From Bacilli bacterium (GTDB lineage: Bacteria > Bacillota_I > Bacilli_A > ML615J-28 > CAG-698): a stretch of 63,758 nt of DNA. Made by a program: the position numbers and the translations under genes. Where the stretch lies: positions 5,599 to 69,356 of the forward strand of contig DAOSSK010000001.1 in NCBI GenBank assembly GCA_035377365.1, given 5' to 3'. Under the pieces are notes generated by a model. That model did no database searches and was not told the origin of the DNA. It worked only from the letters and a program-made list of their open reading frames with translations. Shown one piece after another: positions 1 through 63,758 of the stretch (positions are counted from its first letter, which is position 1; every line of letters starts with the position of its first letter).

Positions 1-17
1 ATTGGGCAATCACAAAT

Positions 18-854
18 TCATTCTTTTTCAACACCAACGCCAACTTCAATACGATAGAAGTGTGAAACTGATGTTTCTTCTTGTTTTAAAAATTGTTCTA
101 CAGTGATATCAGAGTTTTTAACAAATTGTTGGTCAAGTAAGCAGATATCTTTTAAGTATCTATTAACTTTACCTTCAGCAATCTTATCAACGATTTTTTC
201 AGGTTTTCCTTCGTTAAGTGCTTCTTGTCTGAAAATAGCTTTTTCTCTTGCAAGGAAAGCTTCATCAACATCTGCTCTACTTAAATATGTAGGATTCATA
301 GCAGCTACGTGTAATGCAACATCATGAGCAGCATCTTCTTTTCCTTTGTATGTAATTACAACAACAATTCGACCATTCATATGCGAATAAACTTCAAATT
401 TTTCATCATCTTTTTTAGTAATTACTGATACATTACGTAAATCAATTTTTTCTCCAATAATAGCAGTTGCTTGAATAATAAGGTCTTCTACTGTACCTTC
501 TTCAGCTTTAACTTTTAAAGCTTCTTCAGTATTAGTAGCTTTACTCTTAAGTAATGCTTTTCCTACTTTTTCAACAACAGCTTGGAATTTATCTGTTTTA
601 GTAACGAAGTCTGTTTCACAGTTAATTTCATAAATTAATGTTTTATTTCCATTGATTAATGCTGAACAAATACCTTCAGCTGCAACTCTAGTTGCTTTTT
701 TAGCGGCTTTAGTAATTCCATTTTCTCTTAGCCAAACACTAGCTTTTTCTAGGTCTCCGCCTGTTTCAACTAAAGCTTTTTTACAATCCATCATTCCAGC
801 ACCAGTACGGTCTCTCAATTCTTTTACAAGTTGTGCACTAATAACAACAGCCAT
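18..854 (-). CDS. tsf: Translation elongation factor Ts
   Basis: 278-aa ORF with the EF-Ts N-terminal signature AQLVKELRDRTGAGMMDCKKAL. It lies directly downstream of rpsB with a TAATG stop/start overlap at 854. Confidence 0.95.
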   Translation of the reverse strand: MAVVISAQLVKELRDRTGAGMMDCKKALVETGGDLEKASVWLRENGITKAAKKATRVAAEGICSALINGNKTLIYEINCETDFVTKTDKFQAVVEKVGKALLKSKATNTEEALKVKAEEGTVEDLIIQATAIIGEKIDLRNVSVITKKDDEKFEVYSHMNGRIVVVITYKGKEDAAHDVALHVAAMNPTYLSRADVDEAFLAREKAIFRQEALNEGKPEKIVDKIAEGKVNRYLKDICLLDQQFVKNSDITVEQFLKQEETSVSHFYRIEVGVGVEKE

Positions 855-2242
855 TATTTTACCTCCTCTGTTACTTCTTCTACTTTAACTTTTATTTCTT
901 TTTTAGCCTTAGGGGCTTTTTCTTCTTTTACTTCAGCTGCTTCTTTTTTTACTCTCTTAGGTTTTTCTTCAACTTCAGCTTCTTCTTTTTCAGCTTTTGC
1001 AGCTTTTTTAGGTTTTGCTTCAACTTCAACTTCTTCTTTTTCGGCTTTAGCAGCTTTCTTAGGTTTTTCTTCTTTTTCTAATTTTACTTCTTTTTTGATC
1101 GCTTGTTTTTCTTTAACTTCTTTGATTTCTTCTTTCTTAGCCTTTTTCTTTTCTTCTAGTTCGATTTCCTTAGCTTTTTCCGTTTTATCGTCTACAGGTA
1201 AGATTAAAGCATCAACTTGTCTAACTCTTCTAGGTCTTCTTCCACGACCAAAACGTCCTTGTTGATGTGCATCAGCTGGTTCTTGTTCTTCTGGAACTAC
1301 GATTTCAACTGGTGGTAATCCTTTAGCAGTTGCAACTGCATTAGCCATAATTGCAGTAATTACTTTTACTGATCTAACAGCATCATCATTTCCTGGGATT
1401 ACATAATCAACTTCATCTGGATCACAGTTAGTATCTACTAAACCAAATAAAGGTATATTAAGTTTTCTAGCTTCAAGTACAGCATTACGCTCACTATTTG
1501 GATCAATTACAAACATAGCTTGAGGAATCTTAGTCATATCTCTGATTCCACTAAAGTATTTAACTAATTTTTCTTGTTCCTTTTTAATTAAAGCAACTTC
1601 TTTTTTAGTGTAACTTTCTAAAGTTCCTTCTGCATCCATTCTTTCAATATCTTCTAAACGTTTAATTGAACGTCTAATTGTTTTGAAGTTTGTAAGCATA
1701 CCACCTAACCATCTTTGGTCTACGTAGTATTCGCCACATCTTTCGGCTTCTTCTTTGATAATTTCTTGAATTTGTTTTCTTGTACCTACAAACAAAACTC
1801 TTCCGCCATTTTGCACAATAGTATAAAGTGCTTTGTAAGATTCATTAATACCTTCAATTGTTTTGTCTAGGTCAATGATATAAATACCATTCTTTTCTCC
1901 AAAAATATACTCTTTCATTTTAGGATTCCATTTGCGAGTATTATGACCAAATTGGACTCCTGCTTCTAGTAGCAAGTTACGACCTACGATTTCTTCTGAA
2001 TTGGCCTCTTCCTTAACTTCTACTTTGTCTTCAGCCTTTGCTTTAGCTTTTGCTTGTAGTTTTAATTCAACCTTTAGTTCAGCTTCTGGTTTTGCCTTTG
2101 GTTTTGGTTTTGCTTCAACTTCAACTTTAGCAACTTTCTTAGGTTTTTCTTCAGCCTTTGCTTCTGGTTTTGCTTTGGTTTTTACCTCAGCTTTTTCAGC
2201 TTCTTGTTGCTCTAACAACTCTTTTTCTTTCATTTTTTTCAC
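854..2242 (-). CDS. rpsB: 30S ribosomal protein S2 with long Lys/Glu/Ala-rich N- and C-terminal extensions
   Basis: 462-aa ORF whose central part is canonical S2 ([35 protein letters not shown]...). It is flanked by a ~85-aa N-terminal and a ~140-aa C-terminal low-complexity KE-rich region. An AAGGAG SD lies 8 nt before the ATG at 2242. Confidence 0.9.
957..1075 (-). repeat. In-frame 51-nt (17-aa) tandem repeat inside the rpsB 3' extension, about 2.3 copies
   Basis: The plus-strand motif ttagg recurs at 957, 1008 and 1059. The units encode [17 protein letters not shown] / [17 protein letters not shown] / [15 protein letters not shown]. Confidence 0.8.
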
Positions 2243-2352
2243 TCCTTTTTTTCTTTTGTTAAGCCTCCACCCTCTTCATAGATTCCCGCCCACTTCAAGC
2301 TAAAAGTGACATGACGATTGTCTCCAAGGATGTGTGTTTTTAAGACTAAATT

Positions 2353-2381
2353 ATTATATCATAACTTAAATTAATTTGCAA
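2353..2381 (-). promoter_or_regulatory. Predicted sigma-A promoter of rpsB-tsf (TTGCAA-17-TATAAT)
   Basis: On the minus strand the -35 TTGCAA is at 2381-2376 and the -10 TATAAT at 2358-2353, with a 17-nt spacer. This leaves a leader of about 100 nt before the rpsB ATG. Confidence 0.55.
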
Positions 2382-2391
2382 ACATTTCTTG

Positions 2392-2844
2392 TTATTTAGT
2401 ACTACCAATACCACCTTTTCTTAACTTAGTAGTAGTATCACCATCTACAGTTAAATACTTCAAAAATATCCCTTGAATAAAGCGATCTCCTCTTTTTAAA
2501 TAGATATCTTCATCAGTATTGTTTGTTAGGGAAACGATAATTTCCCCATCATTATCTTCATTACTAAAGTAATCACTATCAATAATCCCTACATTATTGG
2601 TAAGTGTTATTCCTTTTTTAATTGCATAACTACTTCTAATAAACAAAAACAAAACTTCATCTTTTTTCATATATGCTTTAAGATTAGTCTTAACTTGTAC
2701 CTTTTTCTTAGCTTTTAAAACTACATCACAAGGTAGGTAAAAATCATAGCCTGCAGAATATTTTGTAGCTCTTTTAGGAATTAAGATATCTTCTTCTTTA
2801 TAAGTAAGTAGTTCATCTTTAATTAACATAAATCCTCTATTCAT
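2392..2844 (-). CDS. dut: dUTP diphosphatase (trimeric dUTPase)
   Basis: Motifs SAGYDF, GIIDSDY, RGDRFIQ and C-terminal RKGGIGST are present. The start is ambiguous (ATG 2844 or 2829; the ORF track extends to 2880, overlapping the xerC 3' end). Confidence 0.8.
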   Translation of the reverse strand: MNRGFMLIKDELLTYKEEDILIPKRATKYSAGYDFYLPCDVVLKAKKKVQVKTNLKAYMKKDEVLFLFIRSSYAIKKGITLTNNVGIIDSDYFSNEDNDGEIIVSLTNNTDEDIYLKRGDRFIQGIFLKYLTVDGDTTTKLRKGGIGSTK

Positions 2845-3757
2845 CTTTATGGGCATCCTTTCTTGGAAAATATTTATCATAATTTTCTTTTAATTTTTCT
2901 TTTGAAATATGAGTGTAAATTTGGGTAGTAGATAGATTTTCATGACCTAATAATTCTTGCACACTTCTTAAATCTGCCCCATTATCAAGTAAATCACTGG
3001 CAAATGAGTGTCTAAGCATATGGGGATGAATCTTCATCCCAAGTCCTGCATCATCTGCTAGTTTATCTAAAATAACTCTTACACCTCTAACTGTTAGAGG
3101 CGTTCCCTTAAAATTCAAAAATAATTCATCTGGTATCTCACCAGTTGTATTATTAGCTAATAGTTTAGATCTTGAATTATCTAAATAATCTAAAATTGCA
3201 TCTTTAATTCCTTCATAAATAGGAACATATCTTTCTTTATTACCTTTACCCATTACTAAAATATTAGAATTGTAATAATCAATATCTCTAATTCTTAAAG
3301 AGCAAAGTTCAGATACTCTTATTCCCATACCATATAATACTTCTAAAATAGCATAATCCCTAATTCCTAAAGGAGTTTTTTTATCAATTACATTAAATAG
3401 TTTATCGATATCTTCTGGATATAACCTTTCGGGTAAAGTTTGATTTTGTTTTACTGACTTTATCTCGCCAAAAGGATTAGATTCTTTTATCCCTTCTTGA
3501 ACTAAGAAACGATAAAAACTCCTTAAACTTGAAAGTTTACGATTAACTGATTTTGGTTCAAAACGTTCGTTTAAATAAGCTAAATAATATCTTGGAATAT
3601 TTGAAGAAATTTTTTGGATTGAAGAAAACTCATTTATCTTTAAATAAGCTTGAAAATCTTTTATATCTCTTCTGTAACTTCTAACAGTATGAAATGAATA
3701 ATTTCTCTCAATACTTAAATAGTCATTAAAAGCTTTAATTAATTGTTCATCAGTCAT
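2837..3757 (-). CDS. xerC: Tyrosine recombinase XerC/CodV type
   Basis: 306 aa with an N-terminal SAM-like domain and a catalytic region HPHMLRHSFA...LLGHENLSTTQIYTH. It sits immediately downstream of trmFO, as in the Bacillus trmFO-codV locus. Confidence 0.85.
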   Translation of the reverse strand: MTDEQLIKAFNDYLSIERNYSFHTVRSYRRDIKDFQAYLKINEFSSIQKISSNIPRYYLAYLNERFEPKSVNRKLSSLRSFYRFLVQEGIKESNPFGEIKSVKQNQTLPERLYPEDIDKLFNVIDKKTPLGIRDYAILEVLYGMGIRVSELCSLRIRDIDYYNSNILVMGKGNKERYVPIYEGIKDAILDYLDNSRSKLLANNTTGEIPDELFLNFKGTPLTVRGVRVILDKLADDAGLGMKIHPHMLRHSFASDLLDNGADLRSVQELLGHENLSTTQIYTHISKEKLKENYDKYFPRKDAHKDE

Positions 3758-5045
3758 TGATTTTCTCCTTTATTTTCCTTATTTCACTTAAACTTCTTTC
3801 AGCAATCAACTCTCTTTTTTCTATCTTTTTCGCTCTTCTTTCAAGATCATCAATAATTCCAAAATTAATATTCATTGGTTGAAAATTGCTATTAGGTGTT
3901 GCAATGTAAGATGCTAAAGCACCAATAGCCGTTTTTGAAGAAAACTCAATCATCTCTTTACCATTAAGTAATCTTCCTAAATTTAATCCTACTAAAAGTC
4001 CAGATGCTGTTGACTCTACATATCCTTCAACACCTGTAATCTGCCCTGCAAAAAATACTTTTGGATTACTTTTTAGTTGGTAGAAACTATTTAAAACTTT
4101 AGGCGAATTAATATAAGTATTTCGGTGCATAACCCCATATCGCATAATCTCTGCTTTTTCTAAACCTGGAATTAAATTAATGATTTTCTTTTGCTCACCA
4201 AATTTCAAACTCGTTTGAAAACCAACTAAATTATATAAAGACTTGCTAGCATCATCTGGTCTTAACTGAACTACTGCGTAAGGAGTCTTCTTTGTTTTAG
4301 GATTTTCTAAACCAACAGATTTTAATGGCCCAAAAAGCAAAGTCTCTTTTCCTCTTACAGCTAAATCTTCAATTGGAACACAAGCTTCAAATACTTTACG
4401 TTCAAAGTCTTTCGGTTTAACTTTTTCTGCTTCTATTAAAGATTTATAAAAAACATTATATTCTTCTTCAGTTAAAGGACAATTGTAATATGAAGCTTCT
4501 CCCTTATCATATCTATTCTTTAAATATGCTTTAGACTTATCAATACTACTTTCTAAAACAATTGGTGCAACTGCATCAAAAAAATATAAATCTTCTTGAT
4601 TTAAATACTTTTTTAAATACTTAGAGAACTCATCACTAGTTAATGGACCTGTTGCGATTATAGTATAACTATCATCTATACTAACTACTTCTTCATTATG
4701 AAAAGTTACTAAAGGATGATTTTTTAAATAATTAGTAATATCTAAAGAAAATTGATTACGATCTACCGCTAAAGCAGTTCCAGCTTCAATTTGGTTTTTG
4801 TCTGCACTTTTCATAATTAAAGAATCAAGGCTTCTTAATTCTTCTTTTAATAAACCCACAGCATTAGTAATATCATTACTTCTTAAGCTGTTAGAACATA
4901 CAAGTTCAGAAAAATAAGTGGTCTCATGAGCTTCGGTATTCTTAACACCTCTCATTTCATAAAGATCAACTTTGATTCCTTGTTTTATTAATTGATATGT
5001 AGCTTCTGAACCAGCTAGGCCAGCACCAATAATTTTAACTCTCAT
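3750..5045 (-). CDS. trmFO: Methylenetetrahydrofolate--tRNA-(uracil54-C5)-methyltransferase
   Basis: 431 aa with the FAD fold start MRVKIIGAGLAGSEATYQL and GidA-related body motifs (VCSNSLRS, FAGQITGVEGYVES). The stop is TGA, overlapping the xerC start by 8 nt. Confidence 0.9.
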   Translation of the reverse strand: MRVKIIGAGLAGSEATYQLIKQGIKVDLYEMRGVKNTEAHETTYFSELVCSNSLRSNDITNAVGLLKEELRSLDSLIMKSADKNQIEAGTALAVDRNQFSLDITNYLKNHPLVTFHNEEVVSIDDSYTIIATGPLTSDEFSKYLKKYLNQEDLYFFDAVAPIVLESSIDKSKAYLKNRYDKGEASYYNCPLTEEEYNVFYKSLIEAEKVKPKDFERKVFEACVPIEDLAVRGKETLLFGPLKSVGLENPKTKKTPYAVVQLRPDDASKSLYNLVGFQTSLKFGEQKKIINLIPGLEKAEIMRYGVMHRNTYINSPKVLNSFYQLKSNPKVFFAGQITGVEGYVESTASGLLVGLNLGRLLNGKEMIEFSSKTAIGALASYIATPNSNFQPMNINFGIIDDLERRAKKIEKRELIAERSLSEIRKIKEKIND

Positions 5046-5080
5046 ATTTAACTTCCTATCTATATTATAACTTATCTTTT

Positions 5081-6379
5081 CTATTTTACAAAACGTTTAA
5101 TTTCCCAATAACCAGTTTTATTTGACCCTATGCGTACTATATAACCTTTTTCTTTTAAACCTTTAAGAGCATTGTTAATAGCTGTTTGTTTGATATCTAA
5201 AACACTTATTAATTTTCTTACACTTAAATTTGGATTTTTATTAAGAGCAAGAAAAACTTTCTTTTCTGATCTTGTTAGATTTTCATTTTCAACTATTTTA
5301 TCCCTTTCCTCGTTTTCTTTTGAAAAAGGCAATGTAACCGTAATAAAGTTTTCCGTTATTTCAAAAACATTACGGCCATATTTGCTTACGATTAGTGGAA
5401 CGCCATGTCCTGTTTGTTCAATTAAATTTAATTGACCCATAATTTTTTGTAACTCAATATTTACTGGTTTACTTTTTCCACTAAAAAAATCTTCTTCTGA
5501 AAAATCGGCTGGTAAACCTCCAGTAGAAATAACTTCGATCCTATTGGAATAAACATAAACTGCAGGTGGCGTTAATCTCGACCACTTATTGTGTAAACAC
5601 GCATTTAACCAAGCCTCTCTAAAACAATTAAAATCAAAAAGTGTTCTTTCCTCTCTTACCGAGCTTTCAATCTGGACAAAAGTTTTATTTATGGCTTCAA
5701 TATAATCTAAAACTTGAATAGCAGCTAAAATCATACACTTATAACCATATTCATTTCTTTGAATTAACTCTGTTTTATCTACACCGTTAAATCTAGCAAC
5801 CTTAATTGAATAAACATTATTATCTGATAAAATATCTGCCATTAGATTATACTTGTTATCACTAGTTCTTAATCTTAGGTTGTGTTCAAAAGAAGCATCA
5901 TTAATTGTTAATCCATGGCTTAAATATAATCCCTTAAGTTGAGTGAATGATAAATTTTGATTATTTGATTCTATCTTTACAATTGATTCTAAATTGTCTT
6001 TAGTCATTAACTCTTTTAATTTAAGAGGGGATATTTCTCTATCTTCATCACCAGATCTAATATAATATTTACCATAAGCTGAATAAGGCTTATCCTCACC
6101 TTTTACCTCTACTTTAATACGATTCAATTCATTCACATATTCTATTGAAAGGATAGGTATAATTTGTGGTTTAATATGATTTGCAACTGCTTGTGAGATA
6201 TCTTTTAAAGTATCTTGTCCTATTTCTTGTCTGACAGTTTGTCCATTATTTTTGACTCCAAAATATAAAAGCCCATATCCACTCTTATTAAGCATAGCCG
6301 ATAAAGAAATTATTGCTTCTTTTAATTCCCCAGTAGATTTTTTAAATTCCAAAGTTTCGTTTTCTAAACCTAAATTCAT
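5081..6379 (-). CDS. AlbA_2 (Schlafen-like divergent AAA) / HATPase_c_4 / winged-HTH protein, putative transcriptional regulator
   Basis: The N-terminus ENETLEFKKSTGELKEAIISLSAMLNKSGYGLLYFGVKNNG is typical of AlbA_2. The middle FREAWLNACLHNKW...IEVISTGGLP is typical of the HATPase_c_4 region, and the C-terminal LTRSEKKVFLAL...GYIVRIGSNKTGYWEI is wHTH-like. The gene has its own promoter and an AGGAG SD. Confidence 0.6.
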   Translation of the reverse strand: MNLGLENETLEFKKSTGELKEAIISLSAMLNKSGYGLLYFGVKNNGQTVRQEIGQDTLKDISQAVANHIKPQIIPILSIEYVNELNRIKVEVKGEDKPYSAYGKYYIRSGDEDREISPLKLKELMTKDNLESIVKIESNNQNLSFTQLKGLYLSHGLTINDASFEHNLRLRTSDNKYNLMADILSDNNVYSIKVARFNGVDKTELIQRNEYGYKCMILAAIQVLDYIEAINKTFVQIESSVREERTLFDFNCFREAWLNACLHNKWSRLTPPAVYVYSNRIEVISTGGLPADFSEEDFFSGKSKPVNIELQKIMGQLNLIEQTGHGVPLIVSKYGRNVFEITENFITVTLPFSKENEERDKIVENENLTRSEKKVFLALNKNPNLSVRKLISVLDIKQTAINNALKGLKEKGYIVRIGSNKTGYWEIKRFVK

Positions 6380-6394
6380 CTTTTTCTCCTCTTT

Positions 6395-6424
6395 TTATTC
6401 TACTCTTATTCTACGTTTATTCTA
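6395..6424 (-). repeat. Three direct copies of (G)TAGAATAA phased at exactly 11 nt in the promoter/5' UTR of the AlbA_2 gene
   Basis: The minus strand reads GTG-TAGAATAA-ACG-TAGAATAA-GAG-TAGAATAA-AAAG. The plus-strand copies of ttattcta are at 6395-6402, 6406-6413 and 6417-6424. Confidence 0.85.
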
Positions 6425-6447
6425 CACTTTATTATCCTTTTTGTCAA
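6419..6447 (-). promoter_or_regulatory. Predicted sigma-A promoter (TTGACA-17-TAGAAT) of the AlbA_2-family gene
   Basis: The -35 TTGACA is at 6447-6442 and the -10 TAGAAT at 6424-6419, with a 17-nt spacer. The -10 is the first copy of the phased repeat. Confidence 0.6.
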
Positions 6448-6476
6448 TACATTTAGAAAGTAAAATTATCAATATT

Positions 6477-6501
6477 AAAAAAGTCTAGCAAATTGCTAAA
6501 C
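6477..6501 (-). terminator. Intrinsic terminator after the CPBP-TPR operon
   Basis: RNA GUUUAGCA-AUU-UGCUAGAC forms an 8-bp stem with one G.U pair, followed by a U6 tract. It overlaps the TPR gene stop codon (TAG at 6496-6498). Confidence 0.6.
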
Positions 6502-7413
6502 TTTTCCTAATTCTTTTTCTAACTTTTGAAAATATTCTGTATTTAAATAATCCTTAATTCCTTTATCTTCAAGCATATATTCATAATAGTCATAATCTTT
6601 AAAAATAACGTATTTGAATAAATCAGTTGCTTCTTGTAAATTATCATTCATAACATTAAAACAAGCATAGTTATACCAAAGATCTAAAAAATCAGGATAC
6701 TTAGTAAGTCCTTTCGCATAAGTCTTTTTTGCTTTTTCATAATCTTTATCAATATCTTCATAAATTAATGCTAGGTTCAAATAAACATTAGGTACTATTT
6801 GCTCTTGATTTAACTCTTCCAAATAATAACCTTTAGCTATATTAAAAAAACCCATTTTACCATAAACAACACCTAAGTTATAATTAACCATATAACCTTT
6901 TGGATCAATCTTATAAGCCATTGTGAATAATTCTAAAGCTTTAGTATCATAATTTTTCTTTTCAAAACAGCTTCCCAAATTAAGATTAAGCCAATAATTG
7001 TTTGGTTCTAACTCCCATGCTTTTTCATAGTACTCTAATTCTTTATCGTCATTGCCTATTCTTTCATAGGCTAAAGCTAAGTTGCGATAAACAGCATATG
7101 ATTTACTTCTTTGTTTTTCTGCTAATAGTCCATATTCAATTGTTTTAGAAATATTTTCTTTTGTAAGGTATAAACCAACTAGCATCTCTTTTGCGACAAC
7201 TTCTTCAGGTATCACTACATCTAGAACTTTAAAACAGTCAATAGCTTGATCAATCTCACCAACGTAAATATATGCTCTTCCTAAATTCAGTAAATCCCCA
7301 GCTGTTGCTTTTTGGCTAAAGGCTTGTTTATAAATAACAATTGCTTGTTCATAGTCGCCTTTATCCATTGCCTTATTAGCTTTCTTGATAAGTTTACGAT
7401 ATTTTCTACCCAT
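6496..7413 (-). CDS. Tetratricopeptide-repeat (TPR) protein
   Basis: 305 aa with repeated 34-aa TPR-like units (e.g. YRNLALAYERIGNDDKELEYYEKAWELEPNN, NLGVVYGKMGFFNIAKGYY). It has no TM segment. Its start overlaps the CPBP stop (TAATG at 7413). Confidence 0.7.
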   Translation of the reverse strand: MGRKYRKLIKKANKAMDKGDYEQAIVIYKQAFSQKATAGDLLNLGRAYIYVGEIDQAIDCFKVLDVVIPEEVVAKEMLVGLYLTKENISKTIEYGLLAEKQRSKSYAVYRNLALAYERIGNDDKELEYYEKAWELEPNNYWLNLNLGSCFEKKNYDTKALELFTMAYKIDPKGYMVNYNLGVVYGKMGFFNIAKGYYLEELNQEQIVPNVYLNLALIYEDIDKDYEKAKKTYAKGLTKYPDFLDLWYNYACFNVMNDNLQEATDLFKYVIFKDYDYYEYMLEDKGIKDYLNTEYFQKLEKELGKV

Positions 7414-8144
7414 TATGCTACCCCACTTGAAAGAATCATGGCAAGAGCAGCAAATGAGTTAATAACAAAGTGAATTCCAATTGGAACCAAAATATTGTTT
7501 TTAGACAAATGATATGCTAAAGATAACACAACTGCTTGAGGTAAGTATAACAAAATATATTGGAAATCTCCGCTCATAAGGTGAATTAGCGCAAATATAA
7601 GTGAACTAATTATAATAGCTGACCATGCCGGCCATTTAAGTTTGTCTTCAATAATCCCGAATAAGAATTTACGGAAGATTAGCTCTTCTAAAATTGGAGC
7701 GAAAATTACAATTGAAATAAGCATAACATAACCATACTTACTTAAAATAGTTTCTTCCAAAGTTGATTGATTCGCCGATGTTCCCTCTAATCCAATTAAC
7801 GAATAAAAAATATTTACCATTATTGACAAAGCAAAAATAGCTATTGTTCCTGCTACAATTAAAACAATCGGAAGCCAAACTTTTTTCTTTATTTTCTTCC
7901 AGTCTTCTATAAACAACCTTCTTGAAAAATAAAGTGATATTGCCAAGATAGGAAATAACCCTGCTGTTTGCGCAAAAATAGCAATTGGTGTAAATTCAGG
8001 AGCTGTTGTATCAATACCTTGAGCTATGCCATAAATAATTGCCAATATTGCAGGGGCAAGTAAATATGCACCCAACAACAAAAAGAACCACATTATATGG
8101 TTAAAGTCACTATTTAATTTGATTCTCCTTTGTGTTGATGTCAT
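7413..8144 (-). CDS. CPBP family (CAAX/Abi) intramembrane glutamic endopeptidase
   Basis: Polytopic membrane protein with the CPBP motifs EELIFRKFLFG, FALIHL and HFVINS. The preferred start is ATG 8144 (AAGGAG 8 nt upstream); the ORF-track GTG at 8153 abuts the SD. Confidence 0.75.
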   Translation of the reverse strand: MTSTQRRIKLNSDFNHIMWFFLLLGAYLLAPAILAIIYGIAQGIDTTAPEFTPIAIFAQTAGLFPILAISLYFSRRLFIEDWKKIKKKVWLPIVLIVAGTIAIFALSIMVNIFYSLIGLEGTSANQSTLEETILSKYGYVMLISIVIFAPILEELIFRKFLFGIIEDKLKWPAWSAIIISSLIFALIHLMSGDFQYILLYLPQAVVLSLAYHLSKNNILVPIGIHFVINSFAALAMILSSGVA

Positions 8145-8163
8145 ATCTCTCACTCCTTTTGTT

Positions 8164-8192
8164 ATTATATCATACTTTTATAATTTTACTAA
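8164..8192 (-). promoter_or_regulatory. Predicted sigma-A promoter (TTAGTA-17-TATAAT) for the CPBP-TPR operon
   Basis: The -35 is at 8192-8187 and the -10 at 8169-8164, with a 17-nt spacer. It lies immediately downstream of the thrS terminator. Confidence 0.5.
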
Positions 8193-8202
8193 GTATTTTA
8201 TT

Positions 8203-8228
8203 AAAAAAGTAATAGCTTAACTATTACT
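8203..8228 (-). terminator. Intrinsic terminator of thrS
   Basis: An AGUAAUAG / CUAUUACU 8-bp stem with a 5-nt loop, followed by a U-tract. The hairpin includes the thrS stop codon. Confidence 0.7.
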
Positions 8229-10128
8229 TTCTTAATTTGATTTCTTCTTTGATTTGTTTTATAAATTCTTTTAAACTTACAGTTGTTTGTTCTTGGCTTC
8301 CATACTTACGATAAGTTACCGACTTATCTTCTACTTCTTTATCACCAATTACAATTTGATAAGGTATCTTCATCGTTTGAGCTTCTCTAATCTTATAACC
8401 TAATTTCTCATCACGATAATCACTTTCAAAATTAATTCCTTCTTTTAAGAATACTTTTTCAAGTTTTCTTACATATTTACTATGAAGACTTAAATTAACT
8501 GGAATTAGTTTTACTTGAACTGGTGCAAGCCATGTTGGGAAAGCACCACCATAATGTTCAATTAGAATGCCAATAAATCTTTCCAAAGATCCATAAATAG
8601 CACGGTGTAACATAACTGGTCTAACTTTCGAACCGTCTTCTGCTACATATGTTAGATCAAATCTTTCTGGTAAGTTCATATCTAACTGAATTGTTCCACA
8701 TTGCCAGATTCTATTCATTGAATCTCTAATCTTAAAGTCTAGTTTAGGACCATAAAAAGCTCCATCTCCAGGATTTAATTTATAATCTTTCCCTGCTTTC
8801 TTACATGCTCTAGCTAAAGCTTTCTCTGAATAGTCCCAAATTTTAATTGAACCAATATATTTTTCCTCTGGTCTTGTAGATAGTTCAATATGGTATGTTA
8901 AACCAAATGTACTATAAATCTCATCAAATAGTTTAATTAAATTCATAACTTCTTTTTCAATTTGGTCTTTTCTCATAAAGATATGAGCATCATCTTGGGT
9001 AAAAGATCTAACTCTAAATAAGCCAGATAAAGCACCACTTGCTTCGTATCTATGAACTAAACCTAACTCTCCAACTTTTAATGGGAAATCACGATAAGAA
9101 TGAATATCACGTTTATAAACTAACATTCCGCCTGGACAGTTCATTGGTTTAATTGCAAACTCTTTATCATCAATTTTAGATGTATACATATTTTCTTTAT
9201 AGTTAAACCAGTGACCAGATACTTCCCATAAGTCTTTACTTAACATAATTGGTGTTATAATAAATTCATAACCTTCTCTTTTATGAACTTTATACCAGTA
9301 GTCTTCTAAGTTTTTCCTTAGCGTTAATCCTTTTGGTAAATAGAATGCAAAACCGGGACCATATTCACTAATCATAAATAAGTCTAATTCTTTTCCAAGT
9401 TTTCGATGATCTCTTTTAGCTCTTTCTTCTAAATCACGTAAATGACTATCTAACTCTTCTTTAGAGAAGAAACAAGTACCATAGATTCTTTGAAGTTGCT
9501 TGTTTTGTGAGTCTCCTCGCCAGTAAGCACCACTAACACTTAATAATTTAAAATTCTTTAATAAACTAGTATTAAGTACATGTGGTCCTCTACATAAATC
9601 TAAATAATCTCCTAATTTATAAATAGTAATAATTTCACCATCTTCAAGTTCATTAATTAATTCTGTTTTATATGGACATCCTTTAAATACTTTTAAAGCT
9701 TCTTTCTTAGATACTTCTCTTCTTTCAAAATTTAAACCAGCCCCAACTTGTCTTACCATCTCTTTTTCGATTATTTTTAAAGATTCTTCATCAAACTTCT
9801 CACCATCTAAATCAACATCATAATAAAAACCTTCTTCAATTGCTGGTCCAACCCCAAATAAAGCTTTAGGATAAAGCTTTAAAATAGCACTAGCCATTAA
9901 ATGACTACAAGAATGTCTTAATACTTCTAATGCTCTTTCATCATCTTTAGTAACAAGTTCTAATTTAGAATCTTTTAAAATCGGTCTTTTTAAATCATAT
10001 GCCTCACCATTTACTAAAGCATAAACCGAATTTTTCAAAAGTCCTTTAGAAATTGAACTTGCAATATCATATGGCGTCATTCCCTTTTCATATTCTTTTT
10101 TTGATTCATCTAAAAATTCAATTTTCAT
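8224..10128 (-). CDS. thrS: Threonine--tRNA ligase
   Basis: 634 aa with a TGS domain, the editing-domain HSCSHLMA motif, a class II core and an anticodon-binding domain. It is preceded by a T-box leader with Thr codons. Confidence 0.95.
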   Translation of the reverse strand: MKIEFLDESKKEYEKGMTPYDIASSISKGLLKNSVYALVNGEAYDLKRPILKDSKLELVTKDDERALEVLRHSCSHLMASAILKLYPKALFGVGPAIEEGFYYDVDLDGEKFDEESLKIIEKEMVRQVGAGLNFERREVSKKEALKVFKGCPYKTELINELEDGEIITIYKLGDYLDLCRGPHVLNTSLLKNFKLLSVSGAYWRGDSQNKQLQRIYGTCFFSKEELDSHLRDLEERAKRDHRKLGKELDLFMISEYGPGFAFYLPKGLTLRKNLEDYWYKVHKREGYEFIITPIMLSKDLWEVSGHWFNYKENMYTSKIDDKEFAIKPMNCPGGMLVYKRDIHSYRDFPLKVGELGLVHRYEASGALSGLFRVRSFTQDDAHIFMRKDQIEKEVMNLIKLFDEIYSTFGLTYHIELSTRPEEKYIGSIKIWDYSEKALARACKKAGKDYKLNPGDGAFYGPKLDFKIRDSMNRIWQCGTIQLDMNLPERFDLTYVAEDGSKVRPVMLHRAIYGSLERFIGILIEHYGGAFPTWLAPVQVKLIPVNLSLHSKYVRKLEKVFLKEGINFESDYRDEKLGYKIREAQTMKIPYQIVIGDKEVEDKSVTYRKYGSQEQTTVSLKEFIKQIKEEIKLRK

Positions 10129-10145
10129 CTTTGCCTCCTTAATAT

Positions 10146-10380
10146 AAAAAGCCCTTAAAAATATCTTTTAAGGACGAATTCTTCGCGGTACCACCTTAAT
10201 TTGCATTTTAAAAATGCACAGCTTTCACTAGGATATAACGCTCCTTATGCGGATACTTTTTAAGTATCAACTCCATGGTAGTAACTATTAACACTTTGGC
10301 ATTTTTTCACCAACCAAATACTCTCTGACTTTACTAGTATTAATAATCGTGTCCACTTCTTTGTTTATTAAGATTAAATT
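10146..10380 (-). promoter_or_regulatory. T-box leader (tRNA-Thr sensing) with terminator/antiterminator
   Basis: The minus strand carries the conserved T-box AAGGUGGUACCGCG (plus strand cgcggtaccacc at 10184-10195). It is followed by the terminator CCUUAAAA-GAUAU-UUUUAAGG plus a U-tract (10146-10173). The upstream stem I region has AGAGAG and adjacent Thr codons ACU-ACC-A (10282-10277). Confidence 0.85.
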
Positions 10381-10381
10381 A

Positions 10382-10410
10382 ATTATATCACATTTTTAAA
10401 AGAAAACCAA
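10382..10410 (-). promoter_or_regulatory. Predicted promoter of the thrS leader (TTGGTT-17-TGaTATAAT, extended -10)
   Basis: The -10 TATAAT is at 10387-10382, preceded by TG at 10390-10389. The -35 TTGGTT is at 10410-10405. Confidence 0.55.
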
Positions 10411-10415
10411 TAAAA

Positions 10416-11237
10416 TTATCTCAAACGATAATTTTTATCATCTAGTTTTACTTCATCAACCATTTCTTTGATTCTAGTGTATAATCTATTACCAGCAATA
10501 TCGCTACTTGCTACTAATTCTTTTCTAATTTCTGATAAAGATGAATTTGAAGTAAAGATAATTGGTAAATTCATCGTCATACGATATTGTAATATTGCAA
10601 CTAAAGCATCATCCCTTACAAAAGGAGTTAATGAAGATACCCCAAAATCATCAAGCACTAAAACTGGTGCTTGTTTTATTTTGAGAATCAAACTTTCAGT
10701 ATTACTTTCTTGAAAAGAAGTTTTAAGATTACGAACTAAATCAGGAAAGAAAACAAATAAAACTTTTTCCGTTTTTGAAATGATTTGGGCTAAATGCATC
10801 GCAATATAAGTCTTCCCAACACCATAAGAACCATGAATATATAATCCTTTAGTATATTTTTTTTCTTGATAGTTTTGAATAAATTGTGCAACTTTAGTAA
10901 GCACCATAATCCTAGCATCATTTTTATATAGCTCACCAGTTTCTAGTTCAAAATCATAATACATAAATTCTAATAATCCTGTGCCTTCTCCTTGAAGTGG
11001 AGCAGACACTAAACTAATTTTACCATCAGTATAATCAAGCTCAACAGTATTATTACCATATTCTTCAATATATTTTTGCATATTTTCTTTTAGTAATTGG
11101 TGATGATTGTAGATATCAAAAAACGTTCCAAAGTTATTTAAGATATCTTCATCAGAAAGTTTATGCTTTTTAATAAAAGCACTTATTTCTTTATCTTTCT
11201 TAAATTCTTGAATGATTTTACTAACTTCTTTATTCAT
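10416..11237 (-). CDS. dnaI: Primosomal/helicase-loader protein DnaI
   Basis: AAA+ Walker A GSYGVGKTY and Walker B VLVLDDFG, positioned downstream of the DnaB-type initiator as in Bacillus. Start candidates are ATG 11237 (SD GGGTGA), ATG 11243 (TGATG overlap) and GTG 11246. Confidence 0.85.
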   Translation of the reverse strand: MNKEVSKIIQEFKKDKEISAFIKKHKLSDEDILNNFGTFFDIYNHHQLLKENMQKYIEEYGNNTVELDYTDGKISLVSAPLQGEGTGLLEFMYYDFELETGELYKNDARIMVLTKVAQFIQNYQEKKYTKGLYIHGSYGVGKTYIAMHLAQIISKTEKVLFVFFPDLVRNLKTSFQESNTESLILKIKQAPVLVLDDFGVSSLTPFVRDDALVAILQYRMTMNLPIIFTSNSSLSEIRKELVASSDIAGNRLYTRIKEMVDEVKLDDKNYRLR

Positions 11238-11242
11238 TTGCA

Positions 11243-12550
11243 TCACCCTAATACTTTTTTTATTTTTTCTTCTAATTTAGCCTTTTCTTCTTCACTTAAA
11301 TTATCAAAATATTCTTGTTCTTGCTTTTGTTTTTCTTTATCTTTTGCTTCTGTTTCTTCTTCGTATTGATCCATCCAATCAGGTCTTACTCCTGTTTTTT
11401 TATTAGTATATTTTACAGCTCCTCCTTTTGGTTGTTCTTTTAATTGCTTTGTATGAAGTAAAGCACTTTTTGTATCTTTAACTCCTTTACGAGCCCACTC
11501 ATTAGCTACTTTCTCAAAGTAATTATATGAAGGCATTGTTCCTTCTTTTTCATTTAAAACATAGTAAAGCAAAACATTTACAACTCCTCTAGCTAAACCT
11601 AATTCTGAAGTCAATCTTTCTAAAGTTCTTAGTTCAGTTTTAGATGCAGTAATTCCGCTTAAACTTTCTAAAATATTTTTGGGGGAATTGTTTTCTAAAA
11701 TATTAACTAATTCAAATAAAGTATCATCTTGTTTACTAGAAACAAAAGCATCTGGTTCTTTAGTTACAAACCTTGATTGAACTTTTTTATTTTGACTTTG
11801 AGCTTTTAAAGTATAAATCTTTTCTGCACTTTCACCAATCTTTGATAATGGTAAGTCATTATTTTGAAGAACTACATCTTCAATAACTTGTTTTATTTCC
11901 TGAACATTTAAATCATAAGTATAAGCTACATTAATAATCTTATTCTTTAACTCAGGATCATCAAAGACAGCACTTGGAATTATATTTTCATCAAACTCCA
12001 TCTTAAACAATAAATAATCAAACTTTTCACCTTTAATATTGATATTATCTTTAATTTTATTAAAAAACAACTTCGCAAACGGATCAACTTCTTCTTTAAA
12101 GTCCTTCACATATACTTCATCAAAAGTTTTAGTAATGTCTGTATAACCCCTAATTTTATAATTTAAGTTTTTAGTTATATTTTCCACTTCAACTGGACCT
12201 ATTTTTTCAGTTAAGAATTTAACTAAAAGTCTATTTGATAAAAAGGACTCAACAGCTAATGGTTGCTTTAAATATAAATAATAGCCTTTTTCTTCATCAA
12301 AATAAGTTTCAACTAAACTTAAGGCATTTAATTTATTTAAAGCTTCTTGGAAGAAAAGATCATTATTAAAATTCAAACTATCAAGGACTGTTCTTATATC
12401 ATAAGTTTCCTTATTATCATAAGTCATTAATAAATTATATAAAGCAAAACTATCAATCCCAATCAAAGGTAGGTATAGTTTAGTTAAACAGAATCCAGCT
12501 TCCCCTGATAATTCAAAATTTTTATAAACTCTAAAATTTGTATGTTTCAT
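11243..12550 (-). CDS. Replication initiation and membrane attachment protein (Bacillus DnaB type, DnaD-like domains)
   Basis: 435 aa with a C-terminal DnaD-like region ...YNYFEKVANEWARKGVKD... followed by an acidic/KE-rich tail. It sits upstream of dnaI and has an AGGAG SD. Confidence 0.7.
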   Translation of the reverse strand: MKHTNFRVYKNFELSGEAGFCLTKLYLPLIGIDSFALYNLLMTYDNKETYDIRTVLDSLNFNNDLFFQEALNKLNALSLVETYFDEEKGYYLYLKQPLAVESFLSNRLLVKFLTEKIGPVEVENITKNLNYKIRGYTDITKTFDEVYVKDFKEEVDPFAKLFFNKIKDNINIKGEKFDYLLFKMEFDENIIPSAVFDDPELKNKIINVAYTYDLNVQEIKQVIEDVVLQNNDLPLSKIGESAEKIYTLKAQSQNKKVQSRFVTKEPDAFVSSKQDDTLFELVNILENNSPKNILESLSGITASKTELRTLERLTSELGLARGVVNVLLYYVLNEKEGTMPSYNYFEKVANEWARKGVKDTKSALLHTKQLKEQPKGGAVKYTNKKTGVRPDWMDQYEEETEAKDKEKQKQEQEYFDNLSEEEKAKLEEKIKKVLG

Positions 12551-12559
12551 ATATTGCTC

Positions 12560-12922
12560 CTAGTATAGACTAACACCTTTATAGTTTAGTTTTTTATCTA
12601 AAACTTGGTATAGCCTTTCAATAATTTTTTGACCTCTTCCACGAGGAAAAATGAATTTTGTAGTGATAGCAAAATCTATAGCAACTTCATTAATCTTCGT
12701 CTCTACAAGAATTACTATTAATGAATATTTATTTGTTTCAAACAAAATTTCATTAAATTGCTTATTATCTGAAATTAATTTTCCATTTTCTTCTTTCATC
12801 AAATCATAAACTGCTTTTCTTACATCAGCTAAACGATTACGGTAATATCTTGTTCTTAATGATTGAAGATGATGGTTTTCTTTTGTTTCAAAATTGTTAC
12901 TAAAAAATTCTTTAAAACCCAT
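12560..12922 (-). CDS. Hypothetical 120-aa cytoplasmic protein
   Basis: A strong AGGAGGG SD is embedded in the coaE 3' end, and the ATG lies 1 nt after the coaE stop. I recognise no motif, and the protein has no Cys and no TM segment. Confidence 0.5.
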   Translation of the reverse strand: MGFKEFFSNNFETKENHHLQSLRTRYYRNRLADVRKAVYDLMKEENGKLISDNKQFNEILFETNKYSLIVILVETKINEVAIDFAITTKFIFPRGRGQKIIERLYQVLDKKLNYKGVSLY

Positions 12923-12923
12923 T

Positions 12924-13493
12924 TTACCCTCCTATTTCTTTTAATATTTTATTTATTTGTCTTTTGGTATTACAAAAGCAACGGCTATTATCAATAACAT
13001 AATCACCATACTTAGCTTTCTCACTACTTGGCATTTGCAAGCTAATTAACTGTTTAGCTTCTTCTTCACCCATTTGATTTCTTTTCATTAATCTTTTAAT
13101 TTGTTTTTTTTCTTGAATATCGATAACCATTATTTTATCTACAAGTTCAGTAAAGTTAGTTTCTACTAATAGTGGAACTTCTATAAACGTTATTTGATCT
13201 TTTTGAATTTGCATTTTTAAACTCAAATAAATTAAAGGATGAGTTATATCAGTAAGTCTTTTAAGAACTTCTTTATTATTGAAAACAAGTTTTGCTAAAA
13301 GTTTTTTATCTACTTTCCCCGAAACAACTACATCAGAACTTACCTTTTCTTTAATTTCTAAAATTACATGAGGATCTTCTAGTAACTTACTATTCTCTTC
13401 ATCCGCTGATAAAACTTTATAGCCTAAACTCTTTAAATAGTTTGCTACTTTAGTTTTACCTGAGGCTATTGAGCCTGTAATTCCGATAACCAT
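12924..13493 (-). CDS. coaE: Dephospho-CoA kinase
   Basis: P-loop IGITGSIASGKT at the N-terminus. The preferred start is ATG 13493 (GAAGGAG SD), 2 nt after the mutM stop; the ORF track extends to 13511. Confidence 0.9.
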   Translation of the reverse strand: MVIGITGSIASGKTKVANYLKSLGYKVLSADEENSKLLEDPHVILEIKEKVSSDVVVSGKVDKKLLAKLVFNNKEVLKRLTDITHPLIYLSLKMQIQKDQITFIEVPLLVETNFTELVDKIMVIDIQEKKQIKRLMKRNQMGEEEAKQLISLQMPSSEKAKYGDYVIDNSRCFCNTKRQINKILKEIGG

Positions 13494-13495
13494 CT

Positions 13496-14317
13496 TTACT
13501 CCTTCTGGCAATATTCACAATAATATGTACTTCTACCACCTATTTTTATTTTTGTAATATCTTTCCCACACACAGGACATTTTTCTTTTGTATGTACTAA
13601 AAGTTCGTTTTGGAATAAACCACTAATCCCATCTGAAGAATAAGATCTAATTGTTGTCCCACCTAATTGAATTGCCTTTTCTAAAACAACTTTTGTATAT
13701 TTAATAATTTTCTCAAGTTCATCATTATTTAATAATTTACCGGATTTTTTTGGATTAATCCTCGCCATAAATAAGATTTCATCGGCGTAAATGTTTCCTA
13801 TTCCTGTAATTATGCTTTGGTCAAGTAATAATTGTTTGATTGCTTGACTTTTTGTTTTAAGTTTATCTTTTAAATATTCAGCATTTAAATTATTACTGAA
13901 AGGCTCTAAACCTAATTTATTTAAAGGTTCTTTCTTTAATAATTCTTCATAACTTAAATTAAGATATAAATGCATCGTTCCAAATTTACGAACATCATGA
14001 TATCTTAATGTCTTTCCGCTCTTTAAATGAAAGATAATATGTTCATGTTTTTCTTTTTCTTCATTTCCTCTTAAAAAGTATTTACCTTCCATTCGCAAAT
14101 GAGAAATTAGAAAACCTTTGGTTAATTTAAATATTAGATATTTTCCGTAACGCAAAACATCTTGAATTTCCTCACCTTTAATTTGTTTTTTAAATAAGGC
14201 AACTGTTGGGTGTTGAATAATTCTTTCATAGTAGATATCTACATCTTGAATTTCTTCCCCAACAACTAAATGTTTCAAAGTATTACGGACAGTTTCAACT
14301 TCTGGTAATTCTGGCAT
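13496..14317 (-). CDS. mutM: Formamidopyrimidine-DNA glycosylase
   Basis: Starts MPELPEVETV (catalytic Pro2/Glu3), with an H2TH region and a C-terminal zinc finger CPVCG...CEYCQ. Confidence 0.9.
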   Translation of the reverse strand: MPELPEVETVRNTLKHLVVGEEIQDVDIYYERIIQHPTVALFKKQIKGEEIQDVLRYGKYLIFKLTKGFLISHLRMEGKYFLRGNEEKEKHEHIIFHLKSGKTLRYHDVRKFGTMHLYLNLSYEELLKKEPLNKLGLEPFSNNLNAEYLKDKLKTKSQAIKQLLLDQSIITGIGNIYADEILFMARINPKKSGKLLNNDELEKIIKYTKVVLEKAIQLGGTTIRSYSSDGISGLFQNELLVHTKEKCPVCGKDITKIKIGGRSTYYCEYCQKE

Positions 14318-14318
14318 T

Positions 14319-14819
14319 TTAGATATATTTTACCCAGTCTTTATTATAACGATCAATAAACTTTAAAGCATCTTTATCTTTTGGATAACCTAAAGCAATC
14401 CCCACAGCTGGAAGATGTTTTTCTGGTAATTTAAAGTAATTAGAAATTGCTTCTTGTTTTGCTTCATTATGGAATGTAGATAACCAGCATGAACCTATTC
14501 CTAAATGAGTTGCTTCAAGTAAAATGTTTTGTGTTGCAGCTGAAGCATCTTGTTCAGTTTGTTTTGGTGCTGGATGTTCTTCATTTCTTATAAAAATAAT
14601 GATTAATCCTCCTGCCTCCCCTACCATCTTATAACCAGGTACTTTCTCAGAAATTTCTTTTAAAACTTCTTTTTTGTTTATGGCAATGTAGTATAGAGGT
14701 TGTTGGTTTCTCGCACTAGGCGCCTGCATTCCTGCTCTTACTAATTTTTCTAGTTCTTTATCAGATAATAGTTTATCTTCAAACGATCTAACACTTCTTC
14801 TAATTTTAATTTCTTTCAT
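14319..14819 (-). CDS. Nitroreductase family protein
   Basis: 166 aa beginning IRRSVRSF, with the ...PSARNQQP... pattern typical of FMN nitroreductases. Confidence 0.7.
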   Translation of the reverse strand: MKEIKIRRSVRSFEDKLLSDKELEKLVRAGMQAPSARNQQPLYYIAINKKEVLKEISEKVPGYKMVGEAGGLIIIFIRNEEHPAPKQTEQDASAATQNILLEATHLGIGSCWLSTFHNEAKQEAISNYFKLPEKHLPAVGIALGYPKDKDALKFIDRYNKDWVKYI

Positions 14820-14830
14820 AATTCCCTCCC

Positions 14831-17452
14831 CTATTTAGTTTCATACCAATTTTTCCCATAGTTAATATCAATAACTAATGGTACATTTAATTTAATTGCA
14901 TTTTCCATCTCAGTCTTTACAATATCTTTTAAAACTTCAAGTTCATTAGGTTTTACATCAAACACTAATTCATCATGAACTTGAGCAATTAGTAGTGATT
15001 CTAACTTAGCTTCAACCATTTTAGCTTTTACTTTATTCATCGCTAGTTTAATAATATCTGCTGCTGTTCCTTGAATTGGTGCATTCATCGCTGTTCTTTC
15101 CCCAAAGTTTCTTAAGTTGATATTTGGACTATTGATGTTATCAATATATCTTCTACGATTAAGTAGAGTCTTAGTATAACCTTTTTCTCTTGCAATTGCT
15201 ACTTGATAATCTAAGAACTCTTTTGCGCCTTTAAAAATCTCAAAATAACGTTCAATATAATCACTAGCATCTTTAGGATTAATATTTAAAGCCTCCGATA
15301 AACCCCAAGCACTCATCCCATAAATAATCCCAAAGTTAATTGTCTTGGCATCTCGTCTTTGACTAGGGTTTATCATATTATAATCAATCCCATAAATACT
15401 AGCAGCTGTAGCTCTATGAATATCTAAACCTTGATTATAAAACTCAATCATTTTTGCATCTTCAGATAAAGATGCTAATACTCTTAATTCAATTTGCGAG
15501 TAATCAGCACTTAAAATTAAACCATCTTTAAAACGTGAAACAAAAACTTTTCTAATAGTTTGACCAGTTTCAGTTCTTATCGGAATGTTTTGAATATTAG
15601 GTTCAATTGAAGATAATCTACCTGTAGTTGTTAGAGCTTGTTTATAAATAGGATGTAAATAATTGTTTTCATCTTTTACTTCTAATAAACCATTTACATA
15701 AGTAGTGATTAGTTTATTATAAGATCTATATTCTAAGATAGCCTTAGCTATTGGATATCTATAAGCTAGCTTTTCTAATACTTCTGAGTTTGTAGAATAG
15801 CCGGTTTTAGTTTTCTTATAAGCAGGCAACTTTAATTTCTCAAATAAAATTTCGCCTAAAACTTTATAAGAATTTAAGTTGAACTTTTCACCAGCATACA
15901 TAAATACCTCATCTTGGTATTTATTAGCTTCAACTTCAAACTCTTCACCAATTTCTGTTAGTTTTAATGGGTCAATTAACAAACCACATATTTCCATATC
16001 TCCTAGAACTTTAGATAATTCGATCTCTATTTTAAATAAATCTTCAATTTCATTTTCTTTGATTTCAGCTAAAACTTGTTTCTTTAGTTTATTAATTAAA
16101 TCATTTTTAGCTGCTGCATATTGAGAATAGATATCTAAACTTGGAATATGGTACTTTTTATTTTCTTTATATATTGTATCATAATGAGGAATATTTGTTT
16201 CAAGAAAGTTTTGCGCTACAACTTGGATGTCATCATTACTATAACTAGGGTTAATTAAGTAAGCAGCTAGTAATAAATCAAATGTAACATTTTTTAAATT
16301 GATTCCTCTTTTTTTAAGTAAAACATAAGTCTTCTTGTAATCAAATAAGTTAATCTTTGTTTCTTCATTACCTAATATATTATGTAATGACTTGTTTTGT
16401 AATAAAACATCTTTTGATACAAAAAGATGATGTTTTTTATCTTTAATTGCAAGTCCTAAAATTTTATTATTATAATAGTTTTCGTAATATGTTTCTAAAG
16501 AAAGAGTGATTTCTTTTTCTAACTTACTAAAGTCATAATTTAAATCTTCAATAATTTCTAAATTAGGATTTTCTTCTAACTCACCTTGATCTGATTGCTT
16601 CATTAAACTATTAAATTCCATTTCTTTATAGAAACGGTATAGTTTAGGATGTTCATAGTTTTGATAGTTTAAATCTTCAATCTCATAAGGAATATAAGCA
16701 TCTTTTACTAATGTAGCAAGATACTTAGTTTTGTAAGCTTCTTCCTTTCCATCTTCTAAAAGAGTTTTAGTTCTTCCCTTTACCTCTTCAATATTTAAAT
16801 AGATATCTTCTAAATCTTTATAATCAGTTAATAACTGAATTGCTGTCTTAGGACCAATACCTCTAATGCCTGGTAAGTTATCAGATGAATCTCCGATTAA
16901 TCCTTTATAATCTGTTACTTGGTTAGGATAAATATTATTTTTTTCTTTAAAGTTAGATATGTTATTTTCATCTAAATCTTTAACTCCCGATTTGGTTAAG
17001 TGAACAGTGATTTTATCATCTACTAGTTGAAGTAAGTCTTTATCCCCAGATACAATATGAATTTCATCAAACTTATCTTTGCATAAATTGGCCATTGTAG
17101 CAATAAGGTCATCTGCTTCATAGTCTAAAGACTCAAAATGTTTGATTTCTAAAACATCTAAATATTCTTTAATATAAGGAATTTGTACCTTTAACTCATC
17201 CGGCAATTTAGTCCTTGTTCCTTTATATTCTTTATACTCTTGATGACGGAATGTTTGCTTACCAGCATCAAATGCTACAAAAACATAATTAATGTCCTTC
17301 TTTTCTAATAGACTATTTATCATATTTACAAATCCATAAATAGCATTGGTATATAAACCTTGAGAAGTTTGCATCATTCTTCCTGTATAATATGTAGCAT
17401 AAAAAGCCCTAAACATTAAGCTATTTCCATCAATTAAAGTTATCTTCTTCAT
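14831..17452 (-). CDS. polA: DNA polymerase I
   Basis: 873 aa with a 5'-3' exonuclease N-terminus (LIDGNSLMFRAFYA, GDKDLLQL), a middle domain, and family A polymerase motifs (DYSQIELRVLA, RRDAKTINFGIIYG, QVHDELVF). Confidence 0.95.
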   Translation of the reverse strand: MKKITLIDGNSLMFRAFYATYYTGRMMQTSQGLYTNAIYGFVNMINSLLEKKDINYVFVAFDAGKQTFRHQEYKEYKGTRTKLPDELKVQIPYIKEYLDVLEIKHFESLDYEADDLIATMANLCKDKFDEIHIVSGDKDLLQLVDDKITVHLTKSGVKDLDENNISNFKEKNNIYPNQVTDYKGLIGDSSDNLPGIRGIGPKTAIQLLTDYKDLEDIYLNIEEVKGRTKTLLEDGKEEAYKTKYLATLVKDAYIPYEIEDLNYQNYEHPKLYRFYKEMEFNSLMKQSDQGELEENPNLEIIEDLNYDFSKLEKEITLSLETYYENYYNNKILGLAIKDKKHHLFVSKDVLLQNKSLHNILGNEETKINLFDYKKTYVLLKKRGINLKNVTFDLLLAAYLINPSYSNDDIQVVAQNFLETNIPHYDTIYKENKKYHIPSLDIYSQYAAAKNDLINKLKKQVLAEIKENEIEDLFKIEIELSKVLGDMEICGLLIDPLKLTEIGEEFEVEANKYQDEVFMYAGEKFNLNSYKVLGEILFEKLKLPAYKKTKTGYSTNSEVLEKLAYRYPIAKAILEYRSYNKLITTYVNGLLEVKDENNYLHPIYKQALTTTGRLSSIEPNIQNIPIRTETGQTIRKVFVSRFKDGLILSADYSQIELRVLASLSEDAKMIEFYNQGLDIHRATAASIYGIDYNMINPSQRRDAKTINFGIIYGMSAWGLSEALNINPKDASDYIERYFEIFKGAKEFLDYQVAIAREKGYTKTLLNRRRYIDNINSPNINLRNFGERTAMNAPIQGTAADIIKLAMNKVKAKMVEAKLESLLIAQVHDELVFDVKPNELEVLKDIVKTEMENAIKLNVPLVIDINYGKNWYETK

Positions 17453-17512
17453 AAAACCACCTTATTCTATTCTACCATATTTTAACTTAATTTACTATTA
17501 TTTTAAAAAGTT

Positions 17513-17542
17513 TTGGTATTTTTAAGATTTATGGTGTATAAT
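17513..17542 (+). promoter_or_regulatory. Predicted promoter (TTGGTA-18-TATAAT) of the ArsB/NhaD-family permease gene
   Basis: The -35 is at 17513-17518 and the -10 at 17537-17542. A GGAGG SD precedes the ATG at 17566. Confidence 0.45.
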
Positions 17543-17565
17543 GAAAACATATTGGAGGTTTTATA

Positions 17566-18951
17566 ATGAATGTTATTCAGATTATCGCATTAGTGCTGTT
17601 TTTAATTATGTATGCATTAATGTTAGCGTTTAGTGAGAAAAGACCTTATATTACAAGTGGAGCTGCAATAATATTTATCATCTTGATGATAGTTAACTTT
17701 ATTACAAATCAAGATCATACATTTTTAGAAGCTGTAGATGCAACAGGAGTTCAGGCCTTTACCGACTTTAGCTCTTGGAACGTACTCTTGATGATAGCAG
17801 GTACTATGGGAGTCGTCGCCTTCTTTATTGAATCAAAGATGCCAAGTTTAATGGCCGATGTAATTATCAATAAAGTTCCTAATGTAAAATGGGCAATTGT
17901 AGGTTTATCTTTATTTTCCGGTTTAGTTTCTGCGTTTATTGATAACGTAGCTACAGTACTAATGGTTGCACCTGTAGCCTTAACAGTATGTAAGAAGTTA
18001 AAAATTAATCCAGTGCCAAGTATTATCGCAATTGCGATTTCATCTAACTTACAAGGTGCTGCAACTTTAGTAGGAGATACAACATCGATTCTATTAGCCC
18101 AACAAACCAATATGAACTTTGTAGATTTCTTCTGGATGAATGGAAAACCAAATCTATTCTTCATTGTTCAAGCAGGAGCTCTTGCATCAGCGTTTGTTTT
18201 ATTATTTGTATTTAGAAAGTATACTCAACCTTTAGAACAAGTAGAAAAAACTAAAGTTAAAGATTATTTCCCTTCATTCTTATTATTAGGAATTATCGTT
18301 GCTTTAATTATTGCATCATTCTTTACTATCCCAGTTCCTTGGTTAGATAGTATGAAAAATGGTATCATTTGTATTACAATTTTCTTAATTGGTTTTATTA
18401 GAAAACTTATTAAAACAAAAGATAACAAAAAAGAAGTTTCTAAAGAAGCTGTTAAATCTTTAGACTTTGAAACATTAATTTTATTATTTGGTTTATTTAT
18501 CGTAGTTGGTGGTTTAGGTGCTTTAGGTATTATTGGTAAAATTGGAGAAGCATTCAATAGTATCGCTAATAGTTTAAATATGAGCCCTAATGCAACAATC
18601 TTCGTTTTATATACAATTATCGTATTTATCTCAGTAATCATTTCAGCGTTTGTAGATAACATACCTTATGTGATGACAATGTTACCTGTAATTACCGCTT
18701 TACTTCCAGGTTTAGGTTTAGCCCCTGGAGATAATAAAGCATATCTATTATACTTCGGTTTATTAATCGGCGCTACTTTAGGTGGTAACATTACACCAGT
18801 TGGTGCAAGTGCTAATATTACAGGTATCGGGATGTTACGTCGAGAAGGTCATGAAGTTAAAACTGGTACTTTCATGAAAATCAGTGTTCCATTCACTTTG
18901 GTTGCAGTGTTAACTGGTTGGGTATTATGTTTCTTAATCTGGGGTCTATAA
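17566..18951 (+). CDS. ArsB/NhaD (ion transporter superfamily) permease
   Basis: 461-aa polytopic membrane protein with internally duplicated halves and motifs such as AFIDNVATVLMVAP / AFVDNIPYVMTMLP, typical of the ArsB/NhaD/CitMHS-like fold. The substrate cannot be assigned. Confidence 0.65.
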   Translation: MNVIQIIALVLFLIMYALMLAFSEKRPYITSGAAIIFIILMIVNFITNQDHTFLEAVDATGVQAFTDFSSWNVLLMIAGTMGVVAFFIESKMPSLMADVIINKVPNVKWAIVGLSLFSGLVSAFIDNVATVLMVAPVALTVCKKLKINPVPSIIAIAISSNLQGAATLVGDTTSILLAQQTNMNFVDFFWMNGKPNLFFIVQAGALASAFVLLFVFRKYTQPLEQVEKTKVKDYFPSFLLLGIIVALIIASFFTIPVPWLDSMKNGIICITIFLIGFIRKLIKTKDNKKEVSKEAVKSLDFETLILLFGLFIVVGGLGALGIIGKIGEAFNSIANSLNMSPNATIFVLYTIIVFISVIISAFVDNIPYVMTMLPVITALLPGLGLAPGDNKAYLLYFGLLIGATLGGNITPVGASANITGIGMLRREGHEVKTGTFMKISVPFTLVAVLTGWVLCFLIWGL

Positions 18952-18965
18952 TAAGATAGAATATT

Positions 18966-18992
18966 AAAGAGCTTAATATTAAGCTCTTTTTT
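18966..18992 (+). terminator. Intrinsic terminator after the permease gene
   Basis: AAAGAGCTTAA-TA-TTAAGCTCTTT forms a perfect 11-bp stem followed by a T-tract. Confidence 0.8.
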
Positions 18993-19020
18993 ATTTTACA
19001 ATCCTCTTATAAATCCTAAA

Positions 19021-19049
19021 TTGACAAATATAGCAGATAGTGTTATAAT
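19021..19049 (+). promoter_or_regulatory. Consensus sigma-A promoter (TTGACA-17-TATAAT) of ktrBA
   Basis: TTGACA is at 19021-19026 and TATAAT at 19044-19049, with an exactly 17-nt spacer. The ORF-track TTG start at 19021 is this -35 box. Confidence 0.7.
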
Positions 19050-19074
19050 ATTTACCATAATAGAGGACAAAAAG

Positions 19075-20406
19075 ATGGAAAAAAAGAAAAAAATTTCGCC
19101 ATTTTTAATAATTATAATAAGCTTTGTTTCAATAATTTTAATTGGTACAATTCTTTTATTACTGCCTTTTGCAACAAAAGAAGGAATTAAACTCGGATTT
19201 GTAAATGCATTGTTTATGGCTACTTCTTCTGTTTGTGTGACAGGCTTAGTACCAACTGCAACTTCTGTTGCTGATACTTATACTATGTTCGGGCAAATTG
19301 TAATCTATGTCTTAATTGAGATTGGTGGCTTAGGGTTTGTAAACATTTCAATGTTTGTTTTATACCTTTTAGGATTAAGAATTAATCAAGCAGACCGCTT
19401 CTTATTAAAAGAGGCGCTAAACTTAGATTCTACAAGAGGTATTTTAAAACTTCTTAAGGCTACTTTCTTAATTAGTTTTTGTATTCAACTATTAGGAGCT
19501 ATCGGAAATTTCTTTATCTTTAGAAATGATTTTCCTACTGACAAAGCAATTTGGATTAGTATCTTCCATGCTGGATCCGCTTTTAATAATGCTGGTTTAG
19601 ATGTCATAGGAAGTAGCTCTTTAATGCCATATAAAGGACATCTTTTATTAAACTTAAATACGATGGCTTTAATCATTTTAGGAGGAATTGGATTCATAGT
19701 AATATACGAAATCTTCTTGTATCCTAAAACAAAAAGACTATCTATTCATACAAAAATTGTTTTAAAAATGACCTTACTATTACTAGTTCTAGGTACCATA
19801 TTATTAAAAATTACTGAAGGTAGTGCAATGACTTGGTTACAAGCAGCGTTCCAAAGTACAACTGCTAGGACAGCAGGTTTTAGTACATATGACTTTTCAA
19901 AAATTTCGCTTCCTGGAGCTTTAATCTTTTGCTTCTTAATGTACATAGGAGCATCCCCAGCCGGTACTGGTGGCGGTATTAAGACAACGACTTTCTTTAC
20001 TGCTGCAAAATATATTGGTTCTTTTGCAAGAGGAACAAGACCTGTTACTCATAATCGAGAAATTTCAAAAGATTCAATTTCAAAAACTTTTGTCTTGATT
20101 GTACTTTCAATTGTTTATCTAGCGATGATTGTTTTATTTGTTTCAGTTATTGAACAACTAAATACTGCAAGCGAAGATGCTGATTTAATTAAAATTATGT
20201 TTGAAACATTATCAGCCTTTTCTACTGTTGGTAACTCTGAAGGTATTACACCTACATTACATTGGGTTAGTAAAATATTAATTTCAGCTACAATGCTTAT
20301 TGGCCGTTTAGGGCCAATCACAATTATCAGTTTATTAAATAAACGTTGGAATAAAGAAGGTACAGAACCTGTATCTTATTTAGAAGAAAAAATCATTATT
20401 GGTTAG
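19075..20406 (+). CDS. ktrB: Potassium uptake protein, TrkH/KtrB family membrane subunit
   Basis: Polytopic protein with repeated pore-loop-like segments (VCVTGL, NNAGLD, RTAGFST, STVGNSEG). The ATG at 19075 has an AGAGGA SD, and the gene is followed by ktrA. Confidence 0.8.
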   Translation: MEKKKKISPFLIIIISFVSIILIGTILLLLPFATKEGIKLGFVNALFMATSSVCVTGLVPTATSVADTYTMFGQIVIYVLIEIGGLGFVNISMFVLYLLGLRINQADRFLLKEALNLDSTRGILKLLKATFLISFCIQLLGAIGNFFIFRNDFPTDKAIWISIFHAGSAFNNAGLDVIGSSSLMPYKGHLLLNLNTMALIILGGIGFIVIYEIFLYPKTKRLSIHTKIVLKMTLLLLVLGTILLKITEGSAMTWLQAAFQSTTARTAGFSTYDFSKISLPGALIFCFLMYIGASPAGTGGGIKTTTFFTAAKYIGSFARGTRPVTHNREISKDSISKTFVLIVLSIVYLAMIVLFVSVIEQLNTASEDADLIKIMFETLSAFSTVGNSEGITPTLHWVSKILISATMLIGRLGPITIISLLNKRWNKEGTEPVSYLEEKIIIG

Positions 20407-20417
20407 GAGATATAAAA

Positions 20418-21080
20418 ATGAAAAAAACTATTGCTGTTTTAGGCTTAGGTCGCTTTGGCTTAGGTCTTGTAGAAGAATTAAACAAATTAAACGTTGATAT
20501 TATTGCCATTGATATCAATGGTGCTAATGTGCAAAAAGCTGGAGAGTTTGTAGAAAATGCCTTTATTTGTGACTCTACAAACGAAGATGCTTTAAGGGAA
20601 ATTGGAATTGAAAATGTTGATCATGCTGTTGTAGCTTTTGGTTCAAACTTTCAAGCAAGTCTAATTACTGTTATTACCCTAAAAGAAATGGGTGTAGAAA
20701 AAATTACTGTAAGAATTGATGATGAGAAATATGCTTCTGTTATGCAAAGAATTGGAGCAACAGATATCATCATTCCTCAAAAAATTGCTGGTATTCAACT
20801 TGCTAACAAATTAGTATCTGATAGCTTTTCAAACTACTTCAACTTATCTGAAGAATATGTTGTTGTTCAACTATCAGTTAATATGACAATTAAACCAGTT
20901 AAACTAAAAACATTAAATGCTAGAAATGTTTTTGGCATTAACTTGCTTTTAATTAAAAGAGTAAACAAACACTTTTCTCCTACTGGGGACGATTCAATTT
21001 TACCAGGTGATGAAATATTTGTTTTAGGAACAAAGAAAAACATTCATAAATTTGATCAACATATAAATGAGAGGGAATAA
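20418..21080 (+). CDS. ktrA: Potassium uptake protein, TrkA/KtrA regulatory subunit (RCK_N + RCK_C)
   Basis: 220 aa with a Rossmann start IAVLGLGRFGLGL and a C-terminal RCK_C-like region. It has a TAGGAGA SD. Confidence 0.8.
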   Translation: MKKTIAVLGLGRFGLGLVEELNKLNVDIIAIDINGANVQKAGEFVENAFICDSTNEDALREIGIENVDHAVVAFGSNFQASLITVITLKEMGVEKITVRIDDEKYASVMQRIGATDIIIPQKIAGIQLANKLVSDSFSNYFNLSEEYVVVQLSVNMTIKPVKLKTLNARNVFGINLLLIKRVNKHFSPTGDDSILPGDEIFVLGTKKNIHKFDQHINERE

Positions 21081-21081
21081 T

Positions 21082-21528
21082 ATGAAAAAAATATTTTTAA
21101 TCTTTGTTTTATTATTGGGTGTGTTTCTACTAACATCTTGTTCTTGCTCAAGTGATAAAAAAACTTATACTTGTTATGAATATACGGAATCAGTTAAATA
21201 CAAAAATACTAGCAAATTTGTGACTTTAGATATGTTAGCAACCACATATAAGGAAGTCAAGCTATACTTAAATTATCAAGACCACACTTTTAAAAGAGTA
21301 AGTAAATTTCAAGATGAAGTTGCAGATGAAATCTATACTGGAACTTTTGAAGAAGGAGAAGATAAATTAACCTTTAACTACGATAGTGATATCAAAAAAC
21401 ATTTTGAAAATGAATGGGGTAAAGAAGTATATGTCTTTGTGGGTAACGAGTTACATATGAGACTTGAAAGAGGCACAACAGCACCATCTGGTACTGTTTG
21501 GGGTCCTATCGTAATGAAATATAAATAA
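21082..21528 (+). CDS. Small lipoprotein of unknown function
   Basis: Signal peptide with the lipobox LLTSC. The ATG at 21082 has a GAGAGGGA SD, 1 nt after the ktrA stop; the ORF-track start at 21067 lies inside ktrA. Confidence 0.55.
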   Translation: MKKIFLIFVLLLGVFLLTSCSCSSDKKTYTCYEYTESVKYKNTSKFVTLDMLATTYKEVKLYLNYQDHTFKRVSKFQDEVADEIYTGTFEEGEDKLTFNYDSDIKKHFENEWGKEVYVFVGNELHMRLERGTTAPSGTVWGPIVMKYK

Positions 21529-21530
21529 AT

Positions 21531-21564
21531 AAAAAACACATTAGTTATTCTAATGTGTTTTTTT
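21531..21564. terminator. Bidirectional intrinsic terminator between the lipoprotein gene (+) and ribU (-)
   Basis: AACACATTAG / CTAATGTGTT forms a 10-bp stem with a 5-nt loop, flanked by an A-run and a T-run. It includes the ribU stop codon. Confidence 0.8.
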
Positions 21565-22315
21565 GTTCTTCAGTTTCCTCTATTACTTCCAAAACTTCTT
21601 TTTCTGTAAACTCGTGTACTAGTGGTGAAATTCTCTTATAAACTAAGAAAGTAATTATATTTATCATTATTGATAAAAGCATATTAAAAGGTAATGCTCC
21701 ATAAAGTAAATACTTACCCATATAGTTATCTTGATTAACACCAGGAATTACACTAATCATTTCAACAAATGTCTCTACATCACCATTAAAGTATAATTTG
21801 ATATATGTTGGAATAATAAAAATATAATTAATAATGACAGCTGTTATTATCCAAGCAATACTACTTACAACTAAGGAGATACTGGCTCCTTTTTTTGTTC
21901 TATATTTTTTATAAATAATTGCAGCCGGAATAACTGAAGCAAAGCCAATAATTAAATCAGTTATTTCCCCTACATATGCTGAATTAGTTGTTAAAATTCC
22001 AAATAGAAATCTTAAAATCAATATTCCAATTGCTGATACTGGTCCTAAAGTAAATCCACCTATTAAAATCGGCAAATTAGAAAAATGAATTTTTAAAAAT
22101 GGGGGAAAGAAAGGTAAAGAGAAATTAAGCTGATATGCTATTACCGAAAACGAACTAAAAATTGCAATCAAAATCATTATTCTTAGTTGATTTCTTCTTT
22201 TACCCAAACTTGGTTTATCTTTTTCTTTTTTGTTTTTAATCAAAGCTCTAATAATTAATGCTACTAATAAAGCAATTGATACACTTATTAAAATAATTTT
22301 TAGAGTCTGATTCAT
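21545..22315 (-). CDS. ribU: Riboflavin transporter, ECF-type S component (RibU family) with an extra N-terminal TM helix
   Basis: The core aligns by eye to RibU/YpaA (…NFSLPFFPPFLKIHFSNLPILIGG…), and an FMN riboswitch lies immediately upstream. A GGAGG SD 5 nt before the ATG at 22315 supports the long form. Confidence 0.8.
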   Translation of the reverse strand: MNQTLKIILISVSIALLVALIIRALIKNKKEKDKPSLGKRRNQLRIMILIAIFSSFSVIAYQLNFSLPFFPPFLKIHFSNLPILIGGFTLGPVSAIGILILRFLFGILTTNSAYVGEITDLIIGFASVIPAAIIYKKYRTKKGASISLVVSSIAWIITAVIINYIFIIPTYIKLYFNGDVETFVEMISVIPGVNQDNYMGKYLLYGALPFNMLLSIMINIITFLVYKRISPLVHEFTEKEVLEVIEETEEQKNTLE

Positions 22316-22327
22316 GTTACCTCCAAT

Positions 22328-22500
22328 AAAAAACTCGTGAAAATCCTCACGAGCAAAAAATCAATCTAACTCAATAGACCCCTTCTTTCGTCTAGACTAT
22401 ACTATCGGTTTTGGAATTGCACCAAATCGCGTCTCTAAATTAGAAACTCGTGGACTTTTACCACCGGTCGGGAATTACACCCTGCCCTGAAGATTTATTC
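22328..22500 (-). promoter_or_regulatory. FMN riboswitch (RFN element) with intrinsic terminator
   Basis: The minus strand reads AUCUUCAGGGCAGGGUGUAAUUCCCGACCGGUGGUAAAAGUCCACGAG...GCGAUUUGGUGCAAUUCCAAAACCGAUAGUAUAGUCUAGACGAAAGAAGGGG, which are the RFN hallmark blocks. The terminator CUCGUGA-GGAUUU-UCACGAG plus U6 is at 22328-22353. Confidence 0.9.
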
Positions 22501-22509
22501 ATATAGATT

Positions 22510-22538
22510 AGTATACATTATTTTTTATTGTTTGTCAA
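22510..22538 (-). promoter_or_regulatory. Predicted promoter (TTGACA-17-TATACT) of the FMN riboswitch-ribU unit
   Basis: The -35 is at 22538-22533 and the -10 at 22515-22510. The promoter overlaps the 3' end of the upstream ABC permease gene. Confidence 0.55.
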
Positions 22539-23760
22539 ATAGGATTCGTTCACTTCTAAACGCCCTTACAAGTAACATTACAATTACACCAATAAAGACT
22601 ATTGATGAACCAACAGTTGCAAGTCCATTTCCAACTGTTAATTTAAATGAAATCAAATCGCTTAATAAAACATTTAAATTAAAGATAGGTACAAAATATT
22701 TCCCAAATCCTAAACCTAAATCTGTTGATGAAGCAGCAATTCCTAACATGATACAAACGATATATAAAGGCATCGCATAACTTGCAGCTTGTTGTGGATT
22801 CTTTCCTAATGTTGAACAAATTAAAACTAAAATTGATACTGTAAAAGCAATAACAATTATGATAAGTAGTAACATCATATAATCACTAAAACCATATCCT
22901 AACTCTGCTGTTAAATCAATACCAAACATATTTTCACCACCAACTAAAGTACTTGATAGCATACCAATAAATGAAGATGCTGCTACAAGTAAAGATAAAA
23001 TACTAGTTGATAACATCTTACCTATAATAATTTGTTCCCTACGAACAGGCATCATTAACAATGAAGCTAAAGTTCCTCTTTCTTTTTCTCCTGCTATTGC
23101 ATCAACACCAATACCCAATGTTCCAGAGAAAATAATAATCATTAACATCATAGGTAACATCATGGCAAATATCATTGTGTTTTGAGTAACTTCATCTAAA
23201 ATGCTTTCCATTTGATAAGTAAAGATCTCTGTTGTTTTACCTACACTACTTAACTCTTGATTAACTAAAAAGTTTTTATAAGCGGCCATAAAATAATATA
23301 AAGCCTGTGCTGTTGGTGCTAAAAACTCATTTTGATCATTATATAATATCTTAACATTTGGTAAATCTTCAGCTGGTGTTTCATTAGTAACAGCTACTGC
23401 CTTGTTATAAAAATCTTCATCAAAAACAATAATTATATAATGTTCATCATCTTTCATTTTAGCCTCTAACTCAGCTCTTGTATATTCATAGTCAGAATAA
23501 ACAAATGTAAGTGAAGTATCTAATAACTCATTTTGTGATGCATATGTTTGAAATTCAGTAAAACCTGTTGGTGCTTCATAAACATAAACTATTTTCTCTT
23601 TATCTTGTTCTTTATCAATTTGTCTATTGATAATTACAGAAATTGAAGTATACACTAAAAAGAAAATAAGTCCAGGTAGGAAAACAGTAGTAAATAAAGT
23701 TCCAGGAAATTTAAAAACTTTATCTAAGTCTTTTTTAGCTATTGCCCAAATCTTTTTCAT
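22525..23760 (-). CDS. ABC-2 type transporter permease (NatB-like)
   Basis: 411 aa with an N-terminal TM helix, a large extracytoplasmic loop and a C-terminal bundle of about 5 TM helices, as in the ABC2_membrane_3/NatB layout. Its start overlaps the ATPase stop (ATGA at 23757-23760). Confidence 0.7.
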   Translation of the reverse strand: MKKIWAIAKKDLDKVFKFPGTLFTTVFLPGLIFFLVYTSISVIINRQIDKEQDKEKIVYVYEAPTGFTEFQTYASQNELLDTSLTFVYSDYEYTRAELEAKMKDDEHYIIIVFDEDFYNKAVAVTNETPAEDLPNVKILYNDQNEFLAPTAQALYYFMAAYKNFLVNQELSSVGKTTEIFTYQMESILDEVTQNTMIFAMMLPMMLMIIIFSGTLGIGVDAIAGEKERGTLASLLMMPVRREQIIIGKMLSTSILSLLVAASSFIGMLSSTLVGGENMFGIDLTAELGYGFSDYMMLLLIIIVIAFTVSILVLICSTLGKNPQQAASYAMPLYIVCIMLGIAASSTDLGLGFGKYFVPIFNLNVLLSDLISFKLTVGNGLATVGSSIVFIGVIVMLLVRAFRSERILFDKQ

Positions 23761-24533
23761 TGTGCTCCCTCCTCTTGATATAACTTAATAAATACTTCTT
23801 CTAAATCTTTTGAAGGAACAGAGTCTAAAACTTTATCCAGTGTATCGCAAATAACCATTTTTCCATTAAAAATTAATCCAACACGATCACACAACTTTTC
23901 TACAAGGCTCATAATATGTGTGCTTATAATTATTGACTTCCCTTGTTTTTTTAATTCCAATAAATAATCAGTCACAATCTTCGCAGTATAAACATCTAAT
24001 CCATTAGTTGGCTCATCAAATACAATTATATCTGGTTGATGAACTAAACTAATTGCAACTGAAACTTTTTGTTTCATACCTGTAGATAAATCACCTATTT
24101 TAGTATCACTAAATTCATTAACTTCAAAACGAGTAAATAAATCTTGCTTTCTTGCAGTTGCTATATCTTTAGGTACATCATGTAAGTTAGAATAATAATC
24201 AAATAAATAGTTTGGTGAAAACTTGTCTTCTAACTTCAATTCACTAGTTAAAAATGCTAGTTTCTTTTTAATTTTGAGTTCTTCGGAAATATCAATTCCC
24301 TTAATTGTGATTTTACCAGAATCTGGTTTAATTAAAGTTGAGATACAACGAAGAGCTGTAGTTTTACCTGCCCCATTAGGCCCAACTAAACCAAAGATTT
24401 CCCCTTCGTAAGTAGTAAAACTTACATCATTAACTGCAACTTTTTTCTTGTCTTTAGTTTTTAAAGTCTTCATTTGTTTTGGTGAAAGCTTAAACGTCTT
24501 TACCAAATTCTCAATAACAATTACTTCTTTCAT
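23757..24533 (-). CDS. ABC transporter ATP-binding protein (NatA-like)
   Basis: Walker A GPNGAGKTT, signature LSTGMKQK and Walker B IIVFDEPT. The preferred start is ATG 24533 (AAGGAGAA SD), overlapping the miaB TGA as ATGA; the ORF track extends to 24560. Confidence 0.85.
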   Translation of the reverse strand: MKEVIVIENLVKTFKLSPKQMKTLKTKDKKKVAVNDVSFTTYEGEIFGLVGPNGAGKTTALRCISTLIKPDSGKITIKGIDISEELKIKKKLAFLTSELKLEDKFSPNYLFDYYSNLHDVPKDIATARKQDLFTRFEVNEFSDTKIGDLSTGMKQKVSVAISLVHQPDIIVFDEPTNGLDVYTAKIVTDYLLELKKQGKSIIISTHIMSLVEKLCDRVGLIFNGKMVICDTLDKVLDSVPSKDLEEVFIKLYQEEGAQ

Positions 24534-25957
24534 TTTTGCAATTCTCCTTTCAAATGCCATGTATATGCTTTAGTAATCTTAACATTTGCAATCTTTCCAA
24601 TCAAAGATTTATCTCCGTTAAAATTAACTAACTTATTGTGTTCTGTATATCCAGATAACACTGATTCATCTTTATCACTAAATCCATCTACCAATACTTT
24701 TACAATCTCTTTTTCAAATCTTTTGTTTCCTTTTAAAAATCCTTGGTTGATTTCCTCATTTAACTTAAGTAGTCTTTCTTTAGCCTCTTTTGGTAAAACA
24801 TTGTTTTCATATTTAAAAGCTGGAGTCCCTTCTCTTTTAGAAAAGATAAAAGTATATGCCCCTTCAAACCCTGCCTCTTTAACTAAAGATAAGGTATCTA
24901 AAAAGTCACTTTCAGTTTCATTAGGAAAAGCTACAATAATATCAGTAGTTAAAGAAATTCCTGGTACCGATTCTCTTAACTTCGCAACTTTTTCTAAATA
25001 GATTTCTTTAGTATATTTGCGGTTCATCTTCTTTAAAATATCATTACTTCCTGACTGAACAGGTAAATGTAAATGCGGCATAATATTAGGATACTTACCC
25101 ATAACCTCAATTGTTCTTAAATCTAAATCACGAGGATGAGATGTAGTAAACCTAATTCGGGGAATATTAGTCTTAGCTATTGCTTCAAGTAAATCTCCAA
25201 AACCAAAATCGCCATCATTATAAGCATTTACGTTTTGACCAAGTAAAGTGACTTCTTTATATCCTTCTTTAACTAAAGCTTTTATCTCCTTTAAGATATC
25301 TTCTTTCTTCCTTGATCTTTCTTTTCCTCTCGTGTAAGGAACAATACAATATGTGCAAAATTCATCACAGCCATACATAATATCAACCCAAGCTTTAATC
25401 TTATGATCTCTTACTTTAGGCATCCCCTCAACAACATTACCTTCAACTGAAAAAACTTCAATAACTTTCTCCTTATTAATCAAAATTCTTTCTAGATATT
25501 CAGGTAACAAATTAATATTATGAGTTCCAAACACTAAATCAATTTCTGGATGTTTTGTCTTTAAAGTATTAATTGTTGCTTCTTCTTGAGGCATACAACC
25601 ACACATACCAATTATTAAATTATGATTTGTTTTCTTTAAACTTTTAATTCTTCCTATTTCCCCAAAAGAGCGATCTTCTGCTGTTTTTCTAACTGCACAA
25701 GTGTTTAATAAAATTAAATCTGCTTCTTTTTCCTCTACTGTTTCTGTAAAACCTAAATGATTTAAAATTCCTCTTATCTTTTCACTATCAGATAAATTTG
25801 CTTGACAACCAAAAGTCTTAAGTAAATAAGTTTTCCCTTCTCCCAAACCTAAAACTTTAGGATTAAATGCAAAATTAGAATATTCAATTTCATCTTTAGT
25901 TCTCTTACGAGCACAACTTAGAGATGGTTCAATATATTTATTATTTTCTTTTCTCAT
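24530..25957 (-). CDS. miaB: tRNA (N6-isopentenyl-A37) 2-methylthiotransferase
   Basis: 475 aa with a UPF0004 N-domain (TFGCQANLSDSE), the radical-SAM CDEFCTYCIVP motif and a C-terminal TRAM domain. Confidence 0.9.
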   Translation of the reverse strand: MRKENNKYIEPSLSCARKRTKDEIEYSNFAFNPKVLGLGEGKTYLLKTFGCQANLSDSEKIRGILNHLGFTETVEEKEADLILLNTCAVRKTAEDRSFGEIGRIKSLKKTNHNLIIGMCGCMPQEEATINTLKTKHPEIDLVFGTHNINLLPEYLERILINKEKVIEVFSVEGNVVEGMPKVRDHKIKAWVDIMYGCDEFCTYCIVPYTRGKERSRKKEDILKEIKALVKEGYKEVTLLGQNVNAYNDGDFGFGDLLEAIAKTNIPRIRFTTSHPRDLDLRTIEVMGKYPNIMPHLHLPVQSGSNDILKKMNRKYTKEIYLEKVAKLRESVPGISLTTDIIVAFPNETESDFLDTLSLVKEAGFEGAYTFIFSKREGTPAFKYENNVLPKEAKERLLKLNEEINQGFLKGNKRFEKEIVKVLVDGFSDKDESVLSGYTEHNKLVNFNGDKSLIGKIANVKITKAYTWHLKGELQK

Positions 25958-25977
25958 ACGTAAAGTATATCACAAAG

Positions 25978-26006
25978 ATTATATGTAAACAAGTCGTGTA
26001 ATGTAA
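25978..26006 (-). promoter_or_regulatory. Predicted promoter (TTACAT-17-TATAAT) of miaB
   Basis: The -35 is at 26006-26001 and the -10 at 25983-25978, with a 17-nt spacer. Confidence 0.5.
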
Positions 26007-26032
26007 AGATTTTGTATATTATTTTACCTAAT

Positions 26033-26063
26033 AATAAAAAGATAAGAAACTAAGCTCTTATCT
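26033..26063 (-). terminator. Intrinsic terminator after the antiporter/P-II-like operon
   Basis: AGAUAAGA / UCUUAUCU forms an 8-bp stem with an 8-nt loop, followed by a U-rich tract on the minus strand. Confidence 0.65.
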
Positions 26064-26106
26064 TTTCTTTTTAATATTTCTTTAATCGCCTATTAAGAAA
26101 GGTAGG

Positions 26107-26466
26107 TTATTTAGGTTTTTTAGGCGATAAAGGATAAATTCCTGAAACAGGAACAGTAAACATAAATCCTACTGTTTTTTGTCTTGATCTTTCTACAATC
26201 TTTCTCACAGAATTTACTGCTTTTTCTAGTGTTTCTTCATCTGGTATAACTGTAAAAATAGTTTTAGAGTTTTGTTGAATATCTTTAGTTTCAACTTTAA
26301 ATAAACCACCACCTAATAAACCACCAAGTCCATCTCTTTTTAGAATAGCTGCCGCCATTCCTTCTGATTCAATAATAGTAGCTCCTCTAACTTTTAATGA
26401 TACAAACTCTTCTAAAATTTCATCTAAATACGCTAAATCGTTTAATACAATAAATAATACGTTCAT
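26107..26466 (-). CDS. Small P-II-like (beta-alpha-beta x2) signal-transduction-type protein, function unknown
   Basis: 119 aa whose pattern MNVLFIVLND..(helix)..VRGATIIESEG, Gly-rich loop DGLGGLLGGGLF, then TIFTVIPDEE..(helix)..GFMFTVPV resembles the P-II/DarA-like fold. An AGGAGA SD lies 7 nt upstream, and the gene starts 11 nt after the antiporter gene. Confidence 0.45.
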   Translation of the reverse strand: MNVLFIVLNDLAYLDEILEEFVSLKVRGATIIESEGMAAAILKRDGLGGLLGGGLFKVETKDIQQNSKTIFTVIPDEETLEKAVNSVRKIVERSRQKTVGFMFTVPVSGIYPLSPKKPK

Positions 26467-26477
26467 AATTTATTCTC

Positions 26478-27839
26478 CTATTCTTGTGGAACCAAGTCTT
26501 CCACACTTGATAATTCTTGTAATTTATCAAGACCATTAATTTCTCCTGCTTTAGATATCGAAATCTTCGCAAAGATTGGTCCTGTCGTCTCATATACTAA
26601 AATGCTTAACATAATGATTGTGGAAATAATTGGATACATAGATGGTAATGTTGCCCCAACAATTACTAATAACCCAATGGAAATTCCCCCTTGAGGTAAT
26701 AACCCTAAGCCCAACCACTTGCGAACATTTGGGTGACTATTAGCTATTTTTGCCCCGATTGCCGTACCTAACCATTTACCAAATCCACGAGCAAAAATGT
26801 ATACCAATGCTACAATTGCTATCATCCATTCCACTTTTAAAATTCCTAAATCTAAACTAGCACCAGCCATTGTAAAGAAAATAATATAGAATGGTGTAGT
26901 AAAATCATTAACTGATTGGAATGTACGGTCTGGTCTTCTTGTAAGATTAGCTATCATCGCTCCAGTTACAATACTAGATAACAATGATGAAAGACTAATT
27001 CCGTATTGGCCTAATAATTTATCATGATTTAATAAATTAAATAATCCAACTGTTAACACAATTGATGCAACGGCTAATACTTGAATATTGTCTCTTTCGC
27101 GATCAAACTTCCTTGCTGCATAAGATAATACTATACCAATAATAGCACCTACAATCATTGAACCAAATACTTCAATAAATGGTTTACTAATCATTAACCA
27201 TAATGGCATATCAACTCCTGGTGATGGTACTAAGATTTGGGCAATTGAACTAAAGAATCCAAATACAATAATACCAAAAATATCATCTAAAGCAGTAATT
27301 GGTAAAATTGCTCTTGTAACTGGGCCATAAGCACGATATTGCCTAATAACCATCAACGTTGCTGCTGGAGCTGTTGCTGCTGACATACTTGCAAGTACCA
27401 TTGACATTGCAATATTTGGTTTTGCGAAAGGCTCATAACCAATAATTCCATGGGCCTCATTAAAACTCTGTGGTTTTGGTACAACTAACATTAATAAGAA
27501 TACTAATAATACTGCTCCTAATACCTCAAATGCTGTGAGGATTGTAATCTCCTTACCTTGCTTTTTAATATTAGCAACATTAAATTCACTACCAATACTA
27601 AAAGCAATAAACGCTAAAGCCATTTCGCTAATAAATCTCAAAGTATCTTGATCATTAGCATTAATTAATCCTTTAAAACCAGGAACGATTAATCCTAGTG
27701 ATGGTCCTAGTAATACACCAAATACTAAATAACCAGAAACATTAGGCAATTTTAAAGCTTTAGCTACCTGTCCTCCGATAAAGCCAACAATCAAAACGAT
27801 TGCGACTTTCAATAAAATGTTAAATAACATTCCATCCAT
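26478..27839 (-). CDS. Cation:proton antiporter, CPA2 (Na_H_Exchanger) family
   Basis: 453 aa with about 12-13 TM helices and a typical N-terminus ...IVGFIGGQVAKALKLPNVSGYLVFGVLLGPS. There is no fused RCK/TrkA domain. Confidence 0.8.
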   Translation of the reverse strand: MDGMLFNILLKVAIVLIVGFIGGQVAKALKLPNVSGYLVFGVLLGPSLGLIVPGFKGLINANDQDTLRFISEMALAFIAFSIGSEFNVANIKKQGKEITILTAFEVLGAVLLVFLLMLVVPKPQSFNEAHGIIGYEPFAKPNIAMSMVLASMSAATAPAATLMVIRQYRAYGPVTRAILPITALDDIFGIIVFGFFSSIAQILVPSPGVDMPLWLMISKPFIEVFGSMIVGAIIGIVLSYAARKFDRERDNIQVLAVASIVLTVGLFNLLNHDKLLGQYGISLSSLLSSIVTGAMIANLTRRPDRTFQSVNDFTTPFYIIFFTMAGASLDLGILKVEWMIAIVALVYIFARGFGKWLGTAIGAKIANSHPNVRKWLGLGLLPQGGISIGLLVIVGATLPSMYPIISTIIMLSILVYETTGPIFAKISISKAGEINGLDKLQELSSVEDLVPQE

Positions 27840-27862
27840 TTTAATCTACCTCCGTTTATATT

Positions 27863-28008
27863 AAAAAAACGCATAACTATAGTTATACGCTTAATCACTC
27901 CTATGAGGTTAGCTGACGGGTTCAGACAATTAAGTTGCCTTATGCTTTTCTTAAGCGATTCACCCCAGTAATTGGGTCCCCCACTAGAATGATTCGGAGT
28001 TCATTATT
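27863..28008 (-). promoter_or_regulatory. c-di-AMP riboswitch (ydaO-yuaA class) with intrinsic terminator
   Basis: The minus strand reads GAACUCCGAAUCAUUCUAGUGGGGGACCCAAUUACUGGGGUGAAUCGCUUAAG...GAACCCGUCAGCUAACCUCAUAGGAGUGAUUAAGCG. It is followed by the hairpin GCGUAUAAC-UAUA-GUUAUGCG plus U7 (27863-27890). Confidence 0.85.
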
Positions 28009-28037
28009 ACTCTATCAAATTTTTATTGTTTTGTCAA
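28009..28037 (-). promoter_or_regulatory. Predicted promoter (TTGACA-17-TAGAGT) of the c-di-AMP riboswitch operon
   Basis: The -35 is at 28037-28032 and the -10 at 28014-28009. The riboswitch begins a few nt downstream. Confidence 0.55.
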
Positions 28038-28094
28038 CAAGGTTTACGTTTAAATTTGCAAATTAGCATTTATTAATATTTAAATACAAGTATA

Positions 28095-28123
28095 TTGTAT
28101 ATTAGAAAATCTTGTGTTAGAAT
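28095..28123 (+). promoter_or_regulatory. Predicted promoter (TTGTAT-17-TAGAAT with upstream TG) of the uridine-kinase-like gene
   Basis: The -35 is at 28095-28100 and the -10 at 28118-28123, preceded by TGt. It is divergent from the riboswitch promoter. Confidence 0.5.
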
Positions 28124-28143
28124 ATGTTTGTTAGAGGTGAGGT

Positions 28144-29184
28144 ATGAAAAAATATTTGCTTTATTTTGCTCTTCATTATCCGAAATCAGAAATTGAAGAC
28201 TATATCAAAATGATTCACCAAAGTGAATATCACCTAAATGAAACTATTACAAACGATAGTTATGCTTTTTTGGTTCAAGAATATGAAAAAGCAAAACCTA
28301 ATAGTAAGTTTTTATACGAATATATAAGCGAGGATGTTGTAAGAGTAAATCTTGGAAATTATAAAGCTTCCGAGTTTTCTCTTCACTACTTATTTGATTC
28401 ATTTAAAGAAACTATTAATAACAATCAAGGTTCAATTGCAAGTATGGACGAGAAATTAGCTCTTCTTTTAGATTTAATTAAATCCAAAGAAATAGCCTTA
28501 GATTATGATGATTCTTTAAAGAAGATAGAAAATTATAAAAAGTTAGGATACCCTGCTATTCACCATAGTGAAGCTTTTAAAAAAGCATATGATCCTCACT
28601 ATCGTATTATTCAAAGTTCTAATTTAACACCAGGATTAAAAGATTTTCATTTGTTTTATTTTCTTGATAATTTAATCAAAGAAAAAAATAAACTAATCGT
28701 TGCAATTGATGGTAGATCTAGCTCTGGTAAAACTACTGTAGCTCTAACTTTAAAAGAAAAATACAACGCAACTATTATTCATATTGACCATTTCTTTTTA
28801 CCTAACTTTTTAAAAACTAAAGAAAGATTAGCAGAAATAGGTGGCAATATTAATTATGAAGAAATAGAAAAAGTTTTAAGAGAAATTAAGCACAATACTA
28901 CTTATACTTATCAAGCTTTTGATTGCAAAGTCCAAGAATACTATCCAGTAACAATCGAAACTTCTAATCTTATTGTTTTTGAAGGTGTTTATAGTTTACA
29001 TGAAAAACTATTTCCTTATTATGACACTAGTGTCTTGCTAACATTATGTAAAAAAGAACAAATTAGTCGTTTAAAACAAAGAGAAACACCAGCTATTTAC
29101 TTACAATTTTTAAATGAATGGATTCCTTTAGAAAATGAATATTTTACAGATAATTTATATAAAAAAATCGGGATTATTATTTAA
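28144..29184 (+). CDS. Uridine kinase-family P-loop protein with a ~185-aa N-terminal domain of unknown function
   Basis: The C-terminal half has IVAIDGRSSSGKTT (Walker A), IIHIDHFF and LIVFEGVY, typical of the Udk/PRK family. I do not recognise the N-terminal half. An AGAGGTGAGG SD is present. Confidence 0.6.
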   Translation: MKKYLLYFALHYPKSEIEDYIKMIHQSEYHLNETITNDSYAFLVQEYEKAKPNSKFLYEYISEDVVRVNLGNYKASEFSLHYLFDSFKETINNNQGSIASMDEKLALLLDLIKSKEIALDYDDSLKKIENYKKLGYPAIHHSEAFKKAYDPHYRIIQSSNLTPGLKDFHLFYFLDNLIKEKNKLIVAIDGRSSSGKTTVALTLKEKYNATIIHIDHFFLPNFLKTKERLAEIGGNINYEEIEKVLREIKHNTTYTYQAFDCKVQEYYPVTIETSNLIVFEGVYSLHEKLFPYYDTSVLLTLCKKEQISRLKQRETPAIYLQFLNEWIPLENEYFTDNLYKKIGIII

Positions 29185-29740
29185 TCCCGTTTTTTCTTAC
29201 TAAATTATAAAAATCATCATCCGTAATACCATAGGCCTTTACATCATAAGTTTTTCCATCATAGGCTTGATATCCTTTTTTCTTAATTCCTTCAAAAGTA
29301 AAATTAAGTTTTTCCAAGACCTTTTGTGATGATAGATTGTCTAAAAAAGTATGAGCCTCAATTCTTTTTAAATGTACTTCATCAAACCCCCAAACAACTA
29401 CTGCCTTAGCTGCTTCTGTTATATAGCCTTGATTCCAATACTTTGGATTAAGACAAAATCCTAACTCGGCTTTATAATCTTTGGTATAACTATGAAGTTC
29501 AATTGTGCCAATCATTTTTCCTGTTTCTTTTAAAATAATAGCAAAATTACCTAACTGCCCAAACCTAATTTTATCACGAGACATCCTAATAACAATTTTT
29601 GTTTCTTTTTCATTCACATGTGGTCTCCAACCAGCTAAATGAGCAACATCTGGCAACTTGGCAAATTCATAAAAATCATGTATGTCTTCATCATCAATTA
29701 AACGAAGGATTAATCTTTCGGTTTCAATTATTGGTAACAT
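29177..29740 (-). CDS. GNAT family N-acetyltransferase (RimJ/RimL-like)
   Basis: 187 aa starting TERLILRL. It has the ...WNQGYITEA... acetyl-CoA-binding region and a C-terminal LEKLNFTFEG block typical of Acetyltransf_3. Confidence 0.75.
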   Translation of the reverse strand: MLPIIETERLILRLIDDEDIHDFYEFAKLPDVAHLAGWRPHVNEKETKIVIRMSRDKIRFGQLGNFAIILKETGKMIGTIELHSYTKDYKAELGFCLNPKYWNQGYITEAAKAVVVWGFDEVHLKRIEAHTFLDNLSSQKVLEKLNFTFEGIKKKGYQAYDGKTYDVKAYGITDDDFYNLVRKNGIK

Positions 29741-29748
29741 AGATCCTC

Positions 29749-30525
29749 CTATTCAATAATCCTTATTGTTTCTATTTTAGAAACTTTTTTTAATTGTTCA
29801 TCATATTCTACTAAAATCGCCGAAAATTGAGTTTTACCTTCGTTCTCTGGCTCAAATCTTAGAGTCTCTTTTCCTAAGAAACGAGTAATGATGATATCTT
29901 TTTGAACACCAAGTACACTCTCTAAAGCACCAGTCATACCTACATCAGTAATATAAGCTGTTTTCCCATTTAGAATTGTAGCGTCGTTTGTTTGAACATG
30001 TGTATGAGTTCCAAAAATAATATCAATTTTACTTGTAAAGTAATAACCAAAAGCAATAGCTTCACTTGTAGCTTCACTATGGAAATCACAAATATAGATA
30101 TCACTTTTTACATTTTCTAAAATTTCATCTACAACTAAAAAAGGATTTTTAGTATTATTACCTGGCATAAAAATTTGGCCTAAAACTTGGATTACAGTAA
30201 TTGTTAGGTCATTGTATTTTTTGGTAACATATCCAACACCATATTCTGTGTCAATATTTGCTGGTCTTACGATATTTTTTGTTTTGTTTATATAGTTAAA
30301 GATCTCTTTATTATTAAAAGCATGATTACCTAAAGTAACTACATTGACTCCTTGCTCTAGTAACCATTTATAATGTTTCTCATTCATTCCTTTTCCGTGA
30401 GTTATATTTTCTCCATTTACTATAAGAAAGTTAATTGTCTCTTTTGCTTTAATTTTAGCTAACCCTGAAGCAAAAGCCTTTCTTCCTAGTTTAGAATAAA
30501 TATCCCCTACAATCAATATCTTCAT
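29749..30525 (-). CDS. ymdB: 2',3'-cyclic-nucleotide 2'-phosphodiesterase YmdB (metallophosphoesterase)
   Basis: Starts MKILIVGDIYSKLGR and carries the GENITHGKG, DFHSEATSE and GTHTHVQTND motifs. It lies directly downstream of rny, as in Bacillus. Confidence 0.85.
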   Translation of the reverse strand: MKILIVGDIYSKLGRKAFASGLAKIKAKETINFLIVNGENITHGKGMNEKHYKWLLEQGVNVVTLGNHAFNNKEIFNYINKTKNIVRPANIDTEYGVGYVTKKYNDLTITVIQVLGQIFMPGNNTKNPFLVVDEILENVKSDIYICDFHSEATSEAIAFGYYFTSKIDIIFGTHTHVQTNDATILNGKTAYITDVGMTGALESVLGVQKDIIITRFLGKETLRFEPENEGKTQFSAILVEYDEQLKKVSKIETIRIIE

Positions 30526-30569
30526 TTAGTACCGCCTTCTAGAATATAAACATTATACCACATTTTTAT

Positions 30570-30597
30570 AAAAAAAGGAAATGATTGCTCATTTCCT
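30570..30597 (-). terminator. Intrinsic terminator/attenuator after rny
   Basis: GGAAAUGA / UCAUUUCC forms an 8-bp stem with a 4-nt loop, followed by a U6 tract. It overlaps the rny stop codon. Confidence 0.65.
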
Positions 30598-32182
30598 ATT
30601 TTGCAACTTGATTTACCCTTGTTTCTCTAATTACTGTAATCTTAATTGTACCTGGGTAAGTTAGTTCTTTTTCAATTTCTTTCTTTAATTCAAGAGCTAG
30701 CTTTTCTGCTTGAGCATCATTGATTTCAGCTGGTTTAACCATTACTCTGATTTCTCTGCCTGCTTGTAATGCATAACTGCGCTCTACACCTTTGTGTTTT
30801 GAAACTAGGGCTTCTAGGGCTTCTAAACGTTTGATATATGCTTCGATAGATTCGTTTCTTGCTCCTGGACGAGCGGCAGAAATAGTATCAGCTGTTGCCA
30901 CTAAAACAGCAATAATTGAATTAGCTGTTTCATCTCCATGATGGCTTAATACGGCATCAATAACTTCTGGTCTTTCACGATATCTTCTAACAATATCAGC
31001 ACCTAACTCTACGTGACTACCTTCCATAGTAGTATCTACTGCTTTTCCAATATCATGGAATAAGCCTGCACGGCGAGCTACGATTTCGTTTTCTCCAATT
31101 TCAACTGCTAAATTGCCGGCGATCATTGCAACTTCAATTGAATGAGCTAGAGCATTTTGACCATAACTAGTACGGAATTTTAATCTTCCAAGTAATTTTA
31201 CTAATTCTGGATGTACACGGCCAATACCTGTATCATAAACTGCTTTATCTCCAGCTTCTTTAATTTCAAGTTCCATTTCTTTCTCAAACTTTTGAACAAT
31301 TTCTTCAATTCTTGTTGGTTGAATTCTACCATCAGAAATTAAAGCTTCTAAAGTTCTTCTAGCAACTTCTCTTCTAACAGGATCAAAACAAGAAACAACT
31401 ACAGCTTCTGGTGTATCGTCGATAATCAAATCAACTCCAGTAGCAGCTTCTAAAGCACGGATGTTTCTTCCTTCTCTTCCTATTATCCTTCCCTTCATTT
31501 CATCATTAGGTAAGTTAACTACTGAAACTGTTTGTTCAGCTACAATCTCGCCTGCATAAGTTTGAATAACTTGTGTTAAAAGTTCTTTTGTCTTCTTATG
31601 AACTTCGGCGTTAGCTTTGTCAACTCCCTCTTTCACAATCTGAGATATTTCTAAATCCATTTCTTCTTCAATTTGTTTTAGAACTATCTTCTTTGCTTCT
31701 TCTTTGTCTAGTTTAGAAATTTCCAATAATTTTTCTGTTTGTTCTTGAACTAGTGTCTCCACTTTGCTAGTTTTTTCGTCTAATTCTACTTTTTGCTTTT
31801 CTAAAGCTTCTTCTTTGCGAGAAATAGTACTTTCTCTTTTATCAAGATTGATGCTACGATTATCTAATCTTTCTTCCCTTTGTGTTACTTTTGTTTCTAA
31901 AGAATTTAAGTAATTTGTACGTTCTCTATTTTCTTTTTCAAATTCTTGTTTTAATAGATGAACTTCTCGTTTAGCACCAAGTATCAATTCCTTTTTATAT
32001 TCGTCAGCTTCTTTCTGAGCAACTTCTAAAAATGCTTTAGCAGATTGTCCCGCTTTTTTTAGTTTGGAGCGAACTACGTAAAAGCCAAGAGCAAATCCAC
32101 CAGCTAATAGCAATATGGAGCCTAGAACAATTAATACTACTGTTACAGCAGGTGATACCGCCATAACAATTAATTCGTTCAT
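30596..32182 (-). CDS. rny: Ribonuclease Y
   Basis: N-terminal TM anchor, coiled coil, KH domain (GRIIGREGRNIRALE) and HD domain (LFHDIGKA). The preferred start is ATG 32182 (GGAGG 6 nt upstream); the ORF track extends to 32197. Confidence 0.95.
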   Translation of the reverse strand: MNELIVMAVSPAVTVVLIVLGSILLLAGGFALGFYVVRSKLKKAGQSAKAFLEVAQKEADEYKKELILGAKREVHLLKQEFEKENRERTNYLNSLETKVTQREERLDNRSINLDKRESTISRKEEALEKQKVELDEKTSKVETLVQEQTEKLLEISKLDKEEAKKIVLKQIEEEMDLEISQIVKEGVDKANAEVHKKTKELLTQVIQTYAGEIVAEQTVSVVNLPNDEMKGRIIGREGRNIRALEAATGVDLIIDDTPEAVVVSCFDPVRREVARRTLEALISDGRIQPTRIEEIVQKFEKEMELEIKEAGDKAVYDTGIGRVHPELVKLLGRLKFRTSYGQNALAHSIEVAMIAGNLAVEIGENEIVARRAGLFHDIGKAVDTTMEGSHVELGADIVRRYRERPEVIDAVLSHHGDETANSIIAVLVATADTISAARPGARNESIEAYIKRLEALEALVSKHKGVERSYALQAGREIRVMVKPAEINDAQAEKLALELKKEIEKELTYPGTIKITVIRETRVNQVAK

Positions 32183-32303
32183 ATCTACCTCCATCATTTA
32201 ATATATCTGATCTTTATAAATTAGTTTATATAAATATCTATAGTTATTATACACCAAATAAGTGGTTTAGTCAATTAAAAGATTTAAGCCTTTTTTACCT
32301 ATC

Positions 32304-32335
32304 ATAAAAAAATAGTCTTGATAAACAAGACTATT
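32304..32335 (-). terminator. Intrinsic terminator of recA
   Basis: AAUAGUCUUG / CAAGACUAUU forms a 10-bp stem with a 5-nt loop, followed by a U-tract. It overlaps the recA stop. Confidence 0.75.
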
Positions 32336-33317
32336 ATTTATATGCTTCTCTAACTTTATCTTCTATTTCTTTCGTAAGGTTAGGATTTTCTTCTAAGAAC
32401 TTCTTCACGTTCTCTTTTCCTTGGCCTAATTTCTCATCATTGTATGCATACCAAGATCCTGATTTCTTCACAATATCTTTATCAACTGCCATATCGATAA
32501 TTTCAGCTGTACGAGAAACACCTTTACCATAAATTAAATCAACATCGCAAACTCTAAATGGAGGAGCTACTTTATTCTTTACAACTCTAATTCTAGTTAA
32601 GTTACCTATTGGATCTCCTTCGCTCTTTAATTGTTCAATACGTCTAACATCTAAACGAATTGTAGAGTAGAACTTTAAGGCTCTACCTCCAGTTGTAGTT
32701 TCTGGGTTACCAAAGAAAACTCCTACTTTTTCTCTAATTTGGTTAATAAAAATAGCAATTGTTTTTGTTTTAGAAATAACACCACTTAGTTTTCTCATCG
32801 CTTGACTCATAAGTCTTGCTTGTAAGGCTACATGTGCATCTCCCATATCACCATCAATTTCTGCTTTTGGTACTAAAGCTGCAACTGAATCTATTACGAT
32901 AATATCAATCGCCCCACTTCTAATTAAGTACTCAGCAATCTCTAAAGCTTGTTCTCCAGTATCTGGTTGAGAAAGAATTAAATTCTCAATATCTACTCCT
33001 AAAGCAGCTGCATATTTAGGGTCTAATGCATGCTCAGCATCAATAAATGCTGCATAGCCTCCAGCTTTTTGAGCTTCTGCTATCGCATGTAAAGCAAAAG
33101 TCGTTTTTCCTGAACCTTCTGGTCCATATATCTCTACAATTCTACCTCTTGGATAACCCATAACACCAAGTGCGATATCTAATTTTAAAGATCCTGATGA
33201 AATAACTTCGATATCACCAATTGAGTGATCACCAAGTTTCATGATTGAACCTTTACCATATTCTTTTTCTATTTGCTTGAAGGCTTCCTTCAAAGCTTGT
33301 TCTTTTTCTTTAGCCAT
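32334..33317 (-). CDS. recA: Recombinase A
   Basis: 327 aa with Walker [10 protein letters not shown] and the conserved [22 protein letters not shown] loop regions. Confidence 0.97.
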
Positions 33318-33327
33318 TTTCTTCCTC

Positions 33328-33930
33328 CTATTTTGATTTTAATATTACATCTTTATTTTTAATAAAGTAATCTATTCCCGATACTAGTGTAGTTAGCCCT
33401 GCAAAGCTAATTAATATTAATGCAGTTATGTCTTTCGCATTTCCTCCAATAAATGTAAATGGATAGCATTCTAGTAATAAAAATATTACCATAACCATTT
33501 GCGATACTGTTTTGATTTTGCCTAGTTTACTTGCTGCTATAACAACATTATTTTGAACAGCAATTAGCCTAATTCCCGTAACCATAAACTCTCTAGCTAC
33601 AATAAGGATCAAAACAAATCCTAAAGGAAAACCAAATGCTGTCATTTTACCTTGTTCTAAAAGGATAAGCAATGTAGAGATTACTAAGACTTTGTCAGCC
33701 ATTGGATCCATAAATTTCCCAAAATCGGTAATAAGATTATTTTTTCTTGCAATGTGTCCATCTAGGTAATCCGTAAACGAAGCAATTAAAAAAACAATTA
33801 AAATAATAAAGTTTCCTACTGTAACTTCTTTAAAAATATAACTATCATAAAGAGGACTAATTAAAGCTATAATAACAATAACTGGAATTAATGCAACTCT
33901 AAACAGTGTTAATTTATTTGGTAGATTCAT
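33328..33930 (-). CDS. pgsA: CDP-diacylglycerol--glycerol-3-phosphate 3-phosphatidyltransferase
   Basis: CDP-alcohol phosphatidyltransferase motif [27 protein letters not shown]. It lies upstream of recA, as in Bacillus. Confidence 0.9.
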
Positions 33931-33974
33931 ATATTCACCTTCTATATATTATATTATACTATAAACAACTAAAT

Positions 33975-35063
33975 TTATAAAGAATTATGTTTTTTTAAAA
34001 TGCTTTTTCCAGCTGTTATACCAGAGATAATCGCAAAGCCAATATTGAATCCTCCACACCTTGCATCAATATCTAACACTTCCCCAATTACATACAAATT
34101 AGGTTTAATTTTGGAAGAAAAATCATAACCAATTTCGCTTAAGTCTAAACCACCTTTAGTAATTTGTGCTTCATTATAACTATTTAAACCTAAAGTGGTA
34201 AATCTAAAATCTTTTAAAGTAGATATAATATTACCTCTTTTTTTAACTTCTAAAGCTAACATTTTAGGTAAAAGTGAATTTAAAAGTTGATCTTCATCTT
34301 TAAACTTTGCTTTTAGTGTTTTTAACTCTTCTTTTGAATATTCTGGAACTAAATCAAAACTTACCTCACACCCTTCTTCGTAATAACGAGAAAGATCTAA
34401 AGTAACAATCCCTGATAAGGCATCTTCTCTAAATTGCACTTCACCTTCATCACTAAATAAAACTTTATTGCCTTTTAAAATACTTGCCTTTACTTTAAAG
34501 CGAAGTCCTTTCAAAGGTCTTAAATCTTCTTTTACCTTTAGGGTTGTTAGGGCTGGATTTAAATCAGTTACTTTATGTCCTAAGTTAGTAAAATAGTTAT
34601 AACCATTATATTTACTTTGAGCATAACTTCCAGTTGCGATGATTGTAATTCCTTTTAAATCTAAATCACCACGAAAAGAAGTTACAACTTTGATATCTAA
34701 TTCTTTAAGTTTTTGTAAGTAAGCAGTTAAAACTGATGTTGCTTTTTCACTATATGGATACAATCTTCCATAATCATCTTTTCTTAAGACTAAACCTAAA
34801 TCATCCAAAACAAAACTATTTAGATCTTTGCTATTTGTTATCTTTAAAACCTCTTCCATAAATGAAGAATTATTATAGTTACTAGCATTGTCCAAATCGG
34901 TATTACTTAAATTACACTTGCCATTTCCTGTTCTAAGAATCTTTTGACCAACACGATCATTAGCTTCATATAAAGTAATATCTAATTTTGGATTTCTTTT
35001 CTTTAAATAAATGGCTGCTGTCATACCGGAAATACCAGCACCATAGATATTTATTTTATTCAT
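33975..35063 (-). CDS. NAD(P)/FAD-dependent oxidoreductase, HI0933/YhiN-like flavoprotein
   Basis: N-terminal dinucleotide fold IYGAGISGMTAAIYL, then GNGKCNLSN, and a C-terminal GEVLDIDARCGGFN typical of the HI0933 family. Confidence 0.7.
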   Translation of the reverse strand: MNKINIYGAGISGMTAAIYLKKRNPKLDITLYEANDRVGQKILRTGNGKCNLSNTDLDNASNYNNSSFMEEVLKITNSKDLNSFVLDDLGLVLRKDDYGRLYPYSEKATSVLTAYLQKLKELDIKVVTSFRGDLDLKGITIIATGSYAQSKYNGYNYFTNLGHKVTDLNPALTTLKVKEDLRPLKGLRFKVKASILKGNKVLFSDEGEVQFREDALSGIVTLDLSRYYEEGCEVSFDLVPEYSKEELKTLKAKFKDEDQLLNSLLPKMLALEVKKRGNIISTLKDFRFTTLGLNSYNEAQITKGGLDLSEIGYDFSSKIKPNLYVIGEVLDIDARCGGFNIGFAIISGITAGKSILKKHNSL

Positions 35064-35086
35064 TTTCCACCTCGGATTTTATTTCC

Positions 35087-35115
35087 TTGCTTTTTTATAA
35101 ATTATTTGGTATAAT
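35087..35115 (+). promoter_or_regulatory. Predicted promoter (TTGCTT-17-TATAAT) of rpsT
   Basis: The -35 is at 35087-35092 and the -10 at 35110-35115, with a 17-nt spacer. Confidence 0.55.
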
Positions 35116-35141
35116 ATTATAGATAAATATTGGAGGTTACT

Positions 35142-35411
35142 ATGGCAAATATTAAACAACAAGCTAAACGTAATATTACAAATGAGAAAAGAAGACTAAG
35201 AAATGTTTCTTTAAAATCATCAGTACGTACAGCTATTAAAAAAGTAGAATTAGCTATTTCTAATGATAACTACGCAGAAGCTTTAGAACTTTACAAAGTA
35301 GCAGCTAAGAGACTTGACACAGCTCAAGGTAAAGGTGTATACCATAAAAACTCAGTTGCTAGAAAGAAATCTCATCTTTGTAAGGCTATCAATAAAATAG
35401 CACCAAAATAA
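35142..35411 (+). CDS. rpsT: 30S ribosomal protein S20
   Basis: Starts MANIKQQAKRNITNEKRR. A GGAGG SD at 35132-35136 precedes the ATG at 35142; the ORF-track start at 35130 overlaps the SD. Confidence 0.9.
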   Translation: MANIKQQAKRNITNEKRRLRNVSLKSSVRTAIKKVELAISNDNYAEALELYKVAAKRLDTAQGKGVYHKNSVARKKSHLCKAINKIAPK

Positions 35412-35434
35412 GTCGTGAATAACGGCTTTTTTTT
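35412..35434 (+). terminator. Weak intrinsic terminator after rpsT
   Basis: GTCGT-GAATA-ACGGC forms a 5-bp stem with one G.U pair, followed by T8. Confidence 0.45.
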
Positions 35435-36395
35435 ATAGACTAAATAATAAAAACTCTAATCCTGTATCTGACTCTATTTGGCCTGATTTTATTTTGAAAT
35501 CTAACTCAGCAAACTTTTGAATAAGTTCTGCTGCTCTTTCCTTATCTAAAGAACGAGCATCACGCATTAGATAGTAAGCTCTACCAGGAGAAACTTCTAA
35601 ACTTTCTGCGATTTGATTTTGCTTGTAGTTTTTCTCCATTAATAGCTTTACTAAATAACAATCTTTTAGATTATTGCTTGATGTAATTAATAACTGAATT
35701 GGCTCAAATTTGTTTGTGGCAACAAGATCACGATAAACCTCAATCGCCTTCATTTTATTTTTTTTCATAATGGCATTAGTAAAACTAAAAATATCTTGTT
35801 CTAATTCTTTTGTAGTTAAGTTAATTACATCTTCTTCTGTAACTTCATTTTTACCCATACAATATAAAAGTAACTTATCTATTTCATTACTTGCATTTAT
35901 TAAATTTGTTCCTGTTCTACTTAAAAAAGTTTGTGCAGCTCTTTGGCTAATTTTTAAATTATTTTGAGAAAACTGTCTAATTACCCAACCTACAAACTCA
36001 ACATCAGATAATGATTCGCTTTCTTCTTTAATTGCAACTTTAAGTAAAGCTTTCACTACTTCCTTACGATTGTCTAGTTTTAAATCGCTAGCATCAATAA
36101 TAAAGATAGTATATGGACTAGGGTTATTTAAATACCTAACAAATGCTTTAGTATCGTGTTCAATCTCTACCTTAGCAGCTGATGTTAAAAACTTTGGATG
36201 TCTTAAAACAACAATTTTTTCTTCACACAAAAAAGGTGCCGTTTGCGCATCTTCAACTGCGAAACTAACATTTTTTTCTTCCATATCATAATAGTTGATA
36301 TTGTATTCGTCAGCTACAGATTCTTTAATAAGCCTTTCAATTTTGACTTTGTTTAGATATTCTTCATTTCCCAAAAATAAATATACTTTAGCCAT
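35433..36395 (-). CDS. holA: DNA polymerase III subunit delta
   Basis: 320 aa starting VYLFLGNEEYL. It sits downstream of comEC and convergent with rpsT, as in the Bacillus comE-holA-rpsT locus. Confidence 0.8.
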   Translation of the reverse strand: MAKVYLFLGNEEYLNKVKIERLIKESVADEYNINYYDMEEKNVSFAVEDAQTAPFLCEEKIVVLRHPKFLTSAAKVEIEHDTKAFVRYLNNPSPYTIFIIDASDLKLDNRKEVVKALLKVAIKEESESLSDVEFVGWVIRQFSQNNLKISQRAAQTFLSRTGTNLINASNEIDKLLLYCMGKNEVTEEDVINLTTKELEQDIFSFTNAIMKKNKMKAIEVYRDLVATNKFEPIQLLITSSNNLKDCYLVKLLMEKNYKQNQIAESLEVSPGRAYYLMRDARSLDKERAAELIQKFAELDFKIKSGQIESDTGLEFLLFSL

Positions 36396-36439
36396 ATTTT
36401 ACCTCTTGTTTATATTTTACCATATTTTAAAGAATACTG

Positions 36440-38566
36440 CTATTGATTTAGATAAGTAAATTTTTTATTTTGATAAACAATTGTGTAATGAAGATCAGTT
36501 CGATATGTTTTTATTTGATAATTATTTAATCGATTAATTAACTCCTGATCGGGGAAGCCAAAAGATTTAACTCTTCCGGTTTGAATAATAGCATATTTTG
36601 GTTTTAAAATACTTAGAAGATTAGGCGATGTTGCTGTTTGAGAACCATGATGTCCCACTTTTAAAACATCTATTTTTTCTTTAAAACCATTTAATCTTTC
36701 TTCACCAGTCATAACTAAATCACCTAGAAATAAAAAATTTAATTCGCTTTTTAGAAAAGTAATAATACTATTATTATTCTCATCTAAATATTGTTTTTCT
36801 GGGGGATATAAGATTAATTCATCTTTTCCTAATTTTATGGTATAAGGAGAGCTGATTTTGATTTGTCTTTGAAAAGATAACTTAGATATTGATGAGGTTA
36901 TAACCTTTTTCACTTTAACCTCATCACAAATATCCTTTGCTTCCCCATAATGGTCAAAATGATCATGAGTAATAATTAAATAATCTAAATGATAAATTCC
37001 CGATTTTCTTAAAAAACTACTTACTTTCTTTCCTTGCCCTGCTCCAGTATCAATCAAAACTTTACTTGCGCCTTTTTGAATCAAAATCGATTCACCATTG
37101 TAAAGATCTAAAAATGTCACTTTTAAATTAGTTGTGTATGAACGAAACAAAATGAAAAAAGAAAACAGAACAAGAAAGAAAGATAAAACAATTTTTCTTG
37201 ATTTTAATTTATATAAACTAAAAAATACAATAAAAAAACTATAATAAATTAATGAGTAATATATTTGAAAATAGGGGAGAGGTACACTTATTTTTATTTG
37301 ACTAGCAAAAAAGTTGTTTAAAAATATAAACCCTTGAACTAACAAATTATAAAATTTACTTAAAAAAGGTAAAACTAAAATAATAAAAGAAAGTGGAAGT
37401 AAAATTTCTAAAACCAAGAAAATAAAAACAACATTTACTAAAGGTGATAGTAAATTTACTTCTGAATTAATATTCGCAATTATTGGTAAAGTTACAATAA
37501 CAGCTGCAGTTGAAATAATAACTGTTTGGATTAAAACACTTTTATCTTTAATCAAAGAAGTAAGTAAAACAATAATAGTCGTTACAATAAAGCTTAACTG
37601 AAAACTTAAATTAAAAAAATAAAAAGGATTAATTATCACCATTAAAATAAAAGCTATTGCTAGTAAATCTAAAGTTTTGAAATGCAACTGATACTTTTTA
37701 TTTAAGATATGAAGTAAATACATAATTACTGCTCTCAATACTGAAGGCAAGAAATTTGTTAGAAAAAGGTAAATTATTAAAAGCGAAGAAACTATTTTAT
37801 CTTGATGTTTTGACCTAGCAAAAACTTTAATTAGAAAATAAGTAATAATATTTACATGAGCACCAGAAATAGCAAACAAATGAGAAGTCCCATTTATTCT
37901 TAAATCTGAGGCAAAATCTAAAGTAAAACTTTTACTATCACCAATAACTAAACCTTTAATAATCATATTTCCTGGTTCAGAAAAAAACTTATCAACATAA
38001 ATAGCTATCAATTCTCTTAAGTATAAATAAGAGAATCTTTTTTTTACTTTAATTATCGAAGTTGCACTAACTACTTTAGATATTCCTTGATGTTTTAAAT
38101 ATTCTTTATAATCAAAATCATAAGGAATTCTTACACCATCAATTATTACTTCTTCTCCTTGAAACTTAACGTAATCTAATACACTATACTCAGTCTTTAA
38201 ATCAGTATAAACCATAATCTTAAACCAAGACTTTTTAACTGTAAGAGTTTGACTTGTATCCCCTTTCTTAATATTGATAATTTGGCCTTCTAAATAATGG
38301 TGATCTCTTAATGTAATTTTTAGTTTAAGAAAATAAATCAAGATAATAATTAATGCTAGTCCTACAATAACATAAAATAATTCTTTTGATTTTTGGTAAA
38401 TATATATTAAATAAACAATAGTTACTAAAATAACCAAATAGTGTTTTAATGAAAGTAAAATTAAAACTATTCCAAAAGCTAATAAAAAATAATTATTTAA
38501 GAGCTTTTTATACAGTAATTTGTTCTTTAATTCTTTCAAAAAGAGCATTAGAAATACCTGAAACAT
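36440..38566 (-). CDS. comEC: DNA internalization competence protein ComEC/Rec2
   Basis: 708 aa with an N-terminal TM/OB region, a polytopic competence domain and a C-terminal MBL domain (ITHDHFDHYGE, HHGS). The start is uncertain (ATG 38566 or 38548), and both candidates overlap the comEA 3' end. Confidence 0.8.
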   Translation of the reverse strand: MFQVFLMLFLKELKNKLLYKKLLNNYFLLAFGIVLILLSLKHYLVILVTIVYLIYIYQKSKELFYVIVGLALIIILIYFLKLKITLRDHHYLEGQIINIKKGDTSQTLTVKKSWFKIMVYTDLKTEYSVLDYVKFQGEEVIIDGVRIPYDFDYKEYLKHQGISKVVSATSIIKVKKRFSYLYLRELIAIYVDKFFSEPGNMIIKGLVIGDSKSFTLDFASDLRINGTSHLFAISGAHVNIITYFLIKVFARSKHQDKIVSSLLIIYLFLTNFLPSVLRAVIMYLLHILNKKYQLHFKTLDLLAIAFILMVIINPFYFFNLSFQLSFIVTTIIVLLTSLIKDKSVLIQTVIISTAAVIVTLPIIANINSEVNLLSPLVNVVFIFLVLEILLPLSFIILVLPFLSKFYNLLVQGFIFLNNFFASQIKISVPLPYFQIYYSLIYYSFFIVFFSLYKLKSRKIVLSFFLVLFSFFILFRSYTTNLKVTFLDLYNGESILIQKGASKVLIDTGAGQGKKVSSFLRKSGIYHLDYLIITHDHFDHYGEAKDICDEVKVKKVITSSISKLSFQRQIKISSPYTIKLGKDELILYPPEKQYLDENNNSIITFLKSELNFLFLGDLVMTGEERLNGFKEKIDVLKVGHHGSQTATSPNLLSILKPKYAIIQTGRVKSFGFPDQELINRLNNYQIKTYRTDLHYTIVYQNKKFTYLNQ

Positions 38567-39038
38567 TCATAATGTCTTCAATCTTTTTAAATCTACCGTT
38601 TTGTTCACGATATGTTACAATTGCTTTTGCTTTAGTCTCACCAATACCAGATAGTTCCATTAATTGTTCTATTGTAGCATAGTTAATATTAATAATCTTT
38701 GATTCTATTGTTGTTCCACTTTCACCTTTTTTAGAAACAATTATAACTTCACCATCAGATAAAACTCTAGCCAAATTAAGATCTGTACCATTAGCATCTT
38801 TCGTAAAGCCGCCAGATAGTTCAATTAGATCATTAATTCTTGAACCTTGTTCTAAGATATATAAACCAGGATTATAAACTTCACCTTTAATCTCAACTAC
38901 AATATTTTCTATAATAATTTCTCTTTGATCATCAATTGGATTTTCTACTTTAGGCTTATTTATAAGACTAATTACAATACCTGTTATTACTAAAAATGCT
39001 ACTACACTAACAATAATAATGATTTTCTTTTTATTCAT
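38508..39038 (-). CDS. comEA: Competence protein ComEA (membrane-anchored helix-hairpin-helix DNA receptor)
   Basis: N-terminal TM helix, a SLBB-like region (GEVYNPGLYILEQGSRINDLI) and a C-terminal HhH pair (NINYATIEQLMELSGIGETKAKAIVTYRE...). Confidence 0.85.
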   Translation of the reverse strand: MNKKKIIIIVSVVAFLVITGIVISLINKPKVENPIDDQREIIIENIVVEIKGEVYNPGLYILEQGSRINDLIELSGGFTKDANGTDLNLARVLSDGEVIIVSKKGESGTTIESKIININYATIEQLMELSGIGETKAKAIVTYREQNGRFKKIEDIMNVSGISNALFERIKEQITV

Positions 39039-39085
39039 TGCTTACTCCTTTTACTTATATATTATAAAAATGTAAGCCCTTTTAC

Positions 39086-39114
39086 TTTTATTTTTTTCCA
39101 AATTATGCTATACT
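39086..39114 (+). promoter_or_regulatory. Predicted extended -10 promoter (TGcTATACT) of the amidase lipoprotein gene
   Basis: TG is at 39106-39107 and TATACT at 39109-39114. The -35 is poor (TTTTAT). Confidence 0.4.
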
Positions 39115-39186
39115 ATAAAAGAAGAGATATCTAATCAAATTTTATGATACGATATTTAATACTATTTTTGAATAAGAGGAGGTACT

Positions 39187-41391
39187 ATGGAAAAAGTATT
39201 AAAACTATTATTTTTACTGTTTATAGCTTTATTCCTTGTTAGTTGCAAGGATGAAGAAGAACCACAAGAAGAAAGTGTAACAACTCTTACACTAACAACA
39301 AAAAATCTTACCTTAGAGGAAGAAGAAACAAAACAGATTGAAGCTGTTGCAAAAACAGATAAAGGCGAAGCTGTTGCAATAACTTATGAAGTAGCTGATC
39401 CAACAGTTGCTAGTGTTGATAGCACAGGTAAAGTTACTGGAATTAAGAAAGGAAGCACTACAATTACTTTAAAAGCTAACGATAAAACCGATACATGCAA
39501 TGTTACTGTAACTGAAAAAGAAGTGGTTAACCCACCAATTGAACCAAAAGTAACTTTCTCAGTTTCAGAAGTTACAATTGATTTAGATGCCAACCCTGAA
39601 TATACATTAAAACCTAAATTAGTTGGTGAAGCTGAACTATTATATGCAATCGATAAACCAGAAATTATCAGTATCGAAGGCAATAAAATCACTGCCCTAA
39701 AAACTGGTACAGCAATTGTTACTGCTACATATGGAAAATCAACTGCTACAGTTACTGTAAATGTTGTGAAACAATTCATTGTAAGTTTAGGTGAAGACGA
39801 AATTTCTGAAGGTGCTGAAGTTTTAGCTTATGTAAATGAAGAACTTGCATTAACTATTGTAGACCAAACAGATATTGGCCTTGGTGTTGAATGTTCAAGT
39901 AGCGACAAAACAATAGCTACAATTACAAACAAAGGTGTTATTATGCCACTTTCAGAAGGCACTGCTACAATCACAGTTCAATCAGGTACAACTCCTGAAT
40001 TAGTTAGAACTTTCCAACTTGTTGTTGGTTATAAACCATTACAAAGTTTCACTATTAGCTATCCAGATGATATGAGAACAAGTGGTGGACCTTATGATGC
40101 TATAGTAGAATTAAATCCTGTAAGTGCTAAAAACGATCTTAAATATGAATTAGTTGAACCTAGTAGTGCTGTTTCATTAAGACCTTTAAACGGACAATTA
40201 ACAGTTAATACAAACAAAGGCTTTGCTAAGATTCGTGCTTACTCACAATCTAATCCAAATATTGAAGCACACGTGATTGTAGAAATTAAATTAAGTCTAA
40301 CTGACTTAATTAACTATTTAAATCAACCTTTAACTGTTGCTCAAAACGTAACATTAGTAGGTTGGCAAACAGTTGACAATCCACCACATCCGGTTGAACC
40401 AATGTATGGTAGTATCAATAAATATCTATTTGATGAACATAGAGTTATTTATAACTGGATGCAACCTGGAACTATGGGCTATGTAGAATACGAAACAGGA
40501 TCTCCAAATCCAGTAATGTTTGTTACTGTTCATGATGGTGGTGGAAACTCACCTGGAGAAACTGCTCAAATGCTTTCTAACTACTGTAATTCAAATGCTG
40601 AACCATCATATCACTATTCAGTTGATGATTCAGAAGCTTGGCAAAATATTGAACATGGTAGAGCTGCATGGCATGCAGGCTGTGGTCAAGGATTAAGCGG
40701 ATTTTCATATTTAGATACAGGAGTTCCATATGATATTACTCGTCCTCGTCCAACTGTAGATGTTAGTACAGATAACTACCTACTAATTGATGGTAAAAAG
40801 AGTCTTATCCAAGTACCATCTGCTGGTGGTAGACAAGCTACTAAAAATGATTTCCCTTCTATTGGATTAATGTTCTTCCAACGTAATGGAAACTACTATA
40901 CTACTACTTTATATTACAACTCTACTTATAGAACTATTTCTAATAGGGGTGGTAATGACTTAACTGTAGGTATTGAATCTTCTATCAACCAAGGTGGAGA
41001 TTTATATCAAACATGGCAAAGACTTGCAAAACTAGTTGCTAATATCCTTCATGAACATAACTTAGGATTAGATGCAGTTAGTCAACATAATAATTGGTCT
41101 GGAAAAGATTGTCCAGGAACAATGAGAAGAGCTGGTTATTGGGATCACTTTATGGGCTTAGTTGAAGCTGAATTACTTGTATTACAAGAACTAAGTGAAT
41201 ATGAAATTACACTTGAATTAGTTAACGATGCAGACAAAGAATACGTAAGTGCACGTGGACGTGTTCTAAAACTTCCTAATGCTAGAAGAACTATCCAATA
41301 TAACTTCAAGTTAAGAAAAGAAGGAGTATCATATTCATTCCCATTAACTTCAACAATCGTTGCTGCTACAGAAATTAGACCAGCTATTTAA
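39187..41391 (+). CDS. Lipoprotein with tandem Big_2 (bacterial Ig-like) domains and a C-terminal Amidase_2 (N-acetylmuramoyl-L-alanine amidase/PGRP) domain
   Basis: Lipobox LFLVSC, with several Big_2-like units (…VTGIKKGSTTITLKA…, …ITALKTGTAIVTATYG…, …PLSEGTATITVQS…). The amidase region is VTVHDGGGN…YHYSVDD…AWHAG…GIES…HNNWSGKDCPG. Confidence 0.75.
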   Translation: MEKVLKLLFLLFIALFLVSCKDEEEPQEESVTTLTLTTKNLTLEEEETKQIEAVAKTDKGEAVAITYEVADPTVASVDSTGKVTGIKKGSTTITLKANDKTDTCNVTVTEKEVVNPPIEPKVTFSVSEVTIDLDANPEYTLKPKLVGEAELLYAIDKPEIISIEGNKITALKTGTAIVTATYGKSTATVTVNVVKQFIVSLGEDEISEGAEVLAYVNEELALTIVDQTDIGLGVECSSSDKTIATITNKGVIMPLSEGTATITVQSGTTPELVRTFQLVVGYKPLQSFTISYPDDMRTSGGPYDAIVELNPVSAKNDLKYELVEPSSAVSLRPLNGQLTVNTNKGFAKIRAYSQSNPNIEAHVIVEIKLSLTDLINYLNQPLTVAQNVTLVGWQTVDNPPHPVEPMYGSINKYLFDEHRVIYNWMQPGTMGYVEYETGSPNPVMFVTVHDGGGNSPGETAQMLSNYCNSNAEPSYHYSVDDSEAWQNIEHGRAAWHAGCGQGLSGFSYLDTGVPYDITRPRPTVDVSTDNYLLIDGKKSLIQVPSAGGRQATKNDFPSIGLMFFQRNGNYYTTTLYYNSTYRTISNRGGNDLTVGIESSINQGGDLYQTWQRLAKLVANILHEHNLGLDAVSQHNNWSGKDCPGTMRRAGYWDHFMGLVEAELLVLQELSEYEITLELVNDADKEYVSARGRVLKLPNARRTIQYNFKLRKEGVSYSFPLTSTIVAATEIRPAI

Positions 41392-41407
41392 TGAAAAAAT
41401 AATAAAA

Positions 41408-41442
41408 TAAAAAGAGTGAAAACGAAAATTTCACTCTTTTTT
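41408..41442. terminator. Bidirectional intrinsic terminator between the amidase gene (+) and recD2 (-)
   Basis: AAGAGTGAAA / TTTCACTCTT forms a 10-bp stem with a 7-nt loop, flanked by A- and T-runs. Confidence 0.8.
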
Positions 41443-41469
41443 TATTTTAAAATCATTTATTCTTTATGC

Positions 41470-43677
41470 TTACATAAAATCAAATGGTGTAACCTCTCTC
41501 TTATCTTCTAATCTTTCTTTTAATTTAGTTTGCCTTTGATCGTCCATTTTTGTAATTCCCATTGCTAGATAATTAACAGAACCAAGCATAACCAGATATT
41601 TTTTAGCTCTTGTAATTCCTGTATAAATTAACTTCTTTCTTAACATAATATAATATTGCGAAGTTATTGGCATTACTACTAAATCAAACTCACTTCCTTG
41701 AGCTTTATGAATCGTAATTGCATATGCTAGTGTTAGGTCATCTAATTCTTCTAATTTGTATTTTACAATCCCAGAATCAAACTCAACTTCTAAACCAGTA
41801 ATTTCGCCATCACTTTTTTCAAAACGATAAACTTTACCAATATCACCATTCATTATATCTTTTTCACTACGATTTACTAATTGTAAGACTTTATCCCCAA
41901 TTCTAAAAGAATGATTATGACTTTTTATTTCTTCATCTTTTAACGGATTAAACTTTTCTTGCAAAGCATTATTAATATTATTAATGCCATTTTCTCCGCG
42001 ATACATAGGCACTAATACTTGAATGTCTTTAACTAAATCCATTCCTTTATTTAGAGCTCTTTCTACAACCTCTATAATTCCATTAATTATTTGGTCTTTT
42101 TCTAAAGAAATAAAACTCCAATCAGAACTATTTTCCCTAAAATATTCGGGAAGGTATCCTTCATTAATACTATGAGCTAAGTTGACAATTGCTGATCCCT
42201 CTTCTTGACGATAAATATCATGCAATTTCGTAACTTTAAAATAATCTGATTTTATTAAATCATTCAAAACATCTCCAGGTCCAATAGAAGGTAGTTGGTC
42301 TGCATCACCAACAATCACTAATCTTGTGTTTGAAGCTAAAGCAGAAACCAATCTATTAGCAAGTTCAATATCTACCATTGAAAACTCATCTACAATCACA
42401 AGCTCTGAATCAATTAAAGCATCTTCTCCATACCTAAAGATATCTCCACCTTCATAACCTAAAAATTTATGAATAGTCATAGCATCTTTACCAGTAATTT
42501 CTTGCATTCTTTTTGCTGCTCTACCAGTAGGTGCTAGTTGAGCAATACTTAAATCACTTGCTTTGAACTGTTTTTGAAAACAGTAAATAATACCTTTGAT
42601 AATAGTGCTTTTACCAGTTCCCGGACCACCAGTAATAATTGATACTTTGTTTAGTAAAGCATTACTAATTGCCTCTTTTTGTTCTTTACCATAAGTTAGC
42701 CCAAATTTCTTTTCTGCTTGTTTGATTAAATCTTCAGTATCAATATCACTAACTTCCTTAGCATTTAATTCTTTGATTTTCAAAGCAAAACTCTTTTCTG
42801 AATCATAGACTTTCTTTAAAAAGATATCTTTATCTTCAATAATTATCTTTTTTTCATTATTTAATTCATCTAGAAAAGACTCAAATTCTTTAAGAGATGT
42901 CTCCCAAGTTTTTAATTCATTGTTTACTCTTTCATATAAATCTTCTTTATTAAAATAAGTATTGCCAAAGCTATAAGTTAGTTCTTTTAATAAGTACATA
43001 ACTAATGCTTTTAGTCTTAAAGAAGAATTTTCCTCAAAGCCCAAACTTAAAGCAATTTGATCTGCTCTTTTAAAGCCATAACCTTCTACTTCATCAATTA
43101 ATATATATGGATTAGCTTTTACTATCTCATAAGCATCATTGCCATAAGCATTGATTAATTTTAAAGCTGCAGTCATTGTTAGTCCTAAGTTAAGAAAAGC
43201 AACCGTTGTTTTACGTGAATAAGCATTTTCTTGCAAGACCTTAACTATTGCTTCTTTGTTATTTGAAGTTAAGCCTTTTACTTTATCTAAACTTTTAGGG
43301 TCACTAATAATAACATTTAAACAATCAGAACCTAAAGTATTAAATATTCTTGTAGCTTTTTGTTTGCCAATTCCCGAAAACAAATCACTTGATAAATAGT
43401 TAACAATACCTTCTAAAGTATTAGCCATTATTCTTTCAAAATGATTAGCTTGAAACTGATAACCATAGTCTGTATCTTTGAATTTTCCAGTAAACTCATA
43501 TAACTCATCTTTGAAAGGTTTACGATCAAAGTTAGATGTAATGGTGATGGTAAGTGTATATTGTTCTTCAATAATTTCTTTCATTGCTGGATCATTATGA
43601 TCTAGCATTATTTGAACTATTCCAAAATTGTTTTTGAAATAAATGACTCTTGAAATTGCGCCTCTAACCATATTCAT
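41470..43677 (-). CDS. recD2: ATP-dependent RecD2-like DNA helicase (YrrC family)
   Basis: SF1 helicase with Walker A GGPGTGKST, Walker B VIVDEFSM, and a C-terminal HKAQGSEF...ITRAKK. The preferred start is ATG 43677 (AAGGAG SD; TGATG overlap with the mnmA stop). Confidence 0.85.
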   Translation of the reverse strand: MNMVRGAISRVIYFKNNFGIVQIMLDHNDPAMKEIIEEQYTLTITITSNFDRKPFKDELYEFTGKFKDTDYGYQFQANHFERIMANTLEGIVNYLSSDLFSGIGKQKATRIFNTLGSDCLNVIISDPKSLDKVKGLTSNNKEAIVKVLQENAYSRKTTVAFLNLGLTMTAALKLINAYGNDAYEIVKANPYILIDEVEGYGFKRADQIALSLGFEENSSLRLKALVMYLLKELTYSFGNTYFNKEDLYERVNNELKTWETSLKEFESFLDELNNEKKIIIEDKDIFLKKVYDSEKSFALKIKELNAKEVSDIDTEDLIKQAEKKFGLTYGKEQKEAISNALLNKVSIITGGPGTGKSTIIKGIIYCFQKQFKASDLSIAQLAPTGRAAKRMQEITGKDAMTIHKFLGYEGGDIFRYGEDALIDSELVIVDEFSMVDIELANRLVSALASNTRLVIVGDADQLPSIGPGDVLNDLIKSDYFKVTKLHDIYRQEEGSAIVNLAHSINEGYLPEYFRENSSDWSFISLEKDQIINGIIEVVERALNKGMDLVKDIQVLVPMYRGENGINNINNALQEKFNPLKDEEIKSHNHSFRIGDKVLQLVNRSEKDIMNGDIGKVYRFEKSDGEITGLEVEFDSGIVKYKLEELDDLTLAYAITIHKAQGSEFDLVVMPITSQYYIMLRKKLIYTGITRAKKYLVMLGSVNYLAMGITKMDDQRQTKLKERLEDKREVTPFDFM

Positions 43678-44786
43678 CAATATAATCTCCTTTGATCATC
43701 TTGATAAACTTCATCAATAACAGCCCCACCTAACATTTCGTCATTGTTATAGAAAACAACAGCTTGACCAGGAGTTACAGCTCTAAATGGTTCATATTTT
43801 ACTTCTATAGTATCTTTATCAATTCTTCTAACTTTAGCTTTAACTGCTTTACTTCGATATCTAAATTGAGCTAATACTTCTATTTCTTTAAAATCTTCTT
43901 TTAACCAGTTAAAGCTAGAAGCAAAACAACGATTTGAATATAAGTATTCTTGATCTTCTTGATAACCTACAAGTAATACATTTCTTTTAATATCTTTACC
44001 TAAAACAAACCAAGGTCCCTTATCTCCCCCTAAACCTAAACCTTTTCTTTGACCGATTGTGTAATACATTAAACCTTCATGTTTACCTACAACTTCTCCT
44101 CTTAAAGTTTCCATATTACCAACTTGTGCTGGAAGATAATTTTTTAAGAACTTATCAAAGTCTCTCTCACCAATAAAACAAATTCCTGTAGAGTCTTTTT
44201 TATCAGCAATATTTAGTTTATATTTTCTAGCAATTTCCCTTACTTCTTTTTTAGTTAAATCTCCTAAAGGAAATAAGGCTTTTTCTAATTGTTTTTTAGT
44301 TAACATACAAAGAAAGTAACTTTGATCTTTATTACGATCTTTTCCACGATATAGTTTTAAAGGTTTATGAGTAATCTTAGCATAGTGTCCCATAGCGATA
44401 TAATCAGCATCCATTTCCATTGCCTTTTCAACAAAACATTTAAACTTAATTTCGCTATTACATAAAATATCAGGATTAGGAGTACGATACTGTTTATACT
44501 CATCAATAAAATGCATAAAGACTTTATTCCAATACTCTTCCACAAAATCAACTCTATGCAGTTTAATCCCAATAATTCTAGCTGCTTCTACCGCATCATT
44601 ATAGTCTTGTTCTTGAGGACAAATATCATCTGGATTATTAGGGTTACCTAAAATATCGTAATTAAGTGCTGAATCCCAATTACGCATAAACATACCCTCT
44701 ACATCATATCCTTGTTCTTTTAAAATAATTGCACTTACTGCTGAGTCTACCCCACCACTAAATCCTAAAATTACTTTCTTTTTCAT
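43677..44786 (-). CDS. mnmA: tRNA 2-thiouridine(34) synthase
   Basis: PP-loop GFSGGVDSAV and the conserved NPDILCN and GICFIGE motifs. Confidence 0.95.
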   Translation of the reverse strand: MKKKVILGFSGGVDSAVSAIILKEQGYDVEGMFMRNWDSALNYDILGNPNNPDDICPQEQDYNDAVEAARIIGIKLHRVDFVEEYWNKVFMHFIDEYKQYRTPNPDILCNSEIKFKCFVEKAMEMDADYIAMGHYAKITHKPLKLYRGKDRNKDQSYFLCMLTKKQLEKALFPLGDLTKKEVREIARKYKLNIADKKDSTGICFIGERDFDKFLKNYLPAQVGNMETLRGEVVGKHEGLMYYTIGQRKGLGLGGDKGPWFVLGKDIKRNVLLVGYQEDQEYLYSNRCFASSFNWLKEDFKEIEVLAQFRYRSKAVKAKVRRIDKDTIEVKYEPFRAVTPGQAVVFYNNDEMLGGAVIDEVYQDDQRRLY

Positions 44787-44794
44787 AATAACCT

Positions 44795-46774
44795 CTATTC
44801 TAATTCTGCTTTAATCTCAAAAATAATATCTCTTAATACCATTGCTTGTTCAAAGTCAAGATCTTTCGCAGCTTGTCTCATTTTATCTTCTAAAGACTTA
44901 ATAACTTTTCTTCTTTCAACTGTACTTAAATTAGCTAATTTATTTAAATCATAAGTTTTTAAATCTTCTTGTAATTCTCTTGTAATTACAAACTCATCTT
45001 GAATATCTTTATAGATAGTTTGAGGAATAATATTATGTTCCTGATTATATCTATCTTGGATATCTCTTCTTCTATATGTTTCATTAATAGCATTTTCCAT
45101 TGATCTAGTTATATTATCTGCATATAAAATAACCATACCATTTACATTTCTTGCAGCTCTACCAATCGTTTGAATTAGCGATGTTTCACTTCTTAAGAAT
45201 CCTTCTTTATCCGCATCTAAAATAGCAATTAAAGATACTTCAGGTATATCTAAACCTTCTCTTAAAAGGTTAATGCCTACTAGGCAATCATAGACACCTA
45301 ATCTTAATTTTCTTATTATTTCTAGTCTTTCTAAAGCTTTAATTTCTGAGTGTAAATAAGCAACTTTAATATCTAACTCTTTTAAGTAATTAGTTAAGTC
45401 TTCTGCCATTTTAATTGTAAGAGTTAAGACTAAAGTTCTTTCTTTTTGTTTGATTCTATTTTTAATTTCTTTAATTAAATCTTCAATTTGACCTTCACTT
45501 GGCTTTACAACAACAATTGGATCTAAAAGTCCAGTTGGTCTAATAATTTGTTCGACAATATCTCCGCTTCTTTCTTTCTCATATTCAGCTGGAGTTGCAC
45601 TTACATAAATAACTTGATCTAACTTTTGGTTAAACTCATCAAATGTAAGTGGTCTATTATCTAAAGCCGATGGTAATCTAAACCCATTCTCTACAAGACT
45701 TAACTTCCTTGATCTATCGCCATTATACATTGCTCTAACTTGAGGAATAGTTACATGAGATTCATCTACTATTAAAAGAAAGTCTTTCTTAAAGAAGTCG
45801 ACTAAAGTATAAGGAGTTTCTCCTTTTTCTCTTAAACTTAAATGACGAGAATAGTTTTCAATTCCCGAACAAGAACCAATTTCTTCTAGCATCTCTAAAT
45901 CATATTTAGTTCTTTGTTCGATTCTTTGCGCTTCTAAGAGTTTTCCTTGTTTTTGAAAATTAGCTATTTGTTCCTCTAATTCTAACTTTATTCTTCTAAT
46001 ACCTTCCTCTTTTTTTGATGAACTTGTAGAAAAGAGTGTCGCAGGAAAAATATTAATAACTTTTGTTTCTTTAATTTTATTTCCTGTTAAACTATCTAAA
46101 ATTAAAATCCTTTCAATTTCGTCATCAAAATATTCTATTCTAACTGCTTCGTCCTTTTCATGAGGAGGAATAATATCAATTGATTCTCCTCTTACTCTAA
46201 ATGTCCCTCTTTTAAACTCATAATCATTTCTTAAGTATTCCATCTTAACTAGCTTGTTCATTAAATCTGAACGAGAATAGATATCTTTTTGCCTTAAAGT
46301 AAGCATATTTTCTAAATAGTCTTCTGGATTACCAATACCATAAATACAAGAAACAGATGCAACTACAATTACATCGTCTTCTGTTAATAATGAACTAACA
46401 GCTGAGTGACGCATTTGGTCGATATCATCATTAATTGATGAATCCTTTTCAATATATAAATCTTTAGCTGCTACATAAGCTTCTGGTTGATAGTAATCAT
46501 AATAAGAAATAAAGTATTCAACTCTATTTTCGGGAAAGAATGTTTTAAGCTCACTATATAACTGTCCTGCTAATGTTTTGTTATGAGCTAAAACTAAAGT
46601 TTTCTTACCAATATTTCTAATTACATTAGCTACCGTATAAGTTTTACCAGTACCTGTGGCTCCTAAAAGAGTTTGTTCTTTCATCCCGGCTTTTAAGTTA
46701 TTAGTTAATTCTTTAATTGCCTTAATTTGATCTCCTTTAGGTTCATAATTACTTTTCAAAATAAACTTAGCCAT
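44795..46774 (-). CDS. uvrB: Excinuclease ABC subunit B
   Basis: 659 aa with [12 protein letters not shown], a beta-hairpin region and a C-terminal UVR domain (…[12 protein letters not shown]…). Confidence 0.97.
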
Positions 46775-47550
46775 TATTTCACCTCTAATATAGGTAATGC
46801 TTGATGTTGTCTTGCAATATAGATATCTCCTTTAAAATCTAAAGGTTTAATTATATCTCTTTCAATTTCATCATCACTATTACATTCTTCAGAAACATGA
46901 GCTAAAACAATTATTTTAGTCCTTTCTGTAAGAAATTGTTTAAGTAAATAATGTGTAGCTGTATTGCTCATATGCCCTTGAGCACTTAAAATTCTATCAA
47001 TTAACATTTGGTGACGATCACTATTGATTAAGGTATCAATATCATGATTTGCTTCTATTATTAAAGCATCTGTTGCTTCTAATAATGAAGTATATTTTTC
47101 AGGAAAAATACCTGTATCAGTTGCAATCATTAACGTCTTTTCTTCGTGAATGAAATAATAACCAAAACAAGGAAAATCATGTACTAGTTGTAAAGAAACA
47201 ACAGAAAAGTCTAAAATATTATATAAAGCATCTGCCTCAATTACTTTAATATTTCCTAAAGAATTATAGTATTTATATTTATGATCTAAATATTTATGAG
47301 TATCGTAACTTGCATAAACTGTTGCTTTAGTTTGCTTTAAAAATTGCGTTAAACCATAAATATGATCAATATGGCTATGTGTTAAAAAAATAGCATCAAC
47401 TTCACTTAAGTCAATCCCTAGTTTTTCTGCTCTTGTTTTAGCATTACTATAGGCGATTCCAACATCAACTAAAATCTTATGATTTTTTGTTTCAATATAA
47501 ATGCAGTTTCCTTTTGATCCACTAGCTAGTACTACAAACTTCATCTTCAT
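46774..47550 (-). CDS. MBL-fold metallo-hydrolase (YycJ-like)
   Basis: 258 aa starting [16 protein letters not shown], with the LTHSHIDH metal motif. Its stop overlaps the uvrB start (TAATG). Confidence 0.75.
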
Positions 47551-47594
47551 TTTCTCCTTATTTTAATTATATAATGTTTACCGTGTTTTTTCAA

Positions 47595-47624
47595 GAAAAA
47601 AGGCATTAGATATCTAATGCCTTT
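47595..47624 (-). terminator. Intrinsic terminator after the large foldase-like gene
   Basis: Perfect palindrome AAGGCATTAGAT/ATCTAATGCCTT followed by a U-run on the minus strand. Confidence 0.75.
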
Positions 47625-47634
47625 TCTGTATTTA

Positions 47635-50340
47635 TTAATCAGCAAGATGTGCTTTATAAATTAAAGCTTCTTGTCCTTCTTTTAATACTATTCCTAAGAA
47701 TTTTTGATAATCTGCGTTTGTGAAGTCTGCTTCTTTAAAATCAAATGTTAATCCTTTTTGTTTTGAAGTTAGAATATGTTGATTATTTTTAACTGCATCT
47801 TCTTTAATACCTTTTACCCAGAATTCAACAATCTTTTTCTTTGCGGCAGCTTTAGTTGTATCTGTATCTAATGCTTCACCCGCTAAATATTTTTTAACCA
47901 TGTCGAATGTAGGTAAGATATGTTCAACATCTCCTTCAGTATAAGTTTCAAGTGGTGTAGTTTTTGAATTTACATATACGTGATATCCAAATTCTGTAAT
48001 TAAATGTTCACCAACAACTGTATTTACACCAAAAATCTTATCTTCAGCACTATCATCATCTTCATCCCAAATTTTCTTAATGCCTTCGTTGAATGCTTCA
48101 ACCATTCCACCAGATTGTCCTGGAAGTTTGAACTCAAATGAACCTAAACTTTCATATTTAACTTTTAAGCCTGCAGTCTTGAATTTAGAAATATCAATCA
48201 TATCATCTAAATCGTATTCTAATTCATTAATTGTAAATTCAGGCTGAGAAGCTGCATCTTGAGGTAAGTGTGCTTGGAATAATGGTGCTTCATTAAACGC
48301 AGTTACAATCTTATCAAATTGAGCTTTGTAATCGCCTTTAGCAACTAAGTAAGCTTGTACTTGAGCATATAATTCTTCCGCAAGCTCAACTTGTTTTGGA
48401 GTCCAAAATTTTGGATCTAATAATACTTGGCTAGAACTTGTTGATTTTTCTTCATCAACAAAATGGATTAATAAATGATAACCTTCAACTTTATAATATT
48501 TACTCTTAACATTTTCCATATTTTCTGAATAGTATTTAGTCCAAATTGGATCAGTCTCGCTAATTAAAGAGAAATCTGTATAAGGCTTACTAGCTTCAGC
48601 TGATAATTGCTCATATAATAATCTAACTTTTACTTCTTGTTCATTGTTTGCTTGGAATCTATATTTCATATAATCTGTCCAAGTCATATACATTGAATAA
48701 TTAGCATATTGAGCTTTTTCATCAGTAAATTTAGTTTCAATTTTTGCCCATGCTTCTTTATCTAATACTTTTTCTTTTTCTACATCATAAATCTTATTAA
48801 TGTCAGGATTGTTAAGTATTCTCTTAAAATTGATTTCATTAATTGCAATATTCATTCCATAATCTTGATTTAATTTATGATAGAAATCTTCTACTGTATA
48901 TTCAATATCCCCAAGTTTCGCAATTAAATCTTTACTTCTTGCTTTGCTTGTTTCAAATTCAATTTTATAAGTATCGGCTTGTGATTTGTAATAAGTTTCA
49001 ATTTCTTTATCATAAAGAACTAAGTCTGCAGTAGCGCGTAATCCATACATTGCTTTTGTTACATAAGCAGCAGTAAGTGTTTCTTCTTTTAATGCTTCGA
49101 TAACTTTATCTTGTACATCTTCTAAAGCTGGTTTTTCAATAGTTTTAATTTTTAGAATAGTTGCAAATTTCTTACCACCATCTAAAGACATAAAATAGTT
49201 TTTAAACCATCTTTGATCTTTATTAACAACTGATGTTTCTGGATCATAAGCTTTGAAATTCATAACATCTGATAATACTGCAGCACCAATTGCCTTTAAT
49301 TCTTCATCAGTATATAGTAAAGCATTCTTTGGATTATCACTTACATTTCCATCTTCATCTTTAATAACTTCTTGATGGAAAACATAATGACCATCTTCAT
49401 TAATTGTGTATTGTACACCTTCTTTTAATGTAAGAGTTTCATCTGGATAACCTTCTACTTTATAACTATGTAAAGTATTATATAAATCAATAAAAGCTTT
49501 AATTGTTTCTTCTCTAGTTAATTCCTCTTCAGCTTGTTCTTCATTTGGAATCTTCATCCATTTATTATAAGAATCAGGAATTAAAGCTCCACTTGCATCT
49601 TTTTCTTGATCTTTAATTTTATATCCTAGCTGTTCTAAGGCACCATATGCATCTTTACGAGTAGCATATTCTAAAACAATTACAAAATATTGTTCTTTAT
49701 ATAATGCATTATATTTAGTATCAATCTTTGATTTAGGAAAATATTTTTCTGTATCGTCTTCTGCTTCTGCATCTTTCTTAGCAATTTCATCTTCTAAGTA
49801 TTTAGCTGCATAAGCTTTCTTGGCAAGTTCTAAGCGATAGTAATCTTTAATTTCCGCTTCAGTTTTTAAGCCTTGAACATATCTTTCGTTATAATATTTT
49901 TCTTCTGCTTCTGCTTTTTCTTCTGGTGTTGCTTTATCTAAGTCTAATCCTTTATACATTTCTTTTTCAAGTTCTTCTTGAACTGCTTCATCTGTAACTT
50001 CTGCTAGATAATTCTTTTCACCATTTTCTAATAATTCACGATCTAACATTTCGAATAAAGTATTTATTCCATATTGATCTTTTAATAATGAATACATTTC
50101 TCCTTTTGTTAGAGAATATTCATTATCTCCTTCACCTACTAATACGTATTGACCATCTGGATCTGCAATCATTGGTCCTTTACGATTATTTTTAGCAACT
50201 GTTGAAGCAACTGCGATAACAACAATTACCAAAACAACTAATAAAACAGGCAAAGTACTTAATAATATAGTTTTAGGACTTAACTTTGGTGCGTCCTTTT
50301 GCTTATTTGCCTTGCTTTTTACTCTTCTTCTTCTTTTCAT
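47635..50340 (-). CDS. Large membrane-anchored PpiD/PrsA-like protein with a divergent parvulin PPIase domain
   Basis: 901 aa with a basic N-terminus plus one TM helix and a SurA_N-like region. The parvulin-like blocks VEGYHLLI, GGMVEAFNEG and TEFGYHVYV are separated by a long insertion. Confidence 0.55.
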   Translation of the reverse strand: MKRRRRVKSKANKQKDAPKLSPKTILLSTLPVLLVVLVIVVIAVASTVAKNNRKGPMIADPDGQYVLVGEGDNEYSLTKGEMYSLLKDQYGINTLFEMLDRELLENGEKNYLAEVTDEAVQEELEKEMYKGLDLDKATPEEKAEAEEKYYNERYVQGLKTEAEIKDYYRLELAKKAYAAKYLEDEIAKKDAEAEDDTEKYFPKSKIDTKYNALYKEQYFVIVLEYATRKDAYGALEQLGYKIKDQEKDASGALIPDSYNKWMKIPNEEQAEEELTREETIKAFIDLYNTLHSYKVEGYPDETLTLKEGVQYTINEDGHYVFHQEVIKDEDGNVSDNPKNALLYTDEELKAIGAAVLSDVMNFKAYDPETSVVNKDQRWFKNYFMSLDGGKKFATILKIKTIEKPALEDVQDKVIEALKEETLTAAYVTKAMYGLRATADLVLYDKEIETYYKSQADTYKIEFETSKARSKDLIAKLGDIEYTVEDFYHKLNQDYGMNIAINEINFKRILNNPDINKIYDVEKEKVLDKEAWAKIETKFTDEKAQYANYSMYMTWTDYMKYRFQANNEQEVKVRLLYEQLSAEASKPYTDFSLISETDPIWTKYYSENMENVKSKYYKVEGYHLLIHFVDEEKSTSSSQVLLDPKFWTPKQVELAEELYAQVQAYLVAKGDYKAQFDKIVTAFNEAPLFQAHLPQDAASQPEFTINELEYDLDDMIDISKFKTAGLKVKYESLGSFEFKLPGQSGGMVEAFNEGIKKIWDEDDDSAEDKIFGVNTVVGEHLITEFGYHVYVNSKTTPLETYTEGDVEHILPTFDMVKKYLAGEALDTDTTKAAAKKKIVEFWVKGIKEDAVKNNQHILTSKQKGLTFDFKEADFTNADYQKFLGIVLKEGQEALIYKAHLAD

Positions 50341-50416
50341 ATTAAAAACACCTCTTTGTATTTCACAATATTAATATTTTATCACAATTTTACTTTAATT
50401 TCAAGCATTATATTAC

Positions 50417-51358
50417 TTAATCTAAATCTGGCAAATAAAATATTCTCTTATTAAAAGCAAAAACTGGTTGACTGTATTCGCCTTTAACTCCATCTTTTAA
50501 CTCTTTTTCTAAAGCACCCATTCTTGAGTCAGCATAGTCACATAAAAACACAACATATGCTTCCGGTATCGTTGGTTCTTTTGGTGAACCAAATTCTAAG
50601 AAACCATGATGAGCAATAATAATATGAGCTAGCATCAAATATTCTTCTGATTCCTCTAAACTTAACTCTTTTGCTTTTTCATATAATATATTAGAAGCAA
50701 TAATAATATGTCCTAATAAATTGCCTTGTTTCGTATATTCTCCTGTAGTTTTTTCCATTTCGGTAATCTTACCAAAATCGTGTAATAAAATCCCGCCATA
50801 AATTAAGTCTTTATTTAGAAACGGATATAACTCAATATATGTATCAGCTAACTTAAGCATTGAATAAACATGATAAGCTAGTCCAGAAATATAATTATGA
50901 TGAACTGATTTAGCTGCTGGATGAACAAAGTATGCATCTAAATCTTCTTTTAAAACTGCCAATACTAACTTTTTAATATTAGCATTTTCAATTTTTAAAA
51001 CATAGTTCATAATCTTTTCTTTTAATTCTTCAACTGATAACTTGGCATATTCAAAAAACTCTTCTAATCTATATAAACTTGGATCAGCTTCAGCTAATTC
51101 TTTTAAGTTAAATTGTAGTTTACCTTGATAATCTTTCATTTGACCAGAACAAGTATAGATTTTACCATTTTCTAAATTCTCTCTAATACTATCAGTTACA
51201 TTCCAAATTTTAACTTCTAAAATTTCTTCACCATCAAAGCCTAAAGCATTAACGTAGTCTGCTTGACTTGTAGTTTTGCGATATTGAACATTTACTAACC
51301 TTAAAATTAAATTATTAACTTCATCGCCTGCGCGATAATCTTTAACTTTCGTTCTCAT
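50417..51358 (-). CDS. yhaM: 3'-5' exoribonuclease YhaM (OB-fold + HD domain)
   Basis: 313 aa with an N-terminal OB-fold pattern and HD-domain motifs LLHDFGK and IIAHHG. Confidence 0.8.
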   Translation of the reverse strand: MRTKVKDYRAGDEVNNLILRLVNVQYRKTTSQADYVNALGFDGEEILEVKIWNVTDSIRENLENGKIYTCSGQMKDYQGKLQFNLKELAEADPSLYRLEEFFEYAKLSVEELKEKIMNYVLKIENANIKKLVLAVLKEDLDAYFVHPAAKSVHHNYISGLAYHVYSMLKLADTYIELYPFLNKDLIYGGILLHDFGKITEMEKTTGEYTKQGNLLGHIIIASNILYEKAKELSLEESEEYLMLAHIIIAHHGFLEFGSPKEPTIPEAYVVFLCDYADSRMGALEKELKDGVKGEYSQPVFAFNKRIFYLPDLD

Positions 51359-51369
51359 GTTTTACTCCT

Positions 51370-52590
51370 TTATTCTTTATAAATGCTTTTAAAAACATTA
51401 TATTCTTTTTTATGACCAAGAATTTCATTTAGTCTAGCAATTGCATAAGTCTTTAATTCTTCACGGTCATTATCTAATTCTTTATTTATAACTTTATGTG
51501 CCATTTCTTCTACAATCATTGGTAAAAAGCTACCCGAAACATTGTTTGTAAGAACTAAGATATCTTCACCCTTAAAAGCTAAATCACAAGTTCCTTTGAT
51601 AGGCAACTTATCATATTTTGCTTTTAATTTTCTTGGTCTCATATATCTTTTTGATAGCAATAAATTAGCATTGTTTACTTTCAAACAAGCATCTAAACCA
51701 TAAGTATATAAAACTAAATCAGGAAATTCAGCTTTCTTTGTAGCTACAACTAAATTAGTTAATTGTTCAACTTCTTTGATATTATCAAAAAAGTTTTCAA
51801 AAACTTTAGGCATTTGCTTATTAGCTACAAAACTAGCTATAGCTAATGTTTCAAAATCAATATCGATATACCTATTAATTAATCGCTTAATTGGTTTTTG
51901 AAAGAAAGGAATATATTTATAAATCTTTGCTTTTTCAATATGTTTAATTGCTAATTTAAGATGTTCCCCTTCAAAAATTTTCTTGATTTCTCTTAAAACC
52001 GAATAATTTAATTCTAAGTCTTTCAAATATTTGGCTCTTGAACTTAAAGCATTAGCTGTTTTAAAATCTGGTCTAAACCCTAATTCACTGATTAAACGAA
52101 TTGCTCTTAAAATTTTAATTGGATCTTCTTTAAATCTTTGTCTAGGATTACCAATTGCTCGTAAGACTTTACGATTTAAATCACGATATCCATTCAAAGC
52201 ATCAGTAAGCATACTGCCATTATTCATAGCTATAGCATTTATTGTGAAGTCTCTGGAAATTAAATCTTCTTGAAGACTTTCAGAATAGTGAATTCTCTTA
52301 ATCTTCTTTTTGTCTTTTTCTGAAGCTTTTCTAAAAGTACTAATGAAAAAGACTTCTGCTTTATAGAATAATGCTAATTTACTTTCATCAATTACTGTTG
52401 TTTCATGATTTTTCAAACACTTTTTAATTTGCTCTAAATTAGCACTAGTAATAATATCTATTTCTGAAAAAGGTATATCTAAAATAATTGAACGAACTAC
52501 CCCACCTACAAAATACGCTTGGTAACCATTCGTGTTTAAAACAGTTAGAATTTCTTTACCTTTATTAATGTATCCTAAATTGGTAGACAT
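51370..52590 (-). CDS. cca: CCA tRNA nucleotidyltransferase homologue (class II PolyA_pol family) with divergent active-site motifs
   Basis: 406 aa whose head domain YFVGGVVRSIILDIPFSEIDIITSA ... STFR ... EDLISRDFTINAIAM matches the family layout. However, it reads GGxVRS, ExD and SRD where GGxVRD, DxD and RRD are usual. Confidence 0.65.
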   Translation of the reverse strand: MSTNLGYINKGKEILTVLNTNGYQAYFVGGVVRSIILDIPFSEIDIITSANLEQIKKCLKNHETTVIDESKLALFYKAEVFFISTFRKASEKDKKKIKRIHYSESLQEDLISRDFTINAIAMNNGSMLTDALNGYRDLNRKVLRAIGNPRQRFKEDPIKILRAIRLISELGFRPDFKTANALSSRAKYLKDLELNYSVLREIKKIFEGEHLKLAIKHIEKAKIYKYIPFFQKPIKRLINRYIDIDFETLAIASFVANKQMPKVFENFFDNIKEVEQLTNLVVATKKAEFPDLVLYTYGLDACLKVNNANLLLSKRYMRPRKLKAKYDKLPIKGTCDLAFKGEDILVLTNNVSGSFLPMIVEEMAHKVINKELDNDREELKTYAIARLNEILGHKKEYNVFKSIYKE

Positions 52591-52709
52591 TCAGATCACC
52601 TTCTTCCCATTATGTATTATATCAAAAAATAATCATCTTTTCCATAGTAATTACTTATTTTAACTTGAGTTTTTTTCTCATAACCTATATAATTAAATTA
52701 GGTGATAAA

Positions 52710-53300
52710 ATGAAAAGAATAACTGAAGCAATTTCTAATCAAATCATAATTAAAAAAAGCGAATTTATCTGTACATTAATTCCCGTAAACAATGTAAGTG
52801 AAGCCCAAGAGCAATTAGCTGCTTTACGAAAAAAATATTATGACGCAACTCATAACTGCTATGCTTATATTGTGGAAGATGGGATTAAATATTCTGATGA
52901 TGGAGAACCAAGTCAAACAGCAGGATTACCTATCTATAATGTTTTAGAAAAAAATGAACTTACAAATATCTTAGCTGTAGTTACAAGATATTTTGGAGGG
53001 ATCATGCTTGGTGCAGGGGGATTAGTTAGAGCCTATACTAAATCTACAACCGAAGCCTTAGCTGTTGCTAATATTGTTGAGATAAATACTTATCAAAAAA
53101 TTCTAATTACAATTGATTATTCAAAAGTAGATATCTTAATTAATAAATTAAATGATGAAACTATTGAGAGGGAATTTGGAAAAGATGTAAAAATGACTTA
53201 TCTTATTTTAGAAAATCAAGTTGAACCTTTTATAAATCAAGTTAGAGAACTAACAAATGGTGATCTAACTATAGAATTATTAGAAAAAAGCACATTTTAA
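52710..53300 (+). CDS. yigZ: YigZ/IMPACT family protein
   Basis: Contains KKSEFICTL, HNCYAY and DDGEPSQTAGLP, plus a C-terminal DUF1949-like region. The ATG at 52710 has an AGGTGA SD; the ORF-track start at 52665 is TTG in the promoter region. Confidence 0.8.
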   Translation: MKRITEAISNQIIIKKSEFICTLIPVNNVSEAQEQLAALRKKYYDATHNCYAYIVEDGIKYSDDGEPSQTAGLPIYNVLEKNELTNILAVVTRYFGGIMLGAGGLVRAYTKSTTEALAVANIVEINTYQKILITIDYSKVDILINKLNDETIEREFGKDVKMTYLILENQVEPFINQVRELTNGDLTIELLEKSTF

Positions 53301-53312
53301 AATGTGCTTTTT
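53284..53312. terminator. Bidirectional intrinsic terminator between yigZ (+) and the DUF1146-like gene (-)
   Basis: Perfect palindrome AAAGCACATTTT/AAAATGTGCTTT flanked by A- and T-runs. It contains the yigZ stop. Confidence 0.8.
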
Positions 53313-53326
53313 GTTTATAATTAATT

Positions 53327-53569
53327 TTACTTAAAAACATTTTGCAGTAAGCCTATAAACTCTAAAAAGATAAAAGCTACTAAACCACCTACAATAATTG
53401 AAACTAGTAAAACTAAAGTTCTAATTTGCCAAGTAGAGCGTGCTTTAAATATTTTCGAATAATCAACAGCCCCTAAAGCTCGGTAAGTAACTAGCGCCAC
53501 AACAACTAAAATTACGATAAACCAAACTAACTTAACAATTGCAAATGTTACCTCATCCATTGTTTTCAC
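53327..53569 (-). CDS. Small two-TM membrane protein (DUF1146/YwzB-like)
   Basis: 80 aa with two hydrophobic helices separated by a basic loop (YSKIFKARSTWQIR). Its start overlaps the 3' end of the adenosyltransferase gene. Confidence 0.5.
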   Translation of the reverse strand: MKTMDEVTFAIVKLVWFIVILVVVALVTYRALGAVDYSKIFKARSTWQIRTLVLLVSIIVGGLVAFIFLEFIGLLQNVFK

Positions 53570-54071
53570 CTAAATCTACATATCTACCCAAAACAAAGAA
53601 ATAGTCTGATAAACGATTTAAATATTGTAAGATCTTTGGATCAACTTTATGCTCCAAAGCATACTTAACAACTAATCTTTCTGTTTTTCTTGTAGTTGTA
53701 CGTGCATTATGAACTAAAGCGGCGGCTTTAGAAAACCCTGGTAAAATAAAATCATTTAATGGAGGTAGTTTGCTATCTAGTAAATCTATCTCTTTTTCTA
53801 AATCTAAGATATCTTCTTTTTCAATTAAGTCTTTTTCGCTTACAATCGAATAACTAAGAGTAAATAAAAGCCTAGTAATCTTTTCTAAATAATCGCGATA
53901 TTTTGCTTCATTTAAAAATGAACGAGCAAGCATAATTGATGTTTGTAATTCATCAACTGCCCCCTCTACAAAAATAACTAAATCACTTTTTAGAACTTTA
54001 CCAGCTACTGTTCTAGTCTCCTTGTTATCCCCTTGTTTAGTATAAATTTTTGCTTTTTTATTTTGTTCCAT
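53553..54071 (-). CDS. ATP:cob(I)alamin adenosyltransferase, PduO/MMAB type
   Basis: The N-terminus [13 protein letters not shown] is the family hallmark (IYTKxGDxGxT), followed by a helical bundle ...[12 protein letters not shown].... The preferred start is ATG 54071, overlapping the upp 3' end by 14 nt. Confidence 0.8.
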
Positions 54072-54687
54072 AAAGACGATCCCCACAATCTCCTAGCCCT
54101 GGAACGATATATCCATTATCATTCAACTTTTCATCTAAAGCTGCTAAGAAAATATTTACATCTGGGTGATTATCTTGTAAAACTTTGATCCCTTCTGGTG
54201 CGCCTACGATACCTACAAAACTAATATCTTTTGCGTTTCTTTTCTTTAGTAAATTAATAGTATGATTTGCACTTCCTCCAGTTGCTAGCATTGGGTCTAC
54301 AACTAAAATTGTAGCTTGATCTAACTTTTCTGGTAATTTTACGTAGTACTCATGAGGTAATAAAGTTTTATCATCTCGATATACACCTACATATCCTACT
54401 TTTGCAGTTGGAACTAATCTTAAAATTCCATCAACCATTCCGATACCTGCACGAATGATTGGTACAATTACAACGTCTTTAGCTAATACTTGACCTTTCA
54501 TAGTTGCAATTGGCGTTTTAATCTTTTTCTCTACTGTTGGTAAGTTTCTTGTAACCTCATATGCCATAAGCATAGCAATCTCTTCAACTGTTTCACGAAA
54601 ATCTTTTGTACATGTTTTTTCATCTCTAATCAATGTCAACTTATGATGCATAAGTGGATGATTAAAGATGACTACTTTTCCTTCCAT
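54058..54687 (-). CDS. upp: Uracil phosphoribosyltransferase
   Basis: Contains [13 protein letters not shown], the PRPP loop [11 protein letters not shown] and a C-terminal [16 protein letters not shown]. The preferred start is ATG 54687 (AGAGGTG SD); the ORF-track GTG at 54696 lies inside the SD. Confidence 0.95.
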
Positions 54688-54741
54688 ATTTGGCACCTCT
54701 TTCTTTTATAAATTATAACACAAAACGATTCATTTTCAAAG

Positions 54742-54768
54742 AAAAAAAGAGCATTAAGCTCTTATTTT
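54742..54768 (-). terminator. Intrinsic terminator after tsaC
   Basis: AAGAGC-AUUAA-GCUCUU forms a 6-bp stem followed by a U-run on the minus strand. It overlaps the tsaC stop. Confidence 0.55.
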
Positions 54769-55335
54769 TATTTGTCCCTCACGAAGCACTTTTAGCTCCT
54801 CGCCAGTTGCATCAATCACTGTTGATGGCACTGAAGAAAATATTTCTTTATCGGTAATTATATAATCTATTTGTAAGCCAAAAGCCTCTTTAATACTGAC
54901 TAAATCATTAAGTTCTTTTGTACCATGAATATTAATTGATGTAGTTGCAAGTGGACCAAAATTCTTTAATATTTTTAAAGCAACTATAGATAATGGCATT
55001 CTAAATGACACAGTTTCTTTATTAAAAGGTAGTTCTAATTCAGGCTTTTTTGGGAAAATAACTGTTAAAGCTCCTGGCCAATCAACAGCTAAAATTTCTT
55101 TTACTGAATTAGGAATCTTCACTACATATTGCTTTACTTGTTCAATTGAAAAACACAAGTTAGCTAATGGTTGATTATAAGGTCTTTGTTTTAAATCAAA
55201 GATTTTTTTGATTCCATCATAGTCGTCAATCAAAGCCCCGATACCATAAATAGTGTCGGTTGGGAATACTACTACTTTGCCCTTTAAATCTTTTTTGCCT
55301 AAATTTAAAAATTCTTTTAAGCTTAACTCTTCCAT
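54754..55335 (-). CDS. tsaC: L-threonylcarbamoyladenylate synthase (TsaC/YwlC short form)
   Basis: 193 aa with the YrdC fold motifs VFPTDTIYGIGA, RPYNQPL and SFRMP. Confidence 0.8.
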   Translation of the reverse strand: MEELSLKEFLNLGKKDLKGKVVVFPTDTIYGIGALIDDYDGIKKIFDLKQRPYNQPLANLCFSIEQVKQYVVKIPNSVKEILAVDWPGALTVIFPKKPELELPFNKETVSFRMPLSIVALKILKNFGPLATTSINIHGTKELNDLVSIKEAFGLQIDYIITDKEIFSSVPSTVIDATGEELKVLREGQIKIRA

Positions 55336-56282
55336 AATTTGCTGATCTCCTTCAAATAATCATCAACAGTTATTAAATTTTGATCTTTTAAATACATTAA
55401 TCTTAAAGTAATTTGGTTTTTTGTTTCATGATTTAATTGAGTGTAATCTGTAGAGAAACCTTCTTTTTCTAAATATTCTTTAATATTAAAATTTGAAAAT
55501 TCTGCTTCTACATCTCTCTCATAGCGTTTATATACTGGCTCAGTAACTTCTTCAACTGTAACATCTTCTGGTTTAATTTCAAAAATAGGCTTTTCAATTT
55601 CTTTTGAAAGAAAGTTATCAAATTCATCGCTCTTAACAAATTTTTCAAAATCGAAATCCGATTCATCTTTCTTTTGGAAAACTCCTTTTTTCTTGCGATA
55701 AAAATAAATAATAACAATTAAACTAACAATAGCTAAAGCAATAAAGAAACTTACAATTAACGCTGGTAAATTGATTTTAAAAGGTTTAAACCAATAAGCA
55801 GTCTCAAGATCTGTCATAGATACGCCATTTCCTAAACCACTAGTAGCTAATGAACTAATTTCTTCTTCTGTCTTTAAACCAAAACTTAACTCAAAAGGTA
55901 AATGTTGTTCATGTGATTTTTTATCACGAATTAAAATTGTATAACTTGAACCTTTTTCAACTTGAAACCCTAAAACATAAACATCTCCTCTATCTGTCTC
56001 AGGGAATAATTGTCTTAAACCAGTTTGTTCGTTTACTAAAGTAATATAGTAAGCCCTACTTACATCATTAAAAAAGAAAACACCATAAGTTATCTTATCA
56101 TCAACTAAACCCTCAACTACAATTAAGCTATAATAACTATTTTCATAATCTACTATATATGAATAAGAATCATATCCCTTATTCACATCAGCTTGATATT
56201 CAGCTTTAGCTGTAACTACCGGAGTAGTTAAACTTAGAAAAAAAGCCAATATTAAATTAAATATTATTTTCACTTTTATCAC
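55323..56282 (-). CDS. Bitopic membrane protein: signal peptide, beta-rich ectodomain, TM helix, acidic cytoplasmic tail ending in a SHOCT-like motif
   Basis: 319 aa with a non-ATG start (GTG 56282 or GTG 56273, downstream of GAAGGTGA). The TM helix is LPALIVSFFIALAIVSLIVIIYFY, and the C-terminus LKDQNLITVDDYLKEISKL is SHOCT-like. It overlaps both prmC and tsaC. Confidence 0.5.
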   Translation of the reverse strand: MIKVKIIFNLILAFFLSLTTPVVTAKAEYQADVNKGYDSYSYIVDYENSYYSLIVVEGLVDDKITYGVFFFNDVSRAYYITLVNEQTGLRQLFPETDRGDVYVLGFQVEKGSSYTILIRDKKSHEQHLPFELSFGLKTEEEISSLATSGLGNGVSMTDLETAYWFKPFKINLPALIVSFFIALAIVSLIVIIYFYRKKKGVFQKKDESDFDFEKFVKSDEFDNFLSKEIEKPIFEIKPEDVTVEEVTEPVYKRYERDVEAEFSNFNIKEYLEKEGFSTDYTQLNHETKNQITLRLMYLKDQNLITVDDYLKEISKLWKS

Positions 56283-57087
56283 CTTCTATCATAACTACTC
56301 TAGGAATTAAGTTTAAATCTAAATAAACTTTAGTTTTAGCTCCTAAATACTTTCTAACATATTCTGTTACTTTAGTTTCTTGATTTATTCCTATTTCAAA
56401 AAAAACTAAATACTTATCATTTAGATATCTATTAATTTCTTTCAAAATTGTTTTGTAATAATAAAGACCATCCTCTTCAGCTATTAAAGCACCTTTTGGT
56501 TCTTTCAAAACATATTCACTTAATAAATCCTCTTTTCTAATATAAGGAGGATTAGAAATAATAATATCATATTTATTATTCACATTACTAAACAAATCGC
56601 TTTGGATAAAGTTGATATCTACTTTATGATATTTTGCATTTTTCTTAGCTAATTCTAAAGCACTATCACTTATATCTACTGCCTCAATTATAGCCTTAGG
56701 TAATAATTTTTTCAAGGTAATTGCAAGATTCCCTGAACCAGTACCAATATCTAAAATTCGGTATTCTTGCCCTTTATCTAAATGCTCTAAAACAGCTTCA
56801 ATTAAAATCTCACTGTCAAAACGAGGAATTAAAACAGCAGGACTTACAAAAAATTTGTATCCATAAAAGTAAGTAAACCCTAATAAATACTGAACGGGCA
56901 TACCTTGTAAGTATTCACTAATTAGGGTTTCTGTTTTTTTTAGATGCAAAACTTGATTATTGTAATTAAGAATTAAGTCTTGTTTAGAAAGTCCGTTAAC
57001 TTCTAAAACAATTAATTCAATTGCTGTTCGTTCTTGATCTTTATTTAATTGATTTGTATATTTTTTAAATAATTCTTGATAAGTCAT
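56257..57087 (-). CDS. prmC: Peptide chain release factor N5-glutamine methyltransferase
   Basis: SAM motif LDIGTGSGN and catalytic NPPY. It lies directly after prfA (TAATG overlap). Confidence 0.9.
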   Translation of the reverse strand: MTYQELFKKYTNQLNKDQERTAIELIVLEVNGLSKQDLILNYNNQVLHLKKTETLISEYLQGMPVQYLLGFTYFYGYKFFVSPAVLIPRFDSEILIEAVLEHLDKGQEYRILDIGTGSGNLAITLKKLLPKAIIEAVDISDSALELAKKNAKYHKVDINFIQSDLFSNVNNKYDIIISNPPYIRKEDLLSEYVLKEPKGALIAEEDGLYYYKTILKEINRYLNDKYLVFFEIGINQETKVTEYVRKYLGAKTKVYLDLNLIPRVVMIEGDKSENNI

Positions 57088-58154
57088 TATATTTCTTTTT
57101 TTGATAATTGGGCTCTTTGATTTTCCATAATTAAAGCCTCAATAATCGGATCTAATTTTCCATTCATTACACGATCTAATTGTTGGATGGTGAAGTTAAT
57201 TCTATGATCAGTTACTCTATTTTGGGGATAGTTATAAGTCCTAATTTTCTCAGAACGATCACCAGTACCAACTTTCGCTAATCTTTCCTTTCCAACTTGT
57301 TGTTCTTGTTCTTGAAGAGCATGTTCATATAATCTTGCAGCTAAAAGTTTAAAAGCTGTAGCTTTATTTTCATGTTGGCTTCTACCATCTTGACATTGAA
57401 CAACAATTCCTGATGGTATATGTGTCAAACGAATAGCTGATTCTGTTTTATTTACATGTTGTCCGCCGGCTCCACCTGAACGATAAGTATCAATTCTAAC
57501 ATCATTTACATCTAAGTTAACTTCAACTTCATCAACTTCAGGCATAACTAAAACAGTCGCAGTTGATGTATGAATTCTTCCGCTTGCTTCTGTTTCTGGA
57601 ACTCTTTGAACACGATGGGCACCAGATTCATATTTTAGAAATGAATAAACACTATCTCCAGTAATTATAAATTCAATTTTAGAAAATCCACCTACATCTG
57701 AAGGTTCAGAGTTAATAACTTCAATTGTCCAACCCTTTTCCTCTGCATATTTAGAATACATTCTAAATAAATCACCAGCAAAAATATTAGCTTCATCTCC
57801 ACCTGCAGCTCCTCTAATCTCACAAATGATGTTTTTATCATCTTGAGGATCACGAGGAATAAGCATTAATTTTAACTCTTCTTCCAATTTTAAGATTTCT
57901 TCTTTAACACCTTCAATCTCTAACTTAGCAAGTTCTGCTATTTCAAGATCATGGCCAGTAATTAAACTTTCTAAAGATTTTTCTTCTTCTAGTAAAGATT
58001 TATAACTTCTTGATTTAGTTACAATAGGTTCTAATCTTTTTTGTTCTTTACTTAATTCTTTTACCTTTTTAAGATCCATTGCGATTTCTGGTTGCATTAA
58101 TAAATTGCATATCTCTTCGTAACGGTCTTCAATAATTTGCAACCTCTCAAGCAT
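57087..58154 (-). CDS. prfA: Peptide chain release factor 1
   Basis: 355 aa with the GGQ motif (SGGAGGQHVNKT) and RF1-type layout. There is no internal frameshift site. Confidence 0.97.
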   Translation of the reverse strand: MLERLQIIEDRYEEICNLLMQPEIAMDLKKVKELSKEQKRLEPIVTKSRSYKSLLEEEKSLESLITGHDLEIAELAKLEIEGVKEEILKLEEELKLMLIPRDPQDDKNIICEIRGAAGGDEANIFAGDLFRMYSKYAEEKGWTIEVINSEPSDVGGFSKIEFIITGDSVYSFLKYESGAHRVQRVPETEASGRIHTSTATVLVMPEVDEVEVNLDVNDVRIDTYRSGGAGGQHVNKTESAIRLTHIPSGIVVQCQDGRSQHENKATAFKLLAARLYEHALQEQEQQVGKERLAKVGTGDRSEKIRTYNYPQNRVTDHRINFTIQQLDRVMNGKLDPIIEALIMENQRAQLSKKEI

Positions 58155-59482
58155 TATCTTTGTTCCTTCTCTTGTGTGAATTTTAAGATATGTTTGAAGA
58201 ATGTAATATCCATAATACCAGTTCTACCATGTCTATTCTTTTCAACTTTTAATTTTAAGTTAGCAGTCTTTTGATTTCTTTCTTCATCTTCTTTATTACT
58301 ATAAATAAACATAACAACGTCAGCATCTTGCTCGATACTACCTGATTCTCTTAATTGAGCTAGGTTTGGCTCTCCATCAGGCTTAGCTGCTGTTCTATTT
58401 AATTGCGATAAAGCGATAATGGGAATATCAAGTTCCATAGCAAGTACTTTTAAAGATCTTGAAATAGCACCAACAATTTCCGCTCTTGTTGAAGAACGTC
58501 GAGGACTATCTAAATCTATTAATTGTAAATAGTCAACAACAATCATATCTAATTTACCATTTCTTTTTAAACTACGGCATTGAGCCATAATATCAAAAAT
58601 ATTAGCACTATTGCTATCATCTAAATATAAATTAAATTTATCAATTGTTTGTGATTTAGCTGTTAGAATACTAGAAATCTCTGTAGCTGATAATTGACCT
58701 TTGTTAATTTTATCATGATCAACTGCTGATTCAGTACTAATCAATCTCTTTACAATTTGTTCTTTACCCATTTCAAGGGAAATAAAAGCTACATATTTTC
58801 CTTGTTTACATGCTGCTGAAGCAAAGTTTAAAGCTAATGCAGTTTTACCAACGCCTGGACGAGCAGCTAAAATGATTAATTCTTGTTTTTTGAAACCAGA
58901 TAAAATATTATTTAATTCTTTAAATCCTGTATCAATACCAATCAAATCATTTTTGTTTTGCATTCTTTTGTTTATCTCATCAATAACTCCAGGAGTAATA
59001 GAATCTACTTTTGTAAGTTGATTAACTGATCTTTTGTTTAGAACGTTCTTAACTAATCTTTCTGTATTATTTAAAATATCATCTGTTTGAAAACGACCTG
59101 ATAAAATATCATTTGAAAGATTTGATAGTGTATGATAAAGCTCTCTTTGCAATGCTTTTTCTTTAATGTTAGCTGCATAAGTATCCCAACGAACATATGT
59201 TGGTAGGATATCAATCAGATAACCAATATACTCAATTCCCCCAGATGCTTCAAATTTCTTTTCCCTTTTTAACTCTTCAATTACATTTGTGTAGTTAATC
59301 TCTTGGTGGTTTTGATATAATTTTTCCATTGCTTCCATAATATTCTTATGACGTTGGTCATAGAAATGTTCTGAATGAACACTATTTACAATAGCTGAAG
59401 CTTCTTGAGGATTAATTAAAGCCGAAGCTAAAATATATTGTTCTGATTCGATACTATATGGTAATTGTCTTAGTTCTTCCAT
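58154..59482 (-). CDS. dnaB: Replicative DNA helicase (DnaB family; DnaC in Bacillus nomenclature)
   Basis: 442 aa starting LPYSIESEQYILASAL, with Walker A ARPGVGKT and Walker B MIVVDYLQL. It lies downstream of rplI, as in Bacillus. Confidence 0.95.
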   Translation of the reverse strand: MEELRQLPYSIESEQYILASALINPQEASAIVNSVHSEHFYDQRHKNIMEAMEKLYQNHQEINYTNVIEELKREKKFEASGGIEYIGYLIDILPTYVRWDTYAANIKEKALQRELYHTLSNLSNDILSGRFQTDDILNNTERLVKNVLNKRSVNQLTKVDSITPGVIDEINKRMQNKNDLIGIDTGFKELNNILSGFKKQELIILAARPGVGKTALALNFASAACKQGKYVAFISLEMGKEQIVKRLISTESAVDHDKINKGQLSATEISSILTAKSQTIDKFNLYLDDSNSANIFDIMAQCRSLKRNGKLDMIVVDYLQLIDLDSPRRSSTRAEIVGAISRSLKVLAMELDIPIIALSQLNRTAAKPDGEPNLAQLRESGSIEQDADVVMFIYSNKEDEERNQKTANLKLKVEKNRHGRTGIMDITFFKHILKFTQEKEQR

Positions 59483-59484
59483 AA

Positions 59485-59928
59485 TTATTCCTTTCCAACA
59501 ACATAAATTGTTAATCTAGCTTTAATATCAGGATGAAGATCAACCAAAACTACAAATGTACCTAAAGCTTGAATTTCATCTTTAATAATCTTTTTACGAT
59601 CTAAAGTAATATCATATTGTGCCTTATATTCGTCTACTATCATTTTACTACTTACTGAGCCGAAAATTTTTCCTTCTTTTCCTACTTTAACGCCAATTGT
59701 AACTGGGTTTGCTTCAATTTTGTCACGTAGATCTTTCATTTCATTTTCTTTACTTAAAGCTAAACGTTTCTCTTTTTCTTTTTCTTTTTCTAATTCTTTG
59801 ATATTATCAACTGATGCAATAATGGCTTGTCCACTTCGAATTAAGAAGTTACCATATCCACTCTTTACATCGATAATATCGCCTTTTTTACCTTTTCCTT
59901 TAACTTCAGTTGTAAGTATAATTCGCAT
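59485..59928 (-). CDS. rplI: 50S ribosomal protein L9 (predicted internal initiation within the gdpP frame)
   Basis: 147 aa, MRIILTTEVKGKGKKGDIIDVKSGYGNFLI..., full-length L9. A GGAGGAG SD lies 6 nt upstream of the ATG at 59928. Confidence 0.85.
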   Translation of the reverse strand: MRIILTTEVKGKGKKGDIIDVKSGYGNFLIRSGQAIIASVDNIKELEKEKEKEKRLALSKENEMKDLRDKIEANPVTIGVKVGKEGKIFGSVSSKMIVDEYKAQYDITLDRKKIIKDEIQALGTFVVLVDLHPDIKARLTIYVVGKE

Positions 59929-61923
59929 TGAATCTCCTCCTCTCTCTTCTGAAATATCAATTTCTTTTATAAGCATATCTTTTGCTTCTTCTAAATCTAC
60001 AGCTCTTAGTTGAGTTGCGGCATTGTTATAATGACCACCACCACCTAAAGCTTCCATAATTAATTGAACGTTAGTTTCGTCTAAACTACGAGCACTAATA
60101 CCAATTTCATTTTCTGATATTATGCCAACACAAAACGAAGCTTTAATGCCTTTGATTTCTAAAACATCATCAGCTACTTTAGCTAAAAACTGTCTTGGAT
60201 TGACTCCTTCTGTAACAGTAGCAATTCCATATTTTTCTTTATAAATTATAAGATTAGATAAAACATCAATTCTCTTTTCATATTTATCATAATCTTCACG
60301 TAAATACTTTTTCGCTAGTTGTAATTCTCCACCATAAGTTTGTAATCTAGATAAAACATTAAATGTTCTGTAACTTGCACGATACATTAAATCATTTGTA
60401 TCTACTAAAATTCCCATAATCATCCATGTAGCTTCAGCACTACTTACAATAGGATCTTTATCTAAAAACTCATACATCTCTACAAGCAACTCTACACTTG
60501 AAGACGCAGATGAAGTTTGATAAATATAATCGTATTTATCTACCAAAAACTTACCAGGACGATGATGATCTATAACAGCTACATGTTTAGCTTTTTTATA
60601 AAGTTTTGGTTCCATTAAAATCTTTTGATTTTGAACGTCAACAATTATTAATAAATCGCTGTTTTTTATTTCTCTAATTGCCTTTTTAGTTCCTATTAAA
60701 TAATCTAAAGTCGCAGTATGTTCTCTTTGAATAATAGAATATAAATATTGAATGGTTTGATCTACTCTATCTAAATCAAAAACAATCTTAGCTTCTTTAT
60801 TATAAGCAGCAGCTATTTTTTGAACAGCAATTGCCGCTCCAAAAGCATCAGCATCAGCGTCTATATGTGTCATAACATAAATTTTTTGAGCTTTATTAAT
60901 TAATGAAACTAACTCTTCAGCTTTAGTTCTTACATAAACAGGAGATCTACTTTCAAATGAAGCAGTCTTTCCGCCAAAGTAAGACGTCTCTCCATATTTA
61001 TTTAAAACACATTGGTTTCCACCGCGATTTAATGCTAAGTTTAATTGAGCTTCAGCTAATGCAAATAACTCAACATAACCTAAATCAGCATTATCAGCAA
61101 CAGCAATTCCAATTGATGCACTTGATCTAATATCTTCTTTTAAACAATATGACTTAACATCATCAATTACCTTAAATTCATCTTTCACAACTTCTGCTAA
61201 TTGCTTTTCGTTTAATAAAATTAAATATTGATTGTCTGTATATCCTTTTAAGTAGATATCAAACTTACTGCACCAATCACTTAAGATACCAATAATATTA
61301 CTCATTTGCGAAGATCTCTCTTGAGCATCAAAGCCAGATAAAGCTTCACTTAAATTATCTAAGTTGATAATACCAGCAGCTAGTGTATGGTCTGCATATT
61401 TTTGTGTCAAATTATGGAATTCAGTTACGTCAGTTAAATAAACAATATTTTCTTCCATCAAAACTTCACATTCAAAAATTGAACCATAAAGTGATATTTC
61501 AAACTTATCTTCATTTGATAAATTGTAATATAAATCAGCACTAATGTTTTCAATTCTAACATCAACTAAAGGACTTAAAAAGATTTCCTTAGCATAAGCA
61601 TTGGCCCACTGAATTGTTTTATTTTTATCATAAACAATAATAGCAATAGGTAGTTTATTAAAGGCAGTTTCTCCACCTTTTTTAACACGGTAAGAAATTG
61701 AGTTCCATAACTCATACCTTTGTTCTAACCATTGCATTTTCCTAAACTTCTTATTCCCAACATTCAAAACAAAAACTGTCGTAAATGATGCTGCTACTAT
61801 CACCAAAGCAGCATAAGTTAGCCATTCGTTTATTTCCCCAAAAACAGCTGTGAAAACTAAAACGAAACATGAAGCTAAGAAAAGCACTAATGATATTATT
61901 CTATAAACTAATGTATTCCTCAT
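59485..61923 (-). CDS. gdpP: Uninterrupted 812-codon ORF: GdpP-type c-di-AMP phosphodiesterase (aa 1-665) in frame with complete ribosomal protein L9 (aa 666-812)
   Basis: Two N-terminal TM helices, a PAS/degenerate-GGDEF-sized linker, DHH motifs (THIDADADAFG, IDHHRPG) and DHHA1 GGGGH. The frame then reads ...ISEERGGDS-MRIILTTEVKGKGKKGD... with no stop; I checked this by manual translation of 59926-60000. Confidence 0.8.
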   Translation of the reverse strand: MRNTLVYRIISLVLFLASCFVLVFTAVFGEINEWLTYAALVIVAASFTTVFVLNVGNKKFRKMQWLEQRYELWNSISYRVKKGGETAFNKLPIAIIVYDKNKTIQWANAYAKEIFLSPLVDVRIENISADLYYNLSNEDKFEISLYGSIFECEVLMEENIVYLTDVTEFHNLTQKYADHTLAAGIINLDNLSEALSGFDAQERSSQMSNIIGILSDWCSKFDIYLKGYTDNQYLILLNEKQLAEVVKDEFKVIDDVKSYCLKEDIRSSASIGIAVADNADLGYVELFALAEAQLNLALNRGGNQCVLNKYGETSYFGGKTASFESRSPVYVRTKAEELVSLINKAQKIYVMTHIDADADAFGAAIAVQKIAAAYNKEAKIVFDLDRVDQTIQYLYSIIQREHTATLDYLIGTKKAIREIKNSDLLIIVDVQNQKILMEPKLYKKAKHVAVIDHHRPGKFLVDKYDYIYQTSSASSSVELLVEMYEFLDKDPIVSSAEATWMIMGILVDTNDLMYRASYRTFNVLSRLQTYGGELQLAKKYLREDYDKYEKRIDVLSNLIIYKEKYGIATVTEGVNPRQFLAKVADDVLEIKGIKASFCVGIISENEIGISARSLDETNVQLIMEALGGGGHYNNAATQLRAVDLEEAKDMLIKEIDISEERGGDSMRIILTTEVKGKGKKGDIIDVKSGYGNFLIRSGQAIIASVDNIKELEKEKEKEKRLALSKENEMKDLRDKIEANPVTIGVKVGKEGKIFGSVSSKMIVDEYKAQYDITLDRKKIIKDEIQALGTFVVLVDLHPDIKARLTIYVVGKE

Positions 61924-61995
61924 AAAATCACCATCTTAACTATTTTAGTATACCATATTTATAGGAAAAAATAAACTCTTTATCATAAAAACAAA

Positions 61996-62021
61996 GAAAA
62001 AAGAGTAGCATAAACTACTCT
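61996..62021 (-). terminator. Intrinsic terminator/attenuator after rpsR
   Basis: AGAGUAG / CUACUCU forms a 7-bp stem with a 6-nt loop, followed by a U-run. It overlaps the rpsR stop (TAG). Confidence 0.6.
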
Positions 62022-62236
62022 TTCACAAATGGTAACAATGCCATATGACGTGCTCTTTTTATTGCAACAGCTAATTGTCTTTGATAGATAGCTTTTGTAC
62101 CTGTTGATCTTCTTGGTTTAATTTTACCGCGATCAGTAACGAATCTTCTTAATAATTCGTAATCAGTCCAATCAATCTTTTCAATTTTATTATCTGTAAA
62201 GTAGCAACTTTTTCTTCTTCTTGGTCTAAATGCCAT
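62015..62236 (-). CDS. rpsR: 30S ribosomal protein S18
   Basis: 73 aa with the CYFT...[19 protein letters not shown]...TGT.A..QR pattern. Confidence 0.95.
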
Positions 62237-62250
62237 TTACTAAAACCTCC

Positions 62251-62712
62251 TTAAAATGGTATATCATCGTCAGTGATACCTAAGCCAGCTTGCATTTCCT
62301 TAAAAGGGTCTTCTTGCTTGCGAGGTTCTGGTTCTTGGTTAAACTCAAAAGGTGAATCTTGACTAAATGATTGATATCCTTGCGAACTACCAGCAGATTT
62401 TGATTCTAAAAATTCAATTGCATTTGCTAGTATTTCTGTAATATAAACCATTTTATTATCTTGATCTTGATAACTTCTTGTTCTAACCTCTCCGTCTACT
62501 CCAATTAAACTACCCTTACGCATATAACGAGCTAGGTTCTCTGCTTGTGCGCGCCATGCAACACAGTTGATAAAATCAGCTTCACGGTTGCCTTGACGGC
62601 TCACATAACTGCGGTTAACAGCAATTGTGAAAAAACAATAACTGATTCCGCTATTTGTTTTTTTAAGTTCTGGATCTTTTGTAAGTCTTCCTGTTAATAC
62701 AACTTTATTCAT
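62251..62712 (-). CDS. ssb: Single-stranded DNA-binding protein
   Basis: OB-fold start MNKVVLTGRLTKDPEL and the acidic C-terminal tip DDDIPF. It lies between rpsF and rpsR. Confidence 0.95.
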   Translation of the reverse strand: MNKVVLTGRLTKDPELKKTNSGISYCFFTIAVNRSYVSRQGNREADFINCVAWRAQAENLARYMRKGSLIGVDGEVRTRSYQDQDNKMVYITEILANAIEFLESKSAGSSQGYQSFSQDSPFEFNQEPEPRKQEDPFKEMQAGLGITDDDIPF

Positions 62713-62714
62713 AA

Positions 62715-62996
62715 TTAATCCCTCACTAAAATGTGTCTAATAATATCTTCTCTGATATTACAAATACGGTTATACTCGCTAACCGCTTCTGGAGTAGCTT
62801 CTGCTCTGAACTTTACATAATAACCTTTTTTAAGATCATTAATTTCATAAGCTAAATCCTTCATACCCCATTCATCAATTTCCAAAACACGACTTCCATG
62901 TTCTTCAAAGATTTTAGCAATCTCGCTAACAATTGCTTTGAATTCTTCTTCAGTGTGTTCAGGATGAATGATGTACATACCAGTGTATTCTCTCAT
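62715..62996 (-). CDS. rpsF: 30S ribosomal protein S6
   Basis: 93 aa, MREYTGMYIIHPE..., first gene of the canonical rpsF-ssb-rpsR operon. A GGAGGTGG SD is present. Confidence 0.95.
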   Translation of the reverse strand: MREYTGMYIIHPEHTEEEFKAIVSEIAKIFEEHGSRVLEIDEWGMKDLAYEINDLKKGYYVKFRAEATPEAVSEYNRICNIREDIIRHILVRD

Positions 62997-63066
62997 TCTT
63001 CCACCTCCTTCTGGTCTTTTGGCTTTTATTTCTATAAAAGCAAGGACGAATTTTCATTCTTTGTTT

Positions 63067-63095
63067 ATTATATACTATTAAGTCTTTTTTGTCAA
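63067..63095 (-). promoter_or_regulatory. Consensus sigma-A promoter (TTGACA-17-TATAAT) of the rpsF operon
   Basis: The -35 is at 63095-63090 and the -10 at 63072-63067, with a 17-nt spacer. This leaves a leader of about 60 nt containing a hairpin at 63022-63041. Confidence 0.65.
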
Positions 63096-63127
63096 TTATT
63101 TCATTTAAAAATAACTAGTTTTTACAC

Positions 63128-63160
63128 CAAAATAAAGAGTTAACTAAAATAGTTAACTCT
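63128..63160 (-). terminator. Intrinsic terminator after the upstream membrane ATPase gene
   Basis: AGAGTTAACT / AGTTAACTCT forms a 10-bp stem with a 5-nt loop, followed by a U-rich tract on the minus strand. Confidence 0.75.
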
Positions 63161-63162
63161 AA

Positions 63163-63758
63163 TTATATACTATCTCTTTCTCCTGTTTCTTGCTTTGGTA
63201 TAATTCTAATTTTCTTAAGCAACCAATAAATAAAGTCCAAAACTAAATAAATACCAAATCCAAAAACTAAAACTAATAAATAACCAACTAAATCTAGTTT
63301 TACATATCCTAACTTTAATGGCTCATTTAAGAACAATATCGATAATACTGCTCCCGCAGCCGAAACAATAAAAACTAAAAACCTATAAAGGTTAAGAGGT
63401 CTAGATGTAAAATATAGTACATAAAACATAATAACCGTAGTTACATATAAAGTGATTGTTGAATAGCCATCATTAGTTGATAGAATTGCAAAACCATCAA
63501 TTTTTGTTAAGAAATAAATAATTGCATGAGCAAGTAAAACAGTAAAAGCTCCAGGCAAGACATTTCTCAAAACATTACTAATAAATCTTCCTTTAATCTT
63601 TTCGGTATTAGGCTGTAAAGCGAGAAGTGTAGCTGCCAAAGCTAAGACAAACCATTCAAACGGAAATAACTGATTTGGACTAAATGGATATGCCCTTCTA
63701 ACTGCTAAATAAAATATCGTTAATAAAATAGAAAATAATGTTTTTGTTAAAAACAATA
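63163..63758 (-). CDS. C-terminal fragment of a cation-translocating P-type ATPase (the gene continues beyond the window end)
   Basis: The frame is open to the window edge. It is multi-TM, with the YPFSPNQLFPFEW...LALQPN pattern that I associate with the C-terminal membrane domain of bacterial P-type ATPases. No catalytic domain is visible in the window. Confidence 0.5.
   Translation of the reverse strand, partial: LFLTKTLFSILLTIFYLAVRRAYPFSPNQLFPFEWFVLALAATLLALQPNTEKIKGRFISNVLRNVLPGAFTVLLAHAIIYFLTKIDGFAILSTNDGYSTITLYVTTVIMFYVLYFTSRPLNLYRFLVFIVSAAGAVLSILFLNEPLKLGYVKLDLVGYLLVLVFGFGIYLVLDFIYWLLKKIRIIPKQETGERDSI

Follow-up and report, generated by a model that had tools for sequence, protein, structure and literature searches.

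The whole stretch of DNA analyzed here, a 63,758-nt window from Bacilli bacterium (GCA_035377365.1 DAOSSK010000001.1), carries on its minus strand a leader RNA followed by two closely spaced genes, one for a cation/proton antiporter and one for a small P-II-like protein (Table 1). All of the sequence features named in a preliminary description of this locus were found, every one of them on that strand. An AT-rich hairpin past the second gene likely closes the bicistronic operon; its stem is present in both the minimum-free-energy and centroid folds, and it is a weak hairpin, with a segment z of -1.2 and fewer than three GC pairs, at which the terminator scanner stayed silent. A promoter-like site of the next gene lies past this hairpin at 26007..25978. 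Elsewhere in the window, KtrB/KtrA-like genes at 19021-21080 represent a standard Ktr-type importer, and the Rfam scan found no riboswitch on them.

Table 1. Features of the antiporter/P-II-like operon, in window coordinates
Feature	Position	Strand	Description
Operon region shown	26107-28037	-	Bacilli bacterium, GCA_035377365.1 DAOSSK010000001.1, 63,758-nt window
Promoter-like site	28009..28037	-	-35 TTGACA at 28037..28032, 17-nt spacer, extended -10 TGnTAGAGT, -10 at 28014..28009
c-di-AMP riboswitch aptamer	27883..28009	-	Rfam RF00379, ydaO/yuaA class
Pseudoknot 5' strand CUUAAU	27929..27934	-	Hairpin-loop segment, near-invariant in 46 leaders
Pseudoknot 3' strand AUUAAG	27890..27895	-	3'-tail segment, complementary to CUUAAU
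Intrinsic terminator (attenuator) of expression platform	27860..27892	-	Stem AAGCGUAUAAC/GUUAUGCGUUU, then U run
Shine-Dalgarno GGAGG, antiporter gene	27849..27853	-	9 nt before ATG
Antiporter gene	26478..27839	-	453 aa, predicted CPA fold, without RCK domain
Shine-Dalgarno AGGAG, P-II-like gene	26475..26479	-	Overlaps antiporter TAG stop at 26478-26480
P-II-like gene	26107..26466	-	119 aa, predicted ferredoxin-like double beta-alpha-beta fold
AT-rich hairpin and U-rich sequence	26036..26067	-	13-pair stem, likely operon-end terminator

Judged from its sequence, the leader RNA is a genuine c-di-AMP riboswitch of the RF00379 class. The covariance model matches 27883-28009 on the minus strand over its full length (model positions 1-134) with 84.9 bits (E 2.4e-18), well above the gathering score of 38, in agreement with the earlier assignment to the ydaO class, and the hallmark blocks on which that assignment was based, CCGAAUC..GGGGGACCCA and GGGGUGAAUC..ACCCGUCAGCUAACC, lie inside the match. 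When 46 homologous leaders were compared with the Rfam consensus structure, 94.7% of the cells were paired, compared to at most 52% in controls in which the structure had been slid along the alignment. Eight aptamer pairs show compensatory changes with both sides altered, and none of 500 shuffles reached the covariation score. The pseudoknot (helix 8), formed by CUUAAU and AUUAAG, is paired in 96.7% of cells among the same leaders and displays no covariation because both of its strands are almost invariant. Its 3' strand adjoins the terminator and shares some nucleotides with the 5' arm of that hairpin.

The promoter claimed for this leader, TTGACA-17-TAGAGT, is present with a TG before the -10 element and scores 10 of 12 matches. 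The region contains 10 promoter-like sites, no more than the 12 expected from shuffled sequence; the site is made plausible by its position and not by statistics, and it would place the transcription start near 28002. Directly after the aptamer comes the hairpin with a U7 tract that had also been described (hairpin 27892..27867, 11 pairs and a loop of 4; plus-strand A-run at 27863-27869), and this hairpin forms within the minimum-free-energy fold of the leader. An equivalent hairpin and U-run follow the aptamer in most riboswitch-positive loci, including metagenomic ones of 30-60% GC, and the upper stem varies compensatorily among them. A few homologous leaders have no obvious terminator (L019, L024, L047, L061, L020, L029, and L067). 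All of the validated c-di-AMP riboswitches reviewed, those of kimA, ktrAB, and kdp, terminate transcription when the ligand is bound (PMC10636490; PMC6488665), and the order of aptamer and terminator seen here is that of these validated OFF switches (PMC10636490). By this analogy, we infer that the riboswitch works in the OFF direction. A conserved antiterminator pairing was not found across the homologous leaders, and the OFF logic thus rests on architecture and precedent. One candidate antiterminator, CGCUUAA/UUAAGCG, was rejected after it proved to sit in a variable hairpin and to lack conservation. Sequestration of the Shine-Dalgarno sequence, suggested by pairing of the P1 5' strand (CUCCG) with CGGAG in the minimum-free-energy fold, was regarded as incidental.

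The first gene encodes, as proposed at the outset, a CPA-type antiporter without a fused RCK/TrkA domain. Pfam Na_H_Exchanger (PF00999) covers residues 15-418 with 103.9 bits against a cut-off of 26.2 (E 1.1e-29), and in neither operon protein did the Pfam search detect TrkA_N, TrkA_C, or an RCK/KTN domain of the Kef kind, whether C-terminal or associated. The family model TIGR00932 (2a37, CPA2; TC 2.A.37) scored 43.2 bits, below its cut-off of 238.3, which points to a divergent branch and makes CPA2-like the safer name. In the PDB, MjNhaP1 at E 0.3 was the best match for either the single sequence or a family profile, and the protein was therefore classed by Pfam, predicted fold, and motifs. 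Foldseek aligned the AlphaFold2 model (pLDDT 78.8, pTM 0.79) to MjNhaP1, NapA, PaNhaP, NHA2, and KefC with probability 1.0 and TM values of 0.63-0.78, as expected for a predicted NhaP/NapA-type (CPA) fold. At the level of sequence, the antiporter lies far from every characterized CPA protein. Its D185-D186 pair (the DD motif) is invariant in the family and aligns with the ND of MjNhaP1, its TM4-type motif is TAP (T156-A157-P158) compared to TDP in CPA1, and R351/K355 were noted beside these two in the analysis of invariant columns. The conserved cytoplasmic tail reads ...YETTGPIFAK.SISKAGEINGLDKL, and the antiporters that are paired with P-II-like proteins keep both the DD motif and this C-terminal tail (..KAGEI..), which could serve as a docking site.

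The identity of the transported ion bears on how the riboswitch is to be understood. Some databases give the antiporter the label "Kef-type K+ transport system membrane component KefB", and a test for the Kef-type QD motif failed, with DD found in its place. DD-type carriers such as KhtU or CpaA may move K+. In the paper on the structure of KefC, the one source of what is a correlation, QD is strictly conserved in K+/H+ exchangers and ND/DD is characteristic of Na+/H+ exchangers (PMC11150392). On this motif, NapA-like export of Na+ (Li+) against H+ is the most probable activity of the antiporter. The preliminary description had set an OFF switch on an antiporter against the usual activation of K+ exporters by c-di-AMP at the protein level. 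That is a paradox only for a K+ exporter; with a NapA-type DD and not a QD, it dissolves, and repression by c-di-AMP fits an osmotic/ion regulon. Such repression is not without precedent: a Synechocystis dacA mutant up-regulates nhaS6, a Na+/H+ antiporter gene (PMC10117731).

The second gene had been read as encoding a P-II-like protein with a repeated beta-alpha-beta pattern, and structure prediction agrees. The AlphaFold2 model of the single chain (pLDDT 78) consists of a beta-alpha-beta unit, a long loop, and a second beta-alpha-beta unit, with a T-loop-like insert at about residues 35-66 that is longer than the T-loop of canonical PII and partly helical in the model. Foldseek matched it to GlnZ, GlnB, and GlnK with probability 1.0 and target-normalized TM values of 0.7-0.8. 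Pfam P-II (PF00543) scored 23.2 bits (E 9e-5) against a cut-off of 25, and the same profile matches 30 of 34 relatives at E <= 1, the best at 7e-7. PDB searches with the 119-aa sequence and with a close-family profile (A1) gave nothing useful, A1 matching no chain, and a profile of the wider P-II-like family (A5, 53 sequences) retrieved PII chains down to E 4e-6. The Gly-rich loop DGLGGLLGGGLF (residues 45-56) is present as described but is restricted to the closest relatives; within it, family-wide conservation is limited to G46, G54, and F56. Its candidacy as a nucleotide-binding P-loop was rejected on account of this lack of conservation and its disorder in the model.

In canonical PII proteins, the B-loop, R38/Q39, Tyr51, and R101/R103 serve in the binding of ATP, ADP, and 2-oxoglutarate and in uridylylation. 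The 119-aa protein has T-V-G-F-M-F where the B-loop signature GDGK[IV]F was sought, G-M-A-A-A at the base of the T-loop in place of R38/Q39, and no YKGAEY-like motif with Tyr51; R101/R103 are also missing, the C-terminus being GIYPLSPKKPK in the alignment to 2gw8 and 2eg1. Across the family, K90, R101, and R103, which hold the phosphates of ATP in canonical PII, have been lost and the G-x-T, S-x-G, and K68 positions have been kept, a combination that makes a different adenine nucleotide conceivable. By predicted fold and profile, this divergent protein is closest to canonical PII, and it is without the ATP/2-oxoglutarate residues. The family survey yielded 520 clusters at 50% identity.

The two genes are closely linked. 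The P-II-like ATG lies 11 nt after the antiporter stop and has its own Shine-Dalgarno sequence, as noted before, and the overlap of AGGAG with the TAG suggests translational coupling. Conservation of the gene pair, on which the preliminary description had made its reading depend, is extensive: in 78 of 80 related genomic loci the P-II-like gene comes immediately after the antiporter gene, and the other two loci have no upstream DNA. In a metagenome scan that used an alignment (A6) narrower than A5, at least 57 of the 80 distant loci have a Na_H_Exchanger gene next to the P-II-like gene (27 upstream, 30 downstream), and about nine more have one that overlaps the ORF call; 11 loci have no adjoining antiporter gene despite room on both sides. 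The distant P-II-like relatives share 27-56% identity among themselves. Physically interacting partners typically keep adjacency of this kind, which here persists through extreme divergence and a reversed gene order. At least two relatives also have an orphan P-II-like paralog with no transporter gene beside it (L038, 2083-2433; L048, 1197-1538), so the protein may have other targets as well. The gene pair is widespread and uncharacterized.

The riboswitch is distributed more narrowly. Among the assessable loci of Acholeplasmatales type, 44 of 64 have it upstream of the pair, and so do four distinct distant loci (L124, L125, L131/L149, and L165, 30-60% GC), where the proteins share just 41-55% identity with their window counterparts. 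Subclades that have the pair without the riboswitch include the A. laidlawii/oculi/granularum group and the L068-L080 clade, and the riboswitch is absent from all loci ordered with the P-II-like gene first. A hidden leader of divergent or different type was considered for the riboswitch-negative loci and rejected: Rfam in E-value mode found no leader RNA in eight of them, and their upstream intergenic regions are short, about 80-240 nt where the upstream gene could be placed. Its absence from whole subclades marks the riboswitch as an add-on to an older gene-pair module.

Taken together, we favor, at slightly better than even probability, a bicistronic operon in which a transcription-attenuating c-di-AMP OFF riboswitch controls a Na+(Li+)/H+ antiporter and its P-II-like regulatory subunit. 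At high c-di-AMP, the aptamer would fold with its P1 helix and pseudoknot, and the adjoining hairpin and U-tract would halt RNA polymerase before the genes. At low c-di-AMP, as under K+ limitation or hyperosmotic/salt stress, polymerase would read through into the operon. The antiporter, a putative divergent CPA2-like carrier of the NapA-type DD kind, would then move Na+ (Li+) out in exchange for H+. The P-II-like protein, presumably made by translational coupling, would most likely be a cytoplasmic regulatory subunit of the antiporter, acting in a manner parallel to GlnK on AmtB or SbtB on SbtA and replacing the RCK domains of other CPA2 carriers; contact between the two proteins and the binding of a ligand would both be part of such a role.

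The preliminary description had offered a two-layer module instead, in which a Kef-like K+ exporter is repressed at the RNA level and tuned by the P-II-like protein as a c-di-AMP receptor. Members of the PII superfamily do bind c-di-AMP, among them DarA/PstA (PMC4316997, PMC10636490) and SbtB (PMC8654305, PMC10117731), the riboswitch and the gene pair co-occur in distant lineages, and both the KefB label and the nucleotide-site positions that are kept could be read in its favor. The analogy with DarA/PstA and SbtB turned out to be weak, however: the DarA/PstA profile (PF06153) matches 0 of 34 family members at E <= 1, A5 retrieved no PstA/DarA chain at E <= 10 and only 3dfe (E 0.42) as an SbtB-like match, and structure and profile searches alike gave GlnZ, GlnB, and GlnK as the top matches. 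The motif is also that of a Na+/H+ exchanger, and the pair often occurs with no c-di-AMP riboswitch before it. We consider the two-layer K+ exporter unlikely, and a c-di-AMP receptor role for the P-II-like protein is speculation. It is just as doubtful, in our estimate, that the P-II-like protein constitutes a new and widespread branch of the PII superfamily, almost always encoded beside a DD-type CPA antiporter, that acts as a nucleotide-sensing gate of these antiporters, with c-di-AMP or a co-varying nucleotide as the effector in riboswitch-bearing lineages. If so, a single messenger would act on one Na+/H+ antiporter through its RNA and through its protein, a solution for CPA2 carriers that is independent of RCK domains.

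A further reading would make the carrier one for the uptake or retention of K+ or another osmotic cation, repressed as kimA, ktrAB, and kdp are and gated by the P-II-like protein. The validated c-di-AMP riboswitch targets are mostly K+ importers (PMC10636490; PMC6488665), and the bare KtrB/KtrA-like genes of the window mean that a riboswitch-controlled K+-related function could lie elsewhere. The CPA fold and DD motif point instead to exchange of Na+/Li+ for H+, and the window already holds a Ktr-type importer. CPA2 carriers are not known to include an established importer of K+, and we judge this reading improbable as well. That the genes are merely co-transcribed, with the P-II-like protein signaling elsewhere as in the proposed apo-DarA "third messenger", would accord with the orphan paralogs and the 11 distant loci without an antiporter gene, but is very improbable given the persistence of adjacency through divergence and inversion, the Shine-Dalgarno sequence over the stop codon, which suggests stoichiometric co-expression, and the shared antiporter tail, which could dock the partner.

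In the usual frame for c-di-AMP, importers of K+ and compatible solutes are repressed and RCK-bearing K+ exporters are activated. With a conserved riboswitch in front of a Na+/H+-type antiporter, the RNA-level regulon would come to include Na+ and pH handling. The host lineage, the Acholeplasmatales, has no cell wall, so osmotic control should be critical there. Independent of the riboswitch, a large and unstudied P-II-like family is tied to CPA antiporters in many lineages and is a candidate for a new class of transporter regulator beside GlnK-AmtB, SbtB-SbtA, and PotN. The labels "Kef-type K+ transport" and "hypothetical protein" on the two genes are probably misleading.

Literature searches turned up no account of a module of antiporter, P-II-like protein, and riboswitch. 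Nelson et al. 2013 and Block et al. 2010 reportedly list ydaO-associated genes, and these lists may include antiporters. The closest RNA relatives are the riboswitches of kimA and ktrAB in B. subtilis and of kdpFABC in the B. cereus group, which belong to the same RF00379 class, have the same aptamer-terminator layout, and serve ion/osmotic homeostasis. They control K+ importers, whereas the targets here are a DD-type antiporter and a P-II-like protein.

Each of the PII-superfamily systems shares part of this arrangement. GlnB, GlnK, and GlnZ are the closest relatives in fold and profile, and the GlnK-AmtB gene pairing is likewise one of transporter and PII protein; the protein described here lacks the signature residues of canonical PII, has a longer T-loop region, and is partnered with an antiporter instead of an ammonium channel. 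In SbtA-SbtB, a PII-superfamily gene likewise lies beside that of a secondary transporter, and SbtB is thought to plug or regulate the Na+/HCO3- symporter SbtA through a long T-loop, with a link to c-di-AMP (PMC8654305; PMC10117731). The partner here belongs to PF00999 and not to the SbtA family, the 3dfe match is distant, and the 119-aa protein has no C-terminal CGPxGC redox loop like that in SbtB. DarA/PstA is likewise a small PII-superfamily protein of Firmicutes-related c-di-AMP users, but it gave no match in the family and is not linked to a transporter.

Among carriers, KefC, KhtTU, and CpaA likewise join a CPA2-type carrier to a cytoplasmic nucleotide-sensing module, a role that the P-II-like protein may have by analogy. 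KhtT and CpaA bind c-di-AMP (PMC10636490), and the RCK domains that regulate KefC bind AMP and GSH (PMC11150392). In contrast, the carrier described here has no RCK/TrkA domain fused or adjoining and a partner of P-II fold, it probably handles Na+ rather than K+ given its DD in place of QD, and c-di-AMP would act on it at the RNA level in the repressing direction. NapA-type antiporters, including napA-like genes under Na+ riboswitches, share the DD motif, the CPA fold, and the control of an antiporter by a riboswitch in the salt/osmotic response, and "kefB" annotations have been shown to match napA better (PMC9337991). NapA itself gave no PDB sequence match and is about 18-19% identical to the antiporter in the structural alignment. 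The Na+ riboswitches respond to Na+ and act as ON switches, whereas the leader described here would respond to c-di-AMP as an OFF switch, and its antiporter comes with a dedicated P-II-like partner.

The operon described here pairs a Na_H_Exchanger-type antiporter with a P-II-like protein and is preceded by an RNA that fits a known riboswitch class with a high score and is unremarkable within it. The preliminary description of this DNA had proposed a c-di-AMP OFF riboswitch on a CPA2 cation/proton antiporter accompanied by a P-II-like candidate c-di-AMP receptor; its observation is confirmed, and its interpretation is partly supported. Both pairs of hallmark blocks from which the leader had been assigned to the ydaO class fall inside the match to RF00379, the Rfam c-di-AMP (ydaO/yuaA) riboswitch model, at 84.9 bits (gathering score 38, E 2.4e-18). 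The promoter placed upstream of the leader and the hairpin with its U7 tract directly after the aptamer were also found. Because promoter-like sites in the region show no excess over shuffled sequence, the promoter is plausible from its position and not from statistics. The terminator hairpin also forms in the leader's minimum-free-energy structure (-47.6 kcal/mol, z = -3.8). In this structure, the P1 5' strand CUCCG pairs with CGGAG of the antiporter Shine-Dalgarno region (27849-27854 and 27995-27999, minus strand). As the 3' strand of P1 also looks like a Shine-Dalgarno sequence, the pairing is taken to be incidental, though a translational layer may exist.

Features of the operon and of other elements in the window
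Feature	Coordinates	Strand	Basis
c-di-AMP riboswitch aptamer	27883-28009	-	RF00379 full-length match
Promoter-like site TTGACA-17-TAGAGT, TG ahead	28037..28009	-	sequence scan
Terminator hairpin, 11 pairs, into U7 tract	27892..27867	-	directly after aptamer
Antiporter gene, 453 aa	26478-27839	-	Pfam Na_H_Exchanger residues 15-418, E 1.1e-29
P-II-like gene, 119 aa	26107-26466	-	Pfam P-II 23.2 bits, cut-off 25
AT-rich hairpin, probable operon end	26036-26067	-	fold
CitMHS-family transporter gene, ahead of KtrB/TrkH gene	17566-18951	+	domain search
KtrB/TrkH-type protein gene	19021-20406	+	domain search
KtrA-like RCK protein gene, TrkA_N + TrkA_C	20418-21080	+	domain search
FMN riboswitch	22376-22498	-	106 bits
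ECF-transporter S-component gene	21545-22315	-	
T-box leader	10167-10370	-	97 bits, just above gathering score 93
Threonyl-tRNA synthetase-like gene	8224-10128	-	TGS, tRNA_SAD, class II core, anticodon-binding domains
346-aa ORF	28144-29184	+	P-loop-like GRSSSGKTT
recA-rny-ymdB cluster, outer gene	29749-30525	-	
rny (RNase Y)	30596-32197	-	
recA-rny-ymdB cluster, outer gene	32334-33317	-	

Starting from the P-II-like family, a scan of a genome collection yielded 80 of 158 confirmed loci, nearly all from Acholeplasmataceae, Acholeplasmatales and 'Bacilli' MAGs together with cultured Acholeplasma and Paracholeplasma; one of them, from an Acholeplasmataceae MAG (L001), is 99% identical to the window. 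A covariance model built from 13 Rfam-confirmed leaders was run on all 80 loci. Of the 64 whose upstream DNA is long enough, 44 have a riboswitch ahead of the antiporter, and so does one further locus truncated at the end of its contig. When the Rfam structure and the pseudoknot between loop and 3' tail (CUUAAU with AUUAAG) were projected onto 46 aligned leaders, standard pairs filled 94.7% of cells, versus at most 52% with the partners slid. Eight pairs show compensatory change on both sides, and the covariation score was reached by 0 of 500 shuffles. In most leaders the 3' strand of the pseudoknot is abutted by a hairpin and U-run, a terminator whose lower 5' arm (AAGCGUAU) is conserved and whose upper stem varies compensatorily. 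An obvious terminator is missing from a few homologous leaders, and no conserved antiterminator was identified in the leaders. All the validated c-di-AMP riboswitches in a reviewed set, those of kimA, ktrAB and kdp, act by ligand-induced termination (PMC10636490; PMC6488665), and for a Dehalobacter example OFF behaviour was predicted from the same architecture and then shown (PMC9337991). From this architecture and these precedents we infer, on good grounds, that the leader would exert c-di-AMP OFF control by termination.

The first gene had been described as a CPA2 antiporter with no fused RCK/TrkA domain, and indeed no such domain was found in the 453-aa protein alongside its Na_H_Exchanger match. 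Its score against TIGR00932 (CPA2) is 43 bits, with a cut-off of 238, and no PDB sequence lies below E 0.3 for either the protein or its family profile. The AlphaFold2 model (pLDDT 78.8, pTM 0.79) superposes on MjNhaP1, NapA, PaNhaP, NHA2 and KefC with TM 0.63-0.78; therefore the fold cannot separate CPA1 from CPA2. The antiporter is a divergent CPA protein. Motifs, unlike the fold, can make that separation: D185-D186 is invariant in the family and aligned with N-D of MjNhaP1, and the CPA1 T-D-P position is T-A-P. The QD motif is strictly conserved in K+/H+ exchangers, and Na+/H+ exchangers have ND or, as in NapA, DD (PMC11150392). Some databases label the antiporter 'Kef-type K+ transport', and these labels are generic because DD is found here and QD is the K+/H+ mark; Breaker's group argued likewise about genes annotated as 'kefB' that in fact resemble napA (PMC9337991). 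With DD and not QD, Na+(Li+)/H+ exchange would be more likely than K+ efflux. Should the carrier export something other than K+, the apparent paradox of an OFF switch on a K+ exporter disappears. Along with the DD motif, the P-II-paired antiporters compared keep a cytoplasmic C-terminal tail, YE..GP..K.A..AGEI. In the window it occupies the ~25 C-terminal residues after the last TM helix (26478-26560; ..YETTGPIFAK.SISKAGEINGLDKL..), and it also occurs in P-II-paired antiporters of very different lineages (the metagenomic or distant loci L081, L087, L107, L124, L131 and others). The P-II-like protein may dock on this tail.

Structure prediction of the 119-aa protein gave a P-II fold (AlphaFold2, pLDDT 78), in which a long insert at approximately residues 35-66, partly helical and partly disordered, separates two beta-alpha-beta units. 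The best PDB matches in Foldseek are the canonical PII proteins GlnZ, GlnB, GlnK and TT1020 (prob 1.0, TM up to 0.8, 13-21% identity), with PotN ranking 41st, and Pfam P-II matches 30 of 34 relatives. The P-II-like character seen earlier therefore stands, but the suggested resemblance to DarA/PstA and SbtB is weak: the DarA/PstA family PF06153 matches none of the 34 relatives, and a wider-family profile that matches PDB PII chains down to E 4e-6 finds no PstA/DarA chain there and a sole SbtB-like match, 3dfe, at E 0.42. The Gly-rich loop is present as a run in this protein but is not conserved in the family alignment. Positions kept in the family are G28-x-T30, S34-x-G36, K68 (PII K58) and G100..F103..P106. 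The PII signature is lost, with GDGK replaced by T-V-G-F and R38/Q39, Tyr51 and R101/R103 absent. The PII-type matches and the signature loss together make this a divergent P-II-fold protein, for which canonical binding of Mg-ATP/2-oxoglutarate is unlikely. A role as c-di-AMP sensor is not favoured by family membership and is improbable.

The P-II-like ATG lies 11 nt after the antiporter TAG, and, as had been noted, the second gene has its own Shine-Dalgarno sequence, an AGGAG that overlaps this stop codon. A MiaB-like methylthiotransferase is encoded next, with a promoter-like site of its own after the operon-end hairpin. In 78 of 80 genomic loci the P-II-like gene directly follows the antiporter gene; the other two lack upstream DNA. 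An exhaustive profile search recovered 520 P-II-like clusters (50% identity, E <= 1e-3), and because only seven of them reach E <= 1e-30, the Acholeplasma type represents a single small branch within a wider family. Distant members again adjoin a Na_H_Exchanger gene, in either order: P-II-like first for database protein P0257, antiporter first for P0320 from a 4.08-Mb genome. A metagenome scan with the distant sub-alignment gave 80 further loci, the assessable part of which has a same-strand antiporter adjacent upstream (27), downstream (30) or overlapping the ORF call (~9 more), or room but no antiporter (11). The pairing is thus conserved in at least 57 of the 80 metagenomic loci as well. 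In some database entries (P0280, P0284) the antiporter C-terminus is fused to the P-II-like domain; these are probably gene-calling or assembly artefacts, yet they again put both genes together. This adjacency survives much divergence and a reversal of gene order. Combined with the apparent translational coupling, it speaks for partners that interact physically and functionally; the P-II-like protein would then fill the regulatory role that RCK domains have in KefC, KhtTU and CpaA.

Other arrangements were also seen. In the database protein P0273 (422 aa), a PrmC-like methyltransferase is joined to a P-II-like domain. In locus L084 (229-2285), the pair directly follows prmC and prfA, and read-through or faulty gene calling in a neighbourhood of this kind may have produced the fusion. 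Orphan P-II-like paralogs of 113-116 aa occur in L038 (2083-2433) and L048 (1197-1538), upstream of the riboswitch and with no transporter gene beside them, and tblastn matches were also obtained in L031, L039, L046 and L055; identity across the six relatives is ~39-44%. In a metagenomic subgroup (L097-L099, L101, L103, L106, L110, L116, L117, L119, L126, L127, L136, L141), two tandem Na_H_Exchanger-like genes come after the P-II-like gene. The upstream one of the two is very divergent (E ~1e-6 to 1e-12), and the other matches more clearly (E ~1e-40 to 1e-51). A motif scan of the first tandem gene of L098, the one examined, showed no DD motif.

The riboswitch is less constant than the pair. 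Neither it nor any other Rfam match, even in permissive mode, was found in the A. laidlawii/oculi/granularum group, in the genomic loci L010, L016, L032 and L034 or in the L068-L080 clade, where the upstream intergenic region is ~80-240 nt if an upstream gene can be placed. It is also absent from every locus with the P-II-like gene first. It does precede antiporter-first pairs in metagenomic loci L124 (30% GC), L125 (36%), L131/L149 (60%) and L165 (41%), whose P-II-like proteins and antiporters are 41-48% and 52-55% identical to those of the window. In a neighbour-joining antiporter tree without support values, riboswitch loci fill most of the Acholeplasma-type clade and appear on early branches of its sister clade, with riboswitch-free subclades nested among them. 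This distribution points to an early gain in the antiporter-first lineage and several later losses. Absent from subclades yet recurring in distant loci, the riboswitch is a repeatedly found but non-essential addition to a two-gene module that is older. Other regulatory RNAs lie near the pair in L017 (a c-di-GMP-I riboswitch ~2.7 kb downstream, 7003-7077) and in L155 (a lysine riboswitch and then a group II intron just downstream of the P-II-like gene, 3404-3943 and 5368-5432).

Elsewhere in the window (29.6% GC), the FMN riboswitch lies upstream of an S-component that is probably a RibU-like riboflavin uptake protein, and the T-box lies upstream of the threonyl-tRNA synthetase-like gene. The 346-aa ORF, divergently oriented, has no Pfam match at E <= 1e-5. 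The conserved Firmicute-type recA-rny-ymdB order beside the operon is consistent with a Bacilli/Acholeplasmatales origin.

Two aspects of this system are new: a DD-type CPA antiporter with a P-II-like partner as riboswitch target, and the antiporter/P-II-like pair as a large, conserved and apparently unstudied module. No paper on this target or module was found in the literature, although antiporters among ydaO targets may be listed in primary gene-association papers. The Ktr-type genes lie ~6 kb from the operon, and Rfam places no c-di-AMP riboswitch upstream of them in the window; this genome thus has its riboswitch at the antiporter rather than at the Ktr importer. KtrA, KtrC, KhtT and CpaA bind c-di-AMP through a domain of the TrkA_C/RCK_C class (PMC10636490). 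With this domain and no riboswitch before the Ktr genes, K+ uptake would plausibly be under protein-level control here and the riboswitch devoted to the antiporter operon. Low c-di-AMP, signifying K+ scarcity or hyperosmotic stress, would then lead to more Na+/H+ antiporter, and exporting Na+ while K+ and osmolytes come in would be a coherent response. There are precedents: joint action of Na+ and c-di-AMP riboswitches is known from osmotic responses (PMC9337991), a Synechocystis dacA mutant up-regulates nhaS6, and c-di-AMP affinity columns enriched NhaS2 and NhaS5 (PMC10117731).

What the first reader, a model, noticed from the sequence alone, without database searches (positions are those of the whole stretch)
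59485..61923. GdpP (c-di-AMP phosphodiesterase) and ribosomal protein L9 share one uninterrupted 812-codon frame that retains the L9 SD+ATG
I translated the minus strand across 59926-60000 by hand. It reads ...VDLEEAKDMLIKEIDISEERGGDS-MRIILTTEVKGKGKKGD... with no stop codon. Residues 1-665 have the full GdpP architecture: two TM helices, a PAS/degenerate-GGDEF-sized region, DHH motifs HIDADADAFG and IDHHRPG, and DHHA1 GGGGH. Residues 666-812 are a complete L9. The junction codons GAG AGA GGA GGA GAT TCA ATG contain GGAGGAG 6 nt before the L9 ATG, so the normal rplI initiation signal is kept while a gdpP stop is absent. In B. subtilis, gdpP (yybT), rplI and the replicative helicase are adjacent but separate genes. 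The layout predicts two products: free L9 from internal initiation, and a membrane-anchored GdpP-L9 fusion. The fusion could place c-di-AMP hydrolysis on ribosomes or tether a ribosome subpopulation to the membrane.
Basis: partly seen in the sequence, partly recalled or inferred. Interest (0 to 1): 0.7.

Follow-up and report, generated by a model that had tools for sequence, protein, structure and literature searches.

The report
GdpP–ribosomal protein L9 fused gene
A c-di-AMP-degrading membrane enzyme (GdpP) and ribosomal protein L9 really are written as one gene here, a fusion already catalogued in Acholeplasma and phytoplasma relatives, and comparison of about 50 related genomes indicates it makes both free L9 (from a conserved internal start) and a fused GdpP-L9 protein that selection maintains.

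Summary
Window 59485-61923 (-) is one 812-codon frame: GdpP (PAS, degenerate GGDEF, DHH, DHHA1; codons 1-665) runs without a stop into a complete bL9 (codons 666-812), and GGAGGAG sits 5 nt before the L9 ATG.

It is not an assembly error. Identical or near-identical proteins occur in dozens of independent assemblies. About 48 clusters at 50% identity, and 41 species-level loci whose DNA I read, carry the same fusion.

It is not new as an architecture. NCBIfam NF011110/PRK14538 ([quoted passage not shown]) models it, and a Candidatus Phytoplasma oryzae protein carries that name. I found no paper that studies it.

- **Internal start is conserved.** All 41 start-bearing loci keep ATG or GTG and a Shine-Dalgarno as strong as that of free-standing rplI genes (-10.0 versus -10.6 kcal/mol; background -2.2), although the linker peptide varies.
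- **Loss of the start goes with a second L9 gene.** Five groups of fused loci that lost the start and SD each have a separate canonical rplI immediately downstream.
- **The fused domain is selected.** In those loci the fused L9-like domain stays open and under purifying selection (dN/dS 0.08).

Most likely the gene makes two products and the fusion itself is selected. What the fused L9 domain does is unknown. Ribosome tethering is untested and somewhat disfavoured.

The parts
59485..61923 (-). Single 812-codon ORF (stop TAA at 59487-59485) encoding GdpP fused in frame to ribosomal protein bL9
   Evidence: ORF; six Pfam domains; NF011110 end-to-end match, 626 bits, below the 707-bit cutoff; full-length homologues in many assemblies
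59929..61923 (-). GdpP portion (codons 1-665). Two N-terminal TM helices (about 61756-61914). PAS_GdpP 61426-61686, degenerate GGDEF 60985-61368, DHH 60409-60885, DHHA1 59962-60222. Its own start has only a weak SD.
   Evidence: Pfam. (catalytic residues H353, D357, D359, D429, D452-H453-H454-R455, D508, G628-G629-G630-H631 invariant in 45 sequences). (AF2 model; catalytic domain matches the S. aureus GdpP structure 5XSI, E 6e-35, 34% id). (SD of the gdpP start -7.3 kcal/mol).
59934..59940 (-). Shine-Dalgarno GGAGGAG embedded in linker codons (AGA GGA GGA G..), 5 nt upstream of the L9 ATG
   Evidence: sequence; duplex energy with the 16S 3' tail is -16.5 kcal/mol, the second strongest of 8 starts in this region; an equivalent SD is present in all fused loci measured (40, 41), at 4-10 nt spacing and in all three codon registers.
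59926..59928 (-). Internal ATG (Met666), the inferred start codon of free bL9
   Evidence: Met in all 112 full-length sequences printed from the 120 closest homologues; Met or Val in the more distant start-bearing fusions; the two Val cases for which DNA was read (L032, L097) are GTG and have an SD; where this codon is not a start, a separate rplI is present.
59485..59928 (-). bL9 coding part (147 aa plus stop). L9_N 59791-59928, L9_C 59497-59742.
   Evidence: L9_N 53.4 bits, L9_C 74.6 bits. (TIGR00158 101 bits, cutoff 58.6). (AF2 model matches L9 structure 1DIV, 43% id, TM 0.73). (no other L9-like sequence in the 63.7-kb window).
61999..62024 (-). Terminator-like hairpin after rpsR, separating rpsF-ssb-rpsR from the gdpP-rplI-dnaB-prfA-prmC unit
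   Evidence: pattern scan only. The same scan gave no strong promoter-like site just upstream of the L9 start, so L9 would be translated from the gdpP mRNA.
58154..59482 (-). dnaB (replicative helicase). It starts 2 nt after the L9 stop, and its SD lies in the last L9 codons. This is the conserved downstream neighbour.
   Evidence: The same order is seen in related loci.

Best explanation
One gene, two proteins.

**Origin.** In the ancestor of an Acholeplasma/phytoplasma/Izimaplasma-type clade, the stop codon of gdpP was lost. In relatives that stop lies 0-96 nt before the rplI start or 23 nt inside rplI, and the rplI Shine-Dalgarno is encoded in the acidic/glycine tail of GdpP. One point mutation or one 1-nt indel is enough to merge the frames.

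**Products.**
1. Ribosomes that start at the weak gdpP start make a low-abundance, membrane-anchored c-di-AMP phosphodiesterase carrying a C-terminal L9 module.
2. Ribosomes that start at the strong internal SD+ATG make the free 147-aa bL9 that goes into 50S subunits.

**Selection.** Both outputs are maintained by selection. The internal start is kept because this is the rplI gene. The open junction is kept because the L9 module has acquired a role as part of GdpP.

**Shown versus inferred.**
- Shown: the sequence, its conservation, the link between losing the start and having a second rplI, and purifying selection on the fused domain.
- Inferred: that both proteins are actually made, and their relative amounts.
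- Unknown: what the L9 module does on GdpP. My best guess is a structural or regulatory C-terminal domain rather than canonical docking on 23S rRNA.
For: 1. **The fusion is real and old.** About 48 of the best 150 representatives at 50% identity are fused, down to 29% identity. Of the loci whose DNA I read, 41 are start-bearing fusions: 40 from species genomes plus L097. The fused GdpPs form one clade, sister to Haloplasma, where the genes are separate.

2. **The internal start is conserved at the nucleotide level.**
- The junction codon is ATG in 39 loci and GTG in 2.
- Mean SD duplex energy is -10.0 kcal/mol, and every locus is at or below -5.7. The 777 other in-frame ATGs in the same ORFs average -2.2 (Mann-Whitney p = 3e-26). 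Free-standing rplI starts in outgroups average -10.6 (n = 38).
- 38 of 41 seven-residue linker peptides are distinct, yet the SD persists at 4-10 nt spacing in all three codon registers.

3. **A natural experiment.**
- Five groups of fused loci have a non-start junction codon and background-level SD (-1.6 to -3.2): L047/L098, L090, L093, L094/L095 and L096.
- Every one of them has a separate canonical rplI with an SD (-6.7 to -10.2) immediately downstream.
- None of the 41 start-bearing loci has a second L9 within 2.5 kb.

4. **The start-less fused L9 domain is not decaying.** It remains a full-length open frame. Between L047 and L098 its dN/dS is 0.078 (pN 0.107, pS 0.647), against 0.058 for the GdpP part and 0.13 for the free rplI.

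5. **The junction stays open despite easy routes to a stop.** The 12 codons before the start offer on average about 8 single-nucleotide routes to a stop, and the spacer varies from 33 to 39 residues through in-frame indels only.

6. **The origin is simple.** Haloplasma has ...AAGGAGGAAGGTAAGA ATG... with gdpP one frame off. A Clostridium sp. MAG (L061) has ...GGGAGGAAGAC TAA ATG.

7. **In the window, the internal SD is far stronger than gdpP's own.** The values are -16.5 and -7.3 kcal/mol.
Against: - There is no protein-level or ribosome-profiling evidence. Everything here is comparative sequence inference.
- The loci are phylogenetically related, so the statistics overstate independence.
- The duplication may be a single ancient event. 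The free L9 copies cluster together in a neighbour-joining tree, which would make the 5/5 link between start loss and a second rplI fewer independent trials.
- dS between L047 and L098 is near saturation.
- One start-less, SD-less fusion (L091/L092) has no adjacent rplI. I could not check the rest of that genome.
- I could check only the 63.7-kb window, not the whole genome, for a second rplI.
- The AF2 model leaves only about 4 residues between the last GdpP helix and L9 strand 1. The geometry of the fused protein, and whether it folds with both parts functional, is uncertain (pTM 0.38).
Confidence: 0.65

Rival explanations
1. Assembly or sequencing artefact: a stop codon or 1-nt indel at the junction was missed, and gdpP and rplI are really separate genes as in Bacillus.
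For: None found. Single MAG contigs can carry indel errors in principle.
Against: Proteins 97-100% identical and 812 aa long come from independent NCBI, JGI, ENA and Logan assemblies. The species-representative genome agrees. Forty further species-level loci, at 32-58% identity in their best segment, have the same open junction.
Confidence: 0.01
2. Neutral read-through fusion. The stop was lost by chance, free L9 is made from the internal start, and the L9 tail on GdpP is tolerated baggage with no function of its own.
For: The fusion is one mutation away from the ancestral layout. The SD+ATG conservation is explained by the need for free L9 alone. No function is known for the tail.
Against: - No regained stop and no frameshift in 41 species-level loci and about 48 clusters at 50% identity, despite about 8 one-step routes to a stop per linker and repeated in-frame indels.
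- After rplI duplication the fused copy was kept as a full-length ORF, with dN/dS 0.08.
Confidence: 0.17
3. Obligate fusion. There is no internal initiation, and the only L9 in the cell is the C-terminal domain of the membrane protein, used as such on ribosomes or released by proteolysis.
For: The ORF is continuous. L091/L092 has a fusion with no start, no SD and no adjacent rplI. bL9 is dispensable in some Mollicutes (PMC4014445).
Against: - The junction ATG/GTG and an rplI-strength SD are conserved independently of the linker peptide.
- Where they are lost, a free rplI is present in 5 of 6 locus groups.
- From general knowledge: ribosomal proteins are needed in far larger amounts than a two-TM signalling enzyme, and gdpP's own SD is weak.
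Confidence: 0.05
4. Ribosome-tethering fusion. The fused L9 module docks on 50S subunits in place of free L9, which brings c-di-AMP hydrolysis to ribosomes or anchors a ribosome subpopulation at the membrane.
For: - In start-bearing fusions the L9 module has fully canonical L9 sequence (Pfam 53 and 75 bits, TIGR00158 101 bits), so it could in principle bind 23S rRNA.
- gdpP-rplI linkage is conserved across Firmicutes.
- From my own knowledge, not checked here: GdpP is inhibited by ppGpp, a signal linked to the ribosome.
Against: - When a separate rplI exists, the fused copy loses the conserved N-domain motifs. L9_N drops to between no match and 35 bits, against 53-63 bits in the free copies. 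The fused copy stays under purifying selection and keeps more of the C-domain. The selected role therefore does not require canonical rRNA docking.
- The linker is only about 4 residues, which may clash sterically on the 50S subunit. This was not testable here.
Confidence: 0.12

Closest known systems
NCBIfam NF011110 / CDD PRK14538, 'putative bifunctional signaling protein/50S ribosomal protein L9' (phytoplasma type)
   Same: Same end-to-end architecture: TM, PAS, degenerate GGDEF, DHH, DHHA1, L9_N, L9_C. The window protein aligns to model positions 54-834 of 838 (E 1e-187). The phytoplasma member P0150 also keeps Met at the junction.
   Different: The window protein scores 626 bits, below the curated equivalog cutoff of 707. 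It belongs to a sister lineage (Acholeplasmataceae MAG), not the phytoplasma group the model was trained on. The database name says nothing about internal initiation.
Canonical GdpP (YybT) of Bacillus subtilis and Staphylococcus aureus, with the gdpP-rplI-dnaB/dnaC operon
   Same: Same domain set and catalytic motifs, and the same gene order. The catalytic domain model matches S. aureus GdpP 5XSI. gdpP-rplI co-transcription is documented in Streptococcus pyogenes (PMC3711813), and the shared operon is noted in a Bacillus thuringiensis paper (PMC4568413).
   Different: In those organisms gdpP ends with a stop before or inside rplI, which gives two ORFs. Here there is one ORF.
Bacterial genes that yield two proteins by in-frame internal initiation (IF2 alpha/beta from infB, ClpB 93/79, CheA long/short). 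Recalled from general knowledge, not tested here.
   Same: An internal SD plus ATG/GTG inside a longer ORF produces a shorter protein identical to the C-terminal part of the long one.
   Different: In those cases the short form is an isoform of the same functional protein. Here the short form is a universal ribosomal protein unrelated in function to the N-terminal enzyme, and the arrangement arose by fusion of two neighbouring genes.
Eukaryotic ubiquitin-ribosomal protein fusion genes (UBA52/eL40, RPS27A/eS31). Recalled from general knowledge.
   Same: A ribosomal protein is encoded at the C-terminal end of a fusion ORF with an unrelated module.
   Different: In those genes the ribosomal protein is released by proteolytic cleavage, not by internal initiation, and ubiquitin acts as a transient chaperone. 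No cleavage signal is evident here.

Membership tests
GdpP-type c-di-AMP phosphodiesterase | Domain order: two TM helices, PAS_GdpP, degenerate GGDEF_GdpP, DHH, DHHA1 | tested here: met
   PF21370 56 bits, PF24898 83 bits, PF01368 60 bits, PF02272 41 bits, all above gathering scores; two N-terminal helices.
GdpP-type c-di-AMP phosphodiesterase | Intact DHH/DHHA1 catalytic motifs (DxD, D, DHH, D, GGGH) | tested here: met
   HIDADADAFG, IDHHRPG, GGGGH; these residues are invariant in 45 fused homologues; fold match to 5XSI.
GdpP-type c-di-AMP phosphodiesterase | Hydrolysis of c-di-AMP to pApA | not testable with these tools
   Needs an enzyme assay.
Ribosomal protein bL9 | L9 N-terminal (rRNA-binding) and C-terminal domains joined by a long helix, about 147 aa | tested here: met
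   L9_N 53.4 bits, L9_C 74.6 bits. TIGR00158 101.4 bits (cutoff 58.6); long helix 705-738; matches 1DIV and ribosome-bound L9 chains.
Ribosomal protein bL9 | Incorporated into the 50S subunit | not testable with these tools
   Inferred only. It is the sole L9-coding sequence in the window and in the 2.5 kb either side of it in 41 related loci.
NCBIfam NF011110 (PRK14538) bifunctional signaling protein/L9 | Full-length match above the curated equivalog cutoff (707 bits) | tested here: not met
   626 bits, model positions 54-834 of 838. The phytoplasma protein P0150 scores 1114 bits. The architecture is the same, but the sequence lies outside the strict equivalog.
NCBIfam NF011110 (PRK14538) bifunctional signaling protein/L9 | GdpP and L9 in one uninterrupted ORF | tested here: met
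Two-product genes with in-frame internal initiation | Conserved internal SD at functional spacing plus a start codon (ATG/GTG/TTG) | tested here: met
   41 of 41 loci. Energy equals that of bona fide rplI starts. GTG substitutions in L032 and L097.
Two-product genes with in-frame internal initiation | Both protein species detected | not testable with these tools
   Needs western blot, N-terminomics or initiation-site ribosome profiling.

The most novel reading that the evidence does not exclude
The L9 fold has been recruited as a genuine C-terminal domain of GdpP, with a role distinct from being a ribosomal protein. On this reading, the near-universal gdpP-rplI adjacency in Firmicutes reflects a physical or regulatory link between c-di-AMP turnover and L9 or the translation apparatus. 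The fused and duplicated Acholeplasma-type lineages expose that link and make it testable.
Probability: 0.25. Interest if true: 0.7.

Novelty: already known. Interest (0 to 1): 0.38.

Why it matters
As an architecture this is catalogued, so the bare finding is not a discovery. NCBIfam/CDD have a model for it, phytoplasma proteins are named 'bifunctional signaling protein/50S ribosomal protein L9', and proteins 97-100% identical to this one are already in public assemblies, the closest named one (99%) being called '50S ribosomal protein L9'.

What remains of interest is that nobody appears to have asked how the gene works. Eight full-text searches found no paper that describes or studies the fusion.

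The comparative evidence gathered here gives a clear, testable picture:
- a universal ribosomal protein is expressed from an internal start inside a signalling-enzyme gene;
- the fused form is itself kept by selection, even after a separate rplI appears.

This offers a handle on a minor open question: why gdpP and rplI are neighbours across Firmicutes, and whether c-di-AMP degradation is linked to the ribosome.

It also matters for annotation. These 810-aa proteins are routinely named only '50S ribosomal protein L9', which hides the organism's GdpP.

Tried and rejected
- **Artefact or missed stop.** Rejected: many independent assemblies and 40 further species agree.
- **Alternative genetic code.** Irrelevant: no stop of any type lies at the junction, and relatives end the fused ORF with TGA, TAA or TAG.
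- **Internal promoter for rplI.** The consensus scan shows no strong promoter-like site upstream of the L9 start and no excess over shuffles. This is uninformative, so it is not used as evidence.
- **SD-like purine run as a by-product of a conserved Glu/Gly linker peptide.** Rejected: 38 of 41 linker peptides differ, and the SD occupies all three codon registers.
- **Start-less fused L9 copies as decaying pseudogene tails.** Rejected: dN/dS is 0.08 and the frames are open at full length.
- **Literature.** Eight searches found only statements that gdpP and rplI share an operon, and nothing on the fusion.
- **DNA for the phytoplasma-type protein P0150.** Not on record, so the SD in phytoplasmas was not checked.
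- **Apparent same-frame bias among separate gdpP/rplI pairs.** Discounted as a likely ranking bias of tblastn, since high-scoring segments can run through one stop.
- **Neighbour-joining trees.** Too weakly resolved to count duplication events, so I do not claim five independent events.
- **AF2 model.** pTM 0.38, too uncertain in inter-domain geometry to judge ribosome compatibility.
Full report
**1. Observation**

On the minus strand, window 61923..59485 is one ORF of 812 codons. The junction reads ...KEIDISEERGGDS-MRIILTTEVKGKGKKGD... with no stop.

Pfam finds six domains, all above gathering thresholds:
- PAS_GdpP, residues 80-166
- GGDEF_GdpP, 186-313
- DHH, 347-505
- DHHA1, 568-654
- Ribosomal_L9_N, 666-711
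- Ribosomal_L9_C, 728-809

TIGR00158 (bL9) scores 101 bits against a cutoff of 58.6.

The local gene order on the minus strand is rpsF-ssb-rpsR, then a terminator-like hairpin, then gdpP::rplI-dnaB-prfA-prmC.

**2. Not an artefact**

The window is 99% identical to contig DUNF01000054.1 of an Acholeplasmataceae MAG. Proteins of 812 aa at 97-100% identity were predicted independently from NCBI, JGI, ENA and Logan assemblies on many contigs, some longer than 1 Mb. All 120 best homologues carry the GdpP domains. All but two short fragments also carry both L9 domains, and the full-length ones are 806-819 aa, down to 47% identity.

**3. Already catalogued**

NCBIfam NF011110 (PRK14538, [quoted passage not shown]) matches end to end at E = 1e-187. 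The score of 626 bits is below the curated cutoff of 707. A representative, P0150, scores 1114 bits. It is RAM57992.1, named "bifunctional signaling protein/50S ribosomal protein L9" in Candidatus Phytoplasma oryzae.

Most other members are annotated only as "50S ribosomal protein L9". Eight full-text searches found statements that gdpP and rplI share an operon (PMC4568413, PMC3711813). None found a study of the fusion.

**4. Distribution and origin**

A profile-guided scan of one genome per species returned 80 loci. My frame-and-stop check gave:
- **Fused:** 40 loci, labelled Acholeplasmataceae, Acholeplasma sp., Mollicutes, Izimaplasma or 'Bacilli' MAGs, at 32-99% identity in their best segment.
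- **Separate:**
  - Haloplasma, where gdpP's TGA lies 23 nt inside rplI in another frame.
  - Clostridia, with gaps of 0-96 nt.

An exhaustive search of 1.84 billion representatives found about 48 fused clusters at 50% identity, down to 29% identity. Below them come ordinary GdpPs of about 650 aa. In neighbour-joining trees of the GdpP part, the fused forms make one clade sister to Haloplasma.

The outgroup junctions show how easily the fusion arises. The rplI SD is encoded in GdpP's C-terminal tail:
- Haloplasma: AAGGAGGAAGGTAAGA ATG
- Clostridium sp. MAG (L061): GGGAGGAAGAC TAA ATG

One indel or one point mutation would fuse the frames.

**5. The internal start is conserved as a start**

- **Start codon.** Among 41 fused loci with DNA, the junction codon is ATG in 39 and GTG in 2 (L032, L097). 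More distant fused proteins show only Met or Val at that position, unless they belong to the start-less group described in section 6.
- **SD strength.** The predicted duplex with the 16S 3' tail averages -10.0 kcal/mol, and every locus is at or below -5.7. The 777 other in-frame ATGs in the same ORFs average -2.2 (p = 3e-26). The 38 free-standing rplI starts in outgroups average -10.6.
- **Selection acts on RNA, not peptide.** 38 of 41 seven-residue linker peptides are different. The SD sits 4-10 nt upstream and occurs in all three codon registers.
- **In the window.** The internal SD (-16.5) is much stronger than gdpP's own (-7.3).

**6. A natural experiment**

Six fused representatives lack a start codon at the junction. 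For five of them, a separate canonical rplI with its own SD (-6.7 to -10.2) lies immediately downstream, followed by dnaB where the contig extends far enough. These are L047/L098, L090, L093, L094/L095 and L096. Their junction SD has decayed to background (-1.6 to -3.2).

None of the 41 start-bearing loci has a second L9 within 2.5 kb.

Pfam scores for the L9 parts:

| L9 copy | L9_N (bits) | L9_C (bits) |
|---|---|---|
| Start-less fused copies | no match to 35 | 17-51 |
| Free paralogues | 53-63 | 49-85 |
| Window's fused L9 | 53 | 75 |

The start-less copies have lost the K-G-x-G-K-K-G and G-Y-A-N-F-L motifs of the N-domain. They nevertheless remain full-length open frames. Between L047 and L098 the fused L9-like domain has dN/dS 0.078, against 0.058 for the GdpP part and 0.13 for the free rplI.

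So the fused module is kept by selection even when it is no longer needed to encode ribosomal L9.

In the start-bearing lineages the junction has never regained a stop or shifted frame. This holds despite about 8 one-step routes to a stop per 12-codon linker, and spacer lengths of 33-39 residues.

**7. Structure**

The AF2 model has mean pLDDT 80 and pTM 0.38. The individual domains are confident. The catalytic part matches S. aureus GdpP (5XSI, E 6e-35), and the tail matches L9 (1DIV, TM 0.73). Only about 4 residues separate the last GdpP helix (644-660) from L9 strand 1 (665-669). Inter-domain geometry is unreliable, and I could not test whether an N-terminally extended L9 fits on the 50S subunit.

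**8. Interpretation**

The best explanation is one gene with two products (confidence about 0.65):
- abundant free bL9 from the internal SD+ATG;
- a low-abundance membrane GdpP carrying an L9 module that has a selected, still unknown role.

The ribosome-tethering idea is untested and is weakened by the decay of the rRNA-binding N-domain motifs in lineages with a separate rplI.

The rivals are:
- **Artefact:** about 0.01.
- **Obligate fusion without internal initiation:** about 0.05.
- **Neutral read-through:** about 0.17.
- **Ribosome tethering as the selected role:** about 0.12.

**9. Caveats**

- There are no protein-level data.
- The loci are related, and the duplication may be a single ancient event.
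- dS is near saturation.
- One start-less fusion, L091/L092, has no adjacent rplI and is unexplained.
- Only the window, not the whole genome, was checked for a second rplI.

**10. Verdict**

The feature is real, conserved and already catalogued. It is interesting mainly as an unstudied and now well-posed case of internal initiation combined with domain co-option. Interest is 0.38.

Noticed in passing
L047 2495-5465; L098 1434-4403; L090 116-2907; L093 2501-5412; L094 1311-4312; L096 1-2718: These fused GdpP-L9 genes have lost the junction start codon and SD, and their L9 part has diverged. Each is followed immediately by a separate canonical rplI. The fused L9-like domain is under purifying selection (dN/dS 0.08 between L047 and L098).
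   Followed up: yes
L091 2501-4960 and L092 2036-4495: A fused GdpP-L9 with no start codon and no SD at the junction, and no free rplI next to it (rpsF-ssb-rpsR-fusion-dnaB-murJ). Neighbouring genes do have strong SDs. Either rplI lies elsewhere in that genome, or free L9 is not made.
   Followed up: partly
L052-L055, L067 (Haloplasma) and L002 (Acidaminococcaceae MAG): gdpP and rplI overlap by exactly 23 nt in different frames, with gdpP's TGA inside rplI and the rplI SD encoded in the GdpP tail. The same layout appears in two distant groups. A 1-nt indel would produce the fusion.
   Followed up: partly
window 57087-59487: Very tight packing downstream of the fusion. The dnaB ATG (59482) lies 2 nt after the L9 stop, with its SD in the last L9 codons. 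dnaB/prfA (58154) and prfA/prmC (57087) each share one base. This suggests translational coupling along gdpP::rplI-dnaB-prfA-prmC.
   Followed up: no
window 61999-62024 and 61930-61990: A terminator-like hairpin follows rpsR. An A+T-rich stretch containing TGGTATACT (an extended -10-like sequence) lies ahead of gdpP. The fusion gene may therefore start its own transcription unit, separate from rpsF-ssb-rpsR.
   Followed up: no
L014, L018, L025 (labelled Bacteroidales), L047 (Acidiphilium), L027 (Coprobacillus), L041 (Clostridium sp. CAG:307): Contigs carrying the Acholeplasma-type fused gene bear taxonomic labels from unrelated groups. This is probably MAG mis-binning or outdated names, so record titles are unreliable for judging the taxonomic range of the fusion.
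   Followed up: no
P0124 (877 aa), P0139 (853 aa), P0150 (841 aa): Some fused family members are 30-65 residues longer than the usual ~810 aa. Where the extra residues lie was not examined.
   Followed up: no
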